A DNA stretch of 38,621 bases from a virus (taxonomy: Duplodnaviria > Heunggongvirae > Uroviricota > Caudoviricetes), in IMG/VR virus record IMGVR_UViG_2541047830_000013; one strand, written 5' to 3'. Below the pieces are notes generated by a model. That model was given only the letters and a program-made list of their open reading frames with translations, was not told the DNA's origin and did not search any database. Each line of letters starts with the position of its first letter. Positions within the stretch are counted from its first letter, which is position 1. The position numbers were made by a program, and so were the translations under genes. Positions 1 through 38,621 of this stretch are shown one piece after another.

Positions 1-1005
1 TTAATCCCCCGTGGACACTGCGTGGACACTTACGCCACCTTTCAGCGGATTAAGGGCCACCGCATCCTGCAGGTAATCCGGTGCAAAATGCGCATATGCC
101 ATTGTTTGCTGAATGGTTGCGTGACCAAGAATCTTCTGAAGCGCAATAATGTTTCCTCCGTTCATCACAAAATGGCTGGCGAACGTATGCCGCAGCACAT
201 GTGCAGCCTGGCCTTTTGGTAAATCGGGCTTAACTCTTTTCAGCGCCAGGCAGAATTCCCGGTACTTCACCTCAAACAAGCCGCCTGTTTCTCTGGTTTT
301 GATCGCCTCACAAACTGCCTGCGAAATTGGCACTGTTCTCTTCCGGCCATTTTTGGTTTCAAGAAACGTTACACGGTTATGAACTATCTGTTCACCACGA
401 AGCTTACAAGCTTCACTCCAGCGCGCCCCTGTGCTTAAACACAAAAGCGCAACACGCCAGTAGTCGCCCTCCAGTGTATCGAGCAATAGCGCCACTTCCT
501 TCTGTGACAGGAACGCCATTTCTCGTGGAGATACATAAAGAATAGAAATTCCCCTTACTGGATGTTCTGCATCCCAAAGACCTATTTTTTTCAGCACGGT
601 AAACATTCCGGATAACCGATTCATGTACCTGTTAGCAGATGACGGTTTCAATCCTTCAGCTATCTTTTGAGAACGCCACGCGATAATTTTCAGCTTATCA
701 AGATCCACAGCCTGCATATCAGCGCCAAGCTCATTGATTATGTTGCGCAGTTGTTTTCGGTCTTCTTCCGCCTTACGCCTGTGCTGGCCGTGATACATCC
801 ACCACAACTCAAGCAAATCATTTAGCGTTCGACGATCACGGTAGCCCTGTATATATTCCCGCTTTTCAGCGTTCGCCATGATGTAGCGTTCAGTGGCCAC
901 CGCTACCGATTTTTTGTCAAATACCTTACGCACGCGCTTTCCCTTGCGTCCGTTCGGCCTGATGTCCAGCAAATAACGACCATCTTCGAGCTTCTTAATC
1001 GACAT
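1..1005 (-). CDS. int: P2-like tyrosine integrase
   Basis: ORF-track frame 1..1020; first ATG at 1005-1003 preceded by GGAGGG; translated C-terminus has tyrosine-recombinase motifs (HVLRHTFAS, LGHATIQQTMAYAH); sits at prophage end next to repressor. Stop codon occupies bases 1-3. Confidence 0.9.
   Translation of the reverse strand: MSIKKLEDGRYLLDIRPNGRKGKRVRKVFDKKSVAVATERYIMANAEKREYIQGYRDRRTLNDLLELWWMYHGQHRRKAEEDRKQLRNIINELGADMQAVDLDKLKIIAWRSQKIAEGLKPSSANRYMNRLSGMFTVLKKIGLWDAEHPVRGISILYVSPREMAFLSQKEVALLLDTLEGDYWRVALLCLSTGARWSEACKLRGEQIVHNRVTFLETKNGRKRTVPISQAVCEAIKTRETGGLFEVKYREFCLALKRVKPDLPKGQAAHVLRHTFASHFVMNGGNIIALQKILGHATIQQTMAYAHFAPDYLQDAVALNPLKGGVSVHAVSTGD
11..29. repeat. attL core, left copy of 19-bp direct repeat gtggacactgcgtggacac
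   Basis: Matches 37441-37459 (gtggtcactgcgtggacac) at 18 of 19 positions; lies inside the 3' end of int. Confidence 0.6.
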
Positions 1006-1101
1006 TACGAAGCCCTCCAATGAACCGCTCTACAATTTCTCCAGCCTCTTTCCAGCAATAATCAGACCAGACAAAAAGCAGGTCTAACCAGTTTTCTGGC
1101 C

Positions 1102-1422
1102 TCAGCGGGATAATTTTTGGATTGTTTCGGTTGAAACGCGATCTCCCTCCGAATTGCAGGAACCATCAAGAGAGAGAGCCGGAGAAATTTGCCCGACCTC
1201 CGGCATCGTTTCATCTGTTGATAACCAATAAGCATACTTCTTAAATTTAGGGTGTTTCGTAACCTTAAGTAAGGCACCCTCTGTTACTTGCTTCCCCCTC
1301 ACCTCATAGTTAGTTACCGTCCCATAAGGCAGCCCAACACAATCCGCAAACTCCTGGCGGGTCATACCTTCTGCTTCACGAATCAGGCGAAATTTTTCAC
1401 CCATGCTTGACAAAGATGCCAT
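1102..1422 (-). CDS. C: Immunity repressor, P2 C-like helix-turn-helix protein
   Basis: HTH segment MTRQEFADCVGLPYGTVTNYE resembles P2 C as I recall it; divergent from cox. Start ambiguous: track uses GTG at 1476; in-frame ATGs at 1431, 1422 and 1404; GGAGG lies about 10 nt upstream of 1422. Confidence 0.75.
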   Translation of the reverse strand: MASLSSMGEKFRLIREAEGMTRQEFADCVGLPYGTVTNYEVRGKQVTEGALLKVTKHPKFKKYAYWLSTDETMPEVGQISPALSLDGSCNSEGDRVSTETIQKLSR

Positions 1423-1481
1423 ATCGGGCATATCCTCCATCGCAACATGCCACATCGGGCACAAACATAAAAACACTCAAA

Positions 1482-1510
1482 TAAGCCGATATAAGCCATT
1501 TTGAGCCATT
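1482..1510. promoter_or_regulatory. Three 9-bp direct repeats at 10-bp phase (taagccgat, taagccatt, tgagccatt), candidate repressor operators in the C/cox switch region
   Basis: Repeats read directly at 1482-1490, 1492-1500 and 1502-1510, just upstream of the cox RBS; P2-type repressors bind direct repeats flanking the early promoter. Confidence 0.3.
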
Positions 1511-1535
1511 CGAACGAATTAGGGAGATTACCACA

Positions 1536-1823
1536 ATGAGCGAATCAGAGCTTGGGGGGTTCATTCAGGTAGCACCATATCCACTTGAAGCGGTGCCATA
1601 TCAACTATTCGCCAAGATGATCGGCCGCAAGGAATCCACAGTCAGAACCATGATTGACGCAGCAAAGCTACCGACAATTGACTTTGTGAAACCAGGTTCA
1701 GTAAAGACGCGTGCATCAGAAAACTGGGTATATCTGCCAGCATTTAACGAAGGCATGCGCAAAGCGTTTTTTGAGCAACCGAAAGAACGCCGCGACGCAT
1801 GGTTGTTGTGGCTGGGACTTTAG
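1536..1823 (+). CDS. cox: Cox-like excisionase / early regulator
   Basis: ATG 1536 with GGGAGA RBS; 95 aa; conserved WVYLPAFNEG and WLLWLGL segments resemble P2 Cox; divergent from the repressor. Confidence 0.8.
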   Translation: MSESELGGFIQVAPYPLEAVPYQLFAKMIGRKESTVRTMIDAAKLPTIDFVKPGSVKTRASENWVYLPAFNEGMRKAFFEQPKERRDAWLLWLGL

Positions 1824-1829
1824 TCATAA

Positions 1830-2036
1830 ATGACCAGCCATATCATCAGCGCCATTCTGACCCTTGTTTTTATTGAGATAGGCGTAATAGAGATCTATTT
1901 GTTTCGCAAGTTAACGGGACATGAAGAACGCTTTATTGAACTCAGCATTGAATATATCGCCGCTTATACCAAAGGACTTTTCCCGGCAGCTATTGGGGCG
2001 ATGTTTATAGCGTTTGTTATCTGGTTTATCGGGTGA
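1830..2036 (+). CDS. Small hydrophobic hypothetical protein (68 aa)
   Basis: ATG at 1830 directly after cox stop; two hydrophobic segments. Confidence 0.4.
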   Translation: MTSHIISAILTLVFIEIGVIEIYLFRKLTGHEERFIELSIEYIAAYTKGLFPAAIGAMFIAFVIWFIG

Positions 2037-2179
2037 GAAACCTGACAACCCGCAACTACTGCAATGAGGGTAATTATGTGTGGCATGGACAAATTGGACC
2101 TTATGTTAATTGTAATACTATCAATTAACTTCGGTTACCTCTTAAGCGGCGCAATTCTCATGTGCGGAGGCAAACGAAA

Positions 2180-2287
2180 ATGAACCAGCAGTCCGCAAAA
2201 CGTGAAAACAATGCGATGCGATTTAATCGCAAATATTTTGAGTTCGGCCTCTATGCCGGAATAATTAAATCTGTACAGAGTCTTTAA
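2180..2287 (+). CDS. Small ORF, 35 aa (below ORF-track length cutoff)
   Basis: ATG 2180 with GGAGG 9 nt upstream; stop 2 nt before the next ATG at 2289 (coupled arrangement). Confidence 0.3.
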   Translation: MNQQSAKRENNAMRFNRKYFEFGLYAGIIKSVQSL

Positions 2288-2288
2288 C

Positions 2289-2630
2289 ATGAAACAGCAA
2301 CGTAATTCACGCTTTCGCAATGGTGCAGAACGCCACGCTAACCGTTTTGCTACCAGTGCATCACGCAGCAACATCCGCTACAGCCTGAGTGATACACATG
2401 CAACGCCGGATGGCTACCCAGTAAAACAAATCGGCGAGCATGCCTGGCTGATTGAGAAAGCTGGAATCGTGATCCACAAATGCCCACGCAATCCGTTTAC
2501 CGGAAACCGCATTTTTGCTCTAAGCAGTGGCGACAATCAGTTCGGGCAGGATTTCACATTATACGAAGCACTTCGCACGGTTGATCGTCTGCTTCGCGGG
2601 CAAAGTTTTATTAAACAGGCTGATTTATAA
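2289..2630 (+). CDS. Hypothetical early-region protein (113 aa)
   Basis: ORF-track entry; position in the early operon between cox and gene A. Confidence 0.5.
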   Translation: MKQQRNSRFRNGAERHANRFATSASRSNIRYSLSDTHATPDGYPVKQIGEHAWLIEKAGIVIHKCPRNPFTGNRIFALSSGDNQFGQDFTLYEALRTVDRLLRGQSFIKQADL

Positions 2631-2640
2631 CAGGTGCTTT

Positions 2641-2928
2641 ATGACCAAAGACCATGCACAAGGTGTATTTATCCGTTTTATTGATTTTCGCGGTGAACTG
2701 TTATTACGTGCATCCGCTATTGACGGAGTAACTCCGGCGGGTAAAAACGGAGCCGACGAAGCCACTTACGTTTATCTGAACGGCACGCGACTGCTTGTGG
2801 AACTTCCGTACCAGACCGTACGAGAAATCATTAGCGAAGCTGAAAAGGCACGCCAGGTTAATGGCGATGAACCCTATATCGAAATTATTTGTATGGATTC
2901 AGAAGCTGAAATACAGAAAGCAGATTAA
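2641..2928 (+). CDS. Hypothetical early-region protein (95 aa)
   Basis: ATG 2641 is the first Met after the upstream stop; the longer track ORF from 2527 overlaps the previous gene. Confidence 0.5.
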   Translation: MTKDHAQGVFIRFIDFRGELLLRASAIDGVTPAGKNGADEATYVYLNGTRLLVELPYQTVREIISEAEKARQVNGDEPYIEIICMDSEAEIQKAD

Positions 2929-2939
2929 AGGGCGTTGTG

Positions 2940-3182
2940 ATGGGCAAAGAATATAAAACTCTCATTAACAAAGCACTTGAGCGTTTTTATTTTCGCTTAA
3001 GTGCATCAGGCGCTCATGCTGAACGTGCGGCCCGTGACTCATTGACCAGAGCAATCCGAAGTCTGTATGACGTGGCTTTTTACGCTGATGATCTGGATGC
3101 ACTTAACGAACTTTCCGAGCTGATCTGTGCCGCAGAGTGCGGGGAACATATTGAACCGTATAAGCTGGGGAATATCGCATGA
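2940..3182 (+). CDS. Hypothetical early-region protein (80 aa)
   Basis: ATG 2940 (track GTG 2937); stop overlaps the next start as ATGA. Confidence 0.5.
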   Translation: MGKEYKTLINKALERFYFRLSASGAHAERAARDSLTRAIRSLYDVAFYADDLDALNELSELICAAECGEHIEPYKLGNIA

Positions 3183-3292
3183 GTATATTTATCTCATGGC
3201 TTGTTCTGATTATTTCGGTGGCCTGCGCTATTGGGATTATGCGAATTATTCATTCAATAAAAAAGATTGAACGCTTTTTCACTGGCGAATAA
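3179..3292 (+). CDS. Small membrane peptide, 37 aa (below ORF-track cutoff)
   Basis: ATG 3179 with GGGGA 8 nt upstream; single hydrophobic helix ISWLVLIISVACAIGIM. Confidence 0.35.
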   Translation: MSIFISWLVLIISVACAIGIMRIIHSIKKIERFFTGE

Positions 3293-3377
3293 CAGAGCAA
3301 ATAAAACCACAGATTAAATAAGAAAATGTAAAACAATCCGCATTCGCGGAGGTATTCGCACACGCCAAGGAGGCGTA

Positions 3378-3581
3378 ATGGCAATTAAGCATTTTCCTGT
3401 CGTTCGTTTTACCTCCAGAGGGCGTGAATACGAAGTCGACGAACGCCTGATTACCACAATCGACAAACACCGTTCAGAAAAGGATGCACATCACATCTAT
3501 CTCACTGACGGCACTTACTTCTGCGCCACGAATGTGGTGCGGGTGAACCTTATCCGACAGGTACAAGAGTCACGCAGATGA
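3378..3581 (+). CDS. Hypothetical early-region protein (67 aa)
   Basis: ATG 3378 preceded by AAGGAGG. Confidence 0.5.
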   Translation: MAIKHFPVVRFTSRGREYEVDERLITTIDKHRSEKDAHHIYLTDGTYFCATNVVRVNLIRQVQESRR

Positions 3582-3823
3582 CCATTCTGGACTATATCGC
3601 CGCCAATCCGGGGTGTAGCGGTGGAGAAATCGCCGCAGCACTGAATACCCCAACCACAGCCATTAATGCGGAGTTACGCCGACTCTGGCGCAGCGGTTCA
3701 GTCATAAGAAAAGAGCGCAAAACAGGCGGTCGCTTTTCTTACCAGATAAACCCGATGCCGTTCGGGTGCGGCAATCCACTTACCAACATGTTTAACCAGC
3801 TACTGAAGGAAGCCAGAGCATGA
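3578..3823 (+). CDS. Putative small DNA-binding protein (81 aa)
   Basis: ATGA overlap with upstream gene; sequence has a winged-helix flavour (inference only). Confidence 0.45.
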   Translation: MTILDYIAANPGCSGGEIAAALNTPTTAINAELRRLWRSGSVIRKERKTGGRFSYQINPMPFGCGNPLTNMFNQLLKEARA

Positions 3824-4119
3824 GCGCCATCAACCACCAGGAATTACGCGAACTGGCGACTGACCTGCAACGAATGGCAACGCCTCAAAAATTACTGGCG
3901 TTTCGCGCAATGCTCTCGCCGTCTGCTGTGCTGGCGCTGCTGGATGAGCTGGAGCACGCCAGAACCACACCTCTCGCCATTCGCCTGACGCTCCGTCATG
4001 AAATCGAGGATTTCTGCGCGACGTTGGAGGCGCCAGGCGAACCGGAAACGCCGGAAGCAATACAGCAAGAGCTGCTGCAACGCATTGACAAGGTTTTTGA
4101 TTTTTTTCTGAACCACTAA
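3820..4119 (+). CDS. Hypothetical early-region protein (99 aa)
   Basis: ATGA overlap with upstream gene; acidic, helix-rich composition. Confidence 0.5.
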   Translation: MSAINHQELRELATDLQRMATPQKLLAFRAMLSPSAVLALLDELEHARTTPLAIRLTLRHEIEDFCATLEAPGEPETPEAIQQELLQRIDKVFDFFLNH

Positions 4120-4240
4120 GAAACCAGAACATGCACACACAAAAAAACCGCTTGCCATGCCGCAATCAGTCAGGTTACATTTCCGCTGCACCTCACAAAA
4201 CGGGTGCCGGGTTTCGCAGCCTGCTGACTACACAAGCGCA

Positions 4241-4262
4241 CAACCGCGCCAGCGGTTTTTTT
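4241..4262 (+). terminator. Rho-independent terminator-like hairpin (aaccgc-gcca-gcggtt followed by a T7 run)
   Basis: Stem 4242-4247 / 4252-4257, then ttttttt to 4262; lies in a 320-bp stretch with no convincing ORF. Confidence 0.5.
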
Positions 4263-4441
4263 GTGCGTACTGTATTGCCACGTTTTTTTCGCGTCAGAAT
4301 TATGGCGGGGCGTACGGGGCCGACTTCGGTCGGGCCGGGTTCTTGTGTAGCCGGTACTGCGAACCTCGTACGTCTCGCCACCCACAGTTTCGCAGCTCTG
4401 GATGGTGAGTTTTCACAACTTACTACACAAGGGGCCACACC

Positions 4442-4672
4442 ATGGCAAACCGCAAACCACACCGCGCTATCGCGGAGCGTCGTCACATCCAGACTGAAAT
4501 CAACCGCAGACTTTCCCGCGCATCACGCGTCGCGCAAATCATGCACATCAATATGCTGCATGAGCGCAGCCACGCACTATCAAACATTTATTCCGCCTCT
4601 GTTTTCAGCTATCTGGCGGATGATCTGCACGAGCTTCAACAGCTCATCCAGCAGCAAAACAAACTCCATTAA
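4442..4672 (+). CDS. Hypothetical basic protein (76 aa)
   Basis: ATG 4442 with AAGGGG 7 nt upstream; preferred over the overlapping low-complexity 205-aa ORF 4131..4748. Confidence 0.4.
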   Translation: MANRKPHRAIAERRHIQTEINRRLSRASRVAQIMHINMLHERSHALSNIYSASVFSYLADDLHELQQLIQQQNKLH

Positions 4673-4744
4673 CTCCTGTTCCGGGCCTTTCCTGCACCTT
4701 GCGGCGGGAGGCCTTCGCACATCTGTAACAAGAGGATTGCCGCA

Positions 4745-5110
4745 ATGATTCTCGCCAACGACTTTCTTGAATACCTGCTCAACACAGAACGTGATCTTGC
4801 CGCTCGCGTGCGTGATCGTTATGACATGTACCTGAAATCCCTGCCTGTACCGCAGCTCGCTGACGGAAAGATTGTTATTGATGGTCGCTACATGATTGAC
4901 AGCCACGAGGGAAATTACAGGCTTTACCGCATTGAAGGTGGCACCCCGTCCGTTATTGGCATTTACCAGCGCCCATCCTCTGCAATCGTCGATGTGATTG
5001 CCGACAGCATCCGCATCACACATCGCCATGCCGACACAGAAGACACCGTGCTGGAAATTCAGCGGCTGGCTACAGTCTGCCGCGACACCCTGAATGGCAT
5101 GACGAAGTAA
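4745..5110 (+). CDS. Hypothetical protein (121 aa) upstream of gene A
   Basis: ORF-track entry with ATG start. Confidence 0.5.
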   Translation: MILANDFLEYLLNTERDLAARVRDRYDMYLKSLPVPQLADGKIVIDGRYMIDSHEGNYRLYRIEGGTPSVIGIYQRPSSAIVDVIADSIRITHRHADTEDTVLEIQRLATVCRDTLNGMTK

Positions 5111-5116
5111 ATCACT

Positions 5117-7939
5117 ATGACGGCAGAGTACATCAGGGACTGGCAACAACCGCGCCACGCAGTGGGGCGTGAAGGAACGGGGATCCCCGCTCCTGAATCC
5201 GCGCTTTCCTCCTGGCTGGATGCCTACCGGGTAGAGAACGAGCACCGCCAGGAAATGGCTGATGCGGCGTTCTCCGCAACGCCGCTGGGCAACCTGATTA
5301 ATAAAAGCCTGGACGCACAGGAAAAACAGGACAAAACCATCACACTGGCAGGAGATGCCAGAAAACAGGCACGCGGCGCGGTGGATGAAGCCATGGCCTC
5401 GCTGCGCCTGCTGCCGTCCTATCTGCGCGATCCGCTTATTCGCCACCTCTCCTTCCTGCGCAAAAAACAGGAAGCCGATCGTCAGAAAGGCAAAAAGAGC
5501 TGGCAGGCTGAACGCTACGCGCGCGGAAACCTGCGCAAAATATTCGAACGTCTGGAGCGCACCGATCACCGCTGGCTGACACAGGGTTATCGCTCCCTTG
5601 CCGGACGCGAACGCCTGGACGATTTGCTTTACCTGCCGCAGCTCAACAAACACCAGATACAGACACTGGCCACCATGACGGCGGCGATGTTCAGCAGCAC
5701 CTTCGAAAAACTCTGCGATGGCTTTGGCGCGACCGATGGCGAACTGACCATGGATGTAACGCTGAAGGCGTATCAGATGCTGGCCCGCATGGCGTTACAC
5801 CTGCACGCCATGCCTCCACATTATGACGCACTGACAACAGACAAAGACCAGAGGAACGAACCGGACACGGAGCTGCTGCCGGGCGCAATCCTTCGCCTGA
5901 CCTGTGCAGAATGGTGGAAACGCAAACTGTGGCTGTTACGTTGCGAGTGGAGAGAAGAACAACTCCGCGCCGCCTGTCTGGTTTCCAGAAAAACATCGCC
6001 CTATCTGAGCCAGGACGCGTTAAGCGAGTTTCGCGCACAGCGCGAGAAAACACGCGATTTCCTGAAAAGTTTCATGCTGGAAAATGAAGACGGGTTCACG
6101 ATTGATCTCGAGACGGTGTATTACGCGGGAGTAAGTAACCCGGTTCACCGTAAGGCAGAAATGATGGCCACCATGAAGGGGCTGGAACTTCTGGCCGAAG
6201 CCCGTGGCGACAAAGCGGTGTTTCTGACTGTCACCTGCCCGTCAAAATACCACGCCACAACAGAGAACGGTCATCCGAATCCCAAATGGAACGGGGCCAC
6301 CATGCGCGACTCCAGCGATTACCTGGTTAACACGTTTTTTGCGGCGGTCCGCAAAAAACTGAACCGCGACGGTCTTCGCTGGTATGGCATCCGCACGGTG
6401 GAGCCTCACCATGACGGCACCGTGCACTGGCATATGATGGTCTTTGCTCATCCGGAAGAAATCGACAGCATCGTGGCCATCACCCGCGATATTGCCATTC
6501 AGGAAGACCGCCACGAGCTGGGCAATGATATTACTCCGCGCTTTAAGGCGGAGTATGTCGACGGCTCAAAAGGCACACCAACCAGCTATATCGCGACCTA
6601 CATCGGAAAGAACCTGGACAGCCGCGCCGTGGATGGCATCGACCCGAAAACGGGCAAGCCACGCGTTGACCACGAAACCGGAAAATCAATGGCCGAGAGT
6701 GTGGAGCGCGCCATCGGCTGGGCGCGCCTTCATCGGGTCCGCCAGTTCCAGTTCTTTGGCATCCCCTCCCGTCAGGTGTGGCGTGAACTGCGCCGCCTTG
6801 CCAGCCAGATGGCACGCAACCCGGAAGGCCCGCAACGACTGAAAGATGACGCAATGGATGCGGTACTCGCTGCCGCCGATGCCGGGTGTTTTGCCACCTA
6901 CATTGAAAAACAGGGCGGCGTACTTGTTCCACGCAAAGACTACCTGATTCGCACCGCCTACGACCTCGCAGATGAGCTGAATGATTACGGCGAACAGAGC
7001 GTACAGATTTACGGGATCTGGTCACCACTCATCGGGGAATCCTCCCGTGTGTGCACGCATCCGGATAACTGGAAACTGGTAAGACGTAAACCGGAAACGG
7101 AAGACAGCGCCCGCGAAAATGGTTTTGACCTTCAGGGCGGCCCTGCCGCCCCTTGGACTCGTGGCAATAACTGTCCCCGTGTACAGGAAACGGACAACAA
7201 CGGGACAGAACAGCCGGAAGAACGGCCAGCACCGTGGCCGCAGCTCCCTGACGGCGTTGAAGTGAACGAATGGATGCGCTCACTGAAACGACACGAACGC
7301 CGGGCGCTGATGCGTTCGCTTCGTGACAAACAGGCAAAAAACAGCAGCGATGAAATGCAGAGCTGGACACAGAGCCGCAAACAGCAGCGGCCTTTGCCTG
7401 ATAACCACGAATTACTCGCTAAAGAATGGCGGGAGTCTGCTGAATCTCTCGGCCTGCATATCGGTGAACAACAGATGCAGCACCTGTTACGGGGCGGCAG
7501 TCTGTACGTTGACGGCAGCATCATTGCACCGCAGGGATTTGAAATTGTACGCAAACCGGATACCCGCCCGGACAGCCGAATCACGCAGCTCTGGCAGCGC
7601 CTGAGCCGTAATCACGGCGTAAGCAGCACGGAGATCCGCCATAACCCGGTCTCCAGCTATCTGGCACAGCTCGGGGCATCAGACCCCGAAGCCGCCGCAC
7701 GCCTGGCATCCACACTTCAGCAGGTCCAGAACACCATGAAAACACCCGTTACCGTGCTTTCTGACATGCTGCGCGCCATTCGTGACGCAGAGCACGCACA
7801 GAGAATCAGAGAAACCACTGAACGCGCCCGCCGCAAAGCAAACCTGCTGAGGGCTGGCCTGACCAGTGGAAACAAAAAACAGACAGAAACGGGATTCACA
7901 AATCCCGTAAATGAGCAAAAAACGCGCCGCGATATATGA
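5117..7939 (+). CDS. A: Rolling-circle replication initiator (P2 gpA-like, HUH endonuclease)
   Basis: 940 aa; HUH-type motif VHWHMMVF (HWH codons 6425-6433); paired catalytic tyrosines YIATY (codons 6587-6589 and 6599-6601); position after the early operon. Confidence 0.9.
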   Translation: MTAEYIRDWQQPRHAVGREGTGIPAPESALSSWLDAYRVENEHRQEMADAAFSATPLGNLINKSLDAQEKQDKTITLAGDARKQARGAVDEAMASLRLLPSYLRDPLIRHLSFLRKKQEADRQKGKKSWQAERYARGNLRKIFERLERTDHRWLTQGYRSLAGRERLDDLLYLPQLNKHQIQTLATMTAAMFSSTFEKLCDGFGATDGELTMDVTLKAYQMLARMALHLHAMPPHYDALTTDKDQRNEPDTELLPGAILRLTCAEWWKRKLWLLRCEWREEQLRAACLVSRKTSPYLSQDALSEFRAQREKTRDFLKSFMLENEDGFTIDLETVYYAGVSNPVHRKAEMMATMKGLELLAEARGDKAVFLTVTCPSKYHATTENGHPNPKWNGATMRDSSDYLVNTFFAAVRKKLNRDGLRWYGIRTVEPHHDGTVHWHMMVFAHPEEIDSIVAITRDIAIQEDRHELGNDITPRFKAEYVDGSKGTPTSYIATYIGKNLDSRAVDGIDPKTGKPRVDHETGKSMAESVERAIGWARLHRVRQFQFFGIPSRQVWRELRRLASQMARNPEGPQRLKDDAMDAVLAAADAGCFATYIEKQGGVLVPRKDYLIRTAYDLADELNDYGEQSVQIYGIWSPLIGESSRVCTHPDNWKLVRRKPETEDSARENGFDLQGGPAAPWTRGNNCPRVQETDNNGTEQPEERPAPWPQLPDGVEVNEWMRSLKRHERRALMRSLRDKQAKNSSDEMQSWTQSRKQQRPLPDNHELLAKEWRESAESLGLHIGEQQMQHLLRGGSLYVDGSIIAPQGFEIVRKPDTRPDSRITQLWQRLSRNHGVSSTEIRHNPVSSYLAQLGASDPEAAARLASTLQQVQNTMKTPVTVLSDMLRAIRDAEHAQRIRETTERARRKANLLRAGLTSGNKKQTETGFTNPVNEQKTRRDI

Positions 7940-7984
7940 AGCGCGCACAAAACAGGCGAAAGCGGGATTTAAAAATCCCGTAAA
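7890..7984. promoter_or_regulatory. Two 22-bp direct repeats, each an inverted repeat (cgggattcacaaatcccgtaaa / cgggatttaaaaatcccgtaaa); candidate parC-like centromere or operator
   Basis: Copies at 7890-7911 and 7963-7984, 73 bp apart, immediately upstream of the ParM-like gene; a 12-bp perfect palindrome ggttaattaacc follows at 7986-7997. Confidence 0.4.
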
Positions 7985-8015
7985 CGGTTAATTAACCAAC
8001 ATAAGGAAAATCGAC

Positions 8016-8975
8016 ATGAAAATTTGTATCGACGACGGCTCCACCAACATCAAGCTGGCATGGACTGAGAATGGCGAACGCCGCAACGCCATCAGCCCGA
8101 ACAGCTTCAAGTCGGAATGGTCTGCGCCGTTCGGTGGCATGCAGCCCGCGAACTACATGCTTGATGGCGTGCGCTATGGTTTTGATCCGGTCAGCGATCG
8201 CTTTGTCCAGACGACCGACACGCAATACCAGTACAGCGATGTGAATGTAATCGCCATTCATCACGCGCTGGTCAAATCAGGCATCACGCCACAAGAGGTG
8301 GATGTGGTTGTCACCCTGCCACTGAGCGAGTATTTCGAGACAAACGCACAGCCGGACATGGCCAACATCAACCGCAAAAAAGCGAACGTTATGCGCTCGG
8401 TGGAGTACCAGAACGGCGAAGCATTCACTATCCGTAACGTGCGGGTTATGCCTGAATCCATTCCGGCTGGCTTTAAAGCACTGGCTGACATGAGTCCGTT
8501 TGAATCCCTGCTGATTGTGGATTTAGGCGGAACCACGCTGGATGTGGCAAAGGTTCAAGGGCAACTGGCAGGTATCAGCCAGGTGTTTTGCGATCCACAC
8601 GTAGGCGTTTCCCTGATGGCCGATGCCGTACTGTCGGTGATGGCCACTAACGGTATGCGCACCAGTCACCACATCGCCAATACCATTATCGAACATCGCC
8701 ATGATGAAGCCTGGCTGCGCCAGCACATCCACAATGACGCGCATTACGCCAGCCTGATGGCGGTTATTCGTGAAAAGGAAGAAACACTGAAACAACGCGT
8801 GATCCGCGCGCTGGCGGTTTTTTCGGGTTACGGGCGGGTGATGGTTGTCGGTGGAGGGGCGGAGATTGTGGCACCCGCTATCCGCGAAGTCTGCGGAGTT
8901 AATGCGACTTTCATCGCGGACGGAGTGCCACAGTTTGCTCTGGTTAATGGGCTGTACGCAATGGACAAGGAGTAA
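8016..8975 (+). CDS. parM: ParM/StbA-like actin-family segregation ATPase
   Basis: N-terminus MKICIDDGSTNIKL closely resembles plasmid R1 ParM (MLVFIDDGSTNIKL) as recalled; actin-fold phosphate motifs DDGSTNIK and DLGGTTLD; GGGA near C-terminus. Confidence 0.85.
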   Translation: MKICIDDGSTNIKLAWTENGERRNAISPNSFKSEWSAPFGGMQPANYMLDGVRYGFDPVSDRFVQTTDTQYQYSDVNVIAIHHALVKSGITPQEVDVVVTLPLSEYFETNAQPDMANINRKKANVMRSVEYQNGEAFTIRNVRVMPESIPAGFKALADMSPFESLLIVDLGGTTLDVAKVQGQLAGISQVFCDPHVGVSLMADAVLSVMATNGMRTSHHIANTIIEHRHDEAWLRQHIHNDAHYASLMAVIREKEETLKQRVIRALAVFSGYGRVMVVGGGAEIVAPAIREVCGVNATFIADGVPQFALVNGLYAMDKE

Positions 8976-8979
8976 ACCA

Positions 8980-9294
8980 ATGACGACACCAACCAGACGG
9001 ATAAGTTTCTATCTGAAGCCCGCCGCCGTCAAGAGTGAACAGGAGGCGTGCAATTACCTCGATAGCCTGCCAGCCTCCGAACGCAGCCGCGCGCAACGCG
9101 CGGCCTTTCTGGCTGGGCTAGCGCTCATAAAGCGCAACCCAGCATTTGCCTACTGGATGGCCGAATGGCCAGAGGACAACCTCCCCTTCAATACCGTTAG
9201 CATCAAGGAAACATACCAGGATAATCAGCCTAGCGGAGTTGAATGCAATTTTTATAAAATAAAAAAGAATATTCAGACCTTATTCCCAGAATAA
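8980..9294 (+). CDS. parR: ParR/StbB-like centromere-binding adaptor
   Basis: LDSLPASERSRAQRAAFLAGLAL resembles R1 ParR LDSIPQGERSRLNRAALTAGLAL as recalled; directly downstream of the ParM-like gene. Confidence 0.7.
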   Translation: MTTPTRRISFYLKPAAVKSEQEACNYLDSLPASERSRAQRAAFLAGLALIKRNPAFAYWMAEWPEDNLPFNTVSIKETYQDNQPSGVECNFYKIKKNIQTLFPE

Positions 9295-9342
9295 TCTGAT
9301 AATTGTATGTGAACTAATAAAATACAGACCAACACATCATTC

Positions 9343-9367
9343 TGGCACCCTTGCTAACAGGGTGCCA
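9343..9367. terminator. Hairpin between convergent parR-like and membrane-protein genes (8-bp stem tggcaccc / gggtgcca)
   Basis: Read directly; no strong U-tract, so terminator function is inferred from position. Confidence 0.35.
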
Positions 9368-9377
9368 ATGTTTCAAA

Positions 9378-10220
9378 TCATGATGAAATTGCCGAAGTTT
9401 TTTTATCGTGCTGAAGTACCGCAAATGCCATTAAAACCTCAAGAGAATAGCGGCGATAATACTTAACAAAACCATAATAAAATACTCGGGATGCAGCAAT
9501 ACAAAACAAGAGAAGAAAACAAAAAGGTAACAGTCTGATATTTATATCTATTAAAAAGGATAGAAGGAGCAGGAACATAAGCAACCAGACTGAAGCGAGA
9601 AAAACAAATGTAATGTTTCTACAAAAACCATACAAAGCAACATAGTTTTGCATTTTCACCTGATGATTTTTAGAATGTTCATACACATAATGATAAGCAA
9701 GGCGAAAAAGATCGCCCCTCAAGCCCTTACGTCGATATAGCGTAGATACAGAAAAAACATTTATATAACCATCTCGTATTTGCGGCCAAAAGACTTTAAT
9801 AAGTATAGAATGCAGTGTGGTTTTATGATGTTCTGCTTTATCAAAAGCTGATACAGGAAATAAAAAAACTCCACGAATAAAATTAACTATACTGAACTTA
9901 GTATTATGTCGTTTTATTTTCAGGGAGCTTCTTTTAGAAAACAGATAAATTGAAGGATACCCAAGTTTACTGTTCATGTATTTTTCAATTAAACAGGATG
10001 ATAGAATAGATATGAAGTGACCTGAAATATATGATAGAACGATTAATACCACATATATAAATACACTTATTATTTCTTTATATTTCAGGATATGGTTAAG
10101 AATACCTTCTATATAAACAGGGTTAATTTCAATAGAAAACAAAAAAAGGATAAACAGGAATAACCCACCTGGAATTAGATAGCCCAAAAAGTCATAAAAT
10201 GAAAACGGATTCTGTGTCAC
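9378..10220 (-). CDS. AT-rich multi-pass membrane protein (280 aa), function unknown
   Basis: At least 4-5 hydrophobic helices; strongly AT-rich relative to the phage backbone; GTG start with AGGGGGAA upstream; second gene of a minus-strand pair. Confidence 0.6.
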   Translation of the reverse strand: MTQNPFSFYDFLGYLIPGGLFLFILFLFSIEINPVYIEGILNHILKYKEIISVFIYVVLIVLSYISGHFISILSSCLIEKYMNSKLGYPSIYLFSKRSSLKIKRHNTKFSIVNFIRGVFLFPVSAFDKAEHHKTTLHSILIKVFWPQIRDGYINVFSVSTLYRRKGLRGDLFRLAYHYVYEHSKNHQVKMQNYVALYGFCRNITFVFLASVWLLMFLLLLSFLIDINIRLLPFCFLLLFCIAASRVFYYGFVKYYRRYSLEVLMAFAVLQHDKKTSAISS

Positions 10221-10429
10221 ACTTCCCCCTGTGTTACTTGTAAATTAAAGGGTAAAACATTATTTGTTTTTCCGTAAAGGATTAGCTTTCCATCTTCTTA
10301 CTAACCATTCGAATTCTTGATATGTAGTATCCGAATTAATGCTTTCTCTGATTGCTTTAATTAATGGCTCGGCAATATCATATGTCTCTACAACTGTTGT
10401 GTAAGATGTTCTTTTTATCATTTTTTCAT

Positions 10430-10438
10430 CATAAATAC
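10430..10438. repeat. Left copy of 9-bp target-site duplication cataaatac
   Basis: Identical to 11496-11504, immediately flanking the IS ends. Confidence 0.85.
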
Positions 10439-11495
10439 GGCTTTGTTGAATAAATCGAACTTTTGCTGAGTTGAAGGATCAGATCACGTATCTTCCCGAC
10501 AACGCAGACCGTTCCGTGGCAAAGCAAAAGTTCAAAATCACCAACTGGCCCACCTACAATAAAGCCCTCATCAACCGTGGCTCCATAACTTTCTGGCTGG
10601 ATGATGAAGCTATTCAGGCCTGGTATGAGTCAGCAACACCTTCTTCACGAGGCAGACCTCAGCGCTATTCTGACCTTGCCATCACTACTGTGCTGGTCAT
10701 TAAACGCGTATTCAGGCTGACCCTGCGGGCTGCGCAGGGCTTTATTGATTCCATTTTTTCTCTGATGAACGTTCCGCTACGCTGCCCGGATTACAGCTGT
10801 GTCAGCAGGCGGGCAAAGTCGGTTAATGTCAGTTTCAAAACGCCCACCCGGGGTGAAATCGCACACCTGGTAATTGATTCCACCGGGCTGAAGGTCTTCG
10901 GTGAAGGCGAGTGGAAAGTCAAAAAGCATGGCCAGGAACGCCGCCGTATCTGGCGTAAGCTGCATCTCGCCGTTGACAGTAAAACACATGAAATCATCTG
11001 CGCTGACCTGTCGCTGAACAACGTTACGGACTCAGAGGCCTTCCCCGGGTTAATCCGGCAAACCCACCGGAAAATCAGGTCAGCCGCCGCCGATGGCGCT
11101 TACGATACCCGGCTATGTCACGATGAACTGCGGCGTAAGAAAATCAGCGCGCTTATCCCTCCCCGAAAAGGTGCGGGTTACTGGCCCGGTGAATATGCAG
11201 ACCGTAACCGTGCAGTGGCTAATCAGCGAATGACCGGGAGTAATGCGCGGTGGAAATGGACAACAGATTACAATCGTCGCTCGATAGCGGAAACGGCGAT
11301 GTACCGGGTAAAACAGCTGTTCGGGGGTTCACTGACGCTGCGTGACTACGATGGTCAGGTTGCGGAGGCTATGGCCCTGGTACGAGCGCTGAACAAAATG
11401 ACGAAAGCAGATATGCCTGAAAGCGTGCGTATTGCCTGAAAACACAACCCGCTACGGGGGAGACTTACCCGAAATCTGATTTATTCAACAAAGCC
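10439..11495 (+). mobile_element. IS903 (IS5 family), complete 1057-bp copy
   Basis: Terminal inverted repeats ggctttgttgaataaatcg at 10439 and its reverse complement ending at 11495; 1057 bp; single transposase ORF; perfect 9-bp direct repeats on both sides. Confidence 0.9.
10516..11439 (+). CDS. IS903 transposase (307 aa from GTG)
   Basis: Sequence recalled as IS903/IS102-type transposase; track ORF begins at TTG 10471, likely GTG 10516. Confidence 0.85.
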   Translation: MAKQKFKITNWPTYNKALINRGSITFWLDDEAIQAWYESATPSSRGRPQRYSDLAITTVLVIKRVFRLTLRAAQGFIDSIFSLMNVPLRCPDYSCVSRRAKSVNVSFKTPTRGEIAHLVIDSTGLKVFGEGEWKVKKHGQERRRIWRKLHLAVDSKTHEIICADLSLNNVTDSEAFPGLIRQTHRKIRSAAADGAYDTRLCHDELRRKKISALIPPRKGAGYWPGEYADRNRAVANQRMTGSNARWKWTTDYNRRSIAETAMYRVKQLFGGSLTLRDYDGQVAEAMALVRALNKMTKADMPESVRIA

Positions 11496-11504
11496 CATAA
11501 ATAC
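11496..11504. repeat. Right copy of 9-bp target-site duplication cataaatac
   Basis: Identical to 10430-10438. Confidence 0.85.
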
Positions 11505-11837
11505 CTTCACGAATACTTACAGCAACTCGCTCGTAAAAATTTAAAATATATTGAAATTTTCGACGCTCGGCCATTTCTTCATCTGTTATTATGCAACCAT
11601 CACAAGGAAAAACATAAGAACGAAATGATTTGCCTGAACGATGCACTTGTTTCAGGGTATGCAATGACTCTATATATTGCATATCTTGCCGACTCTCAAA
11701 AAGAAAGTTGGCCGTTTGAGTTTTTTTTGCGGTACGCACATTGTAGATAATGGTTCCAATGGCAACCAAAACGCCAAGCAGAACAATAGCATTGCTGATG
11801 ATTTGTAGTGTTATTGGGTTCATCCTATTTCATCCAT

Positions 11838-11864
11838 AAAAAAGGCGGGGAGCAAATCCCCGCC
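11838..11864 (-). terminator. GC-rich hairpin with U-run on the minus strand (ggcgggga-gcaaa-tccccgcc); possible cos-proximal element
   Basis: Stem 11844-11851 / 11857-11864 with a T6 run on the minus strand; minus-strand core GAGGCGGGGA matches part of the P2 cohesive-end sequence as I recall it. Confidence 0.4.
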
Positions 11865-12020
11865 TCATTAGAGGTCAACGTAGCTTAGAAACCATCAAAT
11901 TCATCATACATTTTTTTCATATCAACCCCCTCATAGAAATCATAACCACGTTTTGTGGTTTTTGTGACGTATAAACTACATCAAAGGCAAGCCACGGTCA
12001 AATATATAGGCATGCTTACC

Positions 12021-12050
12021 TGCACAAAAGTGCACAAATTTGCACAATTT
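12021..12050. repeat. Three TGCACAA direct repeats at exact 10-bp phase
   Basis: tgcacaaaag / tgcacaaatt / tgcacaattt at 12021, 12031 and 12041; a fourth TGCACAA at 12113 and a GGATCCGT doublet at 12091/12102; non-coding region between cargo and portal. Confidence 0.4.
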
Positions 12051-12420
12051 TTTTGAACGACTTTTTACCCTTCCGGCCCGCATGGCGGCTGGATCCGTCA
12101 AGGATCCGTGTGTGCACAAAAAAACGCGCTTTTTCTGCGCGCAGGTGACGGGGGAACAGCCCGCGTTTCAGGGGGTAAATAGCATTCCCTGAACGATGTC
12201 GCAGCGACACAACAGAATGGCTGTATTTCTCACACTGAGCGTGAAAAAGACGTGGGGGTTTTTGATTTGATGGGGTGACAGATAAGGCTGTCAAAATCGC
12301 ACTGAGGCGGCGAGAACATGCAGTCAACGCGGTGGGATTGCGTAAGAGCCTGACCGTCGATGATGGCGATAAGCTGGAAGACGTCGTGAAATTATCTGAT
12401 TGATACAGGAGCTGGAGAGT

Positions 12421-12445
12421 CGGGGCATAAATTTTTTATGCCCCG
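12421..12445 (-). terminator. Hairpin just 3' of the portal gene (cggggcat-aaatttttt-atgccccg)
   Basis: 8-bp perfect stem 27 nt beyond the Q stop; no clean U-tract. Confidence 0.3.
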
Positions 12446-12471
12446 GCGAAGCAGCAGACAAGCGAAGCGCG

Positions 12472-13518
12472 TCAGGATGTGGGCTGGGTGTCCAGCAGTG
12501 CGTAAGGGTTAAAGCGGATCACCTCTTCGCCAAGCCAGTCATTGATATGCTTCATGGCCTCCATGACGGGCATCAGCTCGTTAATTGCGTAAACCCGCGC
12601 GGCCTTCTCCACATCACCAAACGCACTTTTTTCGCCCGGCATCGCCCCCATCAGTTGCGGCGGAACGCGGTGCGCGGCCAGCACATCATCACGGGATGCC
12701 GCCTTAACATTCATAAACTCATCCTTTGCGGTGATCTGCTGGAACGGCAAAATTTGCACACCTTCTTTGCCCCCATTGGGCGCATGAATGAGCACGTTTT
12801 TAAATGCACCACCACCACGCGCACCCTGTAACGTTTCTTTCAGGGAGTCCATGCTTTCGCGGTTTACCTGCGCTGCACCGATGTAGATGATGCACCCGGC
12901 GTGGGATCCGTTGTCGTAGTACAGTTTTCTGAACATGTCCGCCGAATGAGACAGGCTGGCCGAGAGTAATGCGCCAAGATATTCCGGCATGCCGTAGATT
13001 TCCTGGTTAATATCCGGATTCATCAGGTGGCACACTTTGCCAGGGCGAAACTGAAACGCCTCCTTGCCATCCTGCACATACCACCATGATTCAAGATCGC
13101 TTCCGCGTCGCATGTATTTCGCCAGGGCGTGCCGTAATTTAAGCGGTTCGCCGAGCATATTGCTTCGAAGCTCAAGGAATGCGTTACCGAACACAAACCA
13201 GTCCAGCGCCAGCGCCGAGAAATCCTGCCGGGAAAGCAGCGGATGCGGAATATAGCAGCCGAGCAATACATTACGCTTAAAGTAAAGCGCAGACTGATGC
13301 CAGGACGTTTGCCGGGCAGCTCTTGCCAGACCGTACCAGTCCACCGGAGTTTCATACCATCGCCCGTTATCAGCACAGTACATATTGTCCAGCAGGTCAT
13401 GCCCGGTCAGGCGGTAAGGACCATCAAATGTGAATGCACTGAGCGACGATTCTTTCCTGAGCGCATCAGCGAGATCAATGCGTGAACTCATGCGCACTTT
13501 TTTATTTTTTCTGCTCAT
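12472..13518 (-). CDS. Q: Portal protein (P2 gpQ-like)
   Basis: 348 aa, size and position match P2 Q; ATGA overlap with the upstream terminase gene. Confidence 0.9.
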   Translation of the reverse strand: MSRKNKKVRMSSRIDLADALRKESSLSAFTFDGPYRLTGHDLLDNMYCADNGRWYETPVDWYGLARAARQTSWHQSALYFKRNVLLGCYIPHPLLSRQDFSALALDWFVFGNAFLELRSNMLGEPLKLRHALAKYMRRGSDLESWWYVQDGKEAFQFRPGKVCHLMNPDINQEIYGMPEYLGALLSASLSHSADMFRKLYYDNGSHAGCIIYIGAAQVNRESMDSLKETLQGARGGGAFKNVLIHAPNGGKEGVQILPFQQITAKDEFMNVKAASRDDVLAAHRVPPQLMGAMPGEKSAFGDVEKAARVYAINELMPVMEAMKHINDWLGEEVIRFNPYALLDTQPTS

Positions 13519-15269
13519 CAGAACTCCATAACCGTGAAACGCTCGTTTTCTCCTTCGCCGCCAATCGGTTCGTTAATGACAGCAAGCATGGTTGCCCACG
13601 CAAGGTCGCCGTGGCTGATCCCCCTCGCGCGGTCCGTTTCGTAAGTGATAAAGCCACCCGGTGTTTTCACCTTACGCACGGCGTTAAAGGCCGCGACCAG
13701 CTCGCGTTCGGCGCGATCGTATTCCCACCGCCCGGCACGCATTATTTGCAGCATTTTCAGTACCAGCGACCGTTTTGATGACAGCGTGAAGGTGTACGGA
13801 ATAGCAGCAGGGAAAAACCGTTTCACTATCTGATAAACAGCCTCCCCGTTCCCGCCCGTCACATCAATGCCGATGTGTTCCACGTTGTAGCGACACGTGA
13901 ACTCTTCAATGACTCTGGCCTGTTCTTCAAACTCCAGCCCCTGAACGCGTCGCGTCTCCACCGTTCGAAAACGGCCACCAGGAACAGCTGGAGGAACCAC
14001 CACGGACACCGCGCCACTGTCGCCGTTTCCACTGCTGCCGTTTGCGTCATACCCAATCCATACCGGACGATTCCCCATCGGGCGGGGAGCAAAAGGTTTC
14101 CAGTCTTTCCAGTCGTCGTATCCATCAACGCCGCAGCCAATCAGGATATTCAGGTTAAATGCCGATTCCCCTTCGCGGACAAACTCACACATATAGAGAT
14201 TGCGGAACTCGTCTTCGGTGTTTTCATCACGAATTTCATCAATATCGGTGTGTTTCCAGCCGTGATTAACCACATCTTCCAGCGTGACAATTTGCCGCCA
14301 CGTCCGGTCGGGGCAGATAAGCCCGTTATGCAGCGTTTTCCAGTCCACAGAAAAACGCTGGCGTTTATGCGCGGCCTTTTTCTCGTTCCAGCGGTCGCCG
14401 TTCCAGTAGACGTATGCCTCGTGCGTTTCGGTTGATGGCGTGGAGAAGTAGGTGCGTCGCAGCCCGCTGAGGGTTGCCATAGCGCCAGCCACCTTGCGCA
14501 GTTCAGCAAAGCGACTGACCCAGAAAAATTCATCAAAATAAAAATTGCCTGTGTAGGACTGTGCCGTCGCAGCAGAAGTACCGAGAAAATGCAGTTCTGC
14601 GCCGTTGGAGAGGATGATTTTATCGCCCCCTTTCAGCTCCACATCAACTTCAGATGCAGCCTTCTGAATAATGCTTTTAAACTGGAACGCCTGACGACGC
14701 GACGCAGACAAAAAAATCTGGTTACGCTGGTAAGGTTGCGCCACATTGTCACGCAGCGCCATCAGCAGTGCTTCCTGTGCAAAATACCAGGTCGCCCCAA
14801 TCTGTCGGGATTTCAGGATCATCCTGTTACGTATCCCGGCTTCCCTGCAAAGGGTCAGGGAGTCAAACCAGCCCCGCTGATGCCACTCCAGCCTGCTGAT
14901 GATTTTTTCCCGCAGTGCGGCAATCTGTTCCGGCGTGAAATGATTTTTGAGTTTTTTCGCCCGGCCTTTCTTTCCTGTGGCCGTCGCATCCGGCTGGCCA
15001 TCATGCAGTTTTTTAAGCTGCCGGGTCAGCAGGTCTATTTCCTTAAAGTCACCGCCTGTTTTATTCTGTTTTTCAGTAAGCTGGATGAGGCGCGCATCGA
15101 TGGACTGCGTGACACGCTGCACGGGTGGCGTTTCATCCCACTGGTCGCGTTTTTTCCACGCATAAATCGTGTTCGGGTTTATTCCCATCAGACGTGATAT
15201 TTCAGCGGGCGGATAACCCTGCCAGTAAAGTTGTCGCGCACGCTGGCGCACAAAAGCGTCCTGAATCAT
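13518..15269 (-). CDS. P: Terminase ATPase subunit (P2 gpP-like)
   Basis: 583 aa; divergently arranged from the capsid operon as in P2. Confidence 0.9.
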   Translation of the reverse strand: MIQDAFVRQRARQLYWQGYPPAEISRLMGINPNTIYAWKKRDQWDETPPVQRVTQSIDARLIQLTEKQNKTGGDFKEIDLLTRQLKKLHDGQPDATATGKKGRAKKLKNHFTPEQIAALREKIISRLEWHQRGWFDSLTLCREAGIRNRMILKSRQIGATWYFAQEALLMALRDNVAQPYQRNQIFLSASRRQAFQFKSIIQKAASEVDVELKGGDKIILSNGAELHFLGTSAATAQSYTGNFYFDEFFWVSRFAELRKVAGAMATLSGLRRTYFSTPSTETHEAYVYWNGDRWNEKKAAHKRQRFSVDWKTLHNGLICPDRTWRQIVTLEDVVNHGWKHTDIDEIRDENTEDEFRNLYMCEFVREGESAFNLNILIGCGVDGYDDWKDWKPFAPRPMGNRPVWIGYDANGSSGNGDSGAVSVVVPPAVPGGRFRTVETRRVQGLEFEEQARVIEEFTCRYNVEHIGIDVTGGNGEAVYQIVKRFFPAAIPYTFTLSSKRSLVLKMLQIMRAGRWEYDRAERELVAAFNAVRKVKTPGGFITYETDRARGISHGDLAWATMLAVINEPIGGEGENERFTVMEF

Positions 15270-15423
15270 TGCTCCCCCTGAGTAATTACAGGAAGATTAC
15301 CCGCGCGCGAAACCGTTCTCCTTAACCCCCTGTTCTGGCCATTTTCTTACAACAAAAGCCCTTTGTATCAGCCTGTTACGCTTTGCCATCATGACTGAAG
15401 AACCAGTCAGAGGGGCAAAAACT

Positions 15424-16260
15424 ATGGCTAATGAAAAAAAGACATCACGCAAAAAGTTTCGCGTGGCTGTCTCCGGATCAACTGTTGATGGCCGCGAAAT
15501 CAGTCCGGTGCATCTGCGTGAAGCTGCTGAGAACTTCGACCCGGATGTTTACGCTGCCCGCGTGAACGTTGAGCACTATCTCTCGCCATGCCCGTCAAGC
15601 GAATTTTCCGCAATGGGTGATGTCACCGCACTGAGTACGGAAGACATTACGGAAGGTCCGCTGGCCGGACGTACTGCGCTGTATGCAGAAATCGAACCGA
15701 CCGAGCGCATGAAGCAGCTTGTCGCTGACGGCAAGAAAATCTATTCCAGTATCGAACTGCACCCGCAGTTCTCCGTTAACGGGCGCGCCTATCTGGTCGG
15801 GCTGGCGATGACCGACACCCCGGCAAGTCTGGGCACTGAGCGCCTGAAATTCACGGCACAGCAACGTCAGGCGGTGATGACGTTCAACAGTGTCCAGGGT
15901 GAAGCACCGCTTATCTCCGAAGCCATCGAGTCTGAAATCATCGAAATGGCAGAACAACGCCAGGAAGAAGGCACCCAGTGGTTTAACCGCGTAATGGGGA
16001 TTATTGGCCGTGGCCGCAAAGCGGATGACGCCAGTTTTTCCCGCATTCAGGAAGCGGTGGAAGGCGTCGCAACGTCACAGGCCGACATTATCGACCGTTT
16101 TAATGCGCTGGAAACCCGCCATCAGCAGGACAGCCAGAAAATCACTTCACTGACCACAGAGCTGACAGCACTGAAGGAAAAACTGCGCACGCAGGACGGC
16201 GATCCGCAGAACCGGTTCACCGCAACGGGCGCAGCCTCCGATCAACTGGCTGACTTCTGA
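15424..16260 (+). CDS. O: Capsid scaffolding protein (P2 gpO-like)
   Basis: ATG 15424 with GAGGGG RBS (track start 15391 lacks one); LVGLAMTDTPASLGTE resembles P2 gpO. Confidence 0.85.
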   Translation: MANEKKTSRKKFRVAVSGSTVDGREISPVHLREAAENFDPDVYAARVNVEHYLSPCPSSEFSAMGDVTALSTEDITEGPLAGRTALYAEIEPTERMKQLVADGKKIYSSIELHPQFSVNGRAYLVGLAMTDTPASLGTERLKFTAQQRQAVMTFNSVQGEAPLISEAIESEIIEMAEQRQEEGTQWFNRVMGIIGRGRKADDASFSRIQEAVEGVATSQADIIDRFNALETRHQQDSQKITSLTTELTALKEKLRTQDGDPQNRFTATGAASDQLADF

Positions 16261-16283
16261 TAAGACAAAGGAGCAAATTTTTT

Positions 16284-17336
16284 ATGAATCTGGTGATGTC
16301 AGATATTACCCGCAACAAGCTGGGTTGCTATATGGCGCAGCAGGCGTCGCTTAACAATATCCCGGTATCTGCACTGGTATCGCGATTTACCGTGGAACCC
16401 TCGGTGCAGCAGCGTTTTGAAAACGCAGTAAAGGAAAGCACCGAATTTACAAAAAAAATTAACGTGTTCGGTGTGACCGACCAGAAAGGCGAAAAAATCC
16501 TCCTGGATACCACCGGGCCGATTGCGCGCACGAATACCAGTTATGACGGCACAAAACGCCGTAACCCGAATAACGTGGTTGATCTGAAAAACCGCAAATA
16601 TCAGTGCGAACAGGTGAACTACGACACGTTTATTTCGTATCCGCAGCTTGATGCCTGGGCGGCACACCCTGATTTTCAGTCCCGCGTCAGCACACAGATT
16701 GCCCGGCAGGTGGCGCTTGACCGCATCATGATCGGTTTCAACGGCACGTCTCACGCAGATGAGTCCAACTTCAGCACTAACAAGCTGCTTCAGGACGTTA
16801 ACGTGGGATGGCTGGAGCACATCAGAACCGACGCCAGCGAGCGCGTAATGAATGACGTGACGCTGACCTCCCGCAACATGGACAACACCGTGGCGCACGC
16901 GGGTAAGTATGCGAACGCTGATGCTCTGGTACAGGACGCGCGCTCATCCCTGCTGGATGAATGGCACAAGGAAGCTGACGACCTCGTGGTGATTATGGGG
17001 CGCAACCTGTTTAACTCGCTGCGTCTGCCCGTGCTGAACAGCATCAGCGGCCAGAATCCCAATGCGGAATTACTTGCCGGACAGCTCATCCTGTCATCGC
17101 GTGCCATTGGCGGGCTGGATGTATTCCTTGCACCGTTCTTCCCGGATTCAACGATGCTTATCACCTCGTTCAACAACCTGTCAATTTACTGGCAGAAAGG
17201 AACAATGCGTCGCCTGATGAAAGACGAGCCGGAATACAACCGCATCGCCACCTACCAGTCCATCAATGACGCTTATGTCGTTGAAGACTATGGCAAGTGC
17301 GCGATGGTCACTGGCCTGAAGTTCGCCGACAGCTAA
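16284..17336 (+). CDS. N: Major capsid protein (P2 gpN-like)
   Basis: 350 aa; FTVEPSV, IMIGFNG and YVVEDY segments match P2 gpN as recalled; AAGGAG RBS. Confidence 0.9.
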   Translation: MNLVMSDITRNKLGCYMAQQASLNNIPVSALVSRFTVEPSVQQRFENAVKESTEFTKKINVFGVTDQKGEKILLDTTGPIARTNTSYDGTKRRNPNNVVDLKNRKYQCEQVNYDTFISYPQLDAWAAHPDFQSRVSTQIARQVALDRIMIGFNGTSHADESNFSTNKLLQDVNVGWLEHIRTDASERVMNDVTLTSRNMDNTVAHAGKYANADALVQDARSSLLDEWHKEADDLVVIMGRNLFNSLRLPVLNSISGQNPNAELLAGQLILSSRAIGGLDVFLAPFFPDSTMLITSFNNLSIYWQKGTMRRLMKDEPEYNRIATYQSINDAYVVEDYGKCAMVTGLKFADS

Positions 17337-17345
17337 TCAACTCAC

Positions 17346-17364
17346 GGCGGGCATCATGCCCGCC
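17346..17364 (+). other. GC-rich hairpin immediately after the major capsid gene (8-bp stem, 3-nt loop)
   Basis: ggcgggca-tca-tgcccgcc read directly; position typical of a post-capsid attenuator. Confidence 0.3.
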
Positions 17365-17381
17365 TGTAACGGAGAGAACAA

Positions 17382-18182
17382 ATGATTACTCCTGCACAGC
17401 AACACTGGCAGAACGTGATGGCACAGCGCGCAGGCCGGGCGAATGAAGGCGTGGACCACGCCGCGCGTACCGCGCATGAAGAGGTGCTGTATCGTCTGCG
17501 TCTGGCACAGGCCCGACTTAAGGGCGTACAGGCCAGAAGCGCCAAAGCCGCCATCAAAAAAGAGTTGTTGCCGGACTTTTCCGGCTGGATTGAAGGAACG
17601 CTGGAGGCTGACGGCGGGCAGCAGGATGAAGTGATTGCCACGCTGATGGTGTGGGCGATTGACTGCGGCGATCTTCCGCTGGCATTGCGTATTGGTGCGT
17701 ATGTGGTCCGTCACAACCTCATCATGCCGGATAACTTTGGCCGTACTGCTGCCACGGTACTGACCGAAGAAATCTGCAACCCGGTGCTGACGCAGGCCGG
17801 GACGGATGCCGACGCGGATTTGTCCGCCTTTATCGAACCACTGGACATCCTCCGGGAGATTGTCACAGACCAGGACATTCCGGACGAAGTGCGCGCCAAA
17901 TTATGCAAGGCGTGCGCCTTTGCCCGCCGTGGCCTGAGTGATGCGGACAGCATGGCCCTGTCACTGAAGCTGCTGCGCGAAGCAATGCACCTGAACCCGA
18001 ACGCAGGTGTGAAACGCGAGATTGCAACCCTTTCCCGCGCCCTGAAAAAAGCCGATTCCGCAGCCGCACCAGAAGACGCCAGCACACCGCAGGCGCAGGA
18101 CGAAAGCAGCAAAAGTAAAAAGACAACGCGGAAGCCTGCAACACGAAAAACCACCGCGACGCAGAAGGCGAAGCGCGGTTAA
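17382..18182 (+). CDS. M: Terminase small / endonuclease subunit (P2 gpM-like)
   Basis: 266 aa; basic C-terminal tail; DEVRAKL segment matches P2 gpM as recalled. Confidence 0.85.
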   Translation: MITPAQQHWQNVMAQRAGRANEGVDHAARTAHEEVLYRLRLAQARLKGVQARSAKAAIKKELLPDFSGWIEGTLEADGGQQDEVIATLMVWAIDCGDLPLALRIGAYVVRHNLIMPDNFGRTAATVLTEEICNPVLTQAGTDADADLSAFIEPLDILREIVTDQDIPDEVRAKLCKACAFARRGLSDADSMALSLKLLREAMHLNPNAGVKREIATLSRALKKADSAAAPEDASTPQAQDESSKSKKTTRKPATRKTTATQKAKRG

Positions 18183-18284
18183 CGACTGACCCCGTCAGCG
18201 GGCGGCGTGCGCGGTGTTCCGGTTTGACTCCGTGACCGTTTACACCGCGCACCCACCGCCCGATTTTTTTCAGGAGTGAACCCC

Positions 18285-18779
18285 ATGAGTATGGTTGCCA
18301 GAACTGAACCCGGACCCGCAGAGGACGACATCACCGATACCGATGATGGTGATACCCGTATTTCAGCGGGTGCATTCTGGCCGGATATTGTGCTGCGCGA
18401 GCTGCGTCTGGCGGTACGACTGCCGGGGCGCGTGACCACCTCCCGCCTGCTGCATACCGCCACCGGAGCTGTGGCACACGTTACCCGCGAGCTGGAAGCA
18501 TGGCAGCAGGAACAGCAGGCGGCTGGCCATCATACGCTGGCCGATGTTCCTGCACCCGTAATTAACGGAGAAAGCGTCAATCTCTGGCACTGGCGCAATG
18601 CTGTTTATACCGCCACACGCGCCCTGATTCTGGAGCGTTACCGCGATGCGGACACAACGGACAAGGGCGACCGCCGGGCGGACGCACTGGATATACAGAC
18701 ATCGGATTTGTGGCGCGATGTGAGCTGGGCCATCTCTGACATTCTGTGCCGCCCGCGAATATTTGCGGAGTTGTGCTGA
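18285..18779 (+). CDS. L: Head completion protein (P2 gpL-like)
   Basis: ATG 18285 with CAGGAG RBS (track GTG 18276); size and position match P2 L. Confidence 0.8.
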   Translation: MSMVARTEPGPAEDDITDTDDGDTRISAGAFWPDIVLRELRLAVRLPGRVTTSRLLHTATGAVAHVTRELEAWQQEQQAAGHHTLADVPAPVINGESVNLWHWRNAVYTATRALILERYRDADTTDKGDRRADALDIQTSDLWRDVSWAISDILCRPRIFAELC

Positions 18780-18979
18780 TGAAAGTGAAGGCACTGGAAG
18801 GCGACACCGTGGATTCGCTCTGTTTCCGGTACTACGGCACGACGCAGGGCGTCACCGAAAAGGTGCTGGATGCCAACCCCGGACTCTGTCAGCAGGTATT
18901 TCTGGACGCCGGGCAGGAAGTGGAGATGCCGGAGCCGGAGAAGAAGAAACGAGAAATGATTCAGTTGTGGGGGGAGTAG
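18779..18979 (+). CDS. X: Small tail protein (P2 gpX-like)
   Basis: ATG 18779 overlapping the L stop; 66 aa. Confidence 0.7.
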   Translation: MKVKALEGDTVDSLCFRYYGTTQGVTEKVLDANPGLCQQVFLDAGQEVEMPEPEKKKREMIQLWGE

Positions 18980-18981
18980 CA

Positions 18982-19305
18982 GTGAGCACCATTCAAACAG
19001 GGATCTCAGAGCAGGTTATTGCGTGGCTCTTTGACCATCTGCCAACGGTGTATGCAGTAGGCGCGGCGGTCAGCATTTCCGCGCTGATGAGTCTTTATGA
19101 CGGACGAACACTGGTTCAGACCGTAACGGGATCGCTGGCGTGCGGCGTTCTTGCCATGGCCGTGGCCGGGTCGTTGCGCTTCTTCGGTTTTCCTGAAGAT
19201 GCCGTGACGTTTATCGGCGCATCAATCGGTTTTATGGGGGCAGAGAAAGCACGCGACAAGGTTATTGCGGCCTTTAATCGCAGGGTGAAGGAGAAGGACG
19301 AATGA
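18982..19305 (+). CDS. Putative holin
   Basis: GTG 18982 with GGGGAG RBS; hydrophobic helices; immediately upstream of the endolysin. Confidence 0.55.
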   Translation: MSTIQTGISEQVIAWLFDHLPTVYAVGAAVSISALMSLYDGRTLVQTVTGSLACGVLAMAVAGSLRFFGFPEDAVTFIGASIGFMGAEKARDKVIAAFNRRVKEKDE

Positions 19306-19694
19306 GCAACACATTTAAATTCAGCAGCCGGAGCGAAAAGAATTTGCAGGGCGTAAACCCTGATCTGGTGAAAGTGACCCGACGGGCACTGGAAATCTCG
19401 GAAGTGGATTTTGGTATCACCGAAGGATTGCGCAGCCGTTACCGCCAGAAGCAACTTGTGGCCACGGGTAAGAGCCAGACCATGAACAGCCGCCACCTTA
19501 CGGGGCATGCTGTGGATGTTGTGGCTTATGTCGGCAGCCAGGTGTCATGGGAATGGTCGCTGTACGAAAAAATCGCAGCAGCATTCAGACAGGCCAGCCG
19601 GGAACTGAATATTCCGGTGGAATGGGGCGGAGACTGGAAGACCCTGAAAGACGGACCGCATTTTCAGTTACCACACGGAGCCTATCCGGCATGA
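19302..19694 (+). CDS. Endolysin, peptidase M15-type (L-Ala-D-Glu endopeptidase family)
   Basis: 130 aa with SRHLTGHAVDV signature typical of M15 phage endopeptidases; ATGA overlap with holin. Confidence 0.8.
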   Translation: MSNTFKFSSRSEKNLQGVNPDLVKVTRRALEISEVDFGITEGLRSRYRQKQLVATGKSQTMNSRHLTGHAVDVVAYVGSQVSWEWSLYEKIAAAFRQASRELNIPVEWGGDWKTLKDGPHFQLPHGAYPA

Positions 19695-20098
19695 AGCTCT
19701 GGCCCACGCTGGGTGTCGCTTTCCTTCTGATTGCCGCATGGGGAACATCCATGCGTCTGTCGTGGTCGCTGGGCCGGGAGAACGCCAGAAACGAAGCGCA
19801 GGCCAGCGCCCTGAAAAGTACCGCCGACACCCTGAATATCATCAGCACCGGGGTACAGGATATGCAGCAGGTGCTGGCGCAACTCCGCGTGGAAAATCAA
19901 CAGCGAAATCAGGACGGAGAGGCCAGACGTGAACAGCTACGCAACGATATTGCAAAAGATGAATGCGCCCACGCTTTGCCTGACGCTCGTTTTACTGACA
20001 GGTTGCGCAGGCACGCAGAACGCGCCACTGCCAGCACCGTCAGTCCGGCTTATACCGCAGACGCTGACCATACCGGTAACACCTCCCCCCTTCCCTGA
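19691..20098 (+). CDS. i-spanin (Rz / LysB-like)
   Basis: N-terminal TM helix LWPTLGVAFLLIAAW then coiled-coil-like region; follows the endolysin. Confidence 0.65.
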   Translation: MKLWPTLGVAFLLIAAWGTSMRLSWSLGRENARNEAQASALKSTADTLNIISTGVQDMQQVLAQLRVENQQRNQDGEARREQLRNDIAKDECAHALPDARFTDRLRRHAERATASTVSPAYTADADHTGNTSPLP

Positions 20099-20249
20099 TA
20101 CTCCCACATGGGGAAATCTCGGTATATGGGGTGACCGCCTTCTGGATGCACTGGAAACCTGTAACGCGGATAAACGGGCCATTGAATTACTGGAACAGCG
20201 CAGGCTGCAACGACTGAACAACGAGGACAACAACCATGCTGAAAACTGA
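19959..20249 (+). CDS. o-spanin lipoprotein (Rz1 / LysC-like), overlapping the i-spanin in another frame
   Basis: Signal peptide with lipobox LLTGC; proline-rich; begins inside the i-spanin gene and extends past it. Confidence 0.6.
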   Translation: MNAPTLCLTLVLLTGCAGTQNAPLPAPSVRLIPQTLTIPVTPPPFPDTPTWGNLGIWGDRLLDALETCNADKRAIELLEQRRLQRLNNEDNNHAEN

Positions 20250-20703
20250 TTCCCTGCGTGAAGCCATGACCCGTTCATGCCGATGGTGTCAGGCCAACCC
20301 GGAAAAATTCACCATTTTCGTGGAGAGCGGCAACATTGAAACGACCGGAGAAACGCCCTCGTTTGTTTACCGCTATCAGATGGTGATGTTTGTCATGGAT
20401 TACGCCGGGGAGCTGGACGACCTGACGCTGCCGCTGCTGGCGTGGTTGTCGGAGAATCAGCCGCAGTTGTTGCTCAACCCTGAGCGTAATCAGGACATCA
20501 AATTTTCTGCCGTTATTAATGACGATGACAGCGCCGACATCCTGTTTACACTGCCCCTGCGGGAGCGCGTTCGCGTCACGCGCAGCAGTCAGGGCACACC
20601 GCAGGCAGAACACCTGCCGGAGCCCAAACCCCGCCTGCCATCTTCCGAAGGCAACTGGTCACATGTATTCCAGGATGTGACGTGGGGCGAAAGCGATGGA
20701 TAA
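20236..20703 (+). CDS. R: Tail completion protein (P2 gpR-like)
   Basis: 155 aa, same size and position as P2 R. Confidence 0.85.
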   Translation: MLKTDSLREAMTRSCRWCQANPEKFTIFVESGNIETTGETPSFVYRYQMVMFVMDYAGELDDLTLPLLAWLSENQPQLLLNPERNQDIKFSAVINDDDSADILFTLPLRERVRVTRSSQGTPQAEHLPEPKPRLPSSEGNWSHVFQDVTWGESDG

Positions 20704-21331
20704 GGCATTCACCCGCGCGGATGAAACCTTCGAGGCTATCCGCGACAGCCTGAATCAGCAGGCCATCAATAACATCGCCAGAAAGCTGGCACAGGATTTA
20801 CGCCGCGCCCAGCAGGCACGTATCCGGTCACAGAAAGCGCCGGACGGGACTGCATGGACACCACGCAGACGCCGCGTAACCCGGATACAGGAGCGCATTC
20901 GCTTTATCTGGAATAACGAAACACGCACGCTGAAAAACTGGCATCACGACACGGGGAAATACGGGCGAACCATTACCGGGTGGGATGAGGATAAAAACAA
21001 TATCCGCACGTTTTACCGGGATGACATCGACCGTTTTCTGGAAATACGCACCCGGCGTATCAACCAGGACAGCACAAAGCACGTCCCCATGTTCGTGAAA
21101 CTGCGCACCACCCGTTACCTGAAAGCCCGCGCGGATGCCTCCGGTGTGACGGTGGGTTACAGCGGCGTGGCCGCACGTATTGCACGCGTTCATCAGTTCG
21201 GCGAGCGCGATCAGGTTGCGCCGGGCATTTTCACCGATTACCCGGTACGTGAGCTGCTGGGTATCAGTCAGGCAGATGAACGCCTGATTTATAACACGGT
21301 GCTGGGCCGGATTGCGGAGGCTGTACGGTGA
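20696..21331 (+). CDS. S: Tail completion / virion morphogenesis protein (P2 gpS-like)
   Basis: Position between R and V; 211 aa. Confidence 0.8.
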   Translation: MDKAFTRADETFEAIRDSLNQQAINNIARKLAQDLRRAQQARIRSQKAPDGTAWTPRRRRVTRIQERIRFIWNNETRTLKNWHHDTGKYGRTITGWDEDKNNIRTFYRDDIDRFLEIRTRRINQDSTKHVPMFVKLRTTRYLKARADASGVTVGYSGVAARIARVHQFGERDQVAPGIFTDYPVRELLGISQADERLIYNTVLGRIAEAVR

Positions 21332-21909
21332 GCGCAGAACTCATGCGACTGCTGAGCAACATCATCCGCACCGGGATCATCTCTGAAGTTGACGAGGAAT
21401 CCTGGTGCGTGCGCGTTCGCAGCGGCGAACTGGAAACAGGCTGGCTGCGCTGGAACACCACACGCGCGGGAGCCTTTAACGTGTGGCTTCCGCCATCACC
21501 CGGCGAACAGGTGGTCATTGCCTGCATCGGCGGCAATCCGGAAACCGCCATGATAATTGGCAGTCTGTGGAGTGATGCCAATCCGGCACCCGGCAAAAAC
21601 CTGAAAGAAATCGTGGTCAGCGCGCCGGATGGCGCGGTGTTCCGCTACGACGCGGACGCAGGCGCACTGAGCGCCAGCGGCATGAGAACGGCCACCCTGC
21701 AGGCATCCGTCAGTGTGACACTGGACACGCCTGTTGTGGAATGCACAGACCTTCTGAGAACAGCGACGCTTGACGTCACAAAAGGGGGAAAGATGAGCGG
21801 CAATATCACGCACAGCGGCGGCGATTTCACCTCAAACGGCATCACAGTGCATACGCATAAGCACGGTGGCGTTAAAGGTGGCAGCGATTCGACAGGAGGC
21901 CCGCAGTGA
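21328..21909 (+). CDS. V: Baseplate spike protein (P2 gpV-like)
   Basis: NIIRTGII and HTHKHGG segments match P2 gpV as recalled; GTG start overlapping the S stop. Confidence 0.85.
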   Translation: MSAELMRLLSNIIRTGIISEVDEESWCVRVRSGELETGWLRWNTTRAGAFNVWLPPSPGEQVVIACIGGNPETAMIIGSLWSDANPAPGKNLKEIVVSAPDGAVFRYDADAGALSASGMRTATLQASVSVTLDTPVVECTDLLRTATLDVTKGGKMSGNITHSGGDFTSNGITVHTHKHGGVKGGSDSTGGPQ

Positions 21910-22256
21910 CAACCCGCTACACAGGAATGAACCCGGACGGGACGGGAAACCTGAACGATATGGAGCACCTGAAACAGTCAGTCAGGGACATCCTGACCAC
22001 CCCGCTGGCAAGCCGGGTTATGCGACGGGAATATGGCAGCCTTGTGCCTGATTTGATTGACGAACCCATGAATAACACCACGCGTCTGCAATGCATGAGT
22101 GCTGCCGTGATTGCACTGACGCGATGGGAACCCCGCATTGCCCTGGACGCCATCGACGTTGTCTGGAAGGCAGGAGGCCGCGCCGGGGTGACGCTGTCGG
22201 GCACTGTCATGCAGACCATGCAGAATGTTGAATTAACCATCACGCTGAGGGAGTAA
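21906..22256 (+). CDS. W: Baseplate protein (P2 gpW-like, gp25 family)
   Basis: VTTRYTGMN and SRVMRREYGSL segments match P2 gpW as recalled. Confidence 0.85.
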   Translation: MTTRYTGMNPDGTGNLNDMEHLKQSVRDILTTPLASRVMRREYGSLVPDLIDEPMNNTTRLQCMSAAVIALTRWEPRIALDAIDVVWKAGGRAGVTLSGTVMQTMQNVELTITLRE

Positions 22257-22259
22257 ATC

Positions 22260-23156
22260 ATGCCTGCCGTTGACCTTTCCCAGTTACCGGAACCCGCCAT
22301 CATCGCGGAGCCTGACTTTGAGGCAATTCTGGCTGATACAAAGGCCATGATGATTGCGGCTTATCCCGCCGAACAGCGTGAAGCCGTCTCCGCCGCGCTG
22401 GAGCTGGAATCGGAGCCCCTGAACGTTATCGCCCAGACAACAGCGTTTCGTGAAATGCTGTTACGCCAGCGGGTCAATGAGGGTGCACGCGCCTGCATGC
22501 TAAGCCACAGCGCCGGGACAGACCTGGACAACCTTGCGGGCAATATGAACACAAAGCGCCTGGTTATCACTCCGGCAACGGATACCACCGACGCGGTGAT
22601 GGAAAGTGACACCTCACTGAGACTGCGGGCGCAACGGGCGTATGACGGTCTGAGTGTTGCTGGCCCGTCAGGTGCATACGAGTATTTTGCACGCAGCGCC
22701 AGCGGTCTGGTACGCGACGCGCGGGCCATCAGCCCGTCTCCGGCCAACGTGACGGTTTCCATTCTGTCCACTGAGGGCGACGGCACAGCAACGGAGGCGT
22801 TGCTTAATACCGTTCGCGCCGTTCTGAATGCAGAGGATACCCGCCCGGTGGCCGACCGCCTGACCGTACAGAGCGCCAGAATCGTGACATGGCGGCTGAA
22901 TGCAAAACTGTACTTCTACCCCGGCCCGGAATCCGAACCTATTCTGGCTGCGGCTGAATCGTCGTTCAGGAAGTGGCTGGCTGAGCAGGGGCTTATCGGT
23001 CAGGACGTGGCGTTATCCGCCATTGCTGCCGCACTGCATGTGCACGGTGTGCAACGCGTGGAGATAACCGAACCCACACAGAATATGTCCATCAGCGACA
23101 TACAGGCGGCGCGCTGTGAGTCGTTCACCATCAGCGAAGGTGGACGTAATGAGTAA
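22260..23156 (+). CDS. J: Baseplate protein (P2 gpJ-like)
   Basis: 298 aa; position and size. Confidence 0.85.
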   Translation: MPAVDLSQLPEPAIIAEPDFEAILADTKAMMIAAYPAEQREAVSAALELESEPLNVIAQTTAFREMLLRQRVNEGARACMLSHSAGTDLDNLAGNMNTKRLVITPATDTTDAVMESDTSLRLRAQRAYDGLSVAGPSGAYEYFARSASGLVRDARAISPSPANVTVSILSTEGDGTATEALLNTVRAVLNAEDTRPVADRLTVQSARIVTWRLNAKLYFYPGPESEPILAAAESSFRKWLAEQGLIGQDVALSAIAAALHVHGVQRVEITEPTQNMSISDIQAARCESFTISEGGRNE

Positions 23157-23676
23157 TTCGTTGTTACCACCATCAGCCAGCAATTTCATGCGTTGTGCCG
23201 AAGCCGTCGGAACACGCATTACAGACATTCCGGTAGACCTCAACACGCTGTGGTCGCCGGACACCTGCCCGGTACATCTGCTGCCTTATCTCGCCTGGGC
23301 GTTTTCCGTTGACCGCTGGGATCGCAACTGGCCGGAAGAGACAAAGCGACAGGTGATTCGTGATGCATGGCTGATACACCGACACAAAGGAACCATCAGC
23401 GCCCTGCGACGAGCCATTGAACCGCTGGGATACCTCATTCGCGTGTCTGAGTGGTGGGAGTTCGACGGCGAACCCGGAACATTCAAGGTTGATGTTGGCA
23501 CGCTGGACAGTGGTGTGACCGAGGAAATGTATCTGGAAATGGAACGGCTGATTGCCGATGCCAAACCCGCAAGTCGGCACCTTATCGGCCTGAACATTAT
23601 CCAGGACATTCCCGGCTATCTGTATACAGGCGGTGTGGTCTGTGATGGTGATGTTATTACTGTTTATCCCGGATAA
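23149..23676 (+). CDS. I: Baseplate / tail protein (P2 gpI-like)
   Basis: ATG 23149 with RBS; 175 aa. Confidence 0.8.
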   Translation: MSNSLLPPSASNFMRCAEAVGTRITDIPVDLNTLWSPDTCPVHLLPYLAWAFSVDRWDRNWPEETKRQVIRDAWLIHRHKGTISALRRAIEPLGYLIRVSEWWEFDGEPGTFKVDVGTLDSGVTEEMYLEMERLIADAKPASRHLIGLNIIQDIPGYLYTGGVVCDGDVITVYPG

Positions 23677-23686
23677 GTGAGAAACA

Positions 23687-26311
23687 ATGAGCACGAAATT
23701 TAAAACCGTTATCACTACTGCCGGAGCCGCAAAGCTGGCAGCCGCCACTGTCCCCGGCGGGAAAAAAGTAAACCTGTCTGCAATGGCTGTGGGTGACGGT
23801 AATGGCAAATTGCCGGTGCCGGATGCCGGTCAGACGAAACTGGTGCATGAGGTCTGGCGTCACGCTCTGAATAAAGTCAGCGTGGATAACAAGAATAAAA
23901 ACTATATCGTGGCTGAACTGGTTGTTCCGCCAGAAGTGGGCGGCTTCTGGATGCGTGAGCTTGGTCTGTATGATGATGCCGGAACACTGATTGCGGTATC
24001 CAACATGGCAGAAAGCTATAAGCCAGAACTGGCTGAAGGCTCCGGGCGTGCGCAGACCTGCCGCATGGTTATTATTCTCAGCAACGTGGCGTCCGTTGAG
24101 CTGAGTATTGATGCCAGCACAGTGATGGCGACGCAGGATTACGTCGATGACAAAATCGCAGAGCATGAGCAGTCCCGCCGCCATCCTGACGCCACGCTGA
24201 CAGAAAAAGGTTTTACTCAGTTAAGCAGTGCAACAAACAGCACCAGTGAAAAGCTGGCAGCAACGCCAAAGGCAGTAAAAGCAGCCTATGACAATGCTGA
24301 GAAACGTCTGCAGAAAGACCAGAACGGTGGCGATATTCCAGATAAGGGCGCTTTTCTGGACAATATTGGCGTTACCAGCCTGACGTTTATGAAACACAAT
24401 GGAATGATTCCAACCACTGACAATCTTGATTCCTATGGCCCAGAAGAAAAATATCTTGGAACGTGGTCATGTCCGTCACAATCCACTGCAAAACCAGAGT
24501 CTGGTTACCCTGAAGATAAAGGCAATGGGGTTCTGGAAGTATTCAATGCTGGTCGCTTTCACTGCACACAACGCTACACCACCCGAACCGGTAATATTTA
24601 CATTCGGATGCTTGATGCAGAATGGAACCCTGTCAGTCCTGTATGGAGTGCATGGAGAGCTATTACAAGCGGGACTCGCCCATTAAGCACGTCAATTGAC
24701 CTGAATTCTTTAGGTGGTGCGGAACACCTGGGAATATGGCGCAATAGCAGTACATCAATAGCCTCATTTGACCGTCATTTCCCGGAGGAAGGGAGTTTTG
24801 GACAGGGTATTCTGGAAGTCTTTGAAGGCGGTCTGTATGGGAGGATGCAACGTTATACCACCCGTAGTGGGACTATGTACATTCGCGGACTGACAGCCTC
24901 ATGGGATGCAGAAAATCCACAATGGGAGGACTGGATTGCTGTTGGGTATCAGTCCACGGGATGGACTTATTCAGGGGATCTTGATGACCTTTTAAAGCCT
25001 GGTATTTATAGCGTCACGAAACAGGCCACAAATGCACCTGTCACCGACTCTAAAGATCTTGCTGTTGGCTCAATAGTTGAGGTGAAAAAACGTTGTGATA
25101 TTGAATCGTATATCCAGACATATACGACTGTTTCAGCAACGGATGCCTATAAAAACCGGACATTTCAGCGAACCCGCGCCAGCGGTGAAACTGACTGGGG
25201 GGAATGGGCGGAAGTATACAACTCAAAATCATTACTCACTAAATTAGGTGTCGGCGGTGTTACCGACAGGTTATCCAGTCTGGACTGGCAGACCTACGAC
25301 TTTATACCGGGCAGCATGATAACTGTCAGGCTTTCAGATATGACCAATATTCCCGATGGGATGGAATGGGGCGTCATTGATACTAACCTGATAAATATCA
25401 CTGTTGGCCCCAGTGAAGGCGGAGGTGTCGCCCGTTCAATGCAGGTATGGCGCAGCACTTCAAACAAAACCAACTATCGTTTTTTTACAGTCCGCTTATA
25501 TGGCAATCCTGGGGAGCGTAGCTTCAATATTCGTCGGCTACCAATTATCGACGAAGCCCAGACATGGGCAGCGAAACAGACATTCAGCGGTGGTCTTTCA
25601 GGTGAACTGTCCGGCAATGCGGCTACAGCAACAAAGCTGAAAACGGCAAGGACAATTAACGGCGTAAAATTTGACGGCTCGGCAAATATTGAAGCGTTTC
25701 CGCCTGGTGTTCCGCTGCCGTGGCCATCAGATACACCACCTGCAGGCTATGCAATCATGCAGGGGCAGACGTTTGATAAGGCAGCATATCCGAAACTGGC
25801 TATAGCCTATCCTTCTGGTGTTATTCCTGATATGCGCGGCTGGACAATCAAGGGCAAACCCGCCAGTGGGCGTGCCGTATTGTCACAGGAACAGGACGGG
25901 ATTAAATCGCATACTCACAGTGCCAGTGCGTCAAATACGGATTTGGGAACGAAAACAACCAGTTCGTTTGATTACGGGACGAAGACAGTCAGTACGTTTA
26001 ACTACGGAACAAAAACCACTAATACCACTGGTAACCATACACATACCATTTACAGAGGGAATGCCAATACTAATGGTGAAACCGGTAAAACAGGCTTTGA
26101 CAACCCATCGTTTAATGGCACATCAGGAGCTGCCGGGAATCATGCCCACACGGTAGATATTGGTGCACATAATCATACGGTTGGTATTGGTGCACATTCA
26201 CACACGGTTGCTATTGGCTCACACGGGCACTCTATTACCGTTAATGCTACAGGTAATACAGAAAACACCGTCAAAAACATCGCATTTAACTATATTGTGA
26301 GGCTTGCATAA
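23687..26311 (+). CDS. H: Tail fibre protein (P2 gpH-like N-terminus, divergent C-terminal tip with HxH repeats)
   Basis: 874 aa; C-terminus [33 protein letters not shown] encoded partly by tandem 27-bp repeats at 26161-26214. Confidence 0.85.
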
Positions 26312-26886
26312 TGGCTTTCAGAATGAGTGCAGAAGCACAAACTATCCGCGTTTTCAATTTACTTGATGGAACCAATGAATTTATTGGTGAAAGTGATGCA
26401 TATATTCCGCCGCATACAGGTCTGCCTGCAAACAGTACAGATATTGCACCACCTGATATTCCTGCTGGTTATGCAGCCGTTTTCAATGCAGATGAAATGA
26501 AATGGGAACTGATGGAAGATCATCGCGGAAAGACTGTCTACGAAACGAAAACGGGAGCAGCCATTTATATTTCTGAACTTGGTGTATTACCTCCAGACGT
26601 GACAGCCATTTCCCCGGATGGGGATTATCAGAAATGGAACGGAAATGCGTGGGTGAATGATGAGAATGCAGAGCATGATGCACTTGTCAGAGCGGCGGAG
26701 TCTCAGAAGAAAGAGCAGATTGCATATGCCGGTGAAATTATTGGCACTCTGCAGGATGCTGTCGATTTAGATATGGCTACCGAGGAAGAAAAGTTAAGCC
26801 TGACACACTGGAAAAAATACCGTGTGCTACTGAATCGCGTTCAGCCGGAAAATGCCCCTGATATCGAATGGCCAGAATTAGTGTAA
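26311..26886 (+). CDS. G: Tail fibre assembly chaperone (P2 gpG-like)
   Basis: ATG overlaps the H stop; 191 aa. Confidence 0.8.
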
Positions 26887-26907
26887 AGGCAAGATGATTT
26901 AAGGAAC

Positions 26908-26937
26908 AAAACCGCCAATATGTTTATTAGCGGTTTT
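26908..26937. terminator. Hairpin between convergent G and U genes (aaaaccgc / gcggtttt, 14-nt loop)
   Basis: Read directly; A-run and T-run flank the stem on both sides, so it could act bidirectionally. Confidence 0.4.
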
Positions 26938-26945
26938 GCATTAAG

Positions 26946-27434
26946 TCAAAACAACCCTTTAACGGAGCTGGCCGCGCTGTTAAGAGATGATGTGACCTTA
27001 TCTTTGAAGCCGGACAGCATATCGCTGAACGATGAGGATTGCAGGCGCTCCCGCAAATCCTCATCACAGCGTTCAAGGGTCAGTGAAAATTCTATCTTTT
27101 TCGCCTTACCGTAGCGATCAAACTCGGAACGGGTCGTATTCGTTTCGGTCAGGACATACATGCCGTAAATCTGCCCGACGCCATCAATCAGAGGCCAGGG
27201 GCGTCCGGTATACGCCTGCGTGGCCAGCAGAGACAGCGACACTTCGCCACCTGTAATTTCAGGATAAAGCACACCAGAAAGAACAATACGATCATCGCCA
27301 GCCCCGATATACTGCCAGCTTGCTGAACGGTTAACGCGTTCATTTTTCACATGTCGCCAGCTTTTATTTTGCTGTAACTGCTGATGCGGCAATGTGCGCA
27401 GCTCAAAAACAAACATGCCGTAGATCATCATCAT
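26946..27434 (-). CDS. U: Tail protein (P2 gpU-like)
   Basis: About 160 aa; start taken at the third Met (27434), 8 nt from GAGGAG; track start is 27440. Confidence 0.8.
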   Translation of the reverse strand: MMMIYGMFVFELRTLPHQQLQQNKSWRHVKNERVNRSASWQYIGAGDDRIVLSGVLYPEITGGEVSLSLLATQAYTGRPWPLIDGVGQIYGMYVLTETNTTRSEFDRYGKAKKIEFSLTLERCDEDLRERLQSSSFSDMLSGFKDKVTSSLNSAASSVKGLF

Positions 27435-27446
27435 GGCCATGACTCC

Positions 27447-30263
27447 TCAATCTTTATCGTAAAAACTGCCACGTCCGGCACGGTCGCGTCGTTCCAATTC
27501 TGCCCTGACCATTTCACCGACCAGTTTCGCCAGTTCGCGGGGATTCTGCGTAACAACGTTATGCAGATGGACATGAATTTCACCACCAAATCCGGAGGTA
27601 ACAGGCTCCCGGTTACGGGAAGTTGCAGGAACTGATGCCACTGGCGATCGTATGGCCTCCGCCACCGGGCGGGAGCTGGCCGCAACAACAGGGACCAGCG
27701 CCGGAGGCAGCGGAGCCGGAACCACGGGGGTGATATTAATTGCGGGAGCAGGCTTACTGGCCTGCGCAATCTTCCGCTCCTGCCACTCCCCACGAACGGC
27801 AAGTGCGCGGGGCAGGTTCTTAAAGACAATATCACCGGGGCCAATGCGTTTTTTCGTCTCATCAACCAGCTTACCTGTGTTATCAGCAATTTTGCTGAGT
27901 CTGCGTAGCGTCCCGGTATTGCTGTCTGTGAGCGGTTTGTTGTCTTTGGGTTTATCACCTCCGGTGCCATTGCCATTTTCTACAGGCTTCGGCGGATTGA
28001 TTTTCGCCAGGTCCCCCTGAAGCAAGGCAACCTTGTCCTGAAGAATGGCCGCACGCTGTGCGTCTTCGATTTTCTTGCGCGCCCTTTCCGCTTCATCCGG
28101 AAGGACGCCAAGTTTTTCAAGTATCCACGCCAGCGTATCCAGTAGCATTTTTGCAGGTGTCAGAACAAGTTGTAACGCACCGCCAAGAACGTTACCGAAT
28201 ATCTCGCCAGCACTGGCACATTTATCCAGCGTTTCCTTGCTGGACTCCATCGGTGACAGCAGCGATTTAAACCAGTTAAACACCTGGCTGATCCCGCTTC
28301 CGATTGCGTCAAAAACAGGGCCAAACCGTTCAAAGGTTTCGCGCAACGGAGTCAGCCTTTCCATAATCCCGCTGAACACCCCGGCAAAAAATGCCCTGAT
28401 GGGATCCCAGTATTTCCAGATAAGAACGGCAGCTCCGGCAAGCGCAGCCACGATAAGACCAACCGGACTGAACAGCGCCCCGATAGCGCCTCCCAGTAAA
28501 GAAACGGAACCCGTCACCATTCCCCACAGCGCAGGCAACACCCTGACGACATTCATTGACCGGGTAAGAATGTCAAAACCAAGACGCAGGGTGGCCAGCT
28601 TCCCGTAAAGCACCCCAATAACCAGCGACAACGAGCCAATCGTTGCAGTCATTGCCAGCAACGCACCGCCTGCTATCAGTAGCTGGCGCGTCAGTGCGGG
28701 ATGGGCCTGCGCCAGCGCCGTCACCTTTGATACCACACGCGTGAGCCACTGCGTGACAGAACGCAGCGGACCGTCAATCAGATCTGCAATGCGGATGCGC
28801 AACCCTTCCCATGCACTGCCAAGTGATTTCAGATCGCCGTCAAGGTTGTTGGCCATAACCTTTGCCGTGCGTTCAGCCTCACCGCGCGCGCCTTCAAGTT
28901 CTTTTCTCAGTTTGGGTAAGGAGCCGTCACCTGCCGCATCAACGAGGGCCATAAATGATGTGAAAGCCTCTTCTCCGGCAATGTCCTTAAAGAACGATAC
29001 CCGGTCAACTTCCCCGTATTTGCGGGTAGCTTTATAAAGGTCAGCCAGCACATCCTCCATCGGGCGCATTTTGCCCCCGGCATCCGAGACAGACACGCCA
29101 AGCTCTTTCAGCGCCTCTGCTGCCGCCTTTGGCGGTGATGCCAGACGAGCCAGGCTGGCACGCATTGCCGTACCAGCATCACTCCCCCTGATACCCATAT
29201 TCGCCAGCACGCCCGCCATCGCTGCGGCCTGCTCCAGCGATATTCCCAGCTTACCCGCCACCGGACCTGCATATTTCATGGTTTCACCCAGTGCGCGAAG
29301 GTCAGTGTTGGTACGGGTAAACGCTGCGGTAAGTGTGTCGCCGACCCGGTCCATCTGGTCAGCAGAAAGACCGAACTGCGTCAGAATATTTGAGCCAATA
29401 TCCGCCGTCTCACCGAGGTCCATACCGCCAGCCGTTGCCATGCTCAGTACGCCAGGGAGCGCAGCCTGAATGGCCTGCGGAGTGAAGCCAGCCATTGCAA
29501 GAAATGCCTGTCCACTGGCGGCATCGCCTGCGGTGAACTGCGTTTCAGAGCCAAGTTTTAACGCCTGCTCACGCAGCGCCTTAAACTGCGGGCTGTTTTT
29601 GTCGATTCGCGTCAGTGCCTGAACGCGGGACATCTCTTTCCCGAACCCGATCGCAGGCTGCAAAAAACGCCCGGCAGCATAGCCGCCCGCCGCTGCCGCA
29701 CCAATTGCCAGCGCACCACCTGTTTTCAGTTTTCCCGCTGTTTCCTGCGCGCGCGAATACCGCTCACGCGCCCGCGTTACACGCGCAAGCGCCTGCCGTT
29801 CGCGTTCAAGCTGGTTGTTGTATTGTTCGGTGCGTCTGATGGCCTGCTGAATGGTGTTATCGCTGCCTGTCAGGGAAATGCCGTGGCGTTTCAGTTCTCC
29901 GCCAAGCTCCCGCATTTTCTGAATTTCCCGTGTGCGCGATTCATTCAGGCGTTCAAGCCGGGTGCTTAACTGCTGCATCAGCTTTTGTTGTTTTTCGCTG
30001 AGCACTGTACCCGTGCGTTGTAACTGATTAAGGGCGTTAAGCTGGCGTCGTGCTTTCACGATACCCGCATCCGCTTTACTGACAGCGTCGCGGGCGCGCT
30101 CAAATGAACGCGCCTGACGCTCGAGATTTTTGATCGCCCCCTGCGTTCGCTGAATGGAGTCACCAAACTGCCCCATCAGGCGGCGGGCGTTTTCGGCAGG
30201 CCGGGTCAGCCTGTCAACGGCGCTGAAAGCGACCCGGATATCAAGAGTCTTCATTGTCTGCAT
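27447..30263 (-). CDS. T: Tail tape measure protein (P2 gpT-like)
   Basis: About 940 aa, helix-rich with Gly/Ala-rich hydrophobic central segments; start overlaps the end of E-prime. Track start GTG 30290; ATG at 30263. Confidence 0.85.
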   Translation of the reverse strand: MQTMKTLDIRVAFSAVDRLTRPAENARRLMGQFGDSIQRTQGAIKNLERQARSFERARDAVSKADAGIVKARRQLNALNQLQRTGTVLSEKQQKLMQQLSTRLERLNESRTREIQKMRELGGELKRHGISLTGSDNTIQQAIRRTEQYNNQLERERQALARVTRARERYSRAQETAGKLKTGGALAIGAAAAGGYAAGRFLQPAIGFGKEMSRVQALTRIDKNSPQFKALREQALKLGSETQFTAGDAASGQAFLAMAGFTPQAIQAALPGVLSMATAGGMDLGETADIGSNILTQFGLSADQMDRVGDTLTAAFTRTNTDLRALGETMKYAGPVAGKLGISLEQAAAMAGVLANMGIRGSDAGTAMRASLARLASPPKAAAEALKELGVSVSDAGGKMRPMEDVLADLYKATRKYGEVDRVSFFKDIAGEEAFTSFMALVDAAGDGSLPKLRKELEGARGEAERTAKVMANNLDGDLKSLGSAWEGLRIRIADLIDGPLRSVTQWLTRVVSKVTALAQAHPALTRQLLIAGGALLAMTATIGSLSLVIGVLYGKLATLRLGFDILTRSMNVVRVLPALWGMVTGSVSLLGGAIGALFSPVGLIVAALAGAAVLIWKYWDPIRAFFAGVFSGIMERLTPLRETFERFGPVFDAIGSGISQVFNWFKSLLSPMESSKETLDKCASAGEIFGNVLGGALQLVLTPAKMLLDTLAWILEKLGVLPDEAERARKKIEDAQRAAILQDKVALLQGDLAKINPPKPVENGNGTGGDKPKDNKPLTDSNTGTLRRLSKIADNTGKLVDETKKRIGPGDIVFKNLPRALAVRGEWQERKIAQASKPAPAINITPVVPAPLPPALVPVVAASSRPVAEAIRSPVASVPATSRNREPVTSGFGGEIHVHLHNVVTQNPRELAKLVGEMVRAELERRDRAGRGSFYDKD

Positions 30264-30770
30264 TCCCGCTGCGAAGTGCCGCCCGCTCACGCCAGCTAAC
30301 CACTTCGCCGGGCGTCATCATGAAGATTTCGGCGGGCGACCAGTTAAAAATAACGGCAATATCTGCCACAAAGTCTTCTATGTGCTCAAAGCACACAACC
30401 GTGATCAGGCTTCCGTCGCCTGTTCGTTCTTCCCGCCAGAGTCCGCACCGCTCAAAAAATTTACGGCAACCACACATAACTGAATAAAGTCACGGGATGC
30501 CATTTTTTTGATCGTCACTTCATCCAGTCGCGGTGATGTCACGCGTGACAGCAGCGTAAACATGGATTCCGCTTTCAGATTCAGCACATCAGACAGCGAC
30601 AAATCTCGCAGAGATCCAGCCTGCTCAATAGCCCCGGTGATCTCCACATACGTGATTTTTTCGCCGCCTCGCTCAATTGGTTGGGTAAGTTTTACGCCAC
30701 GCTCACTGGTTTCTTTCACAGTGTCAGTAACTACCGTGTTTTCGGTATCGATGTTTTTCGTCTCTTTCAT
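30241..30770 (-). CDS. Tail assembly chaperone fusion E+E-prime, made by programmed -1 frameshift
   Basis: E frame 30770..30405 and -1 frame 30477..30241 are joined at the heptamer T_TTT_TTG (30459-30453, minus strand); post-shift reading reproduces the 78-aa track ORF (FFERCGLWREE...). Confidence 0.6.
30405..30770 (-). CDS. E: Tail assembly chaperone (P2 gpE-like)
   Basis: ATG 30770 with AAGGAG RBS; between tube gene and tape measure. Confidence 0.65.
   Translation of the reverse strand: MKETKNIDTENTVVTDTVKETSERGVKLTQPIERGGEKITYVEITGAIEQAGSLRDLSLSDVLNLKAESMFTLLSRVTSPRLDEVTIKKMASRDFIQLCVVAVNFLSGADSGGKNEQATEA
30453..30459 (-). other. Slippery heptamer T_TTT_TTG for the E/E-prime -1 frameshift
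   Basis: In-frame codons aat-ttt-ttg of E, verified codon by codon. Confidence 0.6.
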
Positions 30771-30824
30771 CAGGAAACTCCTTTCAATCAGAGGCGACGC
30801 ACTGCGCCGCCTGCATATTACTTA

Positions 30825-31337
30825 TCAGCCAAGCCCGAGCGCGGAACGGATGCGATCGGGCACAATGTCCTTGCCGTCCTTCCGGTAAATGAAGTTCAGC
30901 AGGTCAATCTCCCACAACGGGCGATCGTTAACACTCAGCTTGTAGTAGGTGTTTTTAATGGCGTAAGTGTGTGATGTGGCTTCGCCCTGTTTGGCTTCCC
31001 CCATATCAATTTCCGTCACACGTCCGCGCATTTCGACTTCATACAGGTCGCTTTCTGCATCGGTGTAGTATTCACCCGCAAAACGCAGCAGCGTGCCGTC
31101 AATCGTGCCGCCATACTTAAGGAACAGCTCACGAACTGCGCCCCCCATGACAAAGCTCGCATCAAGCGCGGAGTCGTCCAGACCGAGATCAATACTTACC
31201 GCACCCATCATGCCACCACCCCGGTAGCTGTCGGTTTTGCGCGTCAGCTTAGGCAGAGTGACGGACGTCACCTTACCCACTTCGTTTTCACCATCCACAA
31301 ACAGCGTAAAAAAGCGAAGATGTTTTGGTACAGCCAT
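30825..31337 (-). CDS. FII: Tail tube protein (P2 gpFII-like)
   Basis: 170 aa; ATGA overlap with the sheath gene. Confidence 0.9.
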   Translation of the reverse strand: MAVPKHLRFFTLFVDGENEVGKVTSVTLPKLTRKTDSYRGGGMMGAVSIDLGLDDSALDASFVMGGAVRELFLKYGGTIDGTLLRFAGEYYTDAESDLYEVEMRGRVTEIDMGEAKQGEATSHTYAIKNTYYKLSVNDRPLWEIDLLNFIYRKDGKDIVPDRIRSALGLG

Positions 31338-32521
31338 CAGGCACCTCCCAGCACCGCAAATGCGGGACCAAAGAATTCATCAGTAAACGACTGGTAAAGC
31401 TCCATGTCTTCCAGCGGGGGAACAGGCGTATATTTGTAGCGAATACGCACGCGCCCCTGACGTAAATCCGTGGTGCTGTTATCCACCACGTCATACCAGC
31501 ACTCCGCGCCAATCAGTTTCCCGGCAGTAACCAGTGAATCCAGTTTTGCCCTGATGGCACTGATAACATCCTTCACGTTCGCAGGCGTCAGTGGACTGTC
31601 GATGGTTTCAAACTGCGCTTCCGCAATTGAATCAGCCAGCACCTGTGCGGTTCGGGTATACACCTCAAAGATGTAGGCGTTCGTTTCCGGTGTGCGGTTG
31701 CCCCAGAAGCGGAACCCGTTGCGACGAATAATGGTCGTGATTTCTTTGTTGTTAAGGCTGTTGGCATCACTGTCTTCGGCCTGCAACGACCAGAAAACAT
31801 GCCTCGACATCCCCAGCACATTTTTAACCGGAACGTTGGACAGTGATTTGTGCCATCCCTGCTCATGGTCAATGTACGCACGAAGGCCGCACGCATAGGC
31901 AGGCGCGGGGAACGTTTCGTTTTTGCCACTTTTCGGGTTGTAGGCGATGAAGTCCGGCCATAAGAGCATCACCTCACGTTCGTTGAATTTCTGGCGGTAG
32001 GCAATCGCCTCAGCCATCGTGTTACAGCCGTGACATGAGGCATACACAAACGCGCGCAGTTTACCCGCAATCACGCACAGGGATTTTGTTACCGCCTCCG
32101 TGTCCAGCTCCGGCGCAGCCAGAATACGCGGACGGTATCCGATGCTTTCATCCTGCTCTGCAACAAGCAGCGCATACATCCCCGTATAACTGCCGTCAGA
32201 TTCAGAACCACCGATAACCAGTTGATCCTGTGTCTTTCCGTCTTCTTCTTTGTGTTCAGCCACGCGAACGACGATCACCTTTGTGCTCACCTGGTCTGCG
32301 ATGGCCTTAAGCGCACGATAAAGCGTCCCCGTTGTTCCGCATTTTCCCAGCACGTCATTGACGCGGGTCAGCAATGTGGGCTTGTTCAGCGGGAACAGCT
32401 CCGCATCCGCATCATCCGCCGTTGCCACGATACCGATAACACTGGAATCAACATCATTAATCGCTGTTACCAGGTCGGTACTTTCCGTAACACGGGCACC
32501 ATGAAAACGAGTTTCACTCAT
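31337..32521 (-). CDS. FI: Contractile tail sheath protein (P2 gpFI-like)
   Basis: 394 aa; size and position. Confidence 0.9.
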   Translation of the reverse strand: MSETRFHGARVTESTDLVTAINDVDSSVIGIVATADDADAELFPLNKPTLLTRVNDVLGKCGTTGTLYRALKAIADQVSTKVIVVRVAEHKEEDGKTQDQLVIGGSESDGSYTGMYALLVAEQDESIGYRPRILAAPELDTEAVTKSLCVIAGKLRAFVYASCHGCNTMAEAIAYRQKFNEREVMLLWPDFIAYNPKSGKNETFPAPAYACGLRAYIDHEQGWHKSLSNVPVKNVLGMSRHVFWSLQAEDSDANSLNNKEITTIIRRNGFRFWGNRTPETNAYIFEVYTRTAQVLADSIAEAQFETIDSPLTPANVKDVISAIRAKLDSLVTAGKLIGAECWYDVVDNSTTDLRQGRVRIRYKYTPVPPLEDMELYQSFTDEFFGPAFAVLGGA

Positions 32522-32678
32522 AGCTTCAGCCCCTTGTATCCGTTAAATGATTCAGCAACAATCATCACCCACCACGCGCGTAATCTCACCCCTGCGCTAT
32601 TCTCCCGCCACGGCGACAACAAAAAGCAGTAACCCCCTCCGCACGCACATGCGACCATGCCGCACAGGGAGGGAACAG

Positions 32679-33779
32679 ATGACCGACACCACCATGCAAT
32701 TGCTCAGTCAGGGCACAGACCCCGTGAAAATGCCGGATTTTGATATTCTTGCGGAGGGTAAAACGCTGTCAGGCGTGGCAGAGCGCCTGATGAGCCTGTC
32801 ACTGACCGACAACCGGGGATTTGAAGCAGACCAGCTCACCATCACGCTGGATGATGCAGATGGTCAGTTGCAGCTACCGCCACGGGGCGCACGCCTGACG
32901 GTTCTCATTGGCTGGAAAGGCGAACCGCTGACAGAAAAAGGCACTTACATTGTTGATGAAATCGCTCACGAAGGACCACCGGACAGGCTGACTGTTTCAG
33001 CCAGAAGCGCAGATTTTCGGGATGAATTTAACGTTAAACGAGAGGTGTCCTGGCATGATGTGACCGTTGAGCGTGTGGTATCCGCCATCGCTCATCGGTA
33101 CGGTCTGAAACCGCAAATCAGCGAAATGCTGATGGATATCGAAATCGACCACGCCGACCAGACCGAAGAGAGCGACATGTCCTTCCTTACGCGCATGGCG
33201 GAAATGCTGGGCGCAATCACCACGGTAAAAAGCGGTAATCTGTTATTCATCATGCCCGGTGGTGGCGTGAACGCACAGGGCCAGCCGTTGCCATCGTTCG
33301 CCATTACACGCAGCAGCGGCGATCGCCATCAGTTCCGCATTGCTGACCGCGAGGCGTATACGGGGGTACGCGCCTACTGGCTTGATCTTAATTACGGGAA
33401 AAAGAAAAAAGTCAGCGTGAAACGCCGCAAACCGAAAAAAGAGAAAAGCAGCAGCCGTGAAGGTGACTATATGGAAGGTGCGGAAGGCAACGTGTTTGTG
33501 TTACGCAAGACTTATCAGAACGAGCAGGCAGCAAGACGCGCAGCGGCGGCAAAGTGGCAGCAGCTACAACGCGGAGCCGCATCATTTTCCATCACGCTGG
33601 CGCGTGGACGTGCAGAACTCTACCCCGAAATGCATGGCACGGTAACAGGATTTAAAAGCGAGATTGATAATCAGGACTGGATTATTGCAAAAGCCGAGCA
33701 CACCATTGATAACAGCGGCTTTACCACGCAGCTTGAGCTTGAGGCAAAAATCCCGGAATGGATAGCAGAAACAGCGTGA
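32679..33779 (+). CDS. D: Late control / tail protein D (P2 gpD-like)
   Basis: ATG 32679 with AGGGAGGG 5 nt upstream; the track ORF from 32547 adds a low-complexity N-terminus. Confidence 0.85.
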   Translation: MTDTTMQLLSQGTDPVKMPDFDILAEGKTLSGVAERLMSLSLTDNRGFEADQLTITLDDADGQLQLPPRGARLTVLIGWKGEPLTEKGTYIVDEIAHEGPPDRLTVSARSADFRDEFNVKREVSWHDVTVERVVSAIAHRYGLKPQISEMLMDIEIDHADQTEESDMSFLTRMAEMLGAITTVKSGNLLFIMPGGGVNAQGQPLPSFAITRSSGDRHQFRIADREAYTGVRAYWLDLNYGKKKKVSVKRRKPKKEKSSSREGDYMEGAEGNVFVLRKTYQNEQAARRAAAAKWQQLQRGAASFSITLARGRAELYPEMHGTVTGFKSEIDNQDWIIAKAEHTIDNSGFTTQLELEAKIPEWIAETA

Positions 33780-33832
33780 ATGTCTTAAATGTATTAGTTC
33801 AGATATGTACTAGCAATAAACATAGTTAGAAA

Positions 33833-33848
33833 GGCCGCTAACGCGGCC
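33833..33848. terminator. GC hairpin between convergent D and the DUF3800-like gene (ggccgc-taac-gcggcc)
   Basis: Read directly; A/T-rich flanks. Confidence 0.4.
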
Positions 33849-33870
33849 ATATTAATTAAAACTCCAGTTA

Positions 33871-35040
33871 CTAATATTGAGAAAGATAATCAGCGACTCC
33901 ATCTGCAGGGTTTCGCCCACCAGTATAAATTGTGCCTAATTCTTGAGGTGTAACATATGTTGTAGGCCAAATGGCCATATTTTTAAAATAGTTATCTATT
34001 TTTATTCTTTGAAGTTCTTTAAAGAGATAATCTTCTAAGTCATTTCTTTTTAGACAGTTAACATAATAAGCAGCCGCACTTGCTACTATATCTACAATTT
34101 GTAATTGAGGATACTCTTGTGATGAATGGAATGTCAAAGAACGAGCTTTAATTGGCAATTCAAATTTTCTTCGATCATAACCATATGCCTCCGTAATTTT
34201 TGATATATCCATAAATTTATCAAAAATATCTTTCTTCTCTGTAATAGCTTTGGAATCGTCATGCTTAATATAAAAACCATTAGGGTATAATTTACCCCAT
34301 TCTACACAGTGTCTAAAGAGGCTTGGTATAGATGGATCTAATGTGCTTTTCTCAACACCTTCCAATATATCATCAATATCGCTTCTGGTAATACTAATTC
34401 TGTTTATTATATCTGTGAATATCTTATCACTTGAGCATATCTTTAACTCATCAATTACCCTGTAAAATTCATCAATTGACTCAGTCGATTGGCTTCTGAT
34501 CATATTCATAAAACACTGATACATTACCTCTGTTTTTTCCTCCCCACAGAAAGCAGGGAAACAGAAATAGTAAACATTAGACAGAGCTAGATTCTGTCCA
34601 TTTATATAAAGATCTATTCCTCTATTAGAGCACCACGTCTCGATCAAAATATCAACAATCTTTGCTGTTAGCATGTATTTTTTATCGACCAAGTATATTT
34701 TAACATTCTCTTCATTGACATATTTGCTTTCAAGAAGCCTAATGATGCCATCCTGACCAGATTTTCTACGTCTAAGAGTTTTAAAGTGGGCTTCTGTTGG
34801 AGACTTGCTTCCGGTTAGTTCTAATGCCTTAAGCGCATCCTGTTTACTAATACTACTTGAACTTAAGGTAAAAACAGGTTGCAATGGATCGAGTAAATTT
34901 CCGCCAGTATTACCTGATTCATCAAAAAATATATCAGGCTTTATATACAACATTTTATTTATCTTTGCCGCTAAGTTTCTTTTTTTCTCATTTTCTCGCT
35001 TAATTTTATTATCTCGCCTACGTTGACTATTCTTTCCCAT
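33871..35040 (-). CDS. AT-rich accessory gene, DUF3800-like protein (389 aa)
   Basis: ATG 35040 with GAGG RBS; N-terminal FFDESGNTG and C-terminal LQIVDIVASAA resemble DUF3800 family motifs as I recall them; much more AT-rich than the flanking D and ogr. Confidence 0.6.
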   Translation of the reverse strand: MGKNSQRRRDNKIKRENEKKRNLAAKINKMLYIKPDIFFDESGNTGGNLLDPLQPVFTLSSSSISKQDALKALELTGSKSPTEAHFKTLRRRKSGQDGIIRLLESKYVNEENVKIYLVDKKYMLTAKIVDILIETWCSNRGIDLYINGQNLALSNVYYFCFPAFCGEEKTEVMYQCFMNMIRSQSTESIDEFYRVIDELKICSSDKIFTDIINRISITRSDIDDILEGVEKSTLDPSIPSLFRHCVEWGKLYPNGFYIKHDDSKAITEKKDIFDKFMDISKITEAYGYDRRKFELPIKARSLTFHSSQEYPQLQIVDIVASAAAYYVNCLKRNDLEDYLFKELQRIKIDNYFKNMAIWPTTYVTPQELGTIYTGGRNPADGVADYLSQY

Positions 35041-35272
35041 AAATACCTCACAATCTGAATTAGATATCCCAATTTAACGCATTAATAACATAATGTTATG
35101 ATATCACACAATCAAAATAACGTGCTGATTTTAATGTATCAGGTTTGACTAGCTATTCTTTGATAAGCGAATAATAAGAATGTCAGCCCCTCAACTCAAA
35201 GCGGTTTAGTCAGTTGGAATCGGAGCTAGTAGAACTTAAAATAACAGAAGCACCACGTTAAGGGAGGTCTCT

Positions 35273-35533
35273 ATGTTCCGTTGTCCGCTTTGTGGCGCAT
35301 CTGCCCGTATCCGCACAAGTCGTCCGGAAAATGATTCAAACACCGTGCGGCAAAAGTATTACCAGTGTAACAACCTGGAATGCGGCGTATGCTTCTCAAC
35401 ACTGGAAGCCTTCCATAAATTCACATCAAAACACGCCTCCGCCGTTCACTCTTCAGAAGGTATCCCGTGGCATGAGCTGCCAGCTTCACACAGGGGAAAC
35501 AATCAGATGAGTTTGCCTTTACCTCAGAACTAA
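35273..35533 (+). CDS. ogr: Late gene activator Ogr (zinc-finger)
   Basis: MFRCPLCGA...YQCNNLECGVCF gives a Cys4 arrangement matching P2 Ogr; AGGGAGG RBS. Confidence 0.85.
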   Translation: MFRCPLCGASARIRTSRPENDSNTVRQKYYQCNNLECGVCFSTLEAFHKFTSKHASAVHSSEGIPWHELPASHRGNNQMSLPLPQN

Positions 35534-35723
35534 CAGGCAGAATTGCCGGAGTAACAAAAAAGCGATAGATTACGCGCGGGTGCCTTTCGGCTGATGGTCG
35601 GAGGGAATACCCGATGGCCGGATGTGGAAAGGCCCCGGAAAACACTTTTGTTTAACCGAGGCCCTAACCGTCTACCCTAAGCAAGTGATAGGTTAGCGCC
35701 TCCCCGAAAAAGGAGCAAGCGCT

Positions 35724-35864
35724 ATGTCGCAAAAATCGCTTACGGCCATCACGTTCTGCGTGACGGTAATCCTCATCATCTGGATGCTGCACGGTTCGCT
35801 GTGTGAAATACGGATGAGCTTCTGGGGAGCGGAGTTTGCGGCGTTCTTACAGTGTAAGCAGTAA
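35724..35864 (+). CDS. Hok/Gef-family type I toxin (46 aa)
   Basis: MSQKSLTAITFCVTVILIIWMLHGSLCEIRMSFWGAEFAAFLQCKQ: one TM helix then SLCE...AAFL.C, the Hok-family pattern; AGGAG 8 nt upstream; below ORF-track cutoff. Confidence 0.7.
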   Translation: MSQKSLTAITFCVTVILIIWMLHGSLCEIRMSFWGAEFAAFLQCKQ

Positions 35865-35874
35865 GGAAACCGCG

Positions 35875-35894
35875 ACGGGGGAGTAATCCCCCGT
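35875..35894 (+). other. Stable hairpin just 3' of the hok-like ORF (acggggga-gtaa-tcccccgt)
   Basis: 8-bp GC-rich stem; consistent with a structured hok mRNA 3' end. Confidence 0.45.
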
Positions 35895-36126
35895 CAATCG
35901 GTTGCTAGGGTAAGGTCGATAAGGCACCCTATCTCACAGCTCTAAATGCCAAAATTCCATGAAACTGTGGGATTTTTGCATCACATACTGATACAGACCA
36001 GCCCTTCTATATGCCTCACTCTATACCAGCTAATCAATTGACACTTATCAATAAAAATAAATCTGATAAAATCAAAATGTTTTGTAACAAATATCAACTC
36101 GTATTAATCCAAAGGAGGCGGATTAC

Positions 36127-36459
36127 ATGGCATTAATCAAATGTCCTGAATGCCAGAAAGAGGTGAGCGATTCAGCATTGTATTGCCCTGCTTGTGGTAA
36201 ACAACTGCAAAAACTTAAGCGTTCATTTTTTGGACGGATCATTAAGTGGGTTTTTATATTATTTAATATTTTTATGATCTATACGCTTTTAGTTGGACTA
36301 GGAGGCACTAGTGAAATAATAAATAATGCCACATCCGATGCCGAAAAAGCCGGTGCAGTTATTGGTACAGGCTTAGGTTTAATTACCATTGGAAGCTTAT
36401 GGGTTATTGGCGATATCATTATCGGAATTTTAGTATTTCTTACTAAACCAAAGGGATAA
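36127..36459 (+). CDS. Zinc-ribbon membrane protein (110 aa)
   Basis: N-terminal CPEC-x13-CPAC zinc ribbon then two hydrophobic helices; strong AAAGGAGG RBS; AT-rich. Confidence 0.6.
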   Translation: MALIKCPECQKEVSDSALYCPACGKQLQKLKRSFFGRIIKWVFILFNIFMIYTLLVGLGGTSEIINNATSDAEKAGAVIGTGLGLITIGSLWVIGDIIIGILVFLTKPKG

Positions 36460-36463
36460 TAAA

Positions 36464-37357
36464 ATGAAAAATATAATTTTTTCTATAGGTGCATCATTTA
36501 TATCAATTAGTGTACTGCCTGTTCACGCAGCAACTGAACATAAGAACTTCAATGCAGTACTCCAGTGCCGAGCAATAGAAAATAATAAAGACAGACTTTC
36601 TTGTTACGATAAGTCAATACAACCGACTCGAACGAAAGTTGCTGAAAAATTCGAAAGCAGAGATCAATGCCCTGATGAGAAAGATGATGATAGACGTTTA
36701 TCTTGTTATGATCGTTTCTTTTCTCCAACATTTACTCCATCTGTAAACTCAAAATCTAAAACGGAAAAGCCAGTAACAACAGAGGCTCAGCAACCAAATC
36801 TTTCTGAGATATCTAAATGTCGTGCAGAAAATGATAAAGAAGCTAGACTAAACTGCTACGATAAACTATTCCCACAGGATAAAATCGTTCAAGCTGAATC
36901 AAAATTAGAGAAAGCCACAGATGTAGGAAAATGGCACACATCCATTACTACATCGCCAATTGATGATTCGAAAAATGTAATTTTATCGTTAGAAAGTGAT
37001 GATTATATCAGAACTCCATTTGGAGAAGCGGTTACTCCTACTCTTTTTATAGCTTGCCGAGAAAAGAAAACCGAAGTATTTCTTAGTTGGGATGTATATT
37101 TAGGCCTTGAACAAACCAGCATGCTTTATCGCCTTGATAAACAGAAAGCAGTTGAGCGAAACTGGCTAGTATCTACAGATACAAAGGCTGTTTTTTATAA
37201 AGGTAATGACATTGATTTCATCCGAAAACTAGCCAACTCAAGCAAAATGTATACAAAAATAACGCCTTATAATGAGAGCCCCGTAAGTGCAACTTTCAAT
37301 TTAAACGGCCTGTCAAACGCGCTAAAACCGCTTCAAGCTGCTTGTAACTGGAAATAG
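36464..37357 (+). CDS. Secreted protein with three Cys-containing repeats plus a C-terminal domain (297 aa)
   Basis: Signal peptide ending VHA-A; three repeats of the form C-x8-RLSCYD-x-F/I (QCRAIENNKDRLSCYDK, QCPDEKDDDRRLSCYDR, KCRAENDKEARLNCYDK); 5 nt after the upstream gene. Confidence 0.6.
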   Translation: MKNIIFSIGASFISISVLPVHAATEHKNFNAVLQCRAIENNKDRLSCYDKSIQPTRTKVAEKFESRDQCPDEKDDDRRLSCYDRFFSPTFTPSVNSKSKTEKPVTTEAQQPNLSEISKCRAENDKEARLNCYDKLFPQDKIVQAESKLEKATDVGKWHTSITTSPIDDSKNVILSLESDDYIRTPFGEAVTPTLFIACREKKTEVFLSWDVYLGLEQTSMLYRLDKQKAVERNWLVSTDTKAVFYKGNDIDFIRKLANSSKMYTKITPYNESPVSATFNLNGLSNALKPLQAACNWK

Positions 37358-37385
37358 TATTAAATCATGTGGCTTAGCCACAATC

Positions 37386-37429
37386 ACAGATAACACAAAG
37401 CCCGTGAAAACGGGCTTTGTGTTATCTGT
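37386..37429. other. Perfect 19-bp stem hairpin (6-nt loop) between last cargo gene and attR
   Basis: acagataacacaaagcccg-tgaaaa-cgggctttgtgttatctgt read directly; a smaller hairpin tgtggc-tta-gccaca precedes it at 37369-37383. Confidence 0.5.
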
Positions 37430-37440
37430 AACTCGAAAAT

Positions 37441-37459
37441 GTGGTCACTGCGTGGACAC
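37441..37459. repeat. attR core, right copy of the 19-bp direct repeat
   Basis: gtggtcactgcgtggacac; single mismatch to 11-29; marks the phage/host junction. Confidence 0.6.
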
Positions 37460-37625
37460 GCGCTGACATAAATCCTTTTACATCAATAAATTAAGTCATC
37501 ATTTTTTTCATCAACAAGGATTTTCACGTTTGTGTTACCTGTATGAGACGAGAGTTAACCAGACAAGTGTGCCATAATCTCGCGGCCAGGCATACTTGCG
37601 AAGATTTCAGGTATAAGGATACGTA

Positions 37626-38621
37626 ATGATACAACCTATTTCCGGCCCTCCTCCTGGGCAACCACCAGGCCAGGGAGATAACCTGCCGTCTGGCGCGGGC
37701 AATCAGCCTTTATCCAGTCAGCAACGTACTTCGCTGGAAAGCTTAATGACGAAAGTGACCTCACTGACGCAACAACAAAGAGCAGAACTGTGGGCGGGTA
37801 TCAGGCACGATATTGGTCTGTCGGGAGATTCACCGCTGCTTTCGCGTCACTTCCCTGCCGCTGAGCACAATCTGGCGCAACGTCTGCTGGCCGCGCAAAA
37901 AAGCCATTCTGCCCGCCAGCTTTTAGCGCAATTAGGGGAGTATTTACGTCTGGGGAATAATCGTCAGGCGGTCACGGATTATATCCGTCATAACTTTGGT
38001 CAGACGCCGCTGAATCAGCTCTCACCGGAGCAATTAAAGACCATTCTCACCCTGTTGCAGGAAGGGAAGATGGTTATTCCGCAACCTCAGCAGCGCGAGG
38101 CGACCGACCGTCCGTTATTACCGGCGGAGCACAATGCGCTCAAACAGCTGGTGACCAAACTTGCGGCGGCAACGGGAGAACCCAGCAAGCAGATCTGGCA
38201 ATCGATGCTGGAACTTTCCGGGGTGAAAGATGGCGAGTTAATTCCAGCGAAACTGTTTAACCATCTGGTGACCTGGCTACAGGCGCGTCAGACGCTAAGC
38301 CAGCAAAATACGCCGACGCTGGAATCACTCCAGATGGCGCTAAAACAACCTTTAGATGCCAGTGAACTGGCGGCGTTATCGGCATATATCCAGCAAAAAT
38401 ATGGCCTTTCTGCGCAATCATCGCTTTCTTCTGCCCAGGCCGAGGATATTCTTAATCAGCTTTATCAACGGCGGGTTAAAGGGATTGAGCCGCGTGATAT
38501 GCAACCGCTGCTTAATCCTTTTCCACCGATGATGGACACGTTGCAAAATATGGCAACGCGTCCCGCGCTGTGGATACTGTTAGTCGCGATTATCCTGATG
38601 CTGGTCTGGCTGGTTCGTTAG
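37626..38621 (+). CDS. flk: Host gene, probable Flk (flagellar regulator, C-terminal membrane anchor)
   Basis: N-terminus MIQPISGPPPGQPPGQG and hydrophobic C-terminal tail ALWILLVAIILMLVWLV match my recollection of enterobacterial Flk; typical host GC content; outside the att repeat. Confidence 0.55.
   Translation: MIQPISGPPPGQPPGQGDNLPSGAGNQPLSSQQRTSLESLMTKVTSLTQQQRAELWAGIRHDIGLSGDSPLLSRHFPAAEHNLAQRLLAAQKSHSARQLLAQLGEYLRLGNNRQAVTDYIRHNFGQTPLNQLSPEQLKTILTLLQEGKMVIPQPQQREATDRPLLPAEHNALKQLVTKLAAATGEPSKQIWQSMLELSGVKDGELIPAKLFNHLVTWLQARQTLSQQNTPTLESLQMALKQPLDASELAALSAYIQQKYGLSAQSSLSSAQAEDILNQLYQRRVKGIEPRDMQPLLNPFPPMMDTLQNMATRPALWILLVAIILMLVWLVR

Follow-up and report, generated by a model that had tools for sequence, protein, structure and literature searches.

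The interval at positions 4120–4441 of the phage DNA analysed here (38,621 nt in all, hereafter the window) is, with a probability that we place at about 0.88, an IsrK–C4 antisense-RNA control cassette: an immunity/anti-repressor switch carried by a P88-like (Xuanwuvirus, P2-family) E. coli prophage. It is the same system as immI of P1 and P7, the CI RNA immunity region of satellite phage P4 and isrK–STnc1160–anrP of Gifsy-1 in Salmonella, and is an ordinary, unannotated member of a known family, with no new kind of mechanism. The equivalences of IsrK with seqA and of C4 with CI have been described, as have the mechanisms of P4 and Gifsy-1 (PMC3632133, PMC4825925). A preliminary description of the interval had read it as a structured RNA or as a protein-binding or origin-related element; what it missed is the identity of the parts, namely two adjacent known RNA genes together with antisense target boxes.

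Two adjacent RNA genes

The edges of the interval are as first described: one ORF stops at 4119 and another, of 76 aa, starts with the ATG at 4442, both with strong PHROG matches. The label GC-rich holds in a mild sense (55% in 4120–4441 compared with 51% in the window), with the c4 part alone at 65%. The structured-RNA reading was correct. A scan with Rfam covariance models, one of the checks that the preliminary description had proposed, identifies isrK and C4; the other, a comparison of related prophages for compensatory changes, finds the pairings kept, and settles the question in favour of structured RNA. Neither a tRNA nor a tmRNA was found in the window.

Membership of both RNA families is established directly. 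An IsrK-type leader sRNA, corresponding to the seqA or a1b1 region, lies on the plus strand at 4188–4262 and scores 64.1 bits on RF01394 (isrK; gathering score 50), the match covering the full length of the model (positions 1–77 of 77). It has the IsrK architecture of two hairpins, a single-stranded linker and an intrinsic terminator at 4242–4262. The terminator had been placed at 4241–4262; in the terminator scan its stem occupies 4242–4257 and is followed by a T-run to 4262. The IsrK part is no more stable than shuffled sequence (z −0.05), and its assignment rests on the covariance model and the terminator.

The second RNA is of the c4/CI type, lies on the plus strand at 4298–4385 and matches RF01695 (C4) with 83.2 bits (gathering score 45, E 4.5e-15, model positions 1–87 of 87). 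Its fold is likewise established directly: a closing outer stem (4303–4319 with 4364–4380) encloses two hairpins and a single-stranded junction. Hairpin 1 (4320–4333) is the UUCG hairpin of the preliminary description, CCGACTTCGGTCGG, which was indeed found at 4320; hairpin 2 occupies 4334–4355. The minimum free energy is −47.7 kcal/mol (z −4.46), and among 8 homologues, including P88, a Citrobacter phage, three lambdoids, P1 and P4, both sides of the pair have changed in compensation in 12 of the 27 stem pairs. The conserved ends, AAUUAUGG on the 5′ side and CCACC on the 3′ side, are common to P1 c4 and hint indirectly at excision from a longer precursor; by analogy with P1, the mature RNA would extend from about 4304 to 4382.

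The stretch separating the two matches (4263–4297, plus strand) comprises a spacer and the 5′ leader of the c4 precursor, and is mostly conserved among Xuanwuvirus relatives. It contains the second T-run noted previously (T7 at 4283–4289), before which the terminator scan detected no hairpin or stem. A second promoter-like match before c4, at 4275–4303, was considered and rejected: its −10 coincides with an AAUUAU that is conserved in the c4 precursor, and a start from this site would truncate c4, so we take it to be a chance match to the consensus.

Target boxes and their complements in c4

The duplicated modules reported earlier are both present, GTTTCGCAGC at 4211 and 4387 and ACTACACAAG at 4227 and 4422, and neither has any other site in the 38.6-kb window. 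Repeats of this kind lie far beyond what chance can account for. What had been overlooked is that c4 carries complements of these modules, in the loop of hairpin 2 and in its junction. The reverse complements of both cores lie between the repeat copies: CTTGTGTAG at 4342, its single occurrence in the window, and CTGCGAA at 4357.

The resulting arrangement comprises six boxes, all on the plus strand. Box a1 (UUCGCAG, 4213–4219) is in the loop of IsrK hairpin 2, and box b1 (CUACACAAG, 4228–4236) in the IsrK linker. Their complements in c4 are a′ (CUGCGAA, 4357–4363), in the single-stranded junction, and b′ (CUUGUGUAG, 4342–4350), in the loop of hairpin 2. The second copies, a2 (UUCGCAG, 4389–4395), recognised by sequence and covariation, and b2 (CUACACAAG, 4423–4431), lie in the leader of the downstream mRNA. 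Exact complements of 7 nt and 9 nt are thus present both at 4213/4228 and at 4389/4423; a′ covaries with a1 and a2, and b′ with b1 and b2. Box b2 runs onto the Shine-Dalgarno sequence AAGGGG (4429–4434, the whole feature spanning 4423–4434), and this encroachment on the first gene's ribosome-binding site (ATG at 4442) is directly established. RNAduplex predicts a duplex of 11 bp between b2 and the c4 loop (4423–4433, −14.3 kcal/mol). The distance from b2 to the ATG, 10 nt, is that from b2 to icd in P1.

The remaining repeats in the region add little to this picture. Inverted repeats are either the a/b pairings or the terminator and its flanking A/T runs (I1, I3, I7 and I8), and the other direct repeat, an 8-nt copy of GCCGGGTT (D3), is common to the hairpin-2 stems of IsrK and c4. 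A search of the window for further c4 targets found CTACACAAG confined to the two boxes; the 7-mer TTCGCAG has two additional sites in the window, about the number expected by chance.

Covariation was examined in 86 P88-like (Xuanwuvirus) relatives, which together carry 16 combinations of a and b alleles, and all three copies change in step. Variation is clustered in the six boxes, the rest of 4140–4441 being almost invariant, and the three-way relationship recurs, with different sequences, in every relative examined. Between c4 and a2/b2, 98.3% of cells are paired and 9 of 16 pairs have changed on both sides; between c4 and a1/b1 the values are 100% (15 allele types) and 10 of 16. When the boxes were slid out of register, 26–52% of cells paired, and none of 500 shuffles attained the observed score. 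Duplexes have a mean energy of −25 kcal/mol with the cognate target compared with −15 kcal/mol with non-cognate targets, the cognate target being best or joint best for 14 of the 15 alleles. The three-way covariation of the boxes is therefore a direct observation.

A promoter-like site and an upstream element

A consensus scan places a promoter-like site on the plus strand at 4152–4181 (−35 TTGCCA, an 18-nt spacer, −10 TACATT). It matches the consensus at 9 of 12 positions, is near-invariant in relatives, and as a predicted promoter is positioned for transcription to start near 4188. It is the positional analogue of P1c4/P51b in P1, PLE in P4 and PisrK in Gifsy-1, and promoter-like hexamers are found at the equivalent position in P1 (where they are annotated), in P4 and in lambdoids.

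The conserved left edge of the cassette is formed by an A7 tract and ACCGCTTGC (4135–4155, plus strand, inverted repeat I1). ACCGCTTGC is complementary at 19 of 21 positions to 4248–4268, that is, to the loop, the 3′ strand and the U-run of the IsrK terminator, a match that exceeds the best obtained from 3000 dinucleotide shuffles (18 of 21). Its core is invariant in the 86 relatives, the sequence to its left is variable, and the element is missing from the lambdoid and P4 versions of the cassette. In the minimum-free-energy fold of 4125–4270 the helix made by 4135–4155 forms in place of the terminator. To judge from these predictions, the element may serve as an UP element, or as an anti-terminator acting on transcripts that come in from upstream, or in both capacities. 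Covariation between its arms was considered as further evidence; it is uninformative because the sole variable paired position is a base of the terminator loop.

The downstream gene and its surroundings

The gene that follows the cassette (4442–4672, plus strand) encodes a 76-aa homologue of the epsilon "derepression" (anti-repressor) protein of P4. The homology is directly established and is modest: the protein scores 32.5 bits on Pfam PF25738 (Derepression; gathering score 27), on which P4 epsilon itself scores 170 bits, and BLASTP aligns the two over 66 aa with 29% identity (E 4e-9). It matched nothing in NCBIfam, and the possibility of an Icd-like first ORF was dropped, there being no similarity to P1 Icd. 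The phage also encodes Cox and a C repressor of the P2 type, which shares 37% identity with P2 gpC; by analogy with the homologous systems, the 76-aa protein would act as an anti-repressor against this repressor.

The cassette lies within the early operon, 445 nt upstream of replication gene A, and the epsilon-like gene is followed by orf121 and then gene A. Phage 520873 was considered as an ancestral, cassette-free relative and set aside, the cassette having been lost by a deletion that runs from the start of an ead-like gene to the 3′ end of epsilon. LexA control was also considered and rejected: CTGT-N8-ACAG is observed 11 times, with 11.2 expected, and none is near the cassette. As a separate observation, mitomycin C treatment was followed by recovery of P88, although LexA boxes in the window do not exceed chance and the repressor is of the P2 type.

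Proposed mechanism

From the homologues we infer the following course of events. The conserved promoter near 4152–4181 would give a transcript from about 4188, and most transcripts would end at the terminator (4242–4262), yielding a short IsrK-like RNA with boxes a1 and b1. Transcripts that read through would carry c4 (about 4304–4382), which, by analogy with P1 and P4, would be excised by RNase P and other nucleases and would display b′ in the loop of hairpin 2 and a′ in the junction. Their partners would be the leader boxes a2 and b2 of the next gene, whose Shine-Dalgarno sequence would be masked by the duplex at b2, and we propose that the epsilon-type anti-repressor would for this reason go untranslated. 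The untranslated mRNA may also, as in P1 and P4, be prematurely terminated by Rho, a polar effect that would further reduce expression of orf121 and gene A. IsrK, with its own a1/b1 copy, would compete in cis or in trans for b′ and a′, and as an activator of this kind could turn the system on, as shown for IsrK of Gifsy-1. The a/b sequences would then constitute an address code, in which case phages with different alleles should not cross-repress one another.

Comparison with known systems

P1 and P7 immI belong to the same RNA family (P1 c4 scores 68.8 bits on RF01695), and the annotated order in P1, namely promoter, a1, b1, c4, a2, b2 and first ORF, is that found here, with near-identical spacings and with a′ placed in the junction and b′ in the loop of hairpin 2. 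Citron & Schuster, in 1990, reportedly located the specificity that distinguishes P1 from P7 in the short a/b sequences, where it would lie here too. The differences concern the gene content, the leader and the life style: the first ORF of P1 is Icd, whereas here it encodes an epsilon-type protein with no Ant1/2 gene after it; the leader described here passes the threshold of the isrK model, whereas that of P1 passes the c4-a1b1 model; and P1 is a plasmid prophage, whereas the present phage is an integrating member of the P2 family.

The P4 immunity region (PLE, seqA, CI RNA with seqB, seqC, epsilon, alpha) has the same two RNAs (isrK-like 60.8 bits, C4 74.9 bits) ahead of epsilon, identically ordered and oriented. 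The controlled proteins are homologous (Pfam Derepression family), the replication genes lie farther downstream, and the a/b alleles are combinatorially variable in both. In P4, however, about 245 nt separate C4 from epsilon, whereas in the present cassette the ribosome-binding site of the epsilon-like gene is itself overlapped by b2. P4 is not known to have a protein repressor, CI RNA being its immunity factor, whereas the present phage has a P2-type C repressor. At the nucleotide level the RNAs are nearer to the lambdoid versions than to P4, blastn retrieving lambdoids and not P4.

In Gifsy-1 (isrK–orf45/STnc1160–anrP) and in lambdoids of the Stx, ST64B and mEp460 types, the IsrK and C4 tandem has about 70% nucleotide identity to that described here, is matched by both Rfam models and lies directly upstream of an anti-repressor gene. 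Gifsy-1 likewise produces a short, terminated IsrK complementary to downstream RNA, and this IsrK has been reported to bind Hfq and to activate the downstream ORF in trans (PMC4825925). The lambdoids differ in that their anti-repressor is of the Rha/AnrP type, not the epsilon type, and in that they lack the terminator-complementary element found here at 4135–4155. A structurally similar small processed RNA, CA, controls the anti-repressor AntC in N15, according to the work of Ravin et al. (1999) in the form in which it is referenced in PMC3632133. The weight falls on different steps in the three studied homologues, with translational block plus polarity for P1, termination for P4 and IsrK-driven activation for Gifsy-1, and any of these may dominate in the present phage.

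Alternative readings

The preliminary description dismissed the only long ORF of the interval as a low-complexity artefact. The ORF exists (4131–4748, 205 aa) and is not of low complexity; it is a translation of the RNA module. It is improbable that the interval is protein-coding, whether as an "Ash family" protein encoded by this ORF or as a translated leader ORF that starts at the AUG of AAUUAUGG (4302) and resembles Gifsy-1 orf45 in being coupled to the downstream gene. ORF 4131–4748 scores 26.5 bits on PF10554 (Phage_ASH), which is borderline for a gathering score of 26, its frame is open through the epsilon gene in 45 of 46 relatives, and its stop codon overlaps the ATG of orf121 (ATGA at 4745–4748). 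The PF10554 match, however, coincides exactly with the isrK–c4 nucleotides (aa 16–109, nt 4176–4458), and the model also matches the translated RNA modules of P4 and of three lambdoids. On these matches PF10554 has the look of a family assembled from RNA genes read as protein, and "Ash" appears to be the translation of this RNA module. Selection on a protein does not explain RNA changes that compensate for one another at three sites simultaneously, and the amino-acid conservation expected of a genuine, translated Ash-family protein was not found. An overlapping gene continuing in this frame through epsilon was rejected: the frame stays open by chance in 6.4% of synonymous recodings of the epsilon gene, and third-position bias belongs to the epsilon frame (43 of the 96 variable sites at 4442–4669, compared with 29 of 96 for the third position of the long-ORF frame), with none in the frame of the long ORF. 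Gifsy-1 orf45, a stretch homologous to the module, is reported to be translated: from the homologous AUG a tagged protein was detected and was required for translation of anrP, but the same authors note that orf45 is conserved in its nucleotides and not in its amino acids (PMC4825925). Some translation of the leader may occur here too, because the frame is open across the RNA part in 41 of 45 unique relatives (it is interrupted in the other 4) and the Pfam score is borderline. The description of the interval as not coding stands in so far as it holds RNA genes and no ordinary coding sequence, with the caveat that a module-spanning frame is open in most relatives.

Three further alternatives accept or dispute the RNA reading to different degrees. 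One is that control of transcription of the replication genes, in the manner of P4, is the main output in place of anti-repressor control: by pairing with both sets of boxes (a1/b1 and a2/b2) in early transcripts still being made, c4 would cause premature termination before orf121 and gene A, and would act as a true RNA immunity factor against superinfecting or derepressed phage copies. We consider this possible, if somewhat unlikely. The order of IsrK, C4, epsilon, small ORFs and replication gene is the same in P4, where CI RNA, in the accounts of P4 given within PMC4825925 and PMC3632133, pairs with seqA and seqC and causes premature termination; the cassette's place in the early operon, 445 nt before gene A, fits as well, and the cassette-specific element at 4135–4155 could let upstream transcripts bypass the IsrK terminator. 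Against this, b2 lies on the ribosome-binding site as in P1, whose annotation gives a translational primary event, the phage already has a protein repressor, and a Rho-dependent site is not predictable from sequence. The proposal is compatible with the anti-repressor switch and differs from it in emphasis. Another suggestion, made for lambdoid prophages (PMC3632133), is that the c4 of a prophage is aimed at seqA and seqC of P4-like satellites, blocking epsilon and alpha. P4-like satellites exploit P2-family phages as helpers, and their a/b code is equally variable (13 combinations in 81 loci), but 85 Xuanwuvirus and 82 P4-like cassettes have no allele in common, whether of a, of b or of the two combined. 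Each Xuanwuvirus c4 matches its own a2/b2 boxes, the cognate target therefore being in cis, and an anti-satellite role seems very improbable. The last alternative, a DNA-level site in which the repeats are binding sites of a replication origin or a protein-binding operator array, draws on the direct repeats and on their intergenic position in the early operon beside a replication gene, and is effectively refuted. Every repeat has an exact reverse complement in the loop or junction of c4; the three copies covary so as to keep RNA pairing, including G-U pairs, which are meaningless for DNA binding; and both halves of the interval attain curated thresholds of RNA covariance models. The region has no iterons or protein-binding repeats conserved at the DNA level and no AT-rich unwinding element, and its inverted repeats are otherwise explained, leaving the protein-binding and origin-related options of the preliminary description unsupported. 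The replication origin of P2 is inside gene A.

Distribution and significance

The module of the IsrK–C4 cassette is present in 1161 of 5426 complete E. coli genomes (about 21%). In the records examined it is either absent from the annotation or covered by spurious CDSs: a wrong-strand "hypothetical protein" in P88, an "Ash family protein", or "antirepressor" ORFs extended at the N-terminus. Correct annotation marks a probable control point of lysis and lysogeny in a widespread group of P2-family prophages and connects helper-type phages with the anti-repressor family of P4 epsilon. It also supplies over 15 naturally occurring alleles of matched RNA-target specificity, a series that could serve studies of how antisense immunity diversifies or provide orthogonal RNA regulators.

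A tentative and rather unlikely extension is that a P4-style RNA immunity layer has been transplanted into a helper-type P2-family phage. If this were true, then c4 would gate the phage's own epsilon-type anti-repressor and, via polarity, gene A. The element at 4135–4155 would be a promoter-dependent anti-terminator: transcripts begun at the early promoter would carry it, pair it with the IsrK terminator and escape termination, and those begun at the cassette promoter would lack it and stop there. Diversifying selection would act on the a and b boxes, which reassort freely and would together make up a combinatorial code of heteroimmunity, and the switch could be the route by which P88-like phages are induced.

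Two structured RNAs precede a 76-aa ORF

The interval 4120–4441, bounded by the end of one ORF at 4119 and the start of a 76-aa ORF at 4442 (both with strong PHROG matches), is a bona fide, unannotated IsrK-C4 antisense control cassette. Scanning the whole window against Rfam at curated thresholds gave exactly two matches, confirmed by a second scan, both on the plus strand and both within this interval: isrK (RF01394; 4188–4262; 64.1 bits versus a gathering score of 50) and, at full length, C4 antisense RNA (RF01695; 4298–4385; 83.2 bits versus 45). The preliminary description had named a structured RNA as the first of its alternatives and suggested a covariance-model scan and a search for compensatory changes in relatives; the scan bears this reading out, as do compensatory changes in the c4 stems and in the covarying pairings of the a and b boxes.

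The elements named in that description all lie where it had placed them, on the plus strand: a terminator (stem 4242–4257, T-run to 4262, by terminator scan), a second run of seven Ts (4283–4289), a UUCG hairpin (CCGACTTCGGTCGG, 4320) and two direct repeats, each with only two occurrences in the window (GTTTCGCAGC at 4211 and 4387; ACTACACAAG at 4227 and 4422). The terminator (4242–4262) is that of IsrK and the UUCG hairpin is c4 hairpin 1. The label "GC-rich" holds only modestly, at 55% compared to 51% for the whole window. Overlooked had been that each repeat core also has its reverse complement between the copies on the plus strand (CTTGTGTAG at 4342 and CTGCGAA at 4357). The predicted c4 fold comprises an outer stem (4303–4319 with 4364–4380), hairpin 1 (4320–4333), hairpin 2 (4334–4355) and a junction (4356–4363); at –47.7 kcal/mol (z = –4.46) it is far more stable than shuffled sequence, and among eight homologues, P1 and P4 included, 12 of its 27 pairs are kept through compensatory changes.

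The antisense RNA and its target boxes change in step

The annotated order in P1 – promoters, a1, b1, c4 RNA, a2, b2, icd, ant – is identical to that in the window, and the spacings are almost equal. Upstream boxes a1 (4213–4219) and b1 (4228–4236) are 8 nt apart (7 nt in P1); after c4 (4298–4385, matching the annotated P1 c4 RNA), the downstream boxes a2 (4389–4395, just 3' of c4) and b2 (4423–4431) occupy the same positions as in P1, with 10 nt between b2 and the ATG in both. The recognition sequences of c4 are placed alike in the two phages too: the loop of hairpin 2 exposes b', and a' is part of the junction. A predicted 11-bp duplex between this loop and b2 (–14.3 kcal/mol) overlies most of the 4442 ORF's Shine-Dalgarno sequence, AAGGGG.

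Leader and C4 also occur in tandem in P88, a Citrobacter Xuanwuvirus, three lambdoid phages, P1 and P4. In P1 the leader passes the threshold of the c4-a1b1 model; in all the others it passes that of isrK. The a and b sequences differ among these phages, while the three copies change in step within each. We fetched 83 further loci whose product shares at least 88% identity with the 76-aa protein, and the cassette is present in every one. This set, with the window, P88 and the Citrobacter phage added, displays 16 a/b allele combinations, in which a and b alleles reassort; sequence differences cluster in the six boxes, the remainder of 4140–4441 being almost invariant. In an alignment with one sequence per allele type, 98.3% of cells are paired between c4 and a2/b2 (9 of 16 pairs with changes in both partners; slid controls 38–47%) and 100% between c4 and a1/b1 (10 of 16; slid controls 26–52%). 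For neither set did any of 500 shuffles reach the observed covariation score, and mean duplex energy is –25 kcal/mol for cognate compared to –15 kcal/mol for non-cognate combinations. This covariation, with the cognate energies, is direct evidence that the RNA–RNA pairings are under selection and that the boxes are specificity determinants.

In one relative (L078, IMGVR_UViG_2582580934_000004, 270–310) an additional hairpin gives c4 two different b' loops, CTTGTGTAG and CTTTGCTCT, the latter being the allele that marks another common type. This c4 may be an intermediate of recombination between alleles at the palindromic CCGG stems, or it may have dual specificity; a chimeric assembly is a further possibility.

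Coding, origin and anti-satellite readings

An unlikely rival reading is that the interval encodes an "Ash family" protein through a 205-aa ORF (4131–4748), which gives a borderline match of 26.5 bits to Pfam PF10554 (Phage_ASH; gathering score 26). Of 45 relatives, 41 keep its frame open, as do 45 of 46 through the epsilon gene, and its stop overlaps the orf121 ATG (ATGA, 4745–4748), as reported for Gifsy-1 orf45-anrP. However, the Phage_ASH match spans exactly the RNA genes, the frame is broken in the other 4 of 45 relatives and is kept open by 6.4% of synonymous epsilon-gene recodings, and substitutions fall preferentially at the epsilon frame's third codon positions, with no such preference in the longer frame; the stop/ATG overlap is probably coincidence. 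In the P4 "cI ORF" (L091, 8171–8584, minus strand) and in N-terminally extended lambdoid "antirepressors" (L004, 2441–3301; L005, 2146–3294; L006, 2147–3301), too, the part matched by PF10554 is only the translated isrK-c4 module. Since these matches all fall on isrK-c4, the family appears to derive from translated RNA genes, and the starts annotated for the long lambdoid anti-repressors are probably too far upstream. Limited leader translation may nevertheless occur, by analogy with Gifsy-1 orf45.

The alternative raised in the preliminary description, an origin-related or protein-binding element, is unsupported: apart from an 8-nt stem-sequence repeat (D3), all direct repeats belong to the a/b boxes, which covary as RNA pairs, and there are no iterons to suggest a replication origin or operator. 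An anti-satellite role has been suggested for lambdoid prophages (PMC3632133), but the alleles give it no support in the present phage. P4-like satellites (L093–L172) do carry combinatorial a/b (seqA/B/C) alleles ~250–520 nt upstream of epsilon, and one of their a' alleles (TTTCCAC) recurs in the lambdoids Stx2a_1447 and ST64B; the 82 P4-like cassettes, however, have 13 combinations of their own, none common to the Xuanwuvirus set, with which they share no a' allele.

The controlled gene and a proposed mechanism

The gene behind the IsrK-C4 cassette (4442–4672, plus strand) matches Pfam PF25738, the "Derepression protein family" (32.5 bits; gathering score 27). P4 epsilon, which inactivates the P2 C repressor, scores 170 bits on this family and aligns with the 76-aa protein at 29% identity across 66 aa (E = 4e-9). 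P4 also has the order of the window: an IsrK-like leader (60.8 bits), C4 (74.9 bits) and epsilon. In lambdoid versions a Rha/AnrP-type anti-repressor gene follows the module; P1 Icd is unrelated to the 76-aa protein. The module precedes an anti-repressor gene in P1, in lambdoids, in P4 (given what is known of epsilon) and, judged by homology, in the window.

Anatomy and covariation are what the window itself provides; the dynamics are taken from P1/P7, P4 and Gifsy-1. According to the P1 record, c4 blocks icd translation at a2/b2, with resulting polarity on ant, and Citron & Schuster in 1990 and Biere et al. in 1992 reportedly described this arrest for P1/P7. By analogy, c4 in the lysogen would hold the epsilon-type anti-repressor untranslated, IsrK (a1/b1) would be a competitor able to relieve this control, and the a/b code would confer phage specificity. 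In the minimum free energy fold of the read-through leader a1/b1 pair with a'/b' in cis, resembling "structure A" of Gifsy-1. There, the short form of IsrK works in trans and switches on anti-repressor translation from the read-through transcript, and an ~80-nt processed RNA, STnc1160, derives from the c4-equivalent stretch (PMC4825925). In P4, pairing of CI RNA with seqA/seqC causes premature termination before the replication genes (summarized in PMC4825925, PMC3632133); c4 may additionally limit orf121 and gene A transcription in this manner.

At its left edge the cassette has a conserved segment, 4135–4155 (ACACACAAAAAAACCGCTTGC), that is complementary at 19 of 21 positions to 4248–4268, which spans the loop and 3' strand of the terminator, its U-run and the six bases beyond; the best of 3,000 shuffles scored 18. 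The complementarity is present in all Xuanwuvirus cassettes and absent from lambdoid and P4 versions (background value, 13 of 21). Lying upstream of the cassette's own predicted transcription start, the element would be carried by early-operon transcripts only. In the minimum free energy fold of 4125–4270 the long helix between these two segments replaces the terminator (–55.5 kcal/mol, z = –4.25). The element could be a promoter-dependent anti-terminator through which early transcripts extend to gene A; an UP-element-like A-tract is an equally possible reading. Among the relatives, the one paired position that varies between the arms is a base of the terminator loop.

Host phage, distribution and significance

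The phage of the window is P88-like (Xuanwuvirus, Peduoviridae) and has an integrase, Cox, a GPA-type replication endonuclease (5117–7939) and a P2-type C repressor (37% identity to P2 gpC), whose one domain match is a sub-threshold Pfam HTH_3 (helix-turn-helix). Downstream of gene A, at ~8000–9300 (homologous to 8917–10192 of locus L001), close relatives carry genes for ParM-like and plasmid-partition proteins, an unusual trait in an integrating P2-family phage; phage-plasmid surveys mention the P88 group. Positions 4100–4700 are 100% identical in Xuanwuvirus P884B11 and occur in 1,161 of 5,426 complete E. coli genomes. The RefSeq E. coli genome and the P88 record inspected annotate no RNA gene over the cassette; the latter places a minus-strand "hypothetical protein" CDS over the RNAs, and one further record labels the stretch "similar to ash family protein". 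In Escherichia phage 520873, a Xuanwuvirus, a deletion has removed the cassette (L092, 1475–1616) and fused the start of the ead/Ea22-like ORF to the terminal ~40 nt of epsilon; the cassette may therefore be dispensable, or this predicted prophage may be defective.

P88 was recovered by mitomycin C induction (PMC5285337), in a paper that mentions neither immunity nor non-coding RNA. LexA-box matches in the window do not exceed chance, the repressor is of P2 type, and an epsilon-type anti-repressor behind an RNA switch is a candidate for the induction trigger. IsrK and C4 have already been equated with seqA and CI RNA, and an "IsrK-C4 immunity system" named for P4, P1, P7, N15 and lambdoid prophages (PMC3632133); our literature search found no paper on such a cassette in P88-like phages, and the complementarity of 4135–4155 to the terminator is possibly a new detail. 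These findings are of value for a correct annotation of the cassette and for its rich series of a/b alleles; they also connect the epsilon family with helper-type phages and raise the hypothesis that 4135–4155 may act as an anti-terminator.

Follow-up and report, generated by a model that had tools for sequence, protein, structure and literature searches.

Genes for active DNA partition are typical of plasmids and phage-plasmids, whereas integrating phages carry them very rarely (PMC10879196). A prophage-encoded actin-like system, AlpA/AlpC/alpS, has been described in CGP3, an integrated prophage of Corynebacterium glutamicum, where an actin-like ATPase is co-transcribed with a DNA-binding adaptor whose sites lie upstream of the operon (PMC4446434, PMC5539076). 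AlpAC is induced early, and efficient replication of the excised phage circle requires it (PMC4446434). At the plasmid level, the counterpart is the type II ParMRC system of R1/IncF plasmids (parA/stb), in which a cis site is followed by parM and parR and ten 11-bp direct iterons flank the promoter. The locus presented here keeps the same order of cis site, parM and parR; unlike the plasmid-borne system of R1, it sits in an integrating phage, behind a rolling-circle replication gene.

The window, that is, the whole stretch of 38,621 nucleotides that was analysed, begins with an integrase gene and ends with the host gene flk, which confirms the integrated state, and pdxB is found on the other flank in a 99.9%-identical locus (NZ_CP055022). 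The prophage is P88-like (Xuanwuvirus), belongs to the P2 family and is inserted between pdxB and flk, in agreement with the integrated P2-like prophage proposed in the initial annotation, and this copy of the cassette is accordingly chromosomal and not carried on an extrachromosomal replicon as in R1. The phage encodes an integrase and a Cox-family protein, and its gene A product, labelled "replication endonuclease" by PGAP in a related locus (L001), is of the rolling-circle GPA type. The two genes directly after gene A had been regarded as unexpected in such a phage; however, both are already labelled as partition proteins by PGAP and PHROGs and annotated in RefSeq phage P88; no published study of a ParMR role in an integrating phage was found. 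The features of the region are the following:

5117 to 7939, plus strand: gene A-type replication endonuclease, 940 aa (PF05840 Phage_GPA, 5.3e-131)
7890 to 7907, no strand assigned: site r1, CGGGATTCACAAATCCCG, candidate ParR-binding site (parC half 1), with 7-bp inverted arms and a 4-nt centre
7963 to 7980, no strand assigned: site r2, CGGGATTTAAAAATCCCG, intergenic palindrome, candidate ParR-binding site (parC half 2)
7986 to 7997, no strand assigned: 12-bp perfect palindrome GGTTAATTAACC, 5 nt before the AAGGA ribosome-binding site
8003 to 8007, plus strand: parM ribosome-binding site AAGGA, from the sequence and from comparison with an R1-type plasmid locus (L093)
8016 to 8975, plus strand: parM, actin-fold ATPase of 319 aa, from Pfam domains and the match to the R1 ParM structure
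8980 to 9294, plus strand: parR, adaptor of 104 aa (PF10784 Plasmid_stab_B, 7.7e-29)
9343 to 9367, no strand assigned: GC-rich hairpin with a 9-bp stem, between parR and a convergent AT-rich gene

By its sequence, ParM is an actin-fold ATPase of full length whose nucleotide-binding motifs are intact. It matches StbA_N (1.4e-81) and the ParM C-terminal domain (1e-68) in Pfam, and the structure of R1 ParM (PDB 1mwk) matches it end to end over residues 2-316 (E 3.1e-92), with an identity of ~46-47% to R1 ParM over the full-length alignment. The motifs DDGSTN at residue 6, MPES at 145, DLGGTT at 169 and GGGAE at 279 align with those of R1 ParM, and we take them to be the phosphate 1, catalytic Glu, phosphate 2 and adenosine loop motifs of actin-fold ATPases. 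The 319-aa reading frame is open in all 84 related loci analysed, and parM, with a population dN/dS of ~0.06 (65 alleles), is under strong purifying selection. Its partner belongs to the ParR/StbB family: a domain of the ribbon-helix-helix type at the N-terminus is followed by a linker that is hypervariable and, at the C-terminus, by the conserved tail KKNIQTLFPE. With both ParM domains and PF10784 matched, and with a ParR partner present downstream, the resemblance to ParM and ParR of plasmid R1 on which the initial annotation was built is borne out by profile alignment.

The only solved structure matched by the ParR family profile is that of pB171 ParR (PDB 2jd3; E 1.8e-16, profile positions 4-115), a match that supports the same N-terminal DNA-binding fold, although the pairwise similarity of the single phage sequence to pB171 ParR is low (E 0.012). 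The centromere repeats of pB171 are organised differently from the phage sites. Residues 1-18 of ParR are near-invariant in the 84 loci, apart from a small number of single substitutions at positions 10 and 15-18, and two ParR allele classes can be distinguished, the same site variants being found with both. At the other end, the phage tail aligns with the C-terminus of R1 ParR (KKNAMKLIN), with which it has KKN-x3-L in common; the motif (K/R)(K/Q)N-x3-L(F/I) can be aligned across phage, ICE and plasmid ParRs, including the R1 type, N97 being invariant and F102 nearly so. The proteins differ in length, since R1 ParR has 117 aa and the E. coli phage ParRs have 103-104 aa and lack a helix aligning to R1 residues around 68-83.

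The inverted-repeat elements described initially were recovered as two exact 18-bp copies of CGGGATT-N4-AATCCCG, 73 bp apart from start to start. As a correction to the initial description, r1 lies inside the last 17 codons of gene A (stop codon 7937-7939), and r2 alone is intergenic. No further exact match exists in the 38.6 kb window, against about 3e-4 matches expected there by chance (own calculation), and the pair is non-random. Each site is embedded in a longer 39-nt direct repeat (82% identical). E. coli, P88, Hafnia and Plesiomonas all have an unchanged GGGA...CCC core, variation within E. coli falling mostly in the site centres, and the spacing of the paired GGG-N10-CCC sites is 73 bp in Hafnia and 72 bp in Plesiomonas, yet ParM is only 62% identical in these prophages and the flanking DNA has diverged. 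The two-palindrome layout is not universal, because in the Serratia and Enterobacter relatives an inverted repeat of 14-20 nt, its arms 26-28 nt apart, is found instead; in addition, there is a natural variant in which a 73-bp deletion has left only one site, its parM being intact. The phage half-site AAA(T/A)CCC resembles the AAACCC core of R1-type iterons (locus L093), and the CATAAGGA context of the parM ribosome-binding site is common to the R1-type plasmid parM leader of the same locus. R1 parC has ten iterons, many more than the two sites here, which might serve as an operator only. As for the 12-bp palindrome to which attention had also been drawn, it is present beside the ribosome-binding site and is unremarkable in itself (5 perfect 12-bp palindromes in the window, about 9 expected); in distant relatives its TTAAT.AA core alone is conserved.

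At the transcription level, parM and parR are separated by 4 nt. A crude consensus scan found no sigma-70 consensus promoter on the plus strand between 7600 and 8016, and no plus-strand terminator was found by scanning between gene A and parM, on which ground early co-expression of the cassette with gene A may be proposed. In R1-type loci a promoter autoregulated by ParR is embedded in parC, and its absence from the phage site region is a weak negative coming from a crude scan; an internal promoter active in lysogens may therefore still exist. The hairpin at 9343 to 9367 fell short of the T-run criterion of the terminator scan, and may nevertheless mark the end of the operon. The G+C content of parMR matches that of the phage backbone, unlike that of the AT-rich accessory genes directly downstream.

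Of 5426 complete E. coli genomes, 1304 (about a quarter) carry the cassette, in up to 3 copies per genome, and 1442 of its 1444 places are chromosomal. Three phage-sized extrachromosomal records are equally compatible with a plasmid-like state and with induced replication. Hafnia, Plesiomonas, Serratia and Enterobacter have P2-like prophages in which gene A is likewise followed by parM (53-62% identity of the protein) and then by parR, an arrangement found in five genera in all. Among 50,697 phage records, the cassette is absent from P2, 186 and all others outside Xuanwuvirus and D6, and it is thus not needed for P2-type replication as such. D6, whose ParM is 47% identical, is a P1-like plasmid prophage; a partition role is obvious there, since D6 is maintained as a plasmid, whereas P88-like phages integrate. 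The phage ParMs form a clade of their own, and among the 5000 best-scoring plasmid records, phage-derived ones excepted, none is more than 51% identical. A recent capture of a plasmid fragment, one of the origins suggested initially, is not supported in view of this distance, of the separate clade and of the backbone-like G+C content. The cassette is best regarded as a long-standing, core-like component of one P2-family clade (Xuanwuvirus/P88 and relatives), and the core of the initial reading, a type II ParM/ParR module with upstream palindromic sites in an integrating P2-like prophage, is supported at the sequence level.

The best explanation overall, and one that we hold to be modestly probable, is that the locus constitutes a complete and functional R1-type (type II, ParMRC) cassette that segregates or positions free circular phage genomes. 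ParR dimers would bind both GGG-N10-CCC palindromes straddling the end of gene A, about 7 helical turns (73 bp) apart, and the occupied pair would form a small centromere; the ParR tails would then capture the ends of ParM-ATP filaments, whose growth would push two phage DNA circles apart. The cassette looks like the tail of a repressor-controlled early replication operon and would act on the free circle, both after infection and before integration, and after induction during gene A replication. Action on the free circle is the most likely option because of this position in the operon and because an integrated prophage has no obvious need of a centromere. Distributing or positioning the circular genomes could improve replication or packaging efficiency or, alternatively, allow both daughter cells to inherit a copy before integration. 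AlpAC of CGP3 offers a functional model, since its architecture matches that of the phage cassette (an actin-like protein, an adaptor, upstream candidate sites and an integrated prophage); the likeness is one of architecture, the P88 side being known from sequence, and CGP3 belongs to another phage type in another host phylum. Positioning of circular phage genomes after infection or induction, as by AlpAC, thus appears to be the most likely role, and of the options considered initially, a repurposed actin-like system acting on phage DNA is favoured.

It could be argued that the palindromes are not a centromere, and that they act as RNA hairpins in transcript processing, stability or attenuation, or as an operator for ParR autoregulation. 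The E. coli sites indeed fold into hairpins of -10.7 and -11.0 kcal/mol, with 0 of 200 shuffles as stable, and both the low number of sites relative to R1 and the single-site deletion variant agree with such a role. However, in Hafnia and Plesiomonas the hairpins weaken to -4 to -5 kcal/mol while the arms and the spacing are kept, so a double-stranded protein-binding site fits better than a stem, and no T-run follows r1 or r2 on the plus strand. An operator would moreover be compatible with a centromere, as the two roles coincide in R1, and we consider it unlikely that the sites lack the centromere role. A facultative phage-plasmid, in which P88-like phages besides integrating persist as a low-copy circle partitioned by ParMRC through the two-palindrome centromere, is suggested by NZ_CP148288.1, a 34,461-bp circular "plasmid" comprising a whole P88-like genome joined at int/ogr, by the records of "Escherichia phage 520873" and "503458", whose assembly-style CP accession numbers point to separate replicons in bacterial assemblies, and by D6, a plasmid prophage and the one further phage record whose ParM is related. 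Nonetheless, over 5.2 kb the phage of the circular record shows 100% identity to a copy integrated in a second strain of the same study, so the circle may be excised, replicating DNA. The phage also encodes an integrase and a Cox-family protein, its replication gene is of the phage GPA type, and neither a replication initiator of plasmid type nor a theta origin was seen in it; nearly all copies in E. coli are chromosomal, and the one in the window is integrated. The plasmid lifestyle option raised in the initial annotation is, on these grounds, distinctly unlikely.

A function expressed in lysogens against other replicons or the host, be it an effect on the host chromosome or partition-type incompatibility towards ParMRC plasmids or related superinfecting phages, would draw on the two ParR allele classes with their hypervariable linker, and on the location of the cassette, given that in P2 lysogen-expressed accessory genes sit after gene A. 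It would also draw on the multiple copies per genome, which imply that related prophages coexist. This function is very unlikely, as no promoter is predicted, the G+C content follows the backbone and not the accessory genes, and no PADLOC defence model is matched by ParM or ParR; the near-invariant ParR N-terminus and the sites common to both allele classes speak against a diversified DNA-binding specificity. Finally, the rarity of partition genes in phages as compared with plasmids (PMC10879196) might suggest a decaying relic of a captured plasmid fragment, devoid of present function. Such a relic is strongly disfavoured and extremely improbable in view of the intact parM frames and low dN/dS, the position conserved in five genera, the identity of at most 51% to ParMs of the best-scoring plasmid records, and the preservation of both the ATPase motifs and the ParR tail.

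Strong purifying selection acts on an R1-type actin-like system that is carried by a prophage among the commonest in E. coli and by related P2-like prophages of four further genera. In practice, ParM/ParR matches in E. coli chromosomes or in phage-sized circles should not be taken as evidence of a plasmid. Should the phage-plasmid reading be true, about a quarter of complete E. coli genomes would harbour a P2-family phage with two modes of inheritance. A two-site centromere, if true, would represent a compact natural parC in which to ask how few ParR sites can capture a ParM filament. If free circles are indeed positioned or partitioned, the cassette would provide a genetically tractable Gram-negative counterpart of CGP3 AlpAC and a system for studying what active DNA segregation is needed for in a phage that integrates and replicates by rolling circle, with replication or packaging efficiency, inheritance before integration and a carrier state as possible answers.

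The element is a P2-family prophage, as read from the gene order that PGAP assigns to an E. coli locus of 99.9% identity (NZ_CP055022). There, pdxB is followed by the integrase gene, a repressor-like HTH gene, cox, small early genes and a 940-aa replication endonuclease; next come genes named 'plasmid segregation protein ParM' and 'plasmid partitioning/stability family protein', two accessory genes and, finally, the portal, terminase and P2-type structural genes. The left edge of the window is the integrase gene and the right edge falls inside host flk (NCBIfam PRK10715, 2.5e-152); the integration site thus lies between pdxB and flk, which bears out the integrated P2-like prophage proposed in the initial annotation. 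Its nearest isolated relatives are phage P88 and other Xuanwuvirus (Peduoviridae), with 95-99% nucleotide identity over the cassette region, whose components are as follows:

5117-7939, plus strand: gene A, GPA-type replication endonuclease
7890-7907: site r1, CGGGATTCACAAATCCCG, inside the last 17 codons of gene A
7963-7980: site r2, CGGGATTTAAAAATCCCG, intergenic
7986-7997: perfect 12-bp palindrome, GGTTAATTAACC
8016-8975, plus strand: parM
8980-9294, plus strand: parR

The likeness of the two products to ParM and ParR of plasmid R1, also claimed in that annotation, is confirmed at several levels. The 319-aa ParM matches Pfam StbA_N (1.4e-81) and the ParM C-terminal domain (1e-68), its residues 2-316 align with R1 ParM structures (E 3.1e-92), and its DDGSTN, MPES, DLGGTT and GGGAE stretches coincide with the positions of the R1 ParM nucleotide-binding/catalytic motifs. 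The 104-aa ParR, encoded by a frame that starts 4 nt past parM, belongs to PF10784 (Plasmid_stab_B, ParR/StbB family; 7.7e-29). As a single sequence it matches pB171 ParR (2jd3) weakly, with an E value of 0.012, and a profile of ten sequences from phages, an ICE and plasmids reaches the same structure at 1.8e-16. In an alignment with the translated R1-type ParR of an IncF plasmid, the phage proteins have in common with it an N-terminal strand (phage RRISFYLKP, R1 RRTIAFKLNP) followed by two shared helices and a variable linker. The C-terminal tail is also shared (KKNIQTLFPE in the window, AGNIRALFPE in P88, RKNAASLFPR in Plesiomonas, KKNAMKLIN in R1), with Asn97 invariant and Phe102 nearly so. 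Since the ParR C-terminus is what binds ParM in R1, the adaptor-to-motor contact appears to have been kept in the phage protein. A defence-system reading of the cassette was discarded because neither ParM nor ParR matches PADLOC.

Variation was followed in 84 related loci, made up of the window, 81 IMG/VR viral contigs and a few records of genomes and phages. ParR residues 1-18 are near-invariant in this set, with a single substitution at position 10 or 15-18 in a few loci. From residue 19 on, at least two allele classes diverge sharply and the linker is hypervariable (window 8980-9294 compared with 7181-7492 of the P88 locus, L002), while parM keeps 97-99% identity; the breakpoint is near window position 9035. 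The window allele is AT-rich at its 3' end, as if swapped along with the downstream accessory region.

Regarding the cis sites, r1 and r2 alone in the window match CGGGATT-N4-AATCCCG exactly; they lie 73 bp apart within a 39-nt direct repeat. No further copies were found in the window, where tolerating up to three mismatches gives 3 matches against 1.9 expected. The initial description of both repeats simply as upstream is corrected here, r2 being intergenic and r1 part of gene A. Two copies of GGG-N10-CCC also precede parM in Hafnia and Plesiomonas, with spacings of 73 bp and 72 bp respectively; when four sequences are aligned, GGGA and CCC are invariant at both sites, the DNA between and around these blocks having diverged. 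Predicted hairpins reach about -11 kcal/mol at the E. coli sites and just -4 to -5 kcal/mol at those of Hafnia and Plesiomonas. This weak folding argues that conservation extends, by these alignments, to two short inverted blocks with a fixed spacing and not to a stem, which speaks for a site bound by protein as double-stranded DNA. In its right half, AAA(T/A)CCC, the site is similar to AAACCC, the core of the R1-type iterons that precede parM on the IncF plasmid. Within E. coli, the variation falls mostly at the centre of r1 and r2 and does not co-vary with ParR allele class; the same sites are seen with both classes, as would be expected of conserved arms recognised by the conserved N-terminal strand. 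Serratia and Enterobacter relatives differ in layout, with a 14-20-nt inverted repeat and 26-28 nt between its arms, and one E. coli-type locus has lost 73 bp by deletion and retains just one site.

The 12-bp perfect palindrome singled out in the initial annotation is real, but it was rejected as a significant element, given that the window holds 5 such palindromes against about 9 expected by chance. A GG..CC to GA..TC change in it looks compensatory but follows one haplotype, GG..TC intermediates exist, and in Hafnia and Plesiomonas TTAAT.AA is the only conserved part. Scanning from gene A to parM, including the stretches between and after the sites, retrieved no sigma-70 consensus promoter, and manual inspection of hexamers around the sites yielded weak candidates only. 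The scan found no plus-strand terminator between gene A and parM either, and a 9-bp GC-rich hairpin lies 3' of parR, before the convergent gene. It is because of this arrangement that parMR is read as the probable tail of the early replication operon, which would be silent in lysogens and expressed along with gene A.

Megablast places the cassette region in 1304 of 5426 complete E. coli genomes, with up to three copies per genome and 1442 of the 1444 places chromosomal. Within a set of 50,697 phage records, ParM relatives are confined to Xuanwuvirus, plus the P1-like phage D6 at 47% identity. Plasmid ParMs, among the best 5000 records listed, all fall below 60% identity (listed values of 51% or less), barring six at 95% or more; the plasmid records of this latter type met in the DNA search are prophage-bearing or phage-sized. 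Intermediate ParMs from a large protein database come from Hafnia and Plesiomonas (62%), Serratia (56-58%) and Enterobacter (53%), each in a P2-like prophage ordered gene A, zero to two small ORFs, parM and a PF10784 parR, with portal and terminase genes further downstream. These distant relatives were obtained by protein search and contig look-ups; a GTDB scan with a single protein query gave 3 near-identical loci only. Outside P2-like prophages, ParMs at 48-51% identity reside in a Dickeya ICE, an integrated plasmid of Mangrovibacter and a Pantoea plasmid. When 107 ParMs were placed in a neighbour-joining tree, those borne by phages grouped as a clade of 16, to which neither these three nor the R1-type protein belong. 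In G+C content parMR (51-57%) is like the phage backbone; the accessory genes directly downstream have 30-40%. The parM frame is 319 aa long in 84 of 84 loci, and its mean dN/dS is about 0.06 over 65 distinct alleles. Distribution, clade, composition, dN/dS and intact frames together argue against a recent plasmid fragment or a relic; the cassette is, judged from sequence, an old and selected part of the phage lineage. The captured plasmid fragment suggested initially is thus rejected as a recent event, on ParM identity among the best 5000 plasmid records listed, phylogeny and composition. As a separate observation, P88-like prophage sequence with parMR lies inside very large PLSDB plasmid records, between 228 kb and 1.4 Mb in length (NZ_MK439959.1, CP054248.1, NZ_CP114132.1, NZ_CP110658.1, CP061244.1), which represent either phage integrated into large plasmids or chromosome-derived records. 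A 97%-identical E. coli-type ParM locus on a 226-kb contig labelled Vagococcus sp. WN89Y (Firmicutes; L004, NZ_JBQPOM010000071.1) is most likely contamination or a mislabelled assembly.

In P2, gene A drives rolling-circle replication to monomeric double-stranded circles, which are also the packaging substrate, and so the replicating genome of the present phage would be physically plasmid-like. ParR on r1 and r2 would couple these circles to ParM filaments, which would separate or position them during free-circle phases. That ParMR acts on free phage circles through r1/r2-bound ParR is the best-supported model, and we consider it somewhat more probable than its negation. A published precedent is AlpAC of the integrated prophage CGP3, an actin-like protein with an adaptor binding upstream of the operon, which is induced early and without which the excised circle does not replicate efficiently (PMC4446434).

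Other explanations have been weighed against this model. A genuine plasmid-state option could be read from one circular record of 34,461 bp that comprises the entire phage genome, but the same sequence, at 100% identity, sits integrated in the chromosome of another strain, and we regard such an option as improbable. Assemblies taken to contain a free circle are those with pZ1323PEC0009-2, phage 520873 and phage 503458. Only slightly less doubtful is that r1 and r2 are transcript-level signals or a mere operator instead of a centromere; the stable hairpins predicted in E. coli would suit the former, and an RNA-hairpin reading is weakened by the folding of the distant relatives. Smaller weight is given to a lysogen-expressed function and to a relic, the latter at odds with the intact and constrained parM.

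Further elements of the prophage deserve description:

4188-4262 and 4298-4385, plus strand: isrK Hfq-binding RNA and C4 antisense RNA (Rfam, 64 and 83 bits)
9378-10220 and split gene 10260-11823, minus strand: AT-rich accessory region (30-40% G+C), downstream of parR
10439-11495: 1057-bp insertion, missing in the otherwise collinear NZ_CP055022 locus (L001); flanks overlap by 9 bp
36464-37357, plus strand: VasI-like cargo gene near the right prophage end (TIGR03360, 5e-21, below the family cut-off)

The two RNAs occupy a gap between early ORFs, just before a 76-aa ORF (4442-4672) annotated in P88 as 'derepression protein', and together with it look like a P1/P7-type c4-antirepressor immunity module within a P2-like phage. 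The accessory region encodes a 280-aa predicted membrane protein (phrog_12528; weak PADLOC match to Csx27, 1.1e-5) and a DUF4760 protein, which may form a pair for defence or exclusion that is expressed in the lysogen; other genes occupy this position in P88. The DUF4760 gene is cut into 10260-10421 and 11485-11823 by the insertion, whose flank overlap is a 9-bp target duplication and which contains a 322-aa transposase ORF (10471-11439); its size and duplication fit an IS903-group (IS5-family) element. The cargo gene resembles VasI, a type VI secretion-associated protein, and the same kind of gene is listed in phage phiSM as 'T6SS VasI family protein' (PMC6456863).

The names of the cassette genes are already public in RefSeq P88, PGAP and PHROGs ('partition protein'). 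In the literature, the one mention found is of the phiSM homologue, which is counted among fitness factors (PMC6456863); no functional study of a P88-like ParMR cassette was found. By sequence the cassette belongs to the R1 ParM/ParR family, from which it differs in being carried by an integrating phage, in having two palindromes as putative centromere where R1 has ten direct iterons, and in a site region devoid of an evident promoter. The identity of the cassette is therefore ordinary; its role in an integrating phage is the point of interest, and one easily tested in E. coli.

Follow-up and report, generated by a model that had tools for sequence, protein, structure and literature searches.

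A DUF4760 gene with a conserved upstream mini-ORF and a separate, weakly Csx27-like gene as candidate accessory modules in the tin/old hotspot of a P2-like prophage

An AT-rich pair of minus-strand genes occupies the P2 tin/old hotspot in the 38,621-nt window, that is, the whole stretch of DNA that was analysed. We favour, with about even confidence, the explanation that two separate accessory (moron) modules adjoin by chance in one E. coli P2-like lineage; the phage conflict and mini-ORF control that belong to this explanation are inferred. Module 1 would be self-contained, with a promoter, a Shine-Dalgarno sequence (SD), a mini-ORF and an intrinsic terminator followed by a DUF4760 gene. Most likely this membrane module is expressed by the lysogen and has a role in phage conflict; via a membrane anchor, its product could bring about exclusion or abortive infection in phage-phage conflict. 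Module 2 would consist of gene B, which lies behind the DUF4760 gene and probably relies on its transcript. In the window, IS903B appears to have recently destroyed the DUF4760 gene and is probably polar on gene B. Three testable objects result: the micro-ORF-terminator-DUF4760 module, a possible prokaryotic relative, in structure, of the plant EP domain, and a Csx27-like protein outside CRISPR. The features of the locus are as follows.

9378..10220, minus strand: gene B, intact, 280 aa from a GTG start that follows GGGGGAAG; four hydrophobic segments; WP_000193205 family
10260..10438, minus strand: DUF4760 gene, 3' fragment, codons 110-165 and TAA at 10262-10260; includes one duplication copy
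10430..10438, no strand: left copy of the 9-bp target-site duplication CATAAATAC, a perfect direct repeat
10439..11495, plus strand: IS903B, 1057 bp, 18-bp terminal inverted repeats, GGCTTTGTTGAATAAATC
10516..11439, plus strand: IS903B transposase, GTG start, 307 aa
11496..11504, no strand: right copy of the 9-bp target-site duplication CATAAATAC, a perfect direct repeat
11505..11823, minus strand: DUF4760 gene, 5' fragment, ATG at 11823; TM helix at residues ~8-30, then start of the cytoplasmic helical domain
11842..11866, minus strand: intrinsic terminator, GAGGCGGGG-loop-CCCCGCCTT then a T-run, after the mini-ORF and before the start codon of DUF4760
11885..11920, minus strand: mini-ORF MKKMYDEFDGF*, unannotated, intact, 11 codons and TAA; SD GAGGGGG at 11932-11926
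11939..11968, minus strand: sigma-70-like promoter candidate, GTCACA-18-TATGAT, from a consensus scan only and alone not above chance

The hotspot locus and the IS903B insertion

On one side of the pair lie gpA (5117..7939) and, after it, ParM and a partition protein; on the other lies portal gene Q (12472..13518, minus strand). This slot of a P2-like prophage, with replication gene A at one end and cos/portal gene Q at the other, matches the definition of the tin/old hotspot in Rousset et al. 2022 (PMC9122126) and the location given in a preliminary description of this DNA. Annotated relatives have an identical layout around the hotspot. GC content is 35% in the DUF4760 gene and 32% in gene B, versus 51% for the window and 53% for IS903B. 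The preliminary description had also been accurate in depicting an AT-rich minus-strand pair that encodes a 165-aa protein with one N-terminal TM helix and a 280-aa multi-pass protein. The spacer between the two genes measures 39 bp. No terminator was found by a scan of this gap between the two genes, which share a strand.

The DUF4760-gene B locus was catalogued by Rousset et al. 2022 (PMC9122126) but is not among the systems cloned there. Thus the statement that the pair is not a described defence or conversion system stands insofar as neither protein matches one and PADLOC v2 returned no hit at system level, but the locus itself had already been listed. Other cargo of the same slot, from gpA to cos/Q, includes old, tin, the 2TM+1TM+TIR system of phage AC1, Hydrolase+3TM and HP+4TM. 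Like the present pair, this cargo is AT-rich, small and of the lysogen type, with membrane proteins as frequent components. Unlike these systems, the present pair lacks an enzymatic or TIR partner, and PADLOC revealed no sequence similarity between them. Old, Tin, PARIS and any other PADLOC v2 system were rejected as identities for the DUF4760 gene, with nothing better than E=0.004; PADLOC v2 has no model for DUF4760, and this best match was to the candidate PDC-S35 (4/38 members).

The element that splits the DUF4760 gene after codon 109 agrees with IS903 (IS5 family) in length, inverted repeats, 9-bp duplication and 307-aa DDE transposase, and shows 100% identity to IS903B copies annotated in E. 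coli. In silico deletion of the IS and one repeat copy restored a clean 498-nt frame of 165 aa, whose product is 100% identical to WP_001068329.1, the intact allele of other E. coli prophages. These results confirm the element, the split and the restored frame as they had been proposed from the letters alone. The exact IS junction was found in none of the 5,426 complete E. coli genomes searched, which fits an insertion that is recent, as had been suggested, and private. The description of the cassette as inactivated holds for the DUF4760 gene but not for gene B, which is still an intact ORF; the mini-ORF also remains intact in the window.

Distribution of DUF4760 and gene B

The intact pair is carried by 289 of 5,426 complete E. 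coli genomes (~5%), including many ST131 clinical strains. This co-inheritance would be expected if the DUF4760 gene and gene B were obligate partners in a single membrane operon for defence or conversion, as would the shared strand, the short terminator-free gap and the similar AT content. Furthermore, standalone homologs of gene B have their own AT-rich upstream region, and this promoter region is missing at the present locus. We nonetheless regard such an operon as very unlikely. Gene B is present at only 11 of the 104 loci with a DUF4760 homolog, all of them at least 98.8% identical and from one E. coli lineage, and the two genes did not co-occur across lineages. DUF4760 genes that are 78-88% identical occupy the equivalent P2 position without gene B in other P2-like prophages, and Citrobacter phage Shae_phiSM displays the identical layout (portal-DUF4760-parP-parM-gpA), again without gene B. 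Gene B homologs with 44% identity reside alone in lambdoid prophages. The functional two-gene cassette of the preliminary description is not sustained by this distribution, and its suggested search for the intact pair at the P2 locus succeeded in E. coli but returned DUF4760 alone from other P2-like prophages.

The mini-ORF-DUF4760 unit recurs from Enterobacterales to phages of Pseudomonas and Acinetobacter, and the module with its terminator appears widespread across temperate phages of Gammaproteobacteria. DUF4760 is immediately downstream of cI in Pseudomonas phage D14E and adjoins the integrase in Acinetobacter and Alteromonas phages; further sites include immI regions, tail-gene regions and the P2 hotspot. 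Judged by gene neighbourhood, these are classic lysogeny-expressed moron positions. A cI-type repressor was considered as a conserved left neighbour and rejected, since it holds only in phage D14E; left neighbours of ~240 aa elsewhere are tail proteins (K/I) and others. P22 SieA, a 164-aa inner-membrane superinfection exclusion protein, has the same size, location and moron-type position as DUF4760, but was rejected as a relative because its sequence and topology are unrelated (hhalign probability 0.3% versus DUF4760 and 0.2% versus gene B). As a further likeness to SieA, some DUF4760 copies are found in immI-like regions.

It is rather unlikely, in our estimate, that the locus encodes a lysogenic-conversion or host-fitness factor (envelope, stress physiology), or serves the prophage's own biology (lysis, induction control), instead of defence. 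Such a role would suit the orphan chromosomal copies of DUF4760, which have the ast operon on one side and GGDEF genes on the other or adjoin ABC transporter genes, the lack of any defence-system HMM match, and the presence in the P2 hotspot of par systems, toxins and other cargo without a defence role (PMC9122126). Against it are the positions of DUF4760 at cI, immI, int and hotspots rich in anti-phage genes, and a distribution that is patchy, with horizontal mobility among phages of unrelated types. The orphan genes lie among housekeeping genes and outside obvious defence islands, an observation that counts against phage conflict.

The mini-ORF and terminator upstream of DUF4760

A mini-ORF defined by a strict motif was identified upstream of DUF4760 in 95 of 103 homologs. 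Six of the eight homologs that failed the motif have a variant mini-ORF; of the remaining two, one carries a mutated stop codon (L021) and the other a replaced upstream region (L044). Away from DUF4760, only one mini-ORF of this type was found in 1.86 Mb of strand sequence. The predicted peptides are about 8-27 aa long with an acidic-aromatic C-terminal end (D/E-E-F/Y-D/E-G/W-F). Their codons differ synonymously among loci. The last six codons hold most of the conservation, and N-terminal length and sequence vary. On this comparison of loci, the mini-ORF and not gene B is the conserved partner of DUF4760, a relationship overlooked in the preliminary description. The most conserved companion of the DUF4760 module is a gene of 9-27 codons that annotation pipelines systematically miss.

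The order of elements is that of a leader attenuator, with a short ORF (translation predicted), then an intrinsic terminator, then the DUF4760 gene. The terminator is found at an equal position with covarying stems in ~47 of 58 unique leaders, and a conserved distance of 15-25 nt separates it from the stop codon. In distant homologs, which are without a terminator, the ATG of DUF4760 directly adjoins or overlaps the stop codon of the mini-ORF. The only pairings that RNAalifold predicted for the leaders were the terminator and one between an A-tract and a U-tract, with no alternative antiterminator; the leader matched no known Rfam family. Two further candidates were rejected. GTTRACCTC/TATGGAT around the terminator is not a split promoter because its spacer is 34 nt, and another small ORF (ATGGATGAA...), proposed to be coupled to the start of DUF4760, does not keep its frame across loci.

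ToxIN-type or TA-like operons and the MgtL and TnaC attenuators similarly place a small element and an intrinsic terminator upstream of a potentially harmful protein. A further point of likeness is that selection acts on the sequence of the peptide. The mini-ORF differs in being a gene for a peptide of 9-27 aa and not an RNA repeat or folded antitoxin, and analysis of its leader yielded no antiterminator.

The mini-ORF may be a purely cis-acting leader, with DUF4760 as the sole effector, a possibility that we take seriously while holding it less than probable. The nascent DEFDGF peptide would stall or destabilise the ribosome, as reportedly described by Chadani et al. in 2017 for MgtL-type acidic leaders, and this event would modulate terminator read-through or the coupled initiation of DUF4760. 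The focus of conservation on the last six codons, the strong SD and the constant stop-to-terminator spacing are all consistent with such a leader, and the stop/start overlap in distant homologs would tie DUF4760 initiation to the leader stop codon. However, the predicted pairings include no antiterminator, the terminator begins past the footprint of a ribosome at the stop codon, and no Rfam family was matched.

In the explanation that we favour, of two separate modules, the mini-ORF would hold DUF4760 in check either in cis or in trans. In the cis option, the mini-ORF would be a leader and its acidic peptide, while still nascent, would govern read-through or coupled translation; that no antiterminator was predicted speaks against it. 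In the trans option, an over-produced labile peptide would occupy the conserved N95/E98/K115/R137/W156 site of DUF4760, and the terminator would set a high peptide-to-protein ratio. A free cytoplasmic peptide of 9-13 aa would be unusual, which tells against this option.

The DUF4760 and gene B proteins

The rejoined protein belongs to Pfam DUF4760 (PF15956; 119.3 bits against a cutoff of 25, E=1.8e-34), with residues 12-156 aligned to profile positions 2-141 of 141, and it also matches phrog_2284 (E=8e-74). The family comprises 2,568 clusters at 50% identity and has an invariant polar motif; nearly all of the best-scoring 150 representatives are single-domain. Conserved polar TM residues were considered as a sign of a pore and rejected, since Q7, S10 and N28 are kept only within Enterobacterales and not family-wide. 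The profile searches suggested in the preliminary description yielded PF15956 alone for this protein, with nothing from NCBIfam, and no Pfam or NCBIfam family for the gene B product, and neither protein displayed the O-antigen or housekeeping homology that would have spoken against a novel system. Likewise, no paper was found on the function of DUF4760 or on the mini-ORF peptide motif.

The structure prediction that had also been suggested gave a confident AF2 model of the rejoined protein (pLDDT 92.8). DUF4760 is accordingly predicted to be a single-pass inner-membrane protein with a cytoplasmic helical domain of ~130 aa. By two methods, the only strong structural neighbours of the model are EDS1-family EP domains, which have the same all-helical fold. 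So far, the EP domain of EDS1, PAD4 and SAG101 in plants is the only other place where the modelled fold of the cytoplasmic domain is seen. This likeness is at the level of fold only, and the aligned region takes in the TM helix. At the sequence level, no EDS1_EP Pfam match was obtained at E<=1, a PDB profile search retrieved neither EDS1 nor anything else meaningful, and a comparison of AtEDS1 395-623 with the DUF4760 profile by hhalign gave a probability of 0.35%.

The EP domain of EDS1, PAD4 and SAG101 is a receptor for TIR-made pRib-AMP/ADP and ADPr-ATP. DUF4760 could be its bacterial and phage counterpart, a membrane-tethered ligand receptor located in immunity hotspots of prophages and controlled by the acidic micro-peptide, with membrane collapse on activation; we consider this improbable. 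Sharing the plant function would involve binding of TIR-derived ADP-ribose nucleotides where two EP domains meet. DUF4760 would either be held inactive by the co-encoded micro-peptide or sense its displacement. Identity to the EP domain is 6-10%, DUF4760 is ~100 residues shorter, and it is membrane-anchored and without a lipase-like domain, unlike the plant proteins. Additionally, no TIR gene was seen near DUF4760 in the neighbourhoods scanned. To our knowledge the EP domain has so far been considered plant-specific, whereas prokaryotic relatives of TIR and NLR modules have already been found; a receptor role for DUF4760, if true, would give the EP domain a prokaryotic relative as well. The mini-ORF tail DEFDGF-COOH resembles the SSB C-terminal tip DDDIPF-COOH (PMC7913777).

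The gene B product is predicted to be an inner-membrane protein with an N-in/C-in topology, 4 TM helices and a basic cytoplasmic loop of ~115 aa. A PDB sequence search with it retrieved nothing meaningful. It matches the Csx27 HMM at E=1e-5, a value to be read with the lack of a curated cutoff and possible composition bias in mind; common TM and AT-rich composition could account for part of the match. Csx27 is an accessory protein with 4 TM helices from type VI-B1 CRISPR-Cas, and it belongs to a broader family of membrane proteins (Makarova et al. 2019, cited in PMC8209922 and PMC7642515). The gene B product, with its four predicted TM helices, is ~80 residues longer and has the large conserved cytoplasmic loop. 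Its gene is enterobacterial and prophage-borne, with prophage genes as neighbours and no cas13b or CRISPR array nearby, whereas Csx27 is from Bacteroidetes. By these matches gene B is weakly Csx27-like, and the matches of 37 of 38 gene B relatives cover most of the Csx27 HMM (best 5.6e-8).

The P2 hotspot and its IS903B insertion

The gene layout of the window is that of a P2-like prophage. The stretch between its partition pair and portal gene is AT-rich and bears gene B and a split DUF4760 gene:

5117..7939, plus: replication gene A (gpA)
8016..8975 and 8980..9294, directly after gpA: ParM/partition pair
9378..10220, minus: gene B
11823..11505 and 10438..10260, minus: DUF4760 gene, in two parts
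10439..11495: IS903B, 1057 bp with 18-bp inverted ends
12472..13518, minus: portal gene
13518..15269, minus: terminase gene

The inserted element has 100% identity to IS903B and is flanked by a perfect 9-bp target duplication, CATAAATAC. Rejoining the two parts yields a 165-aa protein, with its stop TAA at 10262-10260, whose sequence matches at every residue that of WP_001068329.1, the uninterrupted allele of other E. coli prophages. The gene anatomy, IS903 split, duplication and reconstruction given in the preliminary description were thus borne out in every detail, and the AT-richness reported there was confirmed for DUF4760 (35% GC) and gene B (32%) vs 51% for the window. The IS junction was absent from all 5,426 complete E. 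coli genomes; the event is therefore private and, as had been supposed, recent.

The gpA-gpQ interval was defined as a defence hotspot by Rousset et al. 2022 (PMC9122126), and the locus lies outside the set cloned in that study, validated or negative. Neither protein had been recognised in the preliminary description as a known defence or conversion system; no described function was matched, but the locus itself is already catalogued there. Our literature search on DUF4760 found nothing beyond one passing mention. The proposed search for the intact pair elsewhere, performed with a 1.1-kb probe, recovered it from 289 of the 5,426 genomes, many of them ST131, and from three deposited phages.

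The partition pair (8016-9294) consists of a ParM (StbA) gene and a small partition/stability gene; such a pair occurs in about one quarter of P2-like phages and may permit plasmid maintenance (Rousset et al. 2022, PMC9122126). The partition gene and gene B converge, and the gap between them contains a perfect GC-rich hairpin with a 7-bp stem, GGCACCC-N9-GGGTGCC (9344-9366); neither strand shows a T-run there, and so it went uncalled by the terminator scan. The gpA protein (5117-7939) has 940 aa, with a low-complexity C-terminal third rich in charged residues. P2 gpA is clearly shorter, at about 760 aa. Beside the portal gene (12478-12491), the window lacks a 625-bp segment present at 6115-6739 of L002, one of the loci compared with it. 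In ST131-type relatives this segment encodes a 174-aa hypothetical gene, WP_000236495; the version without it has full-length matches in 280 E. coli genomes, O157:H7 strains among them.

DUF4760 and gene B as separate modules

The profile and structure searches suggested in the preliminary description were productive in part: the split gene belongs to Pfam DUF4760 (E=1.8e-34) and phrog_2284 and has a predicted EP-like fold, and gene B belongs to phrog_12528 and gave a Csx27-like profile match, but no Pfam or NCBIfam family matched gene B.

The earlier reading of the two genes as one cassette did not hold, since each occurs alone. In lambdoid prophages, B homologs with 44-45% identity occur on their own, either in a CPS-53-like early region or beside DUF4224 and integrase. 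DUF4760 homologs (79% and 88% identity) stand alone at the same cos-proximal site of other P2-like prophages, and chromosomal orphan copies also exist. Citrobacter phage Shae_phiSM has the order portal, DUF4760, parP, parM, gpA, which is the window layout minus B. Furthermore, B is present at only 11 of the 104 loci with a DUF4760 homolog, each with 98.8% or higher identity to the window's allele and together forming one near-identical group. The two genes therefore do not form a two-gene unit, and B is best explained as a second, independent membrane module.

Where B genes occur alone, 110-150 nt of AT-rich sequence lie upstream of them, whereas in the window B starts 39 bp after DUF4760 with no terminator between. 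Therefore, we conclude that B was placed behind DUF4760 in the window's lineage, where it probably relies on the DUF4760 transcript. IS903B had been taken to inactivate the cassette; the disruption is real for DUF4760, but B is intact as a gene, and the insertion is likely polar on it because of this reliance.

Gene B encodes 280 aa from a GTG start, with four hydrophobic segments. A structural search with its predicted model (pLDDT 70) returned no informative match. The PADLOC Csx27 HMM was matched by gene B and by all but one of 38 relatives, at E=5.6e-8 for the best match; 12 of the set also matched PADLOC 'tm_4'. In type VI-B1 CRISPR systems, Csx27 serves as a 4-TM accessory protein, and it is part of a wider membrane family known from other defence-like contexts (PMC8209922, PMC7642515). 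Gene B is probably a distant member of that wider family, on a match that composition may inflate; this putative Csx27-like nature is new.

A micro-ORF and terminator upstream of DUF4760

An unannotated mini-ORF and a terminator precede DUF4760:

11968-11939, minus: promoter-like site, upstream of the mini-ORF
11932-11926, minus: strong SD, GAGGGGG
11920-11885, minus: mini-ORF of 11 codons, MKKMYDEFDGF-stop
18 nt: spacer, mini-ORF to terminator
11866-11842, minus: strong intrinsic terminator
about 18 nt: gap, terminator to DUF4760 ATG

Under a strict peptide motif the mini-ORF was found at 95 of 103 evaluable DUF4760 loci. At six of the eight loci without a motif match, the peptide is a variant (DENDGF, IGGF, EGWDGF, EGWDGY, DGWDDI); the last two are L021 and L044, described below. 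Away from DUF4760, the combined strand sequence of all loci (1.86 Mb) yielded only one motif-bearing mini-ORF, a striking specificity even though the motif was set post hoc from the data themselves. The unit ranges across Enterobacterales, Pseudomonas and Acinetobacter phages, including Pseudomonas phage vB_PaeS-D14E (...REEYEGI-stop; DUF4760 37% identical) and Acinetobacter phage BUCTT20 (...NEGWDF-stop; 26% identical). Codons for the conserved residues differ synonymously, all three stop codons occur, and terminator stems, most starting 15-25 nt past the stop codon, vary in sequence with pairing kept. These patterns point to selection on both peptide and hairpin. The leader matched no Rfam family and the peptide motif was not found in the literature; this conserved micro-ORF and terminator partner of DUF4760 is new.

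The conservation of the peptide clusters right before the stop codon, which favours action in cis, as an arrest or ribosome-destabilising leader. Two lines favour action in trans, as a labile inhibitor whose excess is set by the terminator. No antiterminator was found in the leader. Additionally, in the most distant homologs, which have no terminator, the stop codon of the mini-ORF either overlaps the ATG of DUF4760 or directly adjoins it (TAATG), indicating translational coupling. As a lead, the end of the peptide is similar to DDDIPF, the C-terminal tip of SSB (PMC7913777).

At L021, the Enterobacter pulveris locus, the mini-ORF stop is mutated to TAC, adding four residues (DEFDGFYIMK-stop), and the terminator is retained. 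At L044 (IMGVR_UViG_2718217897_000009), the mini-ORF and terminator 5' arm are swapped for unrelated sequence ending inside the hairpin; this locus, elsewhere 99% identical, is a potentially informative 'leaderless' variant of natural origin. Directly past the terminator T-run, ATGGATGAA (11833-11841) is conserved at the nucleotide level in most enterobacterial leaders, with no consistent reading frame kept across them. Within Enterobacterales, the spacer ahead of the terminator also has a conserved GTTRACCTC box.

Genomic context and predicted fold of DUF4760

DUF4760 genes lie directly downstream of cI, beside integrase, between tail genes, in the P2 hotspot, and in immI-like regions beside Arc and Ant. 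These are classic moron sites, and no conserved protein neighbour was found in the neighbourhoods. P22 SieA, considered as a relative for its same size and similar position, is unrelated. We propose that DUF4760 and the mini-ORF would constitute an autonomous membrane module, expressed in the lysogen and serving phage-phage conflict. We are highly confident of the genetic architecture; the putative defence function is proposed tentatively, as something short of an even prospect, because orphan chromosomal copies exist. The locus is of greater interest than the usual pair of hypothetical genes.

A single TM helix at the N-terminus of the DUF4760 protein leads into a basic flank, RTAKK, and then a helical domain of about 130 aa, which by the positive-inside rule is probably cytoplasmic. 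In Foldseek searches with the AF2 model (pLDDT 92.8), EDS1-family chains were top by TM-score (0.47-0.58 vs at most 0.31 for all else), with E-values that were not significant. There was no EDS1_EP match in Pfam and no sequence signal when AtEDS1 395-623 was aligned to DUF4760 with hhalign (probability 0.35%). By this structural ranking, DUF4760 is predicted to share the EP fold, a fold-level resemblance whose aligned region includes the TM helix; this putative EP-domain-like fold is also new. The family comprises 2,568 clusters at 50% identity, and the 150 representatives listed, those with the best scores, are almost all single-domain proteins of 150-200 aa. Near-invariant across the family are L94-N95-x-x-E98, E111, K115, R137 and W156.

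Follow-up and report, generated by a model that had tools for sequence, protein, structure and literature searches.

The tail genes of the DNA analysed here, a stretch of 38,621 nucleotides (the window), are not arranged as in P2. H and G lie on the plus strand, U, T, E/E', FII and FI on the minus strand, and D and ogr again on the plus strand. Therefore, the question arises whether the reversed block is a rearrangement private to this prophage, an assembly error, a programmed switch or an inherited trait. Gene identities and strands were determined with PHROGs, Pfam and tblastn searches with P2 proteins, and all three agree with the strands proposed for H to D in the first-pass annotation.

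The plus-strand late operon ends with G. It comprises at this end the tail fibre gene H (23687–26311; PHROG 295/4618), whose N-terminus is 83.6% identical to that of P2 H, and the tail fibre assembly gene G (26311–26886; PHROG 105, E = 1.7e-89). Across a G/U spacer of 59 bp (26887–26945) follow, all on the minus strand, the tail protein U (26946–27440; PF06995, E = 6e-39; 46% identical to P2 U), the tape measure protein T (27447–30290; PHROG 28; 33% identical to P2 T), E (30405–30770; PHROG 103), the tail tube FII (30825–31337; PHROG 55; 42% identical to P2 FII) and the tail sheath FI (31337–32521; PHROG 23, E = 2.4e-126; 46% identical to P2 FI). The PHROGs label for FII reads 'head closure'. 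E' is read in the −1 frame down to 30241, so that the E+E' region spans 30241–30770; by analogy with P2, E+E' would arise from −1 frameshifting on the slippery sequence T_TTT_TTG (30453–30459). A divergent spacer of 157 bp (32522–32678) separates FI from D, the baseplate hub or late control D protein (32679–33779, plus strand; PF05954), which is 100% identical to gpD of P88. The zinc-finger late activator gene ogr (35273–35533, plus strand; PF04606, E = 4.7e-14) encodes a protein with 38% identity to P2 Ogr. Both spacer lengths had been given correctly before, and the strong ribosome-binding site noted for D is GGGAGGG (32667–32673). This site and the annotation of P88 support the ATG at 32679 as the start of D. 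A longer reading frame from 32547 was rejected, since its 44 additional residues fall outside the family profile and relatives do not share the upstream ATG. A PADLOC search of the cargo genes gave no confident assignment to a defence system.

In P2, the F operon PF-FI-FII-E/E'-T-U-D contains the same seven genes in one transcription unit that runs in the direction of V to G, with an overlap between D and the end of U. The corresponding proteins of the window share 32–50% amino-acid identity with those of P2, and the frameshift device annotated for E/E' in P2 is the same. When 27 P2 proteins were compared with the window by tblastn, all except B found a match (26–84% identity). The orthologues of int, C, cox, A, Q, P, O, N, M, L, X, R, S, V, W, J, I, H, G, D and ogr are collinear with P2, and those of FI, FII, E, T and U make up the remainder. 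Hence, FI to U is the only inverted segment, and the clean inversion of this block that had been read from the gene order holds against P2 and the outgroups. The window thus carries the full structural and regulatory gene set of the Peduoviridae in P2-like order apart from the FI-to-U block, together with the E/E+E' frameshift site and its −1-frame reading frame. In contrast to P2, the entire block lies between U and D. Since D is thereby cut off from U, it needs a promoter of its own.

A comparison with P88 bears directly on whether the inversion arose recently in this prophage, possibly inactivating it. The clean inversion relative to P2 would fit such an event. However, window positions 26910–33779 align with P88 in one collinear piece across the FI/D junction, with 97.8% identity and the same annotated strands. 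Over its whole length the window is collinear with P88, with 69.5% aligned at 95.6% identity. Identity multiplied by aligned fraction amounts to about 66% of the window and about 72% of the 35.8-kb P88 genome, which is borderline when set against the full-length identity of about 70% in the ICTV guideline for genera. The window may include non-phage flanking DNA or extra cargo. P88_4B11, 500465-2, PhiR44_2, Chuche and Citrobacter phage PhiSM match in the manner of P88, PhiSM with one contiguous piece across both junctions.

Taken together, the Xuanwuvirus phages (P88, P88_4B11, 500465-2, 520873, 503458, PhiR44_2, Chuche and PhiSM) are 94–98% identical to window positions 26910–33779. They share the order and strands V-W-J-I-H...U-T-E'/E-FII-FI/D-ogr, the FI/D spacer and a hairpin after U. 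The arrangement typical of this genus, U-T-E'/E-FII-FI opposite to V...G and to D with a divergent FI/D spacer, is thus present in the window. The window differs from these phages in lacking an invertible tail-fibre cassette and a DNA invertase gene between G and U, in a P2-type H C-terminus and G, in its int/C/cox module, in a cargo region with an IS element at 9.1–12.0 kb and in an inserted DUF3800 gene that separates D from ogr.

P88 is inducible by mitomycin, forms plaques with a burst size of about 65 and produces myovirus particles (PMC5285337). PhiSM of Citrobacter is an active phage as well (PMC6456863). Since related functional phages share the orientation, it is a lineage trait. The earlier doubt as to whether functional particles form from this layout finds no support in view of P88, and neither does the implied reading as a noteworthy or possibly private rearrangement or as an assembly artefact.

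The layout extends well beyond Xuanwuvirus. Klebsiella phage ST16-OXA48phi5.4 (Reipivirus) has the same strands and a gpD with 70% identity. Together with unclassified prophages from about 28 genera, nearly all Enterobacterales, it shows FI to U inverted beside a divergent D (gpD 61–80% identical); these loci are much more diverged and differ in the cargo between the tail fibre genes and U (e.g. a DUF262 gene). The inverted layout was found in all 80 IMG/VR relatives retrieved and in all 59 genome loci with a gpD 61–99% identical (about 28 genera, nearly all Enterobacterales). All 21 loci with a gpD 48–53% identical have the P2 order. Among loci with a gpD near 50% identity, P2 itself and the outgroups Burkholderia phage ST79 and Vibrio phage MAR have it too. 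The inverted type forms one clade in simple neighbour-joining trees computed without bootstraps, both for gpD (61 of 61 tips) and for FI (60 of 60 tips). Thus, the layout is restricted to one clade and universal within it.

Among 5426 complete E. coli genomes, about a quarter (1358) contain the FI/D junction, which is intact in all but 21 of the 1379 genomes with any match. An inversion private to this prophage is very improbable, given this number of genomes with the right junction and the universality of the layout across some 28 genera. A mis-oriented contig segment, which had been raised as an artefact of assembly, is a priori conceivable and has nothing else in its favour. It is hardly credible, since the same junctions occur in hundreds of independently closed genomes and in deposited phage genomes, and diverged relatives preserve the regulatory geometry of the FI/D spacer.

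The functional relatives, the universality within the clade and its monophyly indicate one ancient, fixed inversion. We therefore consider it highly probable that the window is a P88-like (Xuanwuvirus-type) prophage of the P2 family, whose FI-FII-E/E'-T-U block was flipped by a single ancient inversion, with fixation in the ancestor of a large clade of Enterobacterales Peduoviridae. For this large and functional P2-related group the reversed block is the normal state, passed on by inheritance, and as such ordinary. The earlier reading as an inversion is correct as a comparison with P2, but not as a fresh or unusual event.

The left joint has a different history. The convergent genes G and U are separated by a hairpin at 26907–26938 with 14-nt arms (26907–26920 and 26925–26938; 93% complementary) and a 4-nt loop. 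A terminator-like hairpin had been proposed at 26908–26937, and folding supports it: the free energy is −20.8 kcal/mol on the plus strand and −22.0 kcal/mol on the minus strand (z = −5.1 and −6.3), and none of 200 shuffled sequences folds as well. Folding was used for this assessment because the hairpin is missing from the list of a consensus terminator scan, a consequence of its T-run, which lies inside the stem. With only four T in this position it is not a textbook intrinsic terminator. We regard it as a candidate bidirectional intrinsic terminator that probably ends both the G and the U transcript. A hairpin of −10 kcal/mol or stronger is found downstream of U in 46 of 56 unique sequences of the clade; this was counted without a shuffled control and therefore carries no weight here.

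The homology to P88-like phages begins at 26908–26910, i.e. within this hairpin, which marks its left limit. Further upstream, the N-terminal part of H is P88/P2-like, whereas its C-terminal part from about 24292 onwards is a swapped module; the P88 homology in H ends at 24291. Window positions 26000–26877 are 97.7% identical to Peduovirus P24A7b. A P2-type tail-fibre module stands where P88 has the invertible cassette and the invertase gene. The left joint is the product of a later tail-fibre module exchange with its right end at the hairpin, by which cassette and invertase were removed. The 59-bp G/U spacer, one of the two junctions named in the first-pass annotation, is therefore not an original breakpoint of the inversion, as the homology to P88 starts inside it.

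The exact G/U joint has no full-length match among the 5426 complete E. coli genomes, which at first sight would favour an inversion private to this prophage. This rarity is, however, due to the tail-fibre swap, and the joint recurs at 98% identity in two independent IMG/VR contigs (L014 and L024) and as a remnant on plasmid pN10e. A joint unique to the window was therefore rejected.

A reversible, programmed flip of FI to U by a Gin/Cin-type invertase would have the neighbourhood of U in relatives in its favour. Only about 35 bp lie between the stop codon of U and the end of a DNA invertase gene in P88, P88_4B11, 500465-2 and many IMG/VR loci. Gin/Cin systems of the Mu G-segment type are host-range switches. 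A cassette comparable to the Mu G segment and the P1 C segment is found in relatives right at the left junction, where the invertase adjoins alternative tail-fibre genes (H' and tfa' on the opposite strand). What such a switch inverts is limited to the C-terminus of the tail fibre and the chaperone genes. The window has no switch of this kind, and it has no bearing on how FI to U is oriented. Cassette and invertase are also absent from about half of the IMG/VR relatives, so that they do not define the group.

The first-pass annotation had noted neither flanking inverted repeats nor an invertase gene, and PHROGs and a repeat search are in accord with this. The window contains no invertase homologue, and at the two junctions only chance-level repeat pairs were found. 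The region holds 73 such pairs, the best candidate among them being I12 (26963–26979 and 32387–32403, 17 nt, 82%). Site-specific inversion was rejected on these grounds. Furthermore, the junction of minus-strand FI and plus-strand D is constant with or without an invertase gene where gpD is at least 61% identical. Close relatives with both orientations of FI to U were not found among the 80 IMG/VR relatives, the 59 genome loci or the 1379 matching E. coli genomes, of which 1358 retain the FI/D junction. A programmed flip thus has next to no probability. As the only exception noted, the T gene of one IMG/VR contig (L020) is split between two invertase copies.

With the orientation regarded as an ancient fixed trait, the expression of D has to be considered. 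The FI/D spacer measures 145–172 bp in 57 unique relatives. In the window it contains a single N12 dyad with at most one mismatch, a candidate Ogr-type activator site TCT-N12-ACA at 32601–32618 (centre 32609.5); Ogr is its presumed binder. A dyad occupies the same place in 53 of the 57 relatives, while four unique spacers have no central N12 dyad at this threshold. The most conserved columns are TGT, ACA and an ACAACA extension, and the N12 interior is variable. The window has TCT instead of TGT in one half-site. Of the two half-sites, the one towards D (GCGACAACA) shows the stronger conservation. The P/O spacer of the window (15334–15351) likewise carries the TCT-N12-ACAACAAAAG variant. Late control in Peduoviridae relies on an Ogr/Delta zinc-finger activator and TGT-N12-ACA sites about 55 nt upstream of the late starts. 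It may operate in the window as well, which has an Ogr gene and one-mismatch dyads at the expected places of the P/O and FI/D spacers.

Promoter elements can be predicted on both flanks of the dyad. For the FI promoter PF, the predicted −10 element is GATGAT (32561–32566, minus strand) with a start at about 32554; its pattern xAxxAT is conserved across the clade with the consensus GATTAT. For D, the predicted −10 element is GACCAT, preceded by TGc (32653–32658, plus strand), with a start at about 32665, and the pattern TGnxAxxAT is conserved as well, GACCAT itself being a weak −10 hexamer. Throughout the clade, −10-like hexamers lie 44–49 nt from the dyad centre on both sides, which places both predicted starts about 55 nt from it. 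The divergent control region assumed earlier for 32522–32678 is in line with this arrangement. In 53 of 57 inverted-type spacers the dyad is 78.5–88.5 nt from the ATG of FI and 66–80 nt from that of D. The distance to FI is 88.5 nt in the window, 79.5–83.5 nt in loci with P2 order and 82.5 nt for PF of P2 itself.

A precedent exists in P2, where one Ogr site lies midway between the divergent late promoters PP and PO. According to the annotated sites its dyad centre (3071.5) is 55.5 nt from both starts (3016 and 3127), and the single FI/D dyad would be used likewise. The starts and the site of PP/PO are annotated from experiments and serve head genes, whereas the FI/D version is a prediction and serves tail genes. 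The model thus draws on positional conservation and the analogy to P2. As the compared spacers are kin, their conservation reflects in part common ancestry, yet divergence is seen in the N12 interior and over most of the spacer.

The inverted segment would accordingly have taken along PF and its dyad-symmetric Ogr site. Now located in the middle of the 157-bp spacer, this site may act both ways, with PF driving FI-FII-E/E'-T-U to the left and another late promoter driving D to the right, as P2 does with one site for PP and PO. The transcripts of G and U would meet at the hairpin at 26907–26938 and both terminate there. In the window, unlike in P88, the invertible tail-fibre cassette and the invertase were lost by the module exchange that ends at this hairpin.

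D may instead have an independent promoter, constitutive or differently regulated, with the dyad serving PF only and the inversion being a lineage trait all the same. This is possible, though rather doubtful. The D-side promoter is a prediction, one half-site of the window dyad is imperfect and GACCAT is weak. On the other hand, a consensus scan of 32522–32678 found no sigma-70 promoter on the plus strand, which argues against a plain constitutive promoter for D. Moreover, the dyad is held at 44–49 nt from the D-side −10 element clade-wide, matching the FI side and the PP/PO geometry of P2, and the half-site facing D is the better conserved. We therefore tend towards the first model, in which a deep clade of Enterobacterales Peduoviridae (Xuanwuvirus, Reipivirus and many unclassified prophages) is marked out by a single ancient inversion of PF-FI-FII-E-T-U, tolerated because the Ogr site of PF could be used from both sides, which would have given a new promoter for D. 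A limited literature search found no paper that states the inversion or the D promoter explicitly.

Consequently, the inversion is no reason to flag a rearrangement, a defect or an assembly error, as it is standard in a very common prophage group. In all loci examined, FI to U points one way relative to D in the P88/Reipivirus clade (gpD at least 61% identical) and the other way in phages with P2 order (gpD at most 53%), which makes this orientation a clean and easily scored marker. If the proposed model is true, the FI/D spacer would be a further late control region of the PP/PO kind, acting in both directions, with a new stand-alone late promoter for D. Its conserved geometry offers a case for testing how, with a symmetric activator site, a phage operon could be split by inversion while the stranded gene stays under late control.

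Gene calls from an ORF map, PHROG and Pfam assignments and tblastn with 27 P2 proteins agree with the identities and strands of the first-pass annotation. The plus strand carries H (23687-26311) and G (26311-26886), which are followed on the minus strand by U (26946-27440), T (27447-30290), E (30405-30770), FII (30825-31337) and FI (31337-32521), and then on the plus strand by D (32679-33779) and ogr (35273-35533). E' is read in the -1 frame after a T_TTT_TTG site (30453-30459) and has its end at 30241 (minus strand). Since the other P2 orthologues in the window (26-84% identity in tblastn) are collinear with P2, the FI-U block is the sole inverted segment relative to P2. The G/U (26887-26945) and FI/D (32522-32678) spacers indeed measure 59 and 157 bp. 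As had been noted, the window contains no invertase gene according to PHROG assignments, and a repeat search of the region gave no meaningful inverted repeats flanking the block. A longer in-frame ORF would add 44 codons to D (32547-32678), spanning the control region; the lengths of several close D homologues in databases (407-418 aa) probably stem from this false start or one like it.

In a megablast search of deposited phages, 26910-33779 matches Escherichia phage P88 as a single collinear piece with 97.8% identity, and P88_4B11, 500465-2, 520873, 503458, PhiR44_2, Chuche and Citrobacter phage PhiSM with 94-97%. Annotations of P88-type relatives place U, T, E', E, FII and FI on one strand and D, baseplate and fibre genes on the other, as in the window. 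The full window is collinear with P88 as well (69.5% aligned, 95.6% identity) and is a P2-family (Peduoviridae) prophage of P88 type; its membership of the genus Xuanwuvirus is borderline by whole-genome similarity. P88 is mitomycin-inducible, forms plaques and myovirus particles and has a burst size of ~65 (PMC5285337), and PhiSM is described as a fully functional temperate phage (PMC6456863). Of 5426 complete E. coli genomes, 1358 contain the FI/D junction (32250-32950; coverage of at least 80%), and in each of the 80 IMG/VR loci that gpD retrieved, FI is on the minus and D on the plus strand. Hence, an assembly artefact, which the first-pass annotation had considered, is ruled out, and the orientation is a trait of the lineage, present in functional phages, an outcome that the first-pass annotation had itself named as refuting its reading. 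The block is inverted relative to P2, as proposed there, but the inversion is old, fixed and functional.

For an estimate of its depth, one genome per species was searched with a gpD alignment and each locus was typed by tblastn. The inverted layout was present in 59 of 59 loci with 61-99% identical gpD, from ~28 genera including Salmonella, Citrobacter, Klebsiella, Enterobacter, Serratia, Erwinia, Pantoea, Pectobacterium, Brenneria, Hafnia, Yersinia, Providencia, Morganella, Xenorhabdus, Photorhabdus and others. It is also found in Klebsiella phage ST16-OXA48phi5.4 (genus Reipivirus). All 21 loci with 48-53% identical gpD have the P2 order, as do two phages at a greater distance, Burkholderia phage ST79 and Vibrio phage MAR. 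In neighbour-joining trees with the Vibrio phage as root, the inverted type is monophyletic for gpD, encoded outside the block (61/61 tips), and for FI inside it (60/60 tips), and neither tree places a P2-order sequence within the inverted clade. The simplest reading is an inversion that happened once, in the distant past, with the P2 order as the older state, and that has been passed on stably since. Its main caveat is that both trees are plain distance trees that carry no support values. One contig (L085, NZ_JBQPOM010000071.1) is labelled as the Gram-positive 'Vagococcus sp. WN89Y' and harbours the same enterobacterial prophage, with 99% identical gpD; this assembly is probably contaminated or mislabelled.

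The left junction is the sole part specific to the window. Its hairpin (26907-26938), seen already in the first-pass annotation, has 14-nt arms and a 4-nt loop, with free energies of -20.8 and -22.0 kcal/mol for the two strands (z = -5.1 and -6.3); none of 200 shuffles folded as well. After G, P88 and many relatives carry an alternative tail-fibre cassette in reverse orientation and then a DNA invertase ending ~35 bp from U, the layout of Mu-/P1-type host-range switches. Homology to P88 breaks at 24291 and restarts at 26910, inside the hairpin, and 26000-26877 is 97.7% identical to the P2-type phage P24A7b. Thus, a tail-fibre module exchange with the predicted terminator hairpin as right boundary removed the cassette and the invertase; over 24292-26909, a P2-type H C-terminus and G stand in their place. 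None of the 5426 complete E. coli genomes has the exact G/U joint; two IMG/VR contigs carry it (98% identity). The E. coli phage-plasmid pN10e (locus L004, 9347-9439) has kept it as G, hairpin and a 93-nt U remnant, which suggests that the fibre module travelled together with its downstream predicted terminator. Thus, the 59-bp spacer, previously taken for an inversion junction, is a recent mosaic joint rather than the original breakpoint.

The neighbouring invertase of the relatives was considered as the inverter of FI-U and rejected, because the FI/D junction is intact in relatives with and without it. In one locus (L020, IMGVR_UViG_2654587728_000014, 430-7612), T is split at residue 455 and rearranged near the invertase: the C-terminal half of T, U, an invertase and a G-like gene are inverted and flanked by two invertase copies of opposite orientation. 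Possible explanations are that two related prophages recombined or that the contig is chimeric.

In P2, the divergent promoters PP and PO share one activator site, a TGT-N12-CCA dyad centred at 3071.5, 55.5 nt from each annotated transcription start (3016 and 3127). The centre of the PF dyad precedes the FI ATG by 82.5 nt in P2 and lies 79.5-83.5 nt from it in other P2-order loci. FI/D spacers of the inverted clade vary narrowly in length (145-172 bp), and 53 of 57 unique ones contain a dyad that matches TGT-N12-ACA with no more than one mismatch. Its centre is 78.5-88.5 nt away from the FI ATG and 66-80 nt away from the D ATG. Because the FI-side spacing corresponds to PF geometry, the inversion presumably carried PF along with the FI-U genes. 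When the spacers are aligned, TGT and ACA(ACA) rank among the most conserved columns; variation is found in the N12 interior and over most of the spacer. With sequences anchored on the dyad centre, conserved -10-like hexamers appear at 44-49 on both flanks (GATTAT on the FI side, TGnAAtCAT on the D side), which would put transcription starts ~55 nt from the centre on both sides, like PP/PO. In the window, the candidate dyad is TCT-N12-ACA (32601-32618), with GATGAT (32561-32566, minus strand) and GACCAT (32653-32658, plus strand) as hexamers and predicted starts near 32554 on the FI side and near 32665 on the D side; the latter keeps the ribosome-binding site GGGAGGG within the D leader. The divergent P/O spacer reads TCTGGCCATTTTCTTACA followed by ACAAAAG, the same TCT-N12-ACAACAAAAG variant (15334-15351), and was treated as an internal control for the site form used by this phage's Ogr.

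Taken together with a promoter scan that gave no sigma-70 consensus promoter on the plus strand of the FI/D spacer, this makes a two-way Ogr site the best model: the symmetric Ogr site of PF would now act in both directions and provide D with a late promoter of its own. The less likely alternative is that D has a promoter that does not depend on Ogr. It is somewhat more likely than not that the block was inverted a single time, long ago, and that the inversion was viable because this site could be used from both sides. The longest O ORF starts at 15391, just 48.5 nt from the P/O dyad centre; therefore, O probably begins further downstream, near 15430. The genes S (20696-21331) and V (21328-21909) overlap, in contrast to P2, where orf30 and the PV promoter gap separate them; consequently, R-S-V-W-J-I-H-G may continue the O operon.

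Several regions carry additional genes. Between D and ogr (33780-35231), a low-GC (~33%) gene with a DUF3800 domain (33871-35040, minus strand, 389 aa, PHROG 12991) is inserted. It gave no PADLOC match and has no counterpart at this position in P88; the site resembles a slot for morons or accessory cargo. The region 9126-12020 (38-41% GC) is absent from P88. It includes an IS with a DDE transposase (10471-11439, plus strand) and an ORF (9378-10220, minus strand, 280 aa) with a weak PADLOC match to Csx27 (E = 1e-5) and no Pfam match. Downstream of ogr (36127-37357) lie genes for a 110-aa zinc-ribbon protein and a 297-aa protein with a VasI-like domain (PF11319, type VI secretion); the annotation of P88_4B11 shows a gene pair of the same sizes (333 and 894 nt) at the corresponding position.

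Since it occurs in reference genomes and ICTV-classified phages, the inverted tail block as such is already known, although a literature search limited to a few papers gave no explicit statement of it. Possibly new is that the orientation marks a deep clade, which comprises many unclassified prophages besides two or more genera, and that the FI/D spacer resembles PP/PO, as another late control region that would work in both directions.

Follow-up and report, generated by a model that had tools for sequence, protein, structure and literature searches.

A DUF3800 gene with a predicted RNase H-like fold carried as mobile single-gene cargo between D and ogr of a P88-like E. coli prophage

In a P88-like (Xuanwuvirus, P2-family) E. 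coli prophage, the tail gene D and the late-gene activator gene ogr are separated by an AT-rich, horizontally acquired insert, and the one gene within it, which encodes a DUF3800 protein, is mobile cargo. The protein is a member of the DUF3800 family with a predicted RNase H-like fold, and we regard it as somewhat probable that the cassette encodes a nuclease which the lysogen expresses and which suffices by itself, as a single gene, for anti-phage defence or exclusion. Positions given here are those of the window, the whole stretch of 38,621 nt of viral DNA (IMGVR_UViG_2541047830_000013) that was analysed; the O104:H4 outbreak lineage carries the same cassette. As a family, DUF3800 has an RNase H fold and is widespread; it recurs with retrons, CRISPR and orphan RNAs, with an activity that has only been predicted so far. 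The searchable literature has it in two roles only, as an accessory with a predicted RNase H fold in type VII retrons and at Cas12a2/Cas12a3/Cas13 loci, and as the neighbour of 11 RNA motifs (PMC7736814, PMC10910872, PMC12669027, PMC13594972, PMC5737381). These accessory and neighbour roles agree with a preliminary description of this DNA, according to which the family has no established function. A search of the literature found no experiments on a DUF3800 protein that stands alone, no paper with the accession WP_000517778 and no later functional study of the RNA motifs drum, skipping-rope or DUF3800.

The insert measures 1,453 bp (33780..about 35232), in keeping with the earlier estimate of about 1.5 kb, and was delimited by setting its boundaries against the empty site of P88 (TGA/GGAACTTAGAATAGCGACAG...ogr) and five other cargos. 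From 33750 to 35250 the G+C content is 0.31-0.35, whereas D has 0.52-0.57 and ogr 0.51 (0.33 for the cassette set against 0.53), which bears out the AT-richness given in the preliminary description. On the left lies D (late control D/baseplate hub; 32547..33779, plus strand; Pfam Phage_GPD, E = 2e-17), whose true start is possibly downstream of 32547, and on the right lies ogr (35273..35533, plus strand; Pfam Ogr_Delta, E = 4.7e-14). In P2, ogr and its promoter come directly after the F-operon/D region, the arrangement that the preliminary description had taken as its reference, and attP comes after ogr.

The ORF list places one gene in the insert and no further one: a reading frame of 389 aa with an ATG start on the minus strand (33871..35040), antisense to the late operon, exactly as had been claimed. 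It matches PHROG 12991 (E = 7e-187), and RefSeq annotates its product, WP_000517778.1, as a 'DUF3800 domain-containing protein.' Full-length homologues of 42-85% identity give dN/dS values of 0.08-0.11; the gene is real and under purifying selection. Its ribosome-binding site, GAGGT, read from the sequence 4 nt before the ATG (35045..35049, minus strand), is kept as (G)GAGGT in enterobacterial homologues. About 130 nt 5′ of the ATG, a consensus scan detected the promoter-like TTGAGT-17-TATTAT (35171..35199, minus strand; 9/12 matches), located inside a block of ~130 nt that is ~70% conserved with the Klebsiella/Enterobacter cassettes. A terminator scan found the G+C-rich hairpin GGCCGC-TAAC-GCGGCC (33833..33848) between the stop of D (33779) and that of the DUF3800 ORF (33871), common to both convergent transcripts, and since the same hairpin and T-run follow homologues of 81-85% identity, it belongs to the cassette. 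Between the ORF and ogr (35273) lie 232 nt of non-coding DNA, with no ORF of at least 20 aa in the orientation of the gene, overlaps aside. The ribosome-binding site, the hairpin convergent against D and the separate upstream region had all been proposed beforehand, and each was confirmed.

The gene occurs in 36 of the 5,426 complete E. coli genomes, always in the D-ogr slot and in exactly one copy per carrying genome, whereas near-identical D/ogr flanks are found in about 1,400 E. coli genomes and, of seven close P88-like phages, five have nothing in the slot. These counts place the gene with the cargo and not with the phage backbone, as had been supposed. Its variable presence, foreign composition and own expression signals are those of prophage hotspot cargo ('moron'). 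All 36 copies are at least 99.9% identical, and because of this the acquisition appears recent and selection within E. coli is unassessable. Such a recent arrival might be a neutral or silenced passenger that has no phenotype here, regardless of what its relatives do in other settings. In E. coli, H-NS typically silences foreign AT-rich DNA, and a gene at 33% G+C may be open to such silencing; moreover, the 2011 outbreak strains carry an IS5 element 186 bp upstream of the gene, apparently without consequence for the strain. We nevertheless consider a passenger unlikely, given that all 36 genomes, those of diverse non-O104 strains among them, retain an intact ORF, that the whole family is under strong purifying selection, and that P2 hotspot cargo is reportedly replaced, not left to decay (PMC13586616).

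Family membership is clear from Pfam DUF3800 (PF12686), which is matched with 41.2 bits against a gathering score of 21 (E = 3.5e-10; profile positions 2-148/149), and PF12686 is present in the precomputed annotations of all homologues. The resemblance had been proposed from two motifs, FFDESGNTG and LQIVDIVASAA, and both are found in the ORF, at residues 38-46 and 313-323, respectively. Conservation was read from an alignment of 23 sequences with 42-85% identity. All seven residues of DESGNTG (codons 40-46; 34903..34923, minus strand), the N-terminal DE motif on predicted beta-1 (strand 36-42 of the AF2 model), are invariant in this alignment, as are Q314 and D317 of QIVD (codons 314-317; 34090..34101, minus strand), the C-terminal QxxD motif, with which helix 311-332 begins. 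The DE motif is characteristic of the family, for which the C-terminal QxxD has also been defined (Mestre et al., PMC7736814). A further invariant acidic pair, where a core strand ends, stands in HDDS (codons 260-263; 34252..34263, minus strand; model strand 256-261), a candidate third carboxylate that may be catalytic. The product is a soluble protein, and the best structural matches of its AF2 model (pLDDT 83.5, pTM 0.81) are RNase HII/HIII, so that the RNase H-like fold anticipated for it is recovered in the predicted model. Invariant acids occupy the secondary-structure positions expected for a DEDD carboxylate tetrad, with D40/E41 on beta-1, D261/D262 after the core strand and D317 at the helix start; mapped by secondary-structure position only, the putative RNase HII/HIII-like catalytic core would comprise D40-E41, HDD 260-262 and Q314/D317.

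At the sequence level the protein stands apart from type 2 RNases H (RNase HII/HIII/eukaryotic H2A). Pfam RNase_HII gave no match at E up to 1, and a sequence search of the PDB likewise yielded no match at E up to 1. When the family alignment was compared by hhalign with E. coli RnhB, the outcome was uninformative (probability 0.2). In structure space, Foldseek against BFVD gave weak matches only, one of them to another phage DUF3800 protein. Unlike in type 2 RNases H, the GRG junction-recognition motif is not conserved in the DUF3800 clade and extra domains are present, and whereas type 2 RNase H is a housekeeping gene, the prophage DUF3800 is accessory, mobile and AT-rich. A helical insertion of roughly 100 residues separates core elements in the alignment and the AF2 model, and a Lys/Arg-rich N-terminal helix (codons 1-32; 34945..35040, minus strand), modelled at residues 3-32 with pLDDT 78-88, is specific to the gammaproteobacterial clade. 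Its basic character is kept in 22 of the 23 homologues, with M1, S5 and R9 nearly invariant, and it is missing in most of the wider family, whose members (~360 aa) start at profile position ~33.

A profile search for the DUF3800 family returned 1,746 representatives at 50% clustering (E up to 1e-3), and a second search for homologues, word-indexed and made with the profile, returned the same tight clade as the first one. Homologues are co-located with defence genes, a descriptive association: one occupies the classical old/tin defence hotspot of another P2-like phage, with gpA on one side and the portal gene on the other, one follows D together with Fic and an AAA_15/21 ATPase, and others adjoin Septu PtuA/PtuB and BrxC/D-like genes, stand between a TIR protein and Hachiman, or adjoin an MmeI-like restriction-modification gene and an AAA_13 ATPase. 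Others reside on plasmids and Tn3-family elements. In Photobacterium/Vibrio the homologues are integron cassettes, with attC-like repeats (TAACAAAG...GCGTTA) on either side, in arrays spaced at 570-1,340 bp, and thus resemble the integron cassettes known to carry defence genes (10.1101/2024.07.02.601719; PMC12614218); DUF3800 is not mentioned in the integron studies searched. The E. coli copy differs in that attC-like sites are missing from it and an integron integrase from its prophage.

The defence or abortive-infection reading, which the preliminary description had drawn from the context of a single gene at a module boundary, is strengthened by these findings, short of proof. An RNase H-like fold would suit any hybrid-processing role, and the gene might instead serve the phage, as a counter-defence or replication accessory that clears retron msDNA, R-loops of CRISPR effectors, or primers. 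Hotspots also carry anti-defence cargo, a few anti-restriction/anti-CRISPR genes being reported in P2 (PMC13586616). Service to the phage seems to us rather improbable, however: lysogen-expressed genes are usually laid out in this way, antisense and with a promoter-like site and terminator of their own, anti-defence genes are rare in P2-like phages (28/1,511; PMC13586616), and most homologues sit in non-phage islands, integron arrays and plasmids, beside defence systems, where a replication accessory would make little sense.

The protein has no conserved protein partner, no family being common to more than five among 114 neighbouring proteins, and the mobile units leave no room for a second gene because they measure only 1.3-1.5 kb. 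The protein could alternatively be half of a system that works with a structured ncRNA (guide, antitoxin or substrate) from the 232-nt upstream region. RNA motifs are known beside other DUF3800 genes, 11 different ones in addition to drum and skipping-rope (Weinberg et al., PMC5737381), in type VII retrons DUF3800 goes together with an ncRNA and a reverse transcriptase (PMC7736814), and the upstream ~130-170 nt are conserved among enterobacterial cassettes. However, scans found no RNA partner. Rfam, including DUF3800-I to -XI, gave no match in 33000-38621 at E up to 10 and none at the gathering score in nine homologue loci; the upstream 170 nt fold no better than shuffled sequence (z = +0.66), their consensus fold is weak (-6.3 kcal/mol) with a positive covariation term, and no tandem repeats of the type III antitoxin kind were found. 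Moreover, flanks are not conserved between clades, and the integron form takes up 1,335 bp for a gene of 1,203 bp. A dependence on RNA is on all this evidence quite improbable.

Comparison with known DUF3800 systems likewise sets the prophage protein apart. It has PF12686, the DE and QxxD motifs, a predicted RNase H2-like fold and a mobile or defence-associated location in common with the retron VII and TPR-DUF3800 CRISPR proteins (PMC7736814, PMC10910872, PMC12669027), and differs from both in its basic N-terminal helix and helical insertion. Unlike type VII retrons, it is a stand-alone protein of ~390 aa, with no RVT domain and no neighbouring reverse transcriptase or ncRNA, and the Q of QxxD, which is missing in the type VII retron DUF3800 (PMC7736814), is invariant in the prophage clade. 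Unlike the TPR-DUF3800 proteins of Cas12a2/Cas12a3/type VI-F loci, it has no TPR Pfam match and no cas neighbour, its neighbours being D and ogr, and none of the RNAs of the DUF3800-associated systems (DUF3800-I to -XI, drum, skipping-rope) is found at the gene by Rfam. No family of PADLOC-DB 2.0.0 (2023) was matched at E up to 1 and no NCBIfam model was matched; hence no tested defence system is homologous. Two more points speak against the defence reading: a full-length homologue is absent from all 50,697 GenBank phage records, and a gene of such low G+C may be kept silent by H-NS.

For the single-gene defence cassette we infer that the protein is an active nuclease, what it cleaves, that the lysogen expresses it and that the phenotype is anti-phage; these points could be connected as follows. 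Its own promoter, antisense to the late operon, would make expression possible in the lysogen. The protein would then act as a metal-dependent nuclease on a nucleic-acid structure from an incoming phage or other mobile element, with an RNA-DNA hybrid or junction, or else a structured RNA, as the likeliest substrate. By cutting it, the protein would stop the element from replicating or kill the infected cell, and the lysogen population would be protected. More tentatively, and with somewhat more doubt than belief, we suggest that the ~390-aa clade may be the first stand-alone DUF3800 defence system, in which one protein both senses and cleaves an infection-specific RNA-DNA hybrid or structured RNA through an RNase HII-like site and a basic helix, and whose minimal cassette of 1.3-1.5 kb spreads between defence islands, plasmids, integron arrays and the hotspots of prophages. 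If the gene does confer phage resistance, a single-gene family would be added to the known defences, with a hint at the accessory role of DUF3800 in larger systems; if it does so as a stand-alone system, it would offer a biochemical handle on an unexplained partner of retrons, Cas12a2/a3 and Cas13 loci, and >11 orphan RNA motifs. The E. coli copy is a convenient experimental entry, being a compact, partnerless gene in a well-studied host and in a prophage common to the O104:H4 lineage.

The D-ogr slot accommodates at least six unrelated single-gene cargos; it is empty in most related prophages and otherwise holds PIN, HEPN-like, ParA-family, YecA-family or other single genes, of which the ParA-family and YecA-family occupants are not obviously defensive. 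The left slot boundary, ATGTCTTAAATGTATTAGTTCAGA (33780..33803; left-end alignment of six variants), is common to six unrelated cargos and holds a copy of the empty-site core (A)ACTTAGA. The right boundary, CAAAGCGG..TCAGTTGGAATCGGAG..GAACTTAAAATAACAG (35190..35250; right-end alignment), is also common to six cargos and includes a promoter-like TTGGAA-17-TAAAAT on the plus strand (35214-35242), with -35/-10-like hexamers 5′ of ogr. That a repeat of the target core, AACTTAGA, bounds the insert, and that the gene is found in many unrelated mobile contexts, would fit a selfish mobility enzyme with an RNase H fold, whether transposase, integrase or homing nuclease, which transfers the cassette encoding it into sites like the D-ogr junction. 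However, identical boundaries surround five unrelated cargos without a DUF3800 gene, and for this reason they belong to the slot, not to the DUF3800 gene. The structural matches to RNase HII/HIII, not transposases, and the single copy per E. coli genome also argue against self-mobilization, and the Vibrio-type arrays have attC-like sites usable by an integron integrase. No inverted repeats were found at the insert ends. A terminal-inverted-repeat reading, taken from a MAFFT alignment, was dropped: when left windows were compared with reverse-complemented right ones, all 300 shuffles were exceeded in only one of six cargos (YecA-family), while the DUF3800 cargo reached 15/26 matches against a shuffle maximum of 17. 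A mobility enzyme is on the whole very improbable.

P2 hotspots serve as a reservoir for defence genes (PMC9122126, PMC13586616, 10.1101/2024.10.15.618418), and the DUF3800 cassette resembles their cargos (old, tin, Z/fun, DUF4238) in being one foreign gene with its own signals at a module boundary, swapped in sister phages (PMC9122126), with a DUF3800 homologue in the old/tin slot itself. The D-ogr slot differs in not being among the two classical hotspots; it is probably within the 'third hotspot' that Egorov and Atkinson place between a tail protein and CI (10.1101/2024.10.15.618418). The mechanism of cargo swapping at P2/P4 hotspots was called unknown in a 2026 survey (PMC13586616), and the D-ogr slot is a clean, simple example of such swapping in P2-family phages. 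The ~90-nt inter-module repeat, once considered as a common E. coli REP-type element, is present in 20 of 5,426 genomes, in a single copy each, and was rejected as such.

The DUF3800 gene is an ORF of 389 codons on the minus strand of the window (33871-35040), located between the tail gene D (Pfam Phage_GPD, E = 2e-17) and the late activator gene ogr (35273-35533; Pfam Ogr_Delta, E = 4.7e-14). G+C content drops from 0.52-0.57 in D to 0.31-0.35 over 33750-35250 and returns to 0.51 in ogr. A ribosome-binding site, GAGGT (35045-35049), is found 4 nt 5′ of the ATG, a G+C hairpin of six pairs (33833-33848) separates the D stop (33779) from the convergent stop of the DUF3800 ORF (33871), and the non-coding gap of 232 nt that separates the ORF from ogr holds a promoter-like site on the strand of the DUF3800 gene (TTGAGT-17-TATTAT, 35199-35171). 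Hence the AT-rich gene with its own ribosome-binding site, convergent hairpin and separate upstream region is present as the preliminary description had read it. In P2 itself, ogr with its own -10 signal directly follows the tail operon, and attP lies behind ogr. The nearest sequenced phages to the window are P88-like (Xuanwuvirus and Gemsvirus, family Peduoviridae), and in P88, Chuche, Shae_phiSM, PhiR44_2 and P884B11 the site is empty, the ogr leader beginning within about 20 nt of the D stop (TGA followed by GGAACTTAGAATAGCGACAG-CACCACGTTAAGGGAGG). Aligned to this empty site, the window carries 1,453 extra bases, from 33780 to about 35232, confirming an insertion relative to the P2 and P88 gene order.

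In its genomic layout, the DUF3800 insert is an ordinary cargo gene at a hotspot of a P2-family prophage. The empty arrangement (span of about 3.16 kb) prevails among the prophages of a spread sample of E. coli matches, and others carry a different single gene in the slot between D and ogr: a PIN-domain protein (500 aa, plus strand), a YecA-family protein (379 aa, plus), a ParA-family protein (352 aa, minus), a protein of phage 500465-2 with a sub-threshold RiboL-PSP HEPN match (340 aa, minus), a protein of phage 520873 with no family named (132 aa, plus), and several further variants annotated as hypothetical proteins only. Boundaries were aligned for six cargo variants, the window and the cargo loci L025, L026, L129, L130 and L131, which represent the DUF3800, PIN, YecA-family, ParA-family, HEPN-like and 132-aa cargos. 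All six share a left boundary of about 24 nt behind the D stop (consensus GCAACTTAGATGTATTAGCTCAAA, window 33780-33803) and a right boundary of about 45 nt before the ogr leader (..CAAAGCG..TCAGTTGGAATCTGAG..CAACTTAGAATAGCGGCAG, window 35190-35250), so that the empty-site core AACTTAGA stands at both ends of the occupied slot; since the six cargos are unrelated, these boundaries are a property of the slot and not of the DUF3800 cassette. The repeated core points to one of two processes, the swapping of cargos at a landing pad or a deletion from repeat to repeat. Transposon-like cassette ends are not claimed, because a terminal-inverted-repeat test scored above every shuffle in only one of the six cargos and was negative in the other five; a selfish mobility enzyme was considered among the possible roles of the protein. 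Published hotspots of P2 are the gpA-gpQ interval, a region inside the tail genes (Z/fun) and sites close to int/att (PMC9122126, PMC13586616).

Of the 5,426 complete E. coli genomes, 36 carry the gene, always in the D-ogr slot and as a single chromosomal copy at least 99.9% identical to the others, and D/ogr flanks at 95-99% identity occur in about 1,400 genomes. This agrees with the earlier reading of the gene as cargo, the slot being mostly empty in relatives or filled by unrelated single genes. Carriers include the O104:H4 strains 2009EL-2050, 2009EL-2071, 2011C-3493, C227-11 and HUSEC2011, and unrelated isolates from human, dog, calf, river and seawater; the RefSeq entry is WP_000517778.1, “DUF3800 domain-containing protein.” No full-length homologue was present in the GenBank phage records searched. 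The E. coli gene looks like one recent acquisition travelling with its prophage. As a separate observation, 2011 O104:H4 outbreak genomes, including 2011C-3493, C227-11 and HUSEC2011, carry an IS5/ISKpn26 element of 1,199 bp (locus L002, 3031-4225) at CTAG 35226-35229, which the 2009 O104:H4 isolates lack. Its target lies 44 bp 5′ of ogr and 186 bp 5′ of the DUF3800 ATG, between a -35-like TTGGAA (35214) and a -10-like TAAAAT (35237), both facing ogr. The insertion could detach ogr from its promoter and disable the activation of the prophage's late genes.

Outside E. coli, the homologue of Klebsiella, Enterobacter and Kosakonia (85% identity) resides in an island with a P4-type integrase adjoining ssrA/smpB, in the order BrxC/D-like gene and DEAD helicase, Septu (PtuA at E = 7.5e-172, with an HNH partner), DUF3800. 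An Aeromonas tRNA island carries a TIR_2 protein, DUF3800, a CHAT-like protein and then Hachiman HamA with its helicase, and in Methyloprofundus and metagenomes DUF3800 is accompanied by a pentapeptide-repeat protein, an MmeI-like restriction-modification gene and an AAA_13 ATPase. The Yersinia homologue adjoins an FRG-domain protein in Tn3-family or plasmid DNA, and those of Shewanella and Acinetobacter are plasmid-borne. Two other P2-like elements carry a homologue: phage L122 (44% identity) has the order gpA, C5 methyltransferase, DUF3800, portal, terminase, which is exactly the old/tin hotspot, and L119 (51% identity) has D, Fic, AAA_15/21 ATPase, DUF3800. A portable defence module would be expected to show such a distribution; a role in the service of the phage or in counter-defence was also considered.

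The homologues of Photobacterium damselae (L021, 2-4337) and Vibrio (L038, 532-3901), at 44-45% identity, form cassettes of integron-type arrays on the chromosome, with attC-like repeats (TAACAAAG...GCGTTA) on either side, spaced 568-1,335 bp apart. Many further Vibrio homologues come from contigs 1.3-2.6 kb long, the length to be expected if assembly breaks at these repeats. In the enterobacterial islands with the 85%-identical homologue, a repeat of about 90 nt (TCCGCTCYTGGCACAGAGCGGAC...AGGTCTGCT..GAGCG....GCGGACAT) stands in constant orientation behind each module, including the BrxC/D-like gene with helicase, Septu and DUF3800 (copies in L003-L008 at 3111, 5784 and 7264, in L029 at 804, 3784, 5264 and 6629, and in L030, L032 and L114/L115). 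The HEPN-like cargo in phage 500465-2 is flanked by a partial copy (L025, 1454-1485), and E. coli strain 1409 has another next to a CBASS operon (L127, 7001-7064). Found in 20 of the 5,426 E. coli genomes, one copy each, it is not a common REP-type element, and may be a module-boundary element in the shuffling of defence cassettes.

The DUF3800 protein is self-sufficient and works alone. The two nearest ORFs on each side at 35 homologue loci gave 114 distinct proteins, among which no Pfam or PADLOC family occurred in more than five; the commonest was phage integrase. A hidden RNA partner was considered here: no Rfam family, DUF3800 RNA motifs included, was found near the gene, the upstream 170 nt show no greater folding stability than their shuffles (z = +0.66), six upstream regions give a weak consensus fold without supporting covariation, and no tandem repeats were found at the gene. 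Flanks are conserved only within the enterobacterial clade, where the conserved stretch covers about 170 nt 5′ of the gene and, with the terminator hairpin, 120-145 nt 3′ of it. The mobile unit is minimal in three independent settings: it measures 1,453 bp in the window and 1,481 bp between the repeats of Klebsiella-type arrays, and in Photobacterium it is an integron cassette of 1,335 bp around a gene of 1,203 bp. The gene is not a component of a type VII retron, because it has neither reverse transcriptase nor msr/msd RNA, nor is it a CRISPR-associated TPR-DUF3800, because both the TPR domain and the cas gene are absent.

The protein is a bona fide DUF3800 member. The family resemblance first noticed in the sequence is borne out by Pfam DUF3800 at 41.2 bits against a gathering score of 21 (residues 37-325), and PHROG 12991, of unknown function, matches from residue 33 onward (E = 7e-187); no PADLOC or NCBIfam model matches. 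Full-length homologues at 42-85% identity are found in Klebsiella, Citrobacter, Enterobacter, Serratia, Proteus, Yersinia, Pseudomonas, Aeromonas, Shewanella, Halomonas, Vibrio, Photobacterium and Psychrobacter. A 23-sequence alignment (mean column identity 64%) has among its invariant residues D40-E41-S-G-N-T-G46, E83, H85, K87, R91, K93, K127, D130, E134, H260-D261-D262-S263, D289-R290-R291, Q312, Q314 and D317, which include the DE and QxxD motifs characteristic of DUF3800 (Mestre et al., PMC7736814). Against five homologues, dN/dS is 0.08-0.11; a silent passenger was considered as a rival reading of the gene. The wider family numbers 423 representatives at a cut-off of E = 1e-30 and 1,746 at one of 1e-3; the majority, of about 360 aa, have no counterpart to the first 32 or so residues, and therefore the Lys/Arg-rich N-terminal helix is specific to this clade. 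One IMG/VR viral contig (L120) carries two convergent paralogues, 2101-3288 (plus) and 3358-4518 (minus), adjoining a tape-measure-like gene.

An AlphaFold2 model built on the family alignment (mean pLDDT 83.5, pTM 0.81) predicts a long N-terminal helix (residues 3-32), strands 36-42, 56-62 and 113-119, helix 120-139, an insertion of five helices (146-251), strand 256-261, more strands at 283-305 and helix 311-332. The nuclease-like fold that had been proposed for checking is recovered: the model matches RNase HIII 2d0a, human RNase H2A 3puf, E. coli and S. aureus RNase HII, human RNase H1, Aquifex RNase HIII and the RNase H domain of HIV-1 reverse transcriptase, with RNase HII as the top, weak Foldseek match (E = 0.075), in line with earlier modelling of other DUF3800 proteins (PMC7736814, PMC10910872). 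The fold is like that of type 2 RNases H, but the protein is not a member by sequence. By topology, invariant acidic residues occupy the RNase H carboxylate positions (first strand, end of a core strand, start of the next helix) and may be catalytic.

The gene runs antisense to the late operon and has a promoter-like site, a ribosome-binding site and a terminator of its own, a layout usual for those prophage genes that are expressed in the lysogen, where it too would be expressed. Its product is proposed to be a nuclease that depends on metal and has an active site like that of RNase HII/HIII. With the basic helix aiding nucleic-acid binding, it would cut RNA-DNA hybrids, RNA-DNA junctions or structured RNA made when another phage or mobile element infects, leading to exclusion or abortive infection. 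What the analysis establishes is the fold, the motifs, the selection, the status as cargo and the self-sufficiency; the activity with its substrate, the expression and the phenotype are inferred. We regard this proposal as a whole as moderately probable; that it is the first stand-alone DUF3800 defence nuclease is a more tentative claim, which we hold somewhat short of probable. The preliminary description and its interpretation are supported, making the gene a sound, testable candidate rather than a surprise. In the literature searched, a stand-alone DUF3800 clade with such mobility was neither tested nor named as a defence system, and what is new here is this clade, with its mobility pattern, as a putative defence gene.

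The window as a whole is a P2-family prophage, with integrase (1-1020), gpA (5117-7939), portal (12472-13518), and sheath, tube and tape-measure genes upstream of D. Four genes occupy its classical gpA-portal hotspot (8016-12327): an actin-type ATPase of ParM/StbA-like type (8016-8975), a protein of 280 aa with a weak Csx27-like match (9378-10220, minus), a transposase of the IS5 family (10471-11439) and, again on the minus strand, a DUF4760 protein (11485-11823). No complete known defence system was matched among them. Directly behind ogr is a hok/sok-type toxin-antisense module (35578-35864), with an Rfam sok match of 43 bits, under the gathering score of 59 (E = 2e-7), and a 46-aa ORF annotated as Hok/Gef or MokW-like in related records. 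Beyond hok, a second AT-rich block (36127-37357, G+C 0.33-0.39) encodes a membrane protein of 110 aa with a zinc ribbon (PHROG 6586) and a protein of 297 aa that combines a VasI domain (associated with type VI secretion) with repeats containing cysteine. The zinc-ribbon gene follows hok in phage 500465-2 as well, and in O104:H4 genomes hok is followed directly by ihfA; the block is probably a further cargo region between ogr and the prophage end. Gene D of the window is one unbroken ORF of 1,233 nt (32547-33779). In RefSeq, D of the O104:H4 prophage (L001, 5227-6080) is an 801-nt CDS of the “VgrG/Pvc8 family” preceded by a 93-nt pseudogene fragment, and other records give 1,101 nt, reflecting either inconsistent annotation or a frameshift in some strains.

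Follow-up and report, generated by a model that had tools for sequence, protein, structure and literature searches.

A probable hok/sok-type toxin-antitoxin locus with no R1-type mok frame, carried beside ogr in a P2-like prophage of Escherichia coli

Introduction

Post-segregational killing is the paradigm set by the hok/mok/sok (parB) locus of plasmid R1. In R1, the GAGG box serves as the SD sequence of mok, whose AUG lies at positions 116-118, and mok must be translated as far as the hok SD; toxicity is lost when mok terminates prematurely ahead of the hok start (PMC9841398). Substitutions that destabilize the stem after the stop codon render the R1 mRNA less stable (PMC9841398). Defence against phage T4 by R1 hok/Sok was not reproduced in a 2026 report (PMC13047441).

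Relatives of this locus are also carried by phages. The hokW-sokW locus of the Stx2 prophage Sp5 increases phage release about twofold after mitomycin C treatment (Takada et al., 2021; PMC8621323), and HokW is produced only once RecA-dependent induction has occurred (PMC8621323). A survey of Hok diversity found prophages to be enriched in hok and described tandem hok 'islets' (Escalera-Maurer et al., 2026; bioRxiv 10.1101/2025.08.07.668861). The catalogue from that survey deliberately leaves mok, Sok and mRNA structure unanalysed, and the ogr-adjacent site in P2-like phages goes unmentioned in it.

Here we analyse a locus in a 38,621-nt stretch of DNA (the window) that constitutes a P2-like (Peduoviridae) prophage of E. 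coli. This locus is very probably a hok/sok-type type I toxin-antitoxin system, carried as prophage cargo directly downstream of ogr. As an identification it adds little to existing annotation and to the Hok catalogue. Only one feature is of some interest, namely the consistent lack of mok from a Hok subfamily that is phage-borne, conserved and under selection.

Genomic context and distribution

The ORF upstream of the locus (35273-35533) encodes an Ogr/Delta zinc-finger protein (PF04606, 52.5 bits), in keeping with the placement downstream of ogr given in an earlier note on this DNA. The element is bounded by direct repeats of 20 bp, TTTTCATCAACAAGGATTTT, with attL beside pdxB (strain MDR_56) and the attR core at 37505-37524 before flk. 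Thus, hok and the two other cargo genes located between ogr and attR, which encode a zinc-ribbon membrane protein and a VasI/TagO-like protein, lie inside the prophage. Repeats of GTGGACAC are present at the int end and at 37446-59. An att core overlapping the 3′ end of hok was considered, given that homology to phage P88 stops near 35939, but only an 11-mer is shared there and the real attL/attR repeat is the one at 37505-24; position 35939 is a boundary between cargo modules. Among the phage records, PhiR44_2 ends at the same point as the window prophage (attR), and 'Phage 500465-2' is a prophage call that runs on into host flk and yfcJ.

In viral contigs the arrangement is nearly constant. 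Specifically, hok adjoins ogr directly in 78 of 80 near-identical contigs, and the distance from the end of ogr to the hok ATG is 193-195 nt in 77 of the 80 and 226 nt in one more. These 80 matches are 98-100% identical at the protein level, and sequence diversity was drawn instead from Hok-encoding contigs. P2-like prophages of Salmonella that are integrated elsewhere also have the order D-ogr-hok-host, and lambdoid prophages carry the same Hok subfamily at their tail-fibre/Lom end. Of 5426 complete E. coli genomes, 1750 contain similar DNA. Many E. coli chromosomes match the segment 35540-35960 at 100% identity, and P2-like phage or prophage records such as P88, P884B11, Chuche and PhiR44_2 match it at 94-98%. 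A literature search combining hok, ogr and prophage found nothing, and PADLOC returned no match for Hok or the neighbouring cargo proteins.

The Hok peptide

The ATG-initiated ORF downstream of ogr encodes MSQKSLTAITFCVTVILIIWMLHGSLCEIRMSFWGAEFAAFLQCKQ (Table 1). The earlier note had attributed Hok family character to this 46-residue peptide and a good ribosome-binding site to its gene, and both attributions hold. The peptide matches the Pfam family HOK_GEF (PF01848) with 30.1 bits against a cut-off of 22, with residues 7-44 aligned to profile positions 5-42 of 42, and the ORF is preceded by AAGGAG at 35710-35715, which leaves a gap of 8 nt between GGAG and the ATG. An identical protein is annotated by PGAP in RefSeq as 'Hok/Gef family protein' (WP_000078920.1), and the copy in phage P88 is annotated as 'MokW-like host killing; hok/gef family protein'. 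A protein search yielded 68 relatives in E. coli, Shigella, Salmonella and Klebsiella, and all those named by their sources are Hok/Gef proteins.

The peptide shares its Pfam family with chromosomal HokA-E of E. coli K-12, and HokA is its top NCBIfam match, but it falls far below the curated thresholds of the HokA equivalog (NF007290; 35.8 against a cut-off of 89) and of the Hok subfamily (NF007279; 23.6 against 73). The peptide is therefore not an orthologue of HokA-E and belongs to a separate Hok subfamily. R1 Hok has 52 residues, six more than the window peptide, and the two share the motif SLCEIR...E(V/F)AAF. HokW of Sp5 is also distinct, being a HokD-like protein of 51 residues (MKQQKAM...) from a lambdoid phage, whereas the window Hok is of the 46-residue type. 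An Stx2a-phage locus, L003, that is 82% identical to the window is a hok locus separate from hokW-sokW.

The window peptide appears verbatim in the Hok survey, in cluster 72, as sequence 1628 of the supplementary alignment files (bioRxiv 10.1101/2025.08.07.668861). Two other members of the cluster, 72_1621 (V16A, one residue from the window peptide) and 72_1589 (the Stx/lambdoid-phage form), were cloned for toxicity assays in that study, the text of which names only three constructs as non-toxic on overexpression, with neither 72_1621 nor 72_1589 among them. The locus is thus already known: it is annotated in RefSeq, catalogued in the Hok survey, and represented there by a one-residue variant reported toxic.

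For comparative analysis, homologous loci were collected from genomes, viral contigs and encoding contigs and reduced to 33 sequences with 60-96% identity to the window. The predicted mRNAs of these homologues were aligned for the tests of pairing and covariation described below. The hok ORF is intact, with 46-47 codons, in all 88 sampled copies from E. coli, E. albertii, Salmonella and Klebsiella. Comparison with the window gives dN/dS values of 0.11-0.39 for the complete ORF and of at most 0.54 for codons 1-34, with dS among the compared sequences reaching about 1 or more. These values indicate that the 46-residue Hok/Gef-family membrane peptide is under purifying selection.

The hok leader and its RNA elements

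We used the hok region of an R1-type IncF plasmid as the comparison locus. The R1-type hok/mok/sok locus and the window present the same order of elements, namely a −10 hexamer, a G-rich tac element at +1, ucb, the GAGG box, the target hairpin, the anti-SD/SD hairpin, hok, a stem-loop, fbi and a terminator (Table 1). The window leader is shorter, placing the hok AUG at +147 rather than at +174 as in R1, and the window locus resides on a prophage, whereas that of R1 resides on a plasmid.

A match between the window leader and Rfam model RF01794 begins at the inferred mRNA 5′ end (35578) and covers model positions 1-157 of 157 on the plus strand (43.0 bits, E 2.9e-8 in a 751-nt search). This match came only from a permissive search. 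A run at the gathering threshold gave no hok/sok match, and the window score of 43 lies under the gathering score of 59. Thus, the Rfam search named in the earlier note as a check delivers a full-length alignment at a sub-threshold score. RF01794 is labelled 'sok antitoxin', and its match to the plus strand was initially an oddity that the R1-type plasmid control dispels. In the control the model scores 87.2 bits on the hok strand, with an alignment that opens 1 nt ahead of the inferred mRNA 5′ end (GGCGCUU) and closes at the hok AUG. With a match that reaches from the start of the tac region to the hok start codon in this orientation, RF01794 really covers the sense-strand hok leader. Relatives of the window score 42 bits (L003) and 38 bits (L092). 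With its full-length match at 43 bits, compared with 87 for the R1-type control, the window sequence reads as a divergent hok leader of the R1 kind.

Table 1. Positions in the window, strand and supporting basis of each feature of the locus.
Feature	Position	Strand	Basis
hok promoter-like site: −35 TTGCCG 35543-48, 17-nt spacer, −10 TAGATT 35566-71	35543..35571	+	read from sequence
Predicted full-length hok mRNA, ~400 nt	35578..35978	+	5′ end by homology, 3′ end by terminator-like hairpin
tac element: core GGGUGCC[UU] 35578-86, extension to 35592	35578..35592	+	complementarity, 33-sequence pairing
Interrupted mok-frame ORF, 28 codons, stop UAA 35678-80	35594..35680	+	relative frame same as R1 mok
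Predicted Sok-like antisense RNA, ~57 nt: 5′ tail ~19 nt, hairpin 35665-35629, then UUUC	35627..35683	−	−21.2 kcal/mol, z −2.9
ucb-like box AAGGCCCC	35629..35636	+	pairs with GAGG box (closed form) or tac (open form)
GAGG box and Sok-target hairpin: GAGGC 35658-62 with GCCUC 35698-702	35658..35702	+	Rfam consensus structure
Sok promoter-like site: −35 TTGCTC 35718-13, 17-nt spacer, −10 TAACCT 35695-90	35690..35718	−	conserved hexamers
Anti-SD/SD hairpin (GCGCCUCC ... GGAG CAA GCGC)	35696..35723	+	folding; outer helix 99.4%, inner 89.4% paired
hok toxin gene, 46 aa	35724..35864	+	Pfam PF01848, RefSeq annotation, dN/dS, intact ORF in sampled copies
3′ stem-loop after stop codon	35868..35903	+	14 pairs, 5 with compensatory changes
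fbi element: core AAGGCACCC 35921-29 plus extension	35914..35929	+	complementarity, conservation
Terminator-like hairpin, A and U runs flanking	35946..35981	+	−13.9 kcal/mol, z −3.0

The sequence gggtgcctt at 35578-35586 is the exact reverse complement of aaggcaccc at 35921-35929, as the earlier note had proposed for a tac/fbi pair. By itself, this 9-nt repeat is only mildly unusual, since 15 of 500 dinucleotide shuffles of 35540-35960 (3%) contain a perfect inverted repeat that is 9 nt or longer and whose arms are separated by 250 nt or more. Its weight comes from position and conservation. Specifically, the 7-bp core keeps its pairing in all 33 homologues, with the three variable pairs changing only to G-U or U-G, and four pairs of the extension exhibit compensatory changes. 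The minimum free energy (MFE) fold of 35578-35935 (358 nt) closes the 5′ end onto the 3′ end with z = −6.7, an outcome that bears out the folding check named in the same note. The strong hairpin that it described after the stop codon is likewise present, formed by GACGGGGGA and UCCCCCGUC at 35874-35895 within the longer stem. The R1-type locus carries GGCGGGC-GCA-GCCCGCC at the matching position, and by analogy this stem-loop may protect the 3′ end of the processed mRNA.

The other elements of the closed structure are equally well maintained. The helix between ucb and the GAGG box (alignment columns 54-60 with 84-90) is 100% paired and includes two compensatory pairs. Together, tac-fbi, ucb:GAGG box, anti-SD:SD and the stem-loop after the stop codon are paired in 98.5% of cells of the 33-homologue alignment, compared with 26-50% when the partners are slid as a control, and compensatory changes affect 11 pairs across the closed structure; the 33 sequences are related, and many of the compensatory cells trace to few lineage splits. 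Helices of the open form are also preserved, with tac:ucb 97.7% paired, the GAGGC:GCCUC target hairpin 95.6% paired in the 33 sequences, and the open-form helices as a set able to form in 96.5% of cells. For both alternative helix sets, in which ucb pairs with the SD box or with tac, pairing is possible in 96-100% of cells. In a Salmonella copy (L103:2361-2713), columns 56, 88 and 128 have changed together such that both partners of the GAGG box are kept, a single instance that looks like the coupled covariation expected for alternative folds.

Promoter-like and terminator-like sites and the antisense strand

Conservation among the homologues has a sharp onset at the −10-like TAGATT/TAGAAT and ends about 6 nt past fbi. 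The −10 hexamer (TAGATT/TAGAAT/TAAATT) and its 6-nt gap to GGGTGCC are kept in nearly all 33 homologues; in the window the gap ends at G35578. The R1-type plasmid has TATGAT, 6 nt and GGCGCTT at the homologous site, compared with TAGATT, 6 nt and GGGTGCC in the window. A consensus promoter scan of the locus called none, with both the hok and the Sok sites under threshold. No terminator-like hairpin was found in a scan between the ogr stop (35533) and the hok promoter-like site. The sole 'terminator' that the scan reported in the locus is on the minus strand and is the stem-loop after the stop codon read in reverse. Downstream of fbi, both the window and the R1-type locus carry a hairpin and a U-run, and the P88 and Salmonella copies have unrelated hairpin and U-run terminators at an equal distance from fbi. 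Stx-phage copies have a terminator-like sequence, GGGTTTTTT, upstream of the hok promoter-like site. The interval 35575-35935 assigned to the locus by the earlier note covers its core but is slightly too short, given promoter-like hexamers that begin at 35543 and a terminator-like hairpin at 35946-35981.

On the minus strand, all 33 homologues carry a pair of hexamers of the form TTGCTC/TTGCCT/TTTACT/TTGACT, 17 nt, TAACCT/TATCCT. The R1-type plasmid has TTGCGC-17-TATCCT at the homologous place, compared with TTGCTC-17-TAACCT in the window, where the hexamers match 6 of 12 consensus positions and the consensus scan was negative. Transcription from this site is predicted to start about 7 nt downstream of the −10 hexamer and to proceed through a hairpin that is followed by a short U-tract (UUUC). 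The predicted RNA has a 5′ end that complements the target-hairpin loop of the open fold. From these features we infer a Sok-like RNA of about 57 nt.

Energetics of the open and closed folds

The closed fold of the full-length RNA has a calculated energy of −159.4 kcal/mol, compared with −150.3 kcal/mol when the open helices (tac:ucb and GAGGC:GCCUC) are forced, a bias of 9.1 kcal/mol toward the closed state. When the RNA is truncated to the stem-loop after the stop codon, the bias is 1.0 kcal/mol (MFE −135.5 versus open −134.5 kcal/mol). The open fold engages GCCUC with GAGGC, so that only about 2 bp remain on the SD. A switch between alternative folds of this kind fits the R1 model (PMC9841398).

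The expectation that truncation frees the SD without constraint is contradicted by both the MFE folds and the pairing probabilities. In unconstrained folds of the full-length, truncated and Sok-blocked RNAs, the SD remains paired with a probability of 0.96-0.98. A freed SD is present only in the centroid structure and in the constrained 'open' fold, which lies 1 kcal/mol above the MFE of the truncated RNA. Furthermore, the hok AUG is held in a conserved long-range helix with an invariant 3′ part of the coding region. Given that the SD is paired in all unconstrained states and that the AUG lies in a helix, the thermodynamic model alone does not explain how hok translation would start.

The missing mok frame

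The frame corresponding to R1 mok is where this locus departs from its model, a difference that the earlier note overlooked. The AUG of R1 mok corresponds to AAC/AAG in the window, which has no mok start after the GAGG box, and a start codon at this place is absent from all 33 copies. An ORF in the mok frame that opens at AUG 35594 stops 32 nt short of the hok SD, and does not constitute a mok of the R1 type. No mok-frame ORF is present in 67 of the 88 sampled copies, and none is present in the P88 and Stx-phage copies. The frame is open to 70 codons in four copies (L021, L042, L074 and L085), and some close relatives have open mok-frame ORFs of 61-92 codons with starts at various positions.

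Two candidate substitutes for mok were rejected. A 24-codon in-frame ORF at 35622-35696 is not conserved, and its AUGs are missing in Salmonella copies. Similarly, a mini-ORF reading GUG-AUA-GGU-UAG is present in only about two-thirds of the copies and has no SD. Because no mok frame reaches the hok SD, Hok translation is probably either placed directly under the anti-SD switch or very inefficient. The simplest reading is that this subfamily can do without mok and that the anti-SD would be controlled directly.

Discussion

The earlier proposal of a hok/sok-like type I locus is supported by the Pfam match, the RF01794 alignment, the conserved helices, the minus-strand hexamer pair and hairpin of the Sok type, and existing annotations. 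By homology to R1, a weak promoter would produce a stable mRNA, about 400 nt in length and held closed by the helix between tac at its 5′ end and fbi at its 3′ end. Slow trimming of the 3′ end back to the stem-loop at 35868-35903 would remove fbi, and with it the bias of about 9 kcal/mol for the closed fold. This would permit tac to pair with ucb and GCCUC to pair with the GAGGC box, such that the Sok-target loop is exposed and the hok SD is mostly rid of the anti-SD. A short, unstable antisense RNA (from about 35683 to 35627 on the minus strand) would bind this loop, and either the duplex would be destroyed or translation would be closed again; with Sok covering 35628-35683, the anti-SD would be free to pair with the SD again. 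Once Sok is no longer synthesized, Hok would be made and would damage the inner membrane.

Could the parts of this locus be a coincidence, or the remains of a system that no longer functions? Short ORFs are common and the 3% of shuffles with a comparable repeat show what chance can do, but a functionless pairing of a small ORF with a 9-nt inverted repeat is exceedingly improbable, refuted as it is by the Pfam match, the full-length Rfam alignment, conservation and covariation across genera, purifying selection and existing annotation. A more serious alternative, although one that we consider unlikely, is that the ancestors of the locus depended on mok, that the mok frame has been broken (by the UAA at 35678-80 in the window), that Hok is never made, and that the RNA elements persist through recent common ancestry. 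Such a silent relic is not easily reconciled with dN/dS values of 0.1-0.5 at dS up to about 1 or more, with an intact ORF in 88 of 88 copies over four host groups, or with compensatory changes that maintain the helices. What speaks for it is the state of the mok frame, which ends early in the window and is lacking from 67 of 88 copies, together with the loss of R1 toxicity upon premature mok termination (PMC9841398) and the predicted pairing of SD and AUG in every fold. However, mok configurations vary among close relatives whereas Hok is conserved, a pattern that points to a dispensable mok rather than to a dead Hok.

If the hok/sok-type system is active, candidate roles drawn by analogy are help with lysis and release at induction, retention of the prophage, and defence. 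Coupling of hok to late transcription is conceivable, because no terminator was found between ogr and hok. The same parts might then serve mainly as a helper of phage lysis and release rather than as an addiction module, with late-operon read-through, or the disappearance of Sok upon induction, raising Hok late in the lytic cycle and speeding membrane damage. We hold this to be possible but somewhat doubtful. The approximate doubling of release by hokW-sokW of Sp5 (PMC8621323), the contiguity of hok and ogr in 78 of 80 viral contigs, the open path from the ogr stop to hok +1, and the T4 defence of R1 hok/Sok that could not be reproduced (PMC13047441) are all consistent with such a role, but hokW encodes a different Hok from a lambdoid phage. 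The hok locus also has a conserved promoter-like site of its own, which in the Stx-phage copies is preceded by the terminator-like sequence noted above.

Returning to the reading of the locus as a hok/sok-type system that has dispensed with mok, we can offer a tentative extension, to which we assign less than an even chance. The 46-residue loci of cluster 72 may represent a naturally mok-independent branch of hok, in which GAGGC no longer acts as the SD of mok and would serve instead as a decoy for the anti-SD GCCUC. In such a branch, the tac/fbi/ucb switch and Sok would gate the hok SD directly, and with the locus fixed beside ogr in P2-like phages, late read-through may tie Hok to lysis.

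This abundant prophage subfamily keeps every RNA element of R1 except mok, and its peptide is under purifying selection. It therefore provides a natural test of whether coupling to mok is essential or only one solution to the control of hok. Moreover, its fixed site after ogr and inside the att boundary would make it a tractable system for learning what use a type I toxin is to a temperate phage, whether in retention, in help with lysis, or in defence.

Ends and cargo genes of the prophage

A 20-bp direct repeat, TTTTCATCAACAAGGATTTT, is present in the window and, in strain MDR_56, on the side of the prophage nearer to pdxB (L105 1917-1936). This repeat defines attL and attR, with the window copy serving as the attR core. 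Because the prophage limits are set in this way, the zinc-ribbon membrane protein and VasI/TagO-like protein genes are assigned as phage cargo. A second copy of the motif found at the 3′ end of int, CACTGCGTGGACAC, lies at 37446-37459, and the two copies may be arm-type sites for Int. The DUF3800 gene lies in an island of 31-34% GC inside a late operon of 54% GC and has the appearance of a cargo insertion (moron). PADLOC returned no match for the DUF3800 protein, the zinc-ribbon membrane protein or the VasI/TagO-like protein. In the early region, the isrK and C4 antisense RNA pair constitutes a P1/P7-type C4 immunity RNA module within this P2-like prophage.

Features of the prophage and hok start codons of Salmonella arrays
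Feature	Position	Strand	Remarks
isrK	4188-4262	+	early region; Rfam gathering-level, 64 bits
C4 antisense RNA	4298-4385	+	early region; Rfam gathering-level, 83 bits
DUF3800 protein (PF12686), 389 aa	33871-35040	-	strand opposite to neighbours; between gpD and ogr
Zinc-ribbon membrane protein	36127-36459		AT-rich, 35-36% GC; between hok and attR
VasI/TagO-like protein	36464-37357		AT-rich, 35-36% GC; between hok and attR
attR core	37505-37524		direct repeat TTTTCATCAACAAGGATTTT
hok ATGs, L103/L104	2005, 2503, 3001		Salmonella array
hok ATGs, L098/L099	3001 and 3491/3495		Salmonella array

The hok locus as a module

Sequence shared between the window and P88-type phages ends about 6 nt past fbi, the 3′ element that pairs with tac (window 35936-35940; phage P88, L002, from 3395). 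Beyond fbi, the terminator hairpin and downstream cargo differ from lineage to lineage. On this comparison, the hok locus behaves like a self-contained module that has a recombination boundary immediately past fbi.

In Salmonella, complete hok loci also occur two or three in a row, as tandem arrays with a period of ~498 bp. One of these arrays (L103/L104) lies directly 3′ of ogr, and the copies within one array have diverged from each other. Tandem hok "islets" have already been described in the Hok preprint (bioRxiv 10.1101/2025.08.07.668861). At the end of a Salmonella lambdoid prophage (L094/L095, ~2830-3000), the 46-aa hok ORF is intact and fbi is kept, while tac is absent and unrelated DNA occupies the place of the hok 5′ region; this copy may be truncated at its 5′ end, deregulated or dead. 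Separately, the enterobacterial sRNA STnc540 gives a strong Rfam match (172 bits; L092 3295-3492, minus strand) just 3′ of a Salmonella hok locus, adjoining an ihfA-like gene near the prophage/host junction.

RNA constraint and the strand of RF01794

In our alignment of 33 predicted hok mRNAs, the Salmonella sequence L103:2361-2713 changes jointly at columns 56 (C>U), 88 (G>A) and 128 (C>U), and the GAGG box can therefore still pair with ucb in the closed form and with GCCUC in the open form. These joint changes, in a single sequence, exemplify coupled covariation for the alternative folds. The final 12 hok codons (window 35784-35864; columns 262-297) are almost invariant in nucleotide sequence across genera, with few synonymous changes, and form a helix with the sequence around the start codon (AUGUCGCAAAAAUCGC with GCGGAGUUUGCGGCGU); here, coding constraint is overlaid by RNA-structure constraint.

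The Rfam model RF01794, named "sok antitoxin (CssrC)", matches the hok-encoding strand in both the homologous locus L108 (432-603, plus strand) and the window (35578-35737, plus strand), in each case over the stretch that begins with the tac region and runs up to the hok AUG. What RF01794 models is therefore the hok leader, with the Sok complement in it, and not the antisense RNA itself. Strand assignments based on RF01794 can mislead.

What the first reader, a model, noticed from the sequence alone, without database searches (positions are those of the whole stretch)
36127..37357. Zinc-ribbon membrane protein plus secreted Cys-repeat protein wedged between ogr/hok and attR
P2 has essentially nothing between ogr and attP. 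Here there are two tightly linked AT-rich genes: a 110-aa protein with an N-terminal CPEC...CPAC zinc ribbon and two TM helices, and a 297-aa exported protein with three copies of a C-x8-RL(S/N)CYD motif and a roughly 150-aa C-terminal domain. I do not recognise the repeat or the pairing as a described system. A cytoplasmic zinc ribbon on a membrane anchor coupled to a periplasmic partner suggests signalling or superinfection exclusion.
Basis: partly seen in the sequence, partly recalled or inferred. Interest (0 to 1): 0.65.

Follow-up and report, generated by a model that had tools for sequence, protein, structure and literature searches.

The report
Prophage two-gene envelope cargo module
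Two real, tightly linked cargo genes at the end of a P2-family prophage encode an inner-membrane zinc-ribbon protein distantly related to the E. coli division/stress protein DrpB and a periplasmic VasI/TagO-family protein. Both families are already catalogued but of unknown function, and gene fusions elsewhere show the two parts belong together.

Summary
ORFs 36127-36459 (110 aa) and 36464-37357 (297 aa) are real, AT-rich, 4 nt apart and under purifying selection. They lie between ogr/hok and attR of a P88-like (Xuanwuvirus) prophage.

The claim that they are unrecognisable is not correct. The 297-aa protein is a VasI/TagO-family protein (Pfam PF11319). The C-x8-RLxCYD motif is that family's N-terminal helical hairpin, here present three times. 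The C-terminal domain has an IalB-like beta-sandwich fold. RefSeq already names the pair, about 4% of complete E. coli genomes carry it, and phage PhiSM's copy was listed as cargo in 2019. No function is known, and no T6SS genes are nearby.

Three results are new here:
- The 2-TM part of the 110-aa protein is a remote homologue of DrpB/YedR. An almost invariant Thr aligns with DrpB T89, which is needed for Rcs activation.
- The pair is conserved at this slot in P2-like prophages of several genera.
- Single-chain fusions exist of the DrpB-like module with a VasI domain, so the pair is a functional unit.

The likely role is a lysogen-expressed envelope module for exclusion or envelope signalling. 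That mechanism is inferred, not shown.

The parts
36045..36072 (+). Predicted sigma-70 promoter of the module: TTATCA, 16-nt spacer, extended -10 TGaTAAAAT
   Evidence: The consensus scan finds it. The block is conserved upstream of the zinc-ribbon gene in E. coli, Enterobacter and Klebsiella, although the coding regions are only about 70% identical. Function was not tested.
36071..36092 (+). Conserved operator-like element ATCAAAATGTTTTGTAACAAAT, containing the palindrome CAAAATGTTTTG, at or just after the -10
   Evidence: It is conserved across genera. It occurs once in the window and in 0 of 100 shuffles. The regulator is unknown.
36127..36459 (+). Gene 1: 110-aa inner-membrane protein, a zinc ribbon joined to a DrpB-like 2-TM hairpin. 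An AGGAGG ribosome-binding site lies at 36114-36119.
   Evidence: ORF. phrog_6586 matches at E 1.7e-41. The family alignments are A1 and A7. The family has 332 50%-identity clusters at E<=1e-10.
36136..36207 (+). Cytoplasmic C4 zinc ribbon (aa 4-27, CPEC...CPAC)
   Evidence: PF13240 scores 31.8 bits against a cutoff of 25. C6, C20 and C23 are invariant and C9 is at least 90% conserved.
36208..36453 (+). DrpB/YedR-like module (aa 28-109): RSxxGK juxtamembrane motif, TM1, a periplasmic loop of about 20 aa with SDAExAGA, TM2 and a C-terminal T-(K/R)-P-K motif
   Evidence: NF038392 hits 21 of 23 family members end to end, best E 7e-7. hhalign of A7 against DrpB gives probability 85%, E 5.8e-6. T106 aligns with DrpB T89.
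36464..37357 (+). Gene 2: 297-aa exported VasI/TagO-family protein
   Evidence: PF11319 scores 88.6 bits against a cutoff of 26.5. TIGR03360 scores 75.4 bits, below its cutoff of 124.2. phrog_1848 matches. RefSeq names it TagO.
36464..36529 (+). Predicted Sec signal peptide (aa 1-22, cleavage VHA|A). There is no lipobox.
   Evidence: Read from the sequence and from a hydropathy profile. No dedicated signal-peptide predictor was available.
36551..36616 (+). Cys hairpin 1 (aa 30-51, C35...C47)
   Evidence: AF2 predicts helix-turn-helix H30-35/H41-51. The segment matches the hairpin positions of a profile built from single-hairpin VasI-like proteins.
36659..36721 (+). Cys hairpin 2 (aa 66-86, C70...C82)
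   Evidence: AF2 predicts H66-71/H75-86. A second sub-match to the hairpin positions is found. This hairpin is absent from the 250-aa and 210-aa homologues.
36800..36868 (+). Cys hairpin 3 (aa 113-135, C119...C131), the universal VasI N-terminal motif
   Evidence: C119, R128, L129, C131 and D133 are invariant in 43 homologues. The segment aligns to the start of the Pfam VasI model.
36926..37354 (+). IalB-like beta-sandwich domain (aa 155-297) with a conserved Cys pair, C198 and C294
37386..37429 (.). Perfect 20-bp inverted repeat with a GAAA loop and a GC-rich core followed by a U-rich arm: a likely bidirectional terminator that closes the module
   Evidence: Folding gives dG -35.4 kcal/mol and z -11.7, with 0 of 200 shuffles as stable.
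37441..37459 (.). attR core, with the direct repeat of attL at 11-29
   Evidence: Repeat family D5, 18 of 19 bases identical, at the two ends of the window. Host flk starts at 37626.

Best explanation
This is a self-contained cargo operon (a 'moron') at the ogr-attR end of a P88-like, P2-family prophage. It has its own promoter, two translationally coupled genes and a strong terminator.

Gene 1 makes a small inner-membrane protein. A cytoplasmic C4 zinc ribbon is joined to a 2-TM hairpin that is a remote homologue of E. coli DrpB (YedR). Gene 2 makes a Sec-exported periplasmic protein of the VasI/TagO family. It has three probably disulfide-stapled helical hairpins on flexible linkers, followed by an IalB-like beta-sandwich.

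The two proteins form one envelope unit, in which the membrane protein is the anchor or transducer and the VasI-fold protein is its periplasmic head. I think the unit is expressed in the lysogen and changes the envelope to the prophage's benefit.

The mechanism I favour is this. Like multicopy DrpB, the membrane module perturbs or activates envelope signalling (in Enterobacterales, the Rcs relay through RcsC), with the periplasmic head tuning or triggering it. The resulting surface change (capsule) or a local block hinders adsorption or penetration by other phages, tailocins or T6SS. The module is not part of a T6SS.

My estimates for each step are:
- Family assignments: about 0.9.
- The two proteins work together: about 0.8.
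- Expressed in the lysogen: about 0.6.
- Protective or exclusion role: about 0.4.
- Acts specifically through Rcs: about 0.2.

The overall confidence given (0.4) refers to the statement as a whole up to 'protective envelope module'.
For: SHOWN
- Gene anatomy and composition.
- VasI family membership and hairpin triplication.
- IalB-like fold.
- DrpB homology of the 2-TM module.
- The Thr aligned with DrpB T89 is at least 90% conserved in 76 diverse representatives.
- The pair occupies the same ogr-proximal slot in P2-like prophages of E. coli, Salmonella, Brenneria and Klebsiella, with 45-60% identity in gene 2.
- In 80 viral contigs, 61 carry intact pairs with a 4-nt gap or an overlap, and 6 more have the zinc-ribbon gene intact with gene 2 disrupted.
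- Both genes are under purifying selection.
- The promoter block is conserved, and a terminator follows ogr in the relatives. A terminator follows gene 2.
- Fusion proteins exist. P0277 is a DrpB-like 2-TM module, a third TM and a VasI domain in one verified ORF. P0268, P0242 and P0219 are the same module fused to the other neighbour domains.
- In non-P2 temperate elements, VasI-like genes sit between an XRE-type HTH gene that I read as the repressor and the integrase, a typical lysogen-expressed position.

FROM THE LITERATURE
- Multicopy DrpB activates Rcs without RcsF, through the RcsC periplasmic domain, and T89A abolishes this (PMC11709261).
- Small hydrophobic proteins that activate Rcs independently of RcsF block phage adsorption through capsule (PMC12557735).
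- About 90% of C. rodentium prophage CDS are transcribed under standard growth (PMC6456863).

INFERRED
- Docking of the hairpins on the membrane protein.
- Expression in the lysogen.
- The exclusion phenotype.
Against: - No experiment or expression data exist for this module.
- DrpB's Rcs effect is an overexpression phenotype and may reflect general membrane stress. It also induces Psp.
- The zinc-ribbon/DrpB-like family extends to Haemophilus, Alphaproteobacteria, Deltaproteobacteria and spirochaetes, which to my knowledge lack Rcs. Rcs therefore cannot be the ancestral target.
- The family scores below the DrpB curated cutoff (about 21 bits against 50). A narrow profile did not retrieve DrpB from a background of 6,574 ORFs.
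- Each gene also occurs alone.
- In another E. coli prophage, the VasI-like gene is convergent with a different zinc-ribbon/TM2 protein, so co-transcription is not obligatory.
- Gene 2 is frameshifted in some lineages while gene 1 stays intact.
- PADLOC finds no known defence system.
- The papers on P2 defence hotspots do not list this slot.
Confidence: 0.4

Rival explanations
1. Direct superinfection exclusion without signalling. The periplasmic VasI-fold protein, held at the inner membrane by the zinc-ribbon protein, physically binds or blocks an incoming tail tip, tail lysozyme or DNA-injection channel. This would be analogous to T4 Sp and Imm. It could also block a T6SS spike.
For: The genes lie at the att-proximal or immunity-region position in several prophage types. 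The architecture is a periplasmic protein plus a small inner-membrane protein. The fold is used as a periplasmic scaffold in a flagellar ring structure, and VasI is linked to the T6SS, a contractile machine related to P2 tails (Pfam name). Proteins with this fold are also found in lytic T4-like phages.
Against: There is no homology to any characterised exclusion protein. No binding target is known. Family members also sit in ordinary chromosomal contexts.
Confidence: 0.2
2. T6SS accessory factor, as the RefSeq name and Magaziner et al. imply. The prophage supplies an extra TagO/VasI that assists or modulates the host's own type VI secretion system and thereby affects virulence or competition.
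For: PF11319 matches well above its threshold. RefSeq names the gene TagO. PhiSM ORF1 is listed as a 'T6SS VasI family protein, virulence' (PMC6456863).
Against: The protein scores below the T6SS-equivalog cutoff of TIGR03360 (75 against 124 bits). I recognised no T6SS genes in the window or in the related loci I examined. Homologues are prophage-borne or stand alone. TagO's role in T6SS is itself listed as unknown (PMC13584744). The usual partner is a DrpB-like membrane protein, not a Tss protein.
Confidence: 0.1
3. Two unrelated morons that merely share a permissive insertion slot, with no functional coupling between them.
For: Each gene occurs alone elsewhere. The zinc-ribbon gene survives when the VasI-like gene is frameshifted. 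The zinc-ribbon family pairs with other partners in 21 loci.
Against: The 4-nt gap or overlap is kept across 45-100% identity and several genera. There is a single conserved promoter and terminator. Single-chain fusions join the same two modules. The other partner domains are also found fused to the 2-TM module.
Confidence: 0.1
4. A cell-division or peptidoglycan-remodelling modulator. The DrpB-like protein goes to the septal ring, as DrpB does, and brings the VasI-fold protein to sites of septal wall synthesis. This would serve the phage (for example timing of lysis or host growth control) rather than exclusion.
For: DrpB homology. [quoted passage not shown] The family is found well beyond the Enterobacterales, where Rcs is described.
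Against: DrpB is non-essential and has weak phenotypes. Nothing links VasI or IalB folds to the divisome. The position and independent promoter fit a lysogen-expressed gene better than a lytic-cycle gene.
Confidence: 0.12
5. An abortive-infection type defence. The periplasmic protein senses envelope damage by an incoming phage, and the small 2-TM protein then depolarises the membrane.
For: The protein is a small 2-TM protein and the module is prophage cargo. P2-like phages are rich in defence cargo (PMC9122126, PMC13586616).
Against: There is no PADLOC hit. The 2-TM family is stably kept alone in chromosomes (Pantoea) and as fusions in housekeeping contexts, which argues against a toxic effector. 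This slot is not among the hotspots named in the passages I retrieved from those two papers.
Confidence: 0.06

Closest known systems
VasI / TagO (Pfam PF11319; TIGR03360), T6SS-associated protein typified by V. cholerae VCA0118
   Same: Both have a signal peptide, the C-x8-RLxCYD helical hairpin and a C-terminal beta-sandwich with a conserved Cys pair. The Pfam score is 88.6 bits.
   Different: The hairpin is present three times instead of once. The protein scores below the T6SS-equivalog cutoff. It is encoded in a prophage with no T6SS genes nearby, and it is paired with a DrpB-like membrane protein. The function of TagO is itself unknown.
PhiSM ORF1 / P88-type (Xuanwuvirus) cargo genes; RefSeq WP_001504485 and WP_001173929
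   Same: This is the same module, 91-99.9% identical at the DNA level and in the same position next to attR. It was noted as cargo by Magaziner et al. 2019.
   Different: Nothing differs in sequence. The literature mentions only the VasI-like gene, calls it a T6SS or virulence factor without any test, and does not mention the partner gene.
DrpB (YedR), E. coli septal-ring protein and multicopy Rcs activator (NCBIfam NF038392)
   Same: Both have a 2-TM hairpin with N-in/C-in topology, a periplasmic loop of about 20 aa, an RSxxGK motif before TM1 and a T-R-P-(K/R) motif after TM2. The conserved Thr aligns with T89, which is required for Rcs activation.
   Different: Here the module carries an N-terminal zinc ribbon and has a dedicated periplasmic partner. 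It scores about 21 bits against a cutoff of 50. DrpB is chromosomal, stands alone and is restricted to a few enteric genera.
IalB (invasion-associated locus B, PF06776; PDB 3DTD)
   Different: Sequence identity is only 19%, and the Pfam IalB score is 20.4 bits, below the cutoff of 22.1. IalB has no Cys hairpins. Its own mechanism is unknown.
T4 Imm and Sp superinfection-exclusion proteins (analogy from general knowledge, not tested here)
   Same: [quoted passage not shown]
   Different: There is no sequence or fold relationship. The T4 genes are unlinked and belong to a lytic phage. The comparison is a functional analogy only.

Membership tests
VasI/TagO (PF11319) | Match to the Pfam model above the gathering score | tested here: met
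   The score is 88.6 bits against a cutoff of 26.5. Residues 118-296 cover model positions 1-184 of 184, and two extra short matches come from hairpins 1 and 2.
VasI/TagO (PF11319) | Architecture: signal peptide, C-x8-RLxCYD hairpin, beta-sandwich with a conserved Cys pair | tested here: met
   C119, R128, L129, C131, D133 and C198 are invariant, and C294 is conserved in at least 90% of 43 homologues. The AF2 model agrees. The difference is that the hairpin is tripled.
T6SS-associated VasI equivalog (TIGR03360) | Score above NCBI's curated equivalog cutoff | tested here: not met
   The score is 75.4 bits against a cutoff of 124.2.
T6SS-associated VasI equivalog (TIGR03360) | Genetic linkage to T6SS core genes | tested here: not met
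   The whole window is a P2-like prophage bounded by att sites. Related loci are prophages or stand-alone genes. I recognised no tss, hcp or vgrG cluster in any of them.
T6SS-associated VasI equivalog (TIGR03360) | A role in T6SS assembly or firing | not testable with these tools
   This needs genetics. The role of TagO is listed as unknown in a 2026 review (PMC13584744).
IalB (PF06776) | Pfam match above the gathering score | tested here: not met
DrpB/YedR (NF038392) | Score above the curated equivalog cutoff | tested here: not met
   The score is 20.8 bits against a cutoff of 50. The protein is a homologous domain, not an equivalog.
DrpB/YedR (NF038392) | End-to-end similarity of the 2-TM module, including the TMH2-distal motif | tested here: met
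   21 of 23 members hit model positions 2-85 of 86, best E 7e-7. Distant members also hit. hhalign gives probability 85%, E 5.8e-6. T106 aligns with T89.
DrpB/YedR (NF038392) | Septal localisation, ftsEX suppression and Rcs activation | not testable with these tools
   These properties are known for DrpB only (PMC7648144, PMC11709261).
Zinc ribbon (PF13240) | Four Cys in two CxxC knuckles, and a Pfam match | tested here: met
   The score is 31.8 bits against a cutoff of 25. The Cys residues are conserved in the family. Metal binding itself was not tested.
Known anti-phage defence systems (PADLOC-DB v2) | Match to any defence-system protein model | tested here: not met
   Neither protein gives a hit at E<=1.
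Lysozyme-inhibitor families (Ivy, MliC/PliC, PliG, LprI) | Pfam or NCBIfam match | tested here: not met
   None of these families appears for either protein at E<=1. There are only faint hints: an LprI gene lies next to a Photobacterium VasI-like gene, and two fusion proteins have sub-threshold LprI tails.
Phage moron (autonomous cargo unit) | Own promoter and terminator, atypical composition, absent from related phages at the same slot | tested here: met
   GC is 33-39% against about 53%. The promoter is conserved and a terminator follows. P2 itself has nothing between ogr and attP (general knowledge). The slot contents vary among relatives. Promoter and terminator activity are predicted, not measured.

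The most novel reading that the evidence does not exclude
The DrpB-like 2-TM module plus an exchangeable periplasmic 'head' (VasI fold, OB fold or others), often with a cytoplasmic zinc ribbon, is an unrecognised and widespread two-part envelope signalling device. In this reading, P2-family phages carry a version that switches on envelope stress signalling (Rcs and capsule in enterics) to exclude other phages, tailocins and T6SS attack. E. coli DrpB would be a 'headless' chromosomal relative. T6SS VasI/TagO would work through a similar membrane partner, which would give the first functional handle on both orphan proteins.
Probability: 0.15. Interest if true: 0.7.

Novelty: new variant of a known kind. 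Interest (0 to 1): 0.45.

Why it matters
Both proteins belong to catalogued families that nobody understands.
- VasI/TagO is listed as 'unknown' among T6SS accessory factors.
- DrpB is a puzzling small protein that touches both the divisome and the Rcs stress relay.

This work shows three things. A VasI-fold protein is habitually coupled, and sometimes fused, to a DrpB-like membrane module. The module is common cargo of P2-family prophages, carried by about 4% of complete E. coli genomes. The Thr needed for DrpB's Rcs activation is the most conserved residue of the family.

Together these give simple, testable experiments: Rcs reporters, phage and T6SS challenge, and interaction tests. They could assign a function to three orphan families at once. 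The results also show that the RefSeq label 'type VI secretion system-associated protein TagO' on these prophage genes is homology-only and probably misleading.

If nothing comes of the experiments, this is one more prophage moron of unknown function.

Tried and rejected
- A literature search for the motif strings RLACYD, LACYD and RLxCYD found only unrelated words.
- A profile search with the isolated hairpin failed. The query was first rejected for an E-value above the limit and then for being too short. After extension to 41 aa it collected only 13 candidates and 2 trivial hits.
- A PDB sequence search with the 297-aa protein gave only chance hits.
- The AFDB50 fold library was not available.
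- PADLOC gave no hits.
- PHROGs gave only families of unknown function.
- I tested whether the other common neighbour of the zinc-ribbon gene (zinc ribbon, one TM and a periplasmic domain; alignment A6) is a disguised VasI domain. It is not (hhalign probability 0.15%), and it has no PDB relative.
- I tested whether the zinc-ribbon/TM2 protein next to the VasI-like gene in a second E. coli prophage is DrpB-like. It is not.
- A narrow 23-sequence profile of the 2-TM part did not retrieve DrpB from 6,574 background ORFs. Only broader profiles did (P 4e-5; hhalign 85%).
- P0282's C-terminal domain could not be shown to be VasI-like (probability 9%).
- LprI (lysozyme-inhibitor) tails in the fusion proteins are below threshold.
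- Pfam PF28000, precomputed for some zinc-ribbon homologues, is not in the local Pfam copy, so I could not identify it.
- I looked for a known regulator site in the conserved palindrome by eye (Fur, FNR, CRP, LexA, CpxR, PhoP) and found no convincing match.
Full report
**1. The observation**

Both ORFs exist exactly as described. ORF 36127-36459 (+) encodes 110 aa and ORF 36464-37357 (+) encodes 297 aa. They are separated by 4 nt.

The region has 33-39% GC, against about 52-55% for the neighbouring phage genes. Upstream lie an Ogr/Delta zinc-finger gene and a Hok/Gef gene. A 19-nt direct repeat at 11-29 and 37441-37459 marks attL and attR. The host gene flk starts at 37626. The pair is therefore the last cargo before attR of a complete P2-family prophage.

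The 110-aa protein passes the Pfam zinc-ribbon threshold. It is predicted as a small ribbon followed by a helical hairpin, H34-66 and H71-105. The charge distribution indicates N-in/C-in topology.

The 297-aa protein has a signal-like N-terminus ending VHA|A. It carries three exact C-x8-RL(S/N)CYD motifs and a C-terminal domain predicted with high confidence (pLDDT above 90 for residues 155-297).

The genes are real. Homologues from 45% to 99% identity keep both frames. dN/dS is 0.08-0.13 in deep comparisons and 0.12-0.66 in shallow ones.

**2. What the 297-aa protein is**

It is a VasI/TagO-family protein. Pfam PF11319 scores 88.6 bits against a cutoff of 26.5 and covers the whole model.

The 'unknown repeat' is the family's own N-terminal signature. 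In an alignment of 43 homologues the third copy (C119...RLxCYD) is invariant. Copies 1 and 2 are insertions found only in the 250-aa and 297-aa forms. A profile built from single-hairpin homologues matches copies 1 and 2 at the hairpin positions. AF2 models each copy as a helix-turn-helix, with the two Cys placed on the two helices, separated by disordered linkers.

The protein is not a T6SS equivalog, because TIGR03360 scores 75 bits against a cutoff of 124. I recognised no T6SS genes in the window or in the related loci I examined.

**3. What is already known**

The module is in RefSeq as 'zinc ribbon domain-containing protein' plus 'type VI secretion system-associated protein TagO'. Of 5,426 complete E. 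coli genomes, 237-240 carry it, and 9 copies are on plasmids. It is present in phages Shae_phiSM, PhiR44_2, 500465-2 and P88_4B11, which belong to Xuanwuvirus.

Magaziner et al. 2019 listed PhiSM ORF1 as a 'T6SS VasI family protein' cargo gene with a presumed virulence role, without any experiment (PMC6456863). A 2026 review lists the function of TagO/VasI as unknown (PMC13584744). Both proteins fall in PHROG families of unknown function. Neither matches PADLOC. In keyword searches, the two papers on P2 defence hotspots mention neither these proteins nor gpD or attR, and the passages retrieved from the 2026 paper name other hotspots.

**4. What the 110-aa protein is (new here)**

The NCBIfam model for the E. 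coli cell-division protein DrpB (YedR) hits the 2-TM part of the window protein (E 3.6e-4, model positions 2-84 of 86). It hits 21 of 23 family members, with a best E of 7e-7. It also hits members from Haemophilus, Shinella, a SAR11 genome and Rhodobium. No other membrane-protein model competes.

In the reverse direction, a narrow profile failed. A 92-sequence profile gave P = 4e-5. A 76-representative alignment gave hhalign probability 85% and E 5.8e-6 over DrpB residues 10-95.

The shared features are the topology, an RSxxGK motif before TM1, a periplasmic loop of about 20 aa, and a T-R/K-P-K/R motif after TM2. The Thr of that last motif (T106) is at least 90% conserved across the 76 representatives, and it aligns with DrpB T89.

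[quoted passage not shown] In multicopy it activates the Rcs phosphorelay without RcsF, through the periplasmic domain of RcsC. T89A was the only point mutant that lost this activity (PMC11709261).

The family is sizeable, with 332 50%-identity clusters at E<=1e-10. About a third of the best 150 lack the ribbon and so have DrpB's own architecture.

**5. Are the two genes a unit?**

Evidence that they are:
- The pair sits at the same slot after gpD and ogr in P2-like prophages of Salmonella, Brenneria and two Klebsiella species. Gene 2 is only 45-60% identical there, so the pair is old cargo and not a recent insertion.
- Of 80 viral contigs that encode a VasI-like protein, 61 have the zinc-ribbon gene immediately upstream with a 4-nt gap or an overlap. 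Another 6 have it upstream of a disrupted VasI-like gene. Thirteen show no zinc-ribbon gene, and in 2 of those the gene lies at the contig edge, so what is upstream is unknown.
- A promoter-like block, TT(A/G)TCA-16-TGaTAAAAT, followed by the palindrome CAAAATGTTTTG, is conserved upstream in E. coli, Enterobacter and Klebsiella. In those relatives it directly follows the ogr terminator.
- A perfect 20-bp hairpin (dG -35.4, z -11.7) follows gene 2.
- Most tellingly, single polypeptides join the same parts. P0277 is one verified ORF made of a DrpB-like 2-TM module, a third TM and a VasI domain (Pfam 38 bits; hhalign probability 99.5%).
- The other frequent neighbour of the zinc-ribbon gene is a protein with a zinc ribbon, one TM and a periplasmic domain, found in 21 of 55 genomic loci. 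That domain is likewise found fused to the 2-TM module in P0268 (probability 99.9%). OB-fold (tRNA_anti-like) heads occur in P0242 and P0219.

Evidence against an obligatory unit:
- VasI-like genes occur alone after ogr (L108, L110, L133). In non-P2 temperate elements they lie between an XRE-type HTH gene (probably the repressor) and the integrase.
- The zinc-ribbon gene occurs alone in Pantoea (between cueR and copA) and in HP1-like Haemophilus prophages.
- In another E. coli P2-like prophage, a 250-aa VasI-like gene is convergent with a different zinc-ribbon/TM2 protein.

My reading is that the DrpB-like module is a membrane anchor or transducer that works with exchangeable periplasmic heads, and the VasI fold is one such head. 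In the fusion the head is tied on by a third TM and lacks Cys hairpins. In the two-gene form the hairpins may provide the docking. That last point is inference.

**6. How it most likely works**

The anatomy, the family assignments and the coupling are shown. The rest is inferred.

The autonomous promoter and terminator, the att-proximal position and the repressor-integrase position of the relatives are typical of genes expressed from the prophage. A general statement that about 90% of C. rodentium prophage CDS are transcribed is weak support.

Given DrpB's behaviour, the favoured mechanism is that the membrane protein perturbs or activates envelope signalling, which in enterics means Rcs through RcsC, with the periplasmic head modulating it. 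Small hydrophobic proteins that activate Rcs independently of RcsF are enough to block phage adsorption through colanic-acid capsule (PMC12557735).

The main caveats are these:
- DrpB's effect is an overexpression phenotype.
- The family exists in many bacteria outside the Enterobacterales, which to my knowledge lack Rcs, so the ancestral role must be more general.
- There are no expression or phenotype data.

The rival explanations are direct physical exclusion, T6SS accessory factor, divisome or peptidoglycan modulation, two unrelated morons, and abortive infection. They are weighed in their own section.

**7. Verdict**

By sequence this is an already catalogued prophage cargo module. By function it is uncharacterised. 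Three features make it a new variant of a known kind rather than something categorically new: the tripled hairpin, the DrpB homology of the partner, and the fusion evidence.

Interest is moderate (0.45). The result is not very surprising, but it connects three orphan families and suggests cheap decisive experiments.

Noticed in passing
window 33871-35040 (-): A second AT-rich moron (32-35% GC) lies between gpD and ogr. It encodes a 389-aa DUF3800 protein (PF12686, E 3.5e-10; phrog_12991, E 7e-187) with no PADLOC hit. It is absent from otherwise near-identical prophages such as E. coli 2015C-3163, where ogr directly follows gpD.
   Followed up: partly
window 35724-35864 (+), with a hairpin at 35873-35896: A Hok/Gef-family toxin ORF (46 aa, PF01848, E 3.7e-7) lies between ogr and the module. 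It is followed by a terminator-like hairpin that the scan calls on the opposite strand. No antisense RNA was looked for.
   Followed up: no
window 36071-36092: A 22-nt block containing the palindrome CAAAATGTTTTG sits at the start of the module's transcript. It is better conserved across E. coli, Enterobacter and Klebsiella than the coding sequence, which suggests an unknown regulator.
   Followed up: partly
L148 (E. coli ETEC-2265 plasmid NZ_CP023347); L078, L085-L089: A remnant consisting of ogr, hok, the zinc-ribbon gene and a split VasI-like gene sits on a 142-kb ETEC plasmid beside a group II intron and IS110. The same frameshifted VasI-like allele, about 93% identical, recurs in chromosomal prophages with the zinc-ribbon gene intact.
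   Followed up: partly
L142-L144 (Pantoea): A 70%-identical zinc-ribbon/DrpB-like gene stands alone between cueR and copA in many Pantoea genomes. In one genome a P2-like prophage (int, cox, gpA) begins right next to it, so the gene may be a leftover of an old prophage end.
   Followed up: no
L145-L147 (E. coli, prophage beside tamB/ytfP): A different P2-like prophage has, in order, ogr, hok and a 98-aa protein with a zinc ribbon and a TM2 domain (PF05154). That gene converges on a 250-aa two-hairpin VasI-like gene. This is an analogous membrane partner from an unrelated 2-TM family.
   Followed up: partly
L140 (Photobacterium phosphoreum); P0268, P0242: A stand-alone chromosomal VasI-like gene is followed by a gene with an LprI (lysozyme-inhibitor, PF07007) domain. 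Two fusions of the DrpB-like module end in sub-threshold LprI-like tails (17.7 and 12.3 bits against a cutoff of 22). This is a faint hint of a theme of protection against wall hydrolases.
   Followed up: partly
L004 (DEQA01000038.1, 'Planococcaceae bacterium UBA3378' MAG): A 4.2-kb contig binned to a Gram-positive MAG carries the module at 95-99% protein identity to E. coli, together with P2-like gpD and ogr. This is almost certainly misbinning or contamination.
   Followed up: no
window 26147-26227 and 7873-7984: There are three tandem 27-nt units (70-100% identical) at 26147-26227, and two 39-nt copies 73 nt apart at 7873-7984 that contain a GGGATTnnnAAATCCC hairpin. Their host genes were not examined.
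   Followed up: no
P0013, P0020, P0031, P0032, P0041, P0043 (zinc-ribbon homologues): The protein database's precomputed annotation gives these homologues a Pfam family, PF28000, that is missing from the local Pfam copy. A Pfam entry for this family, or for its ribbon, may therefore already exist.
   Followed up: partly
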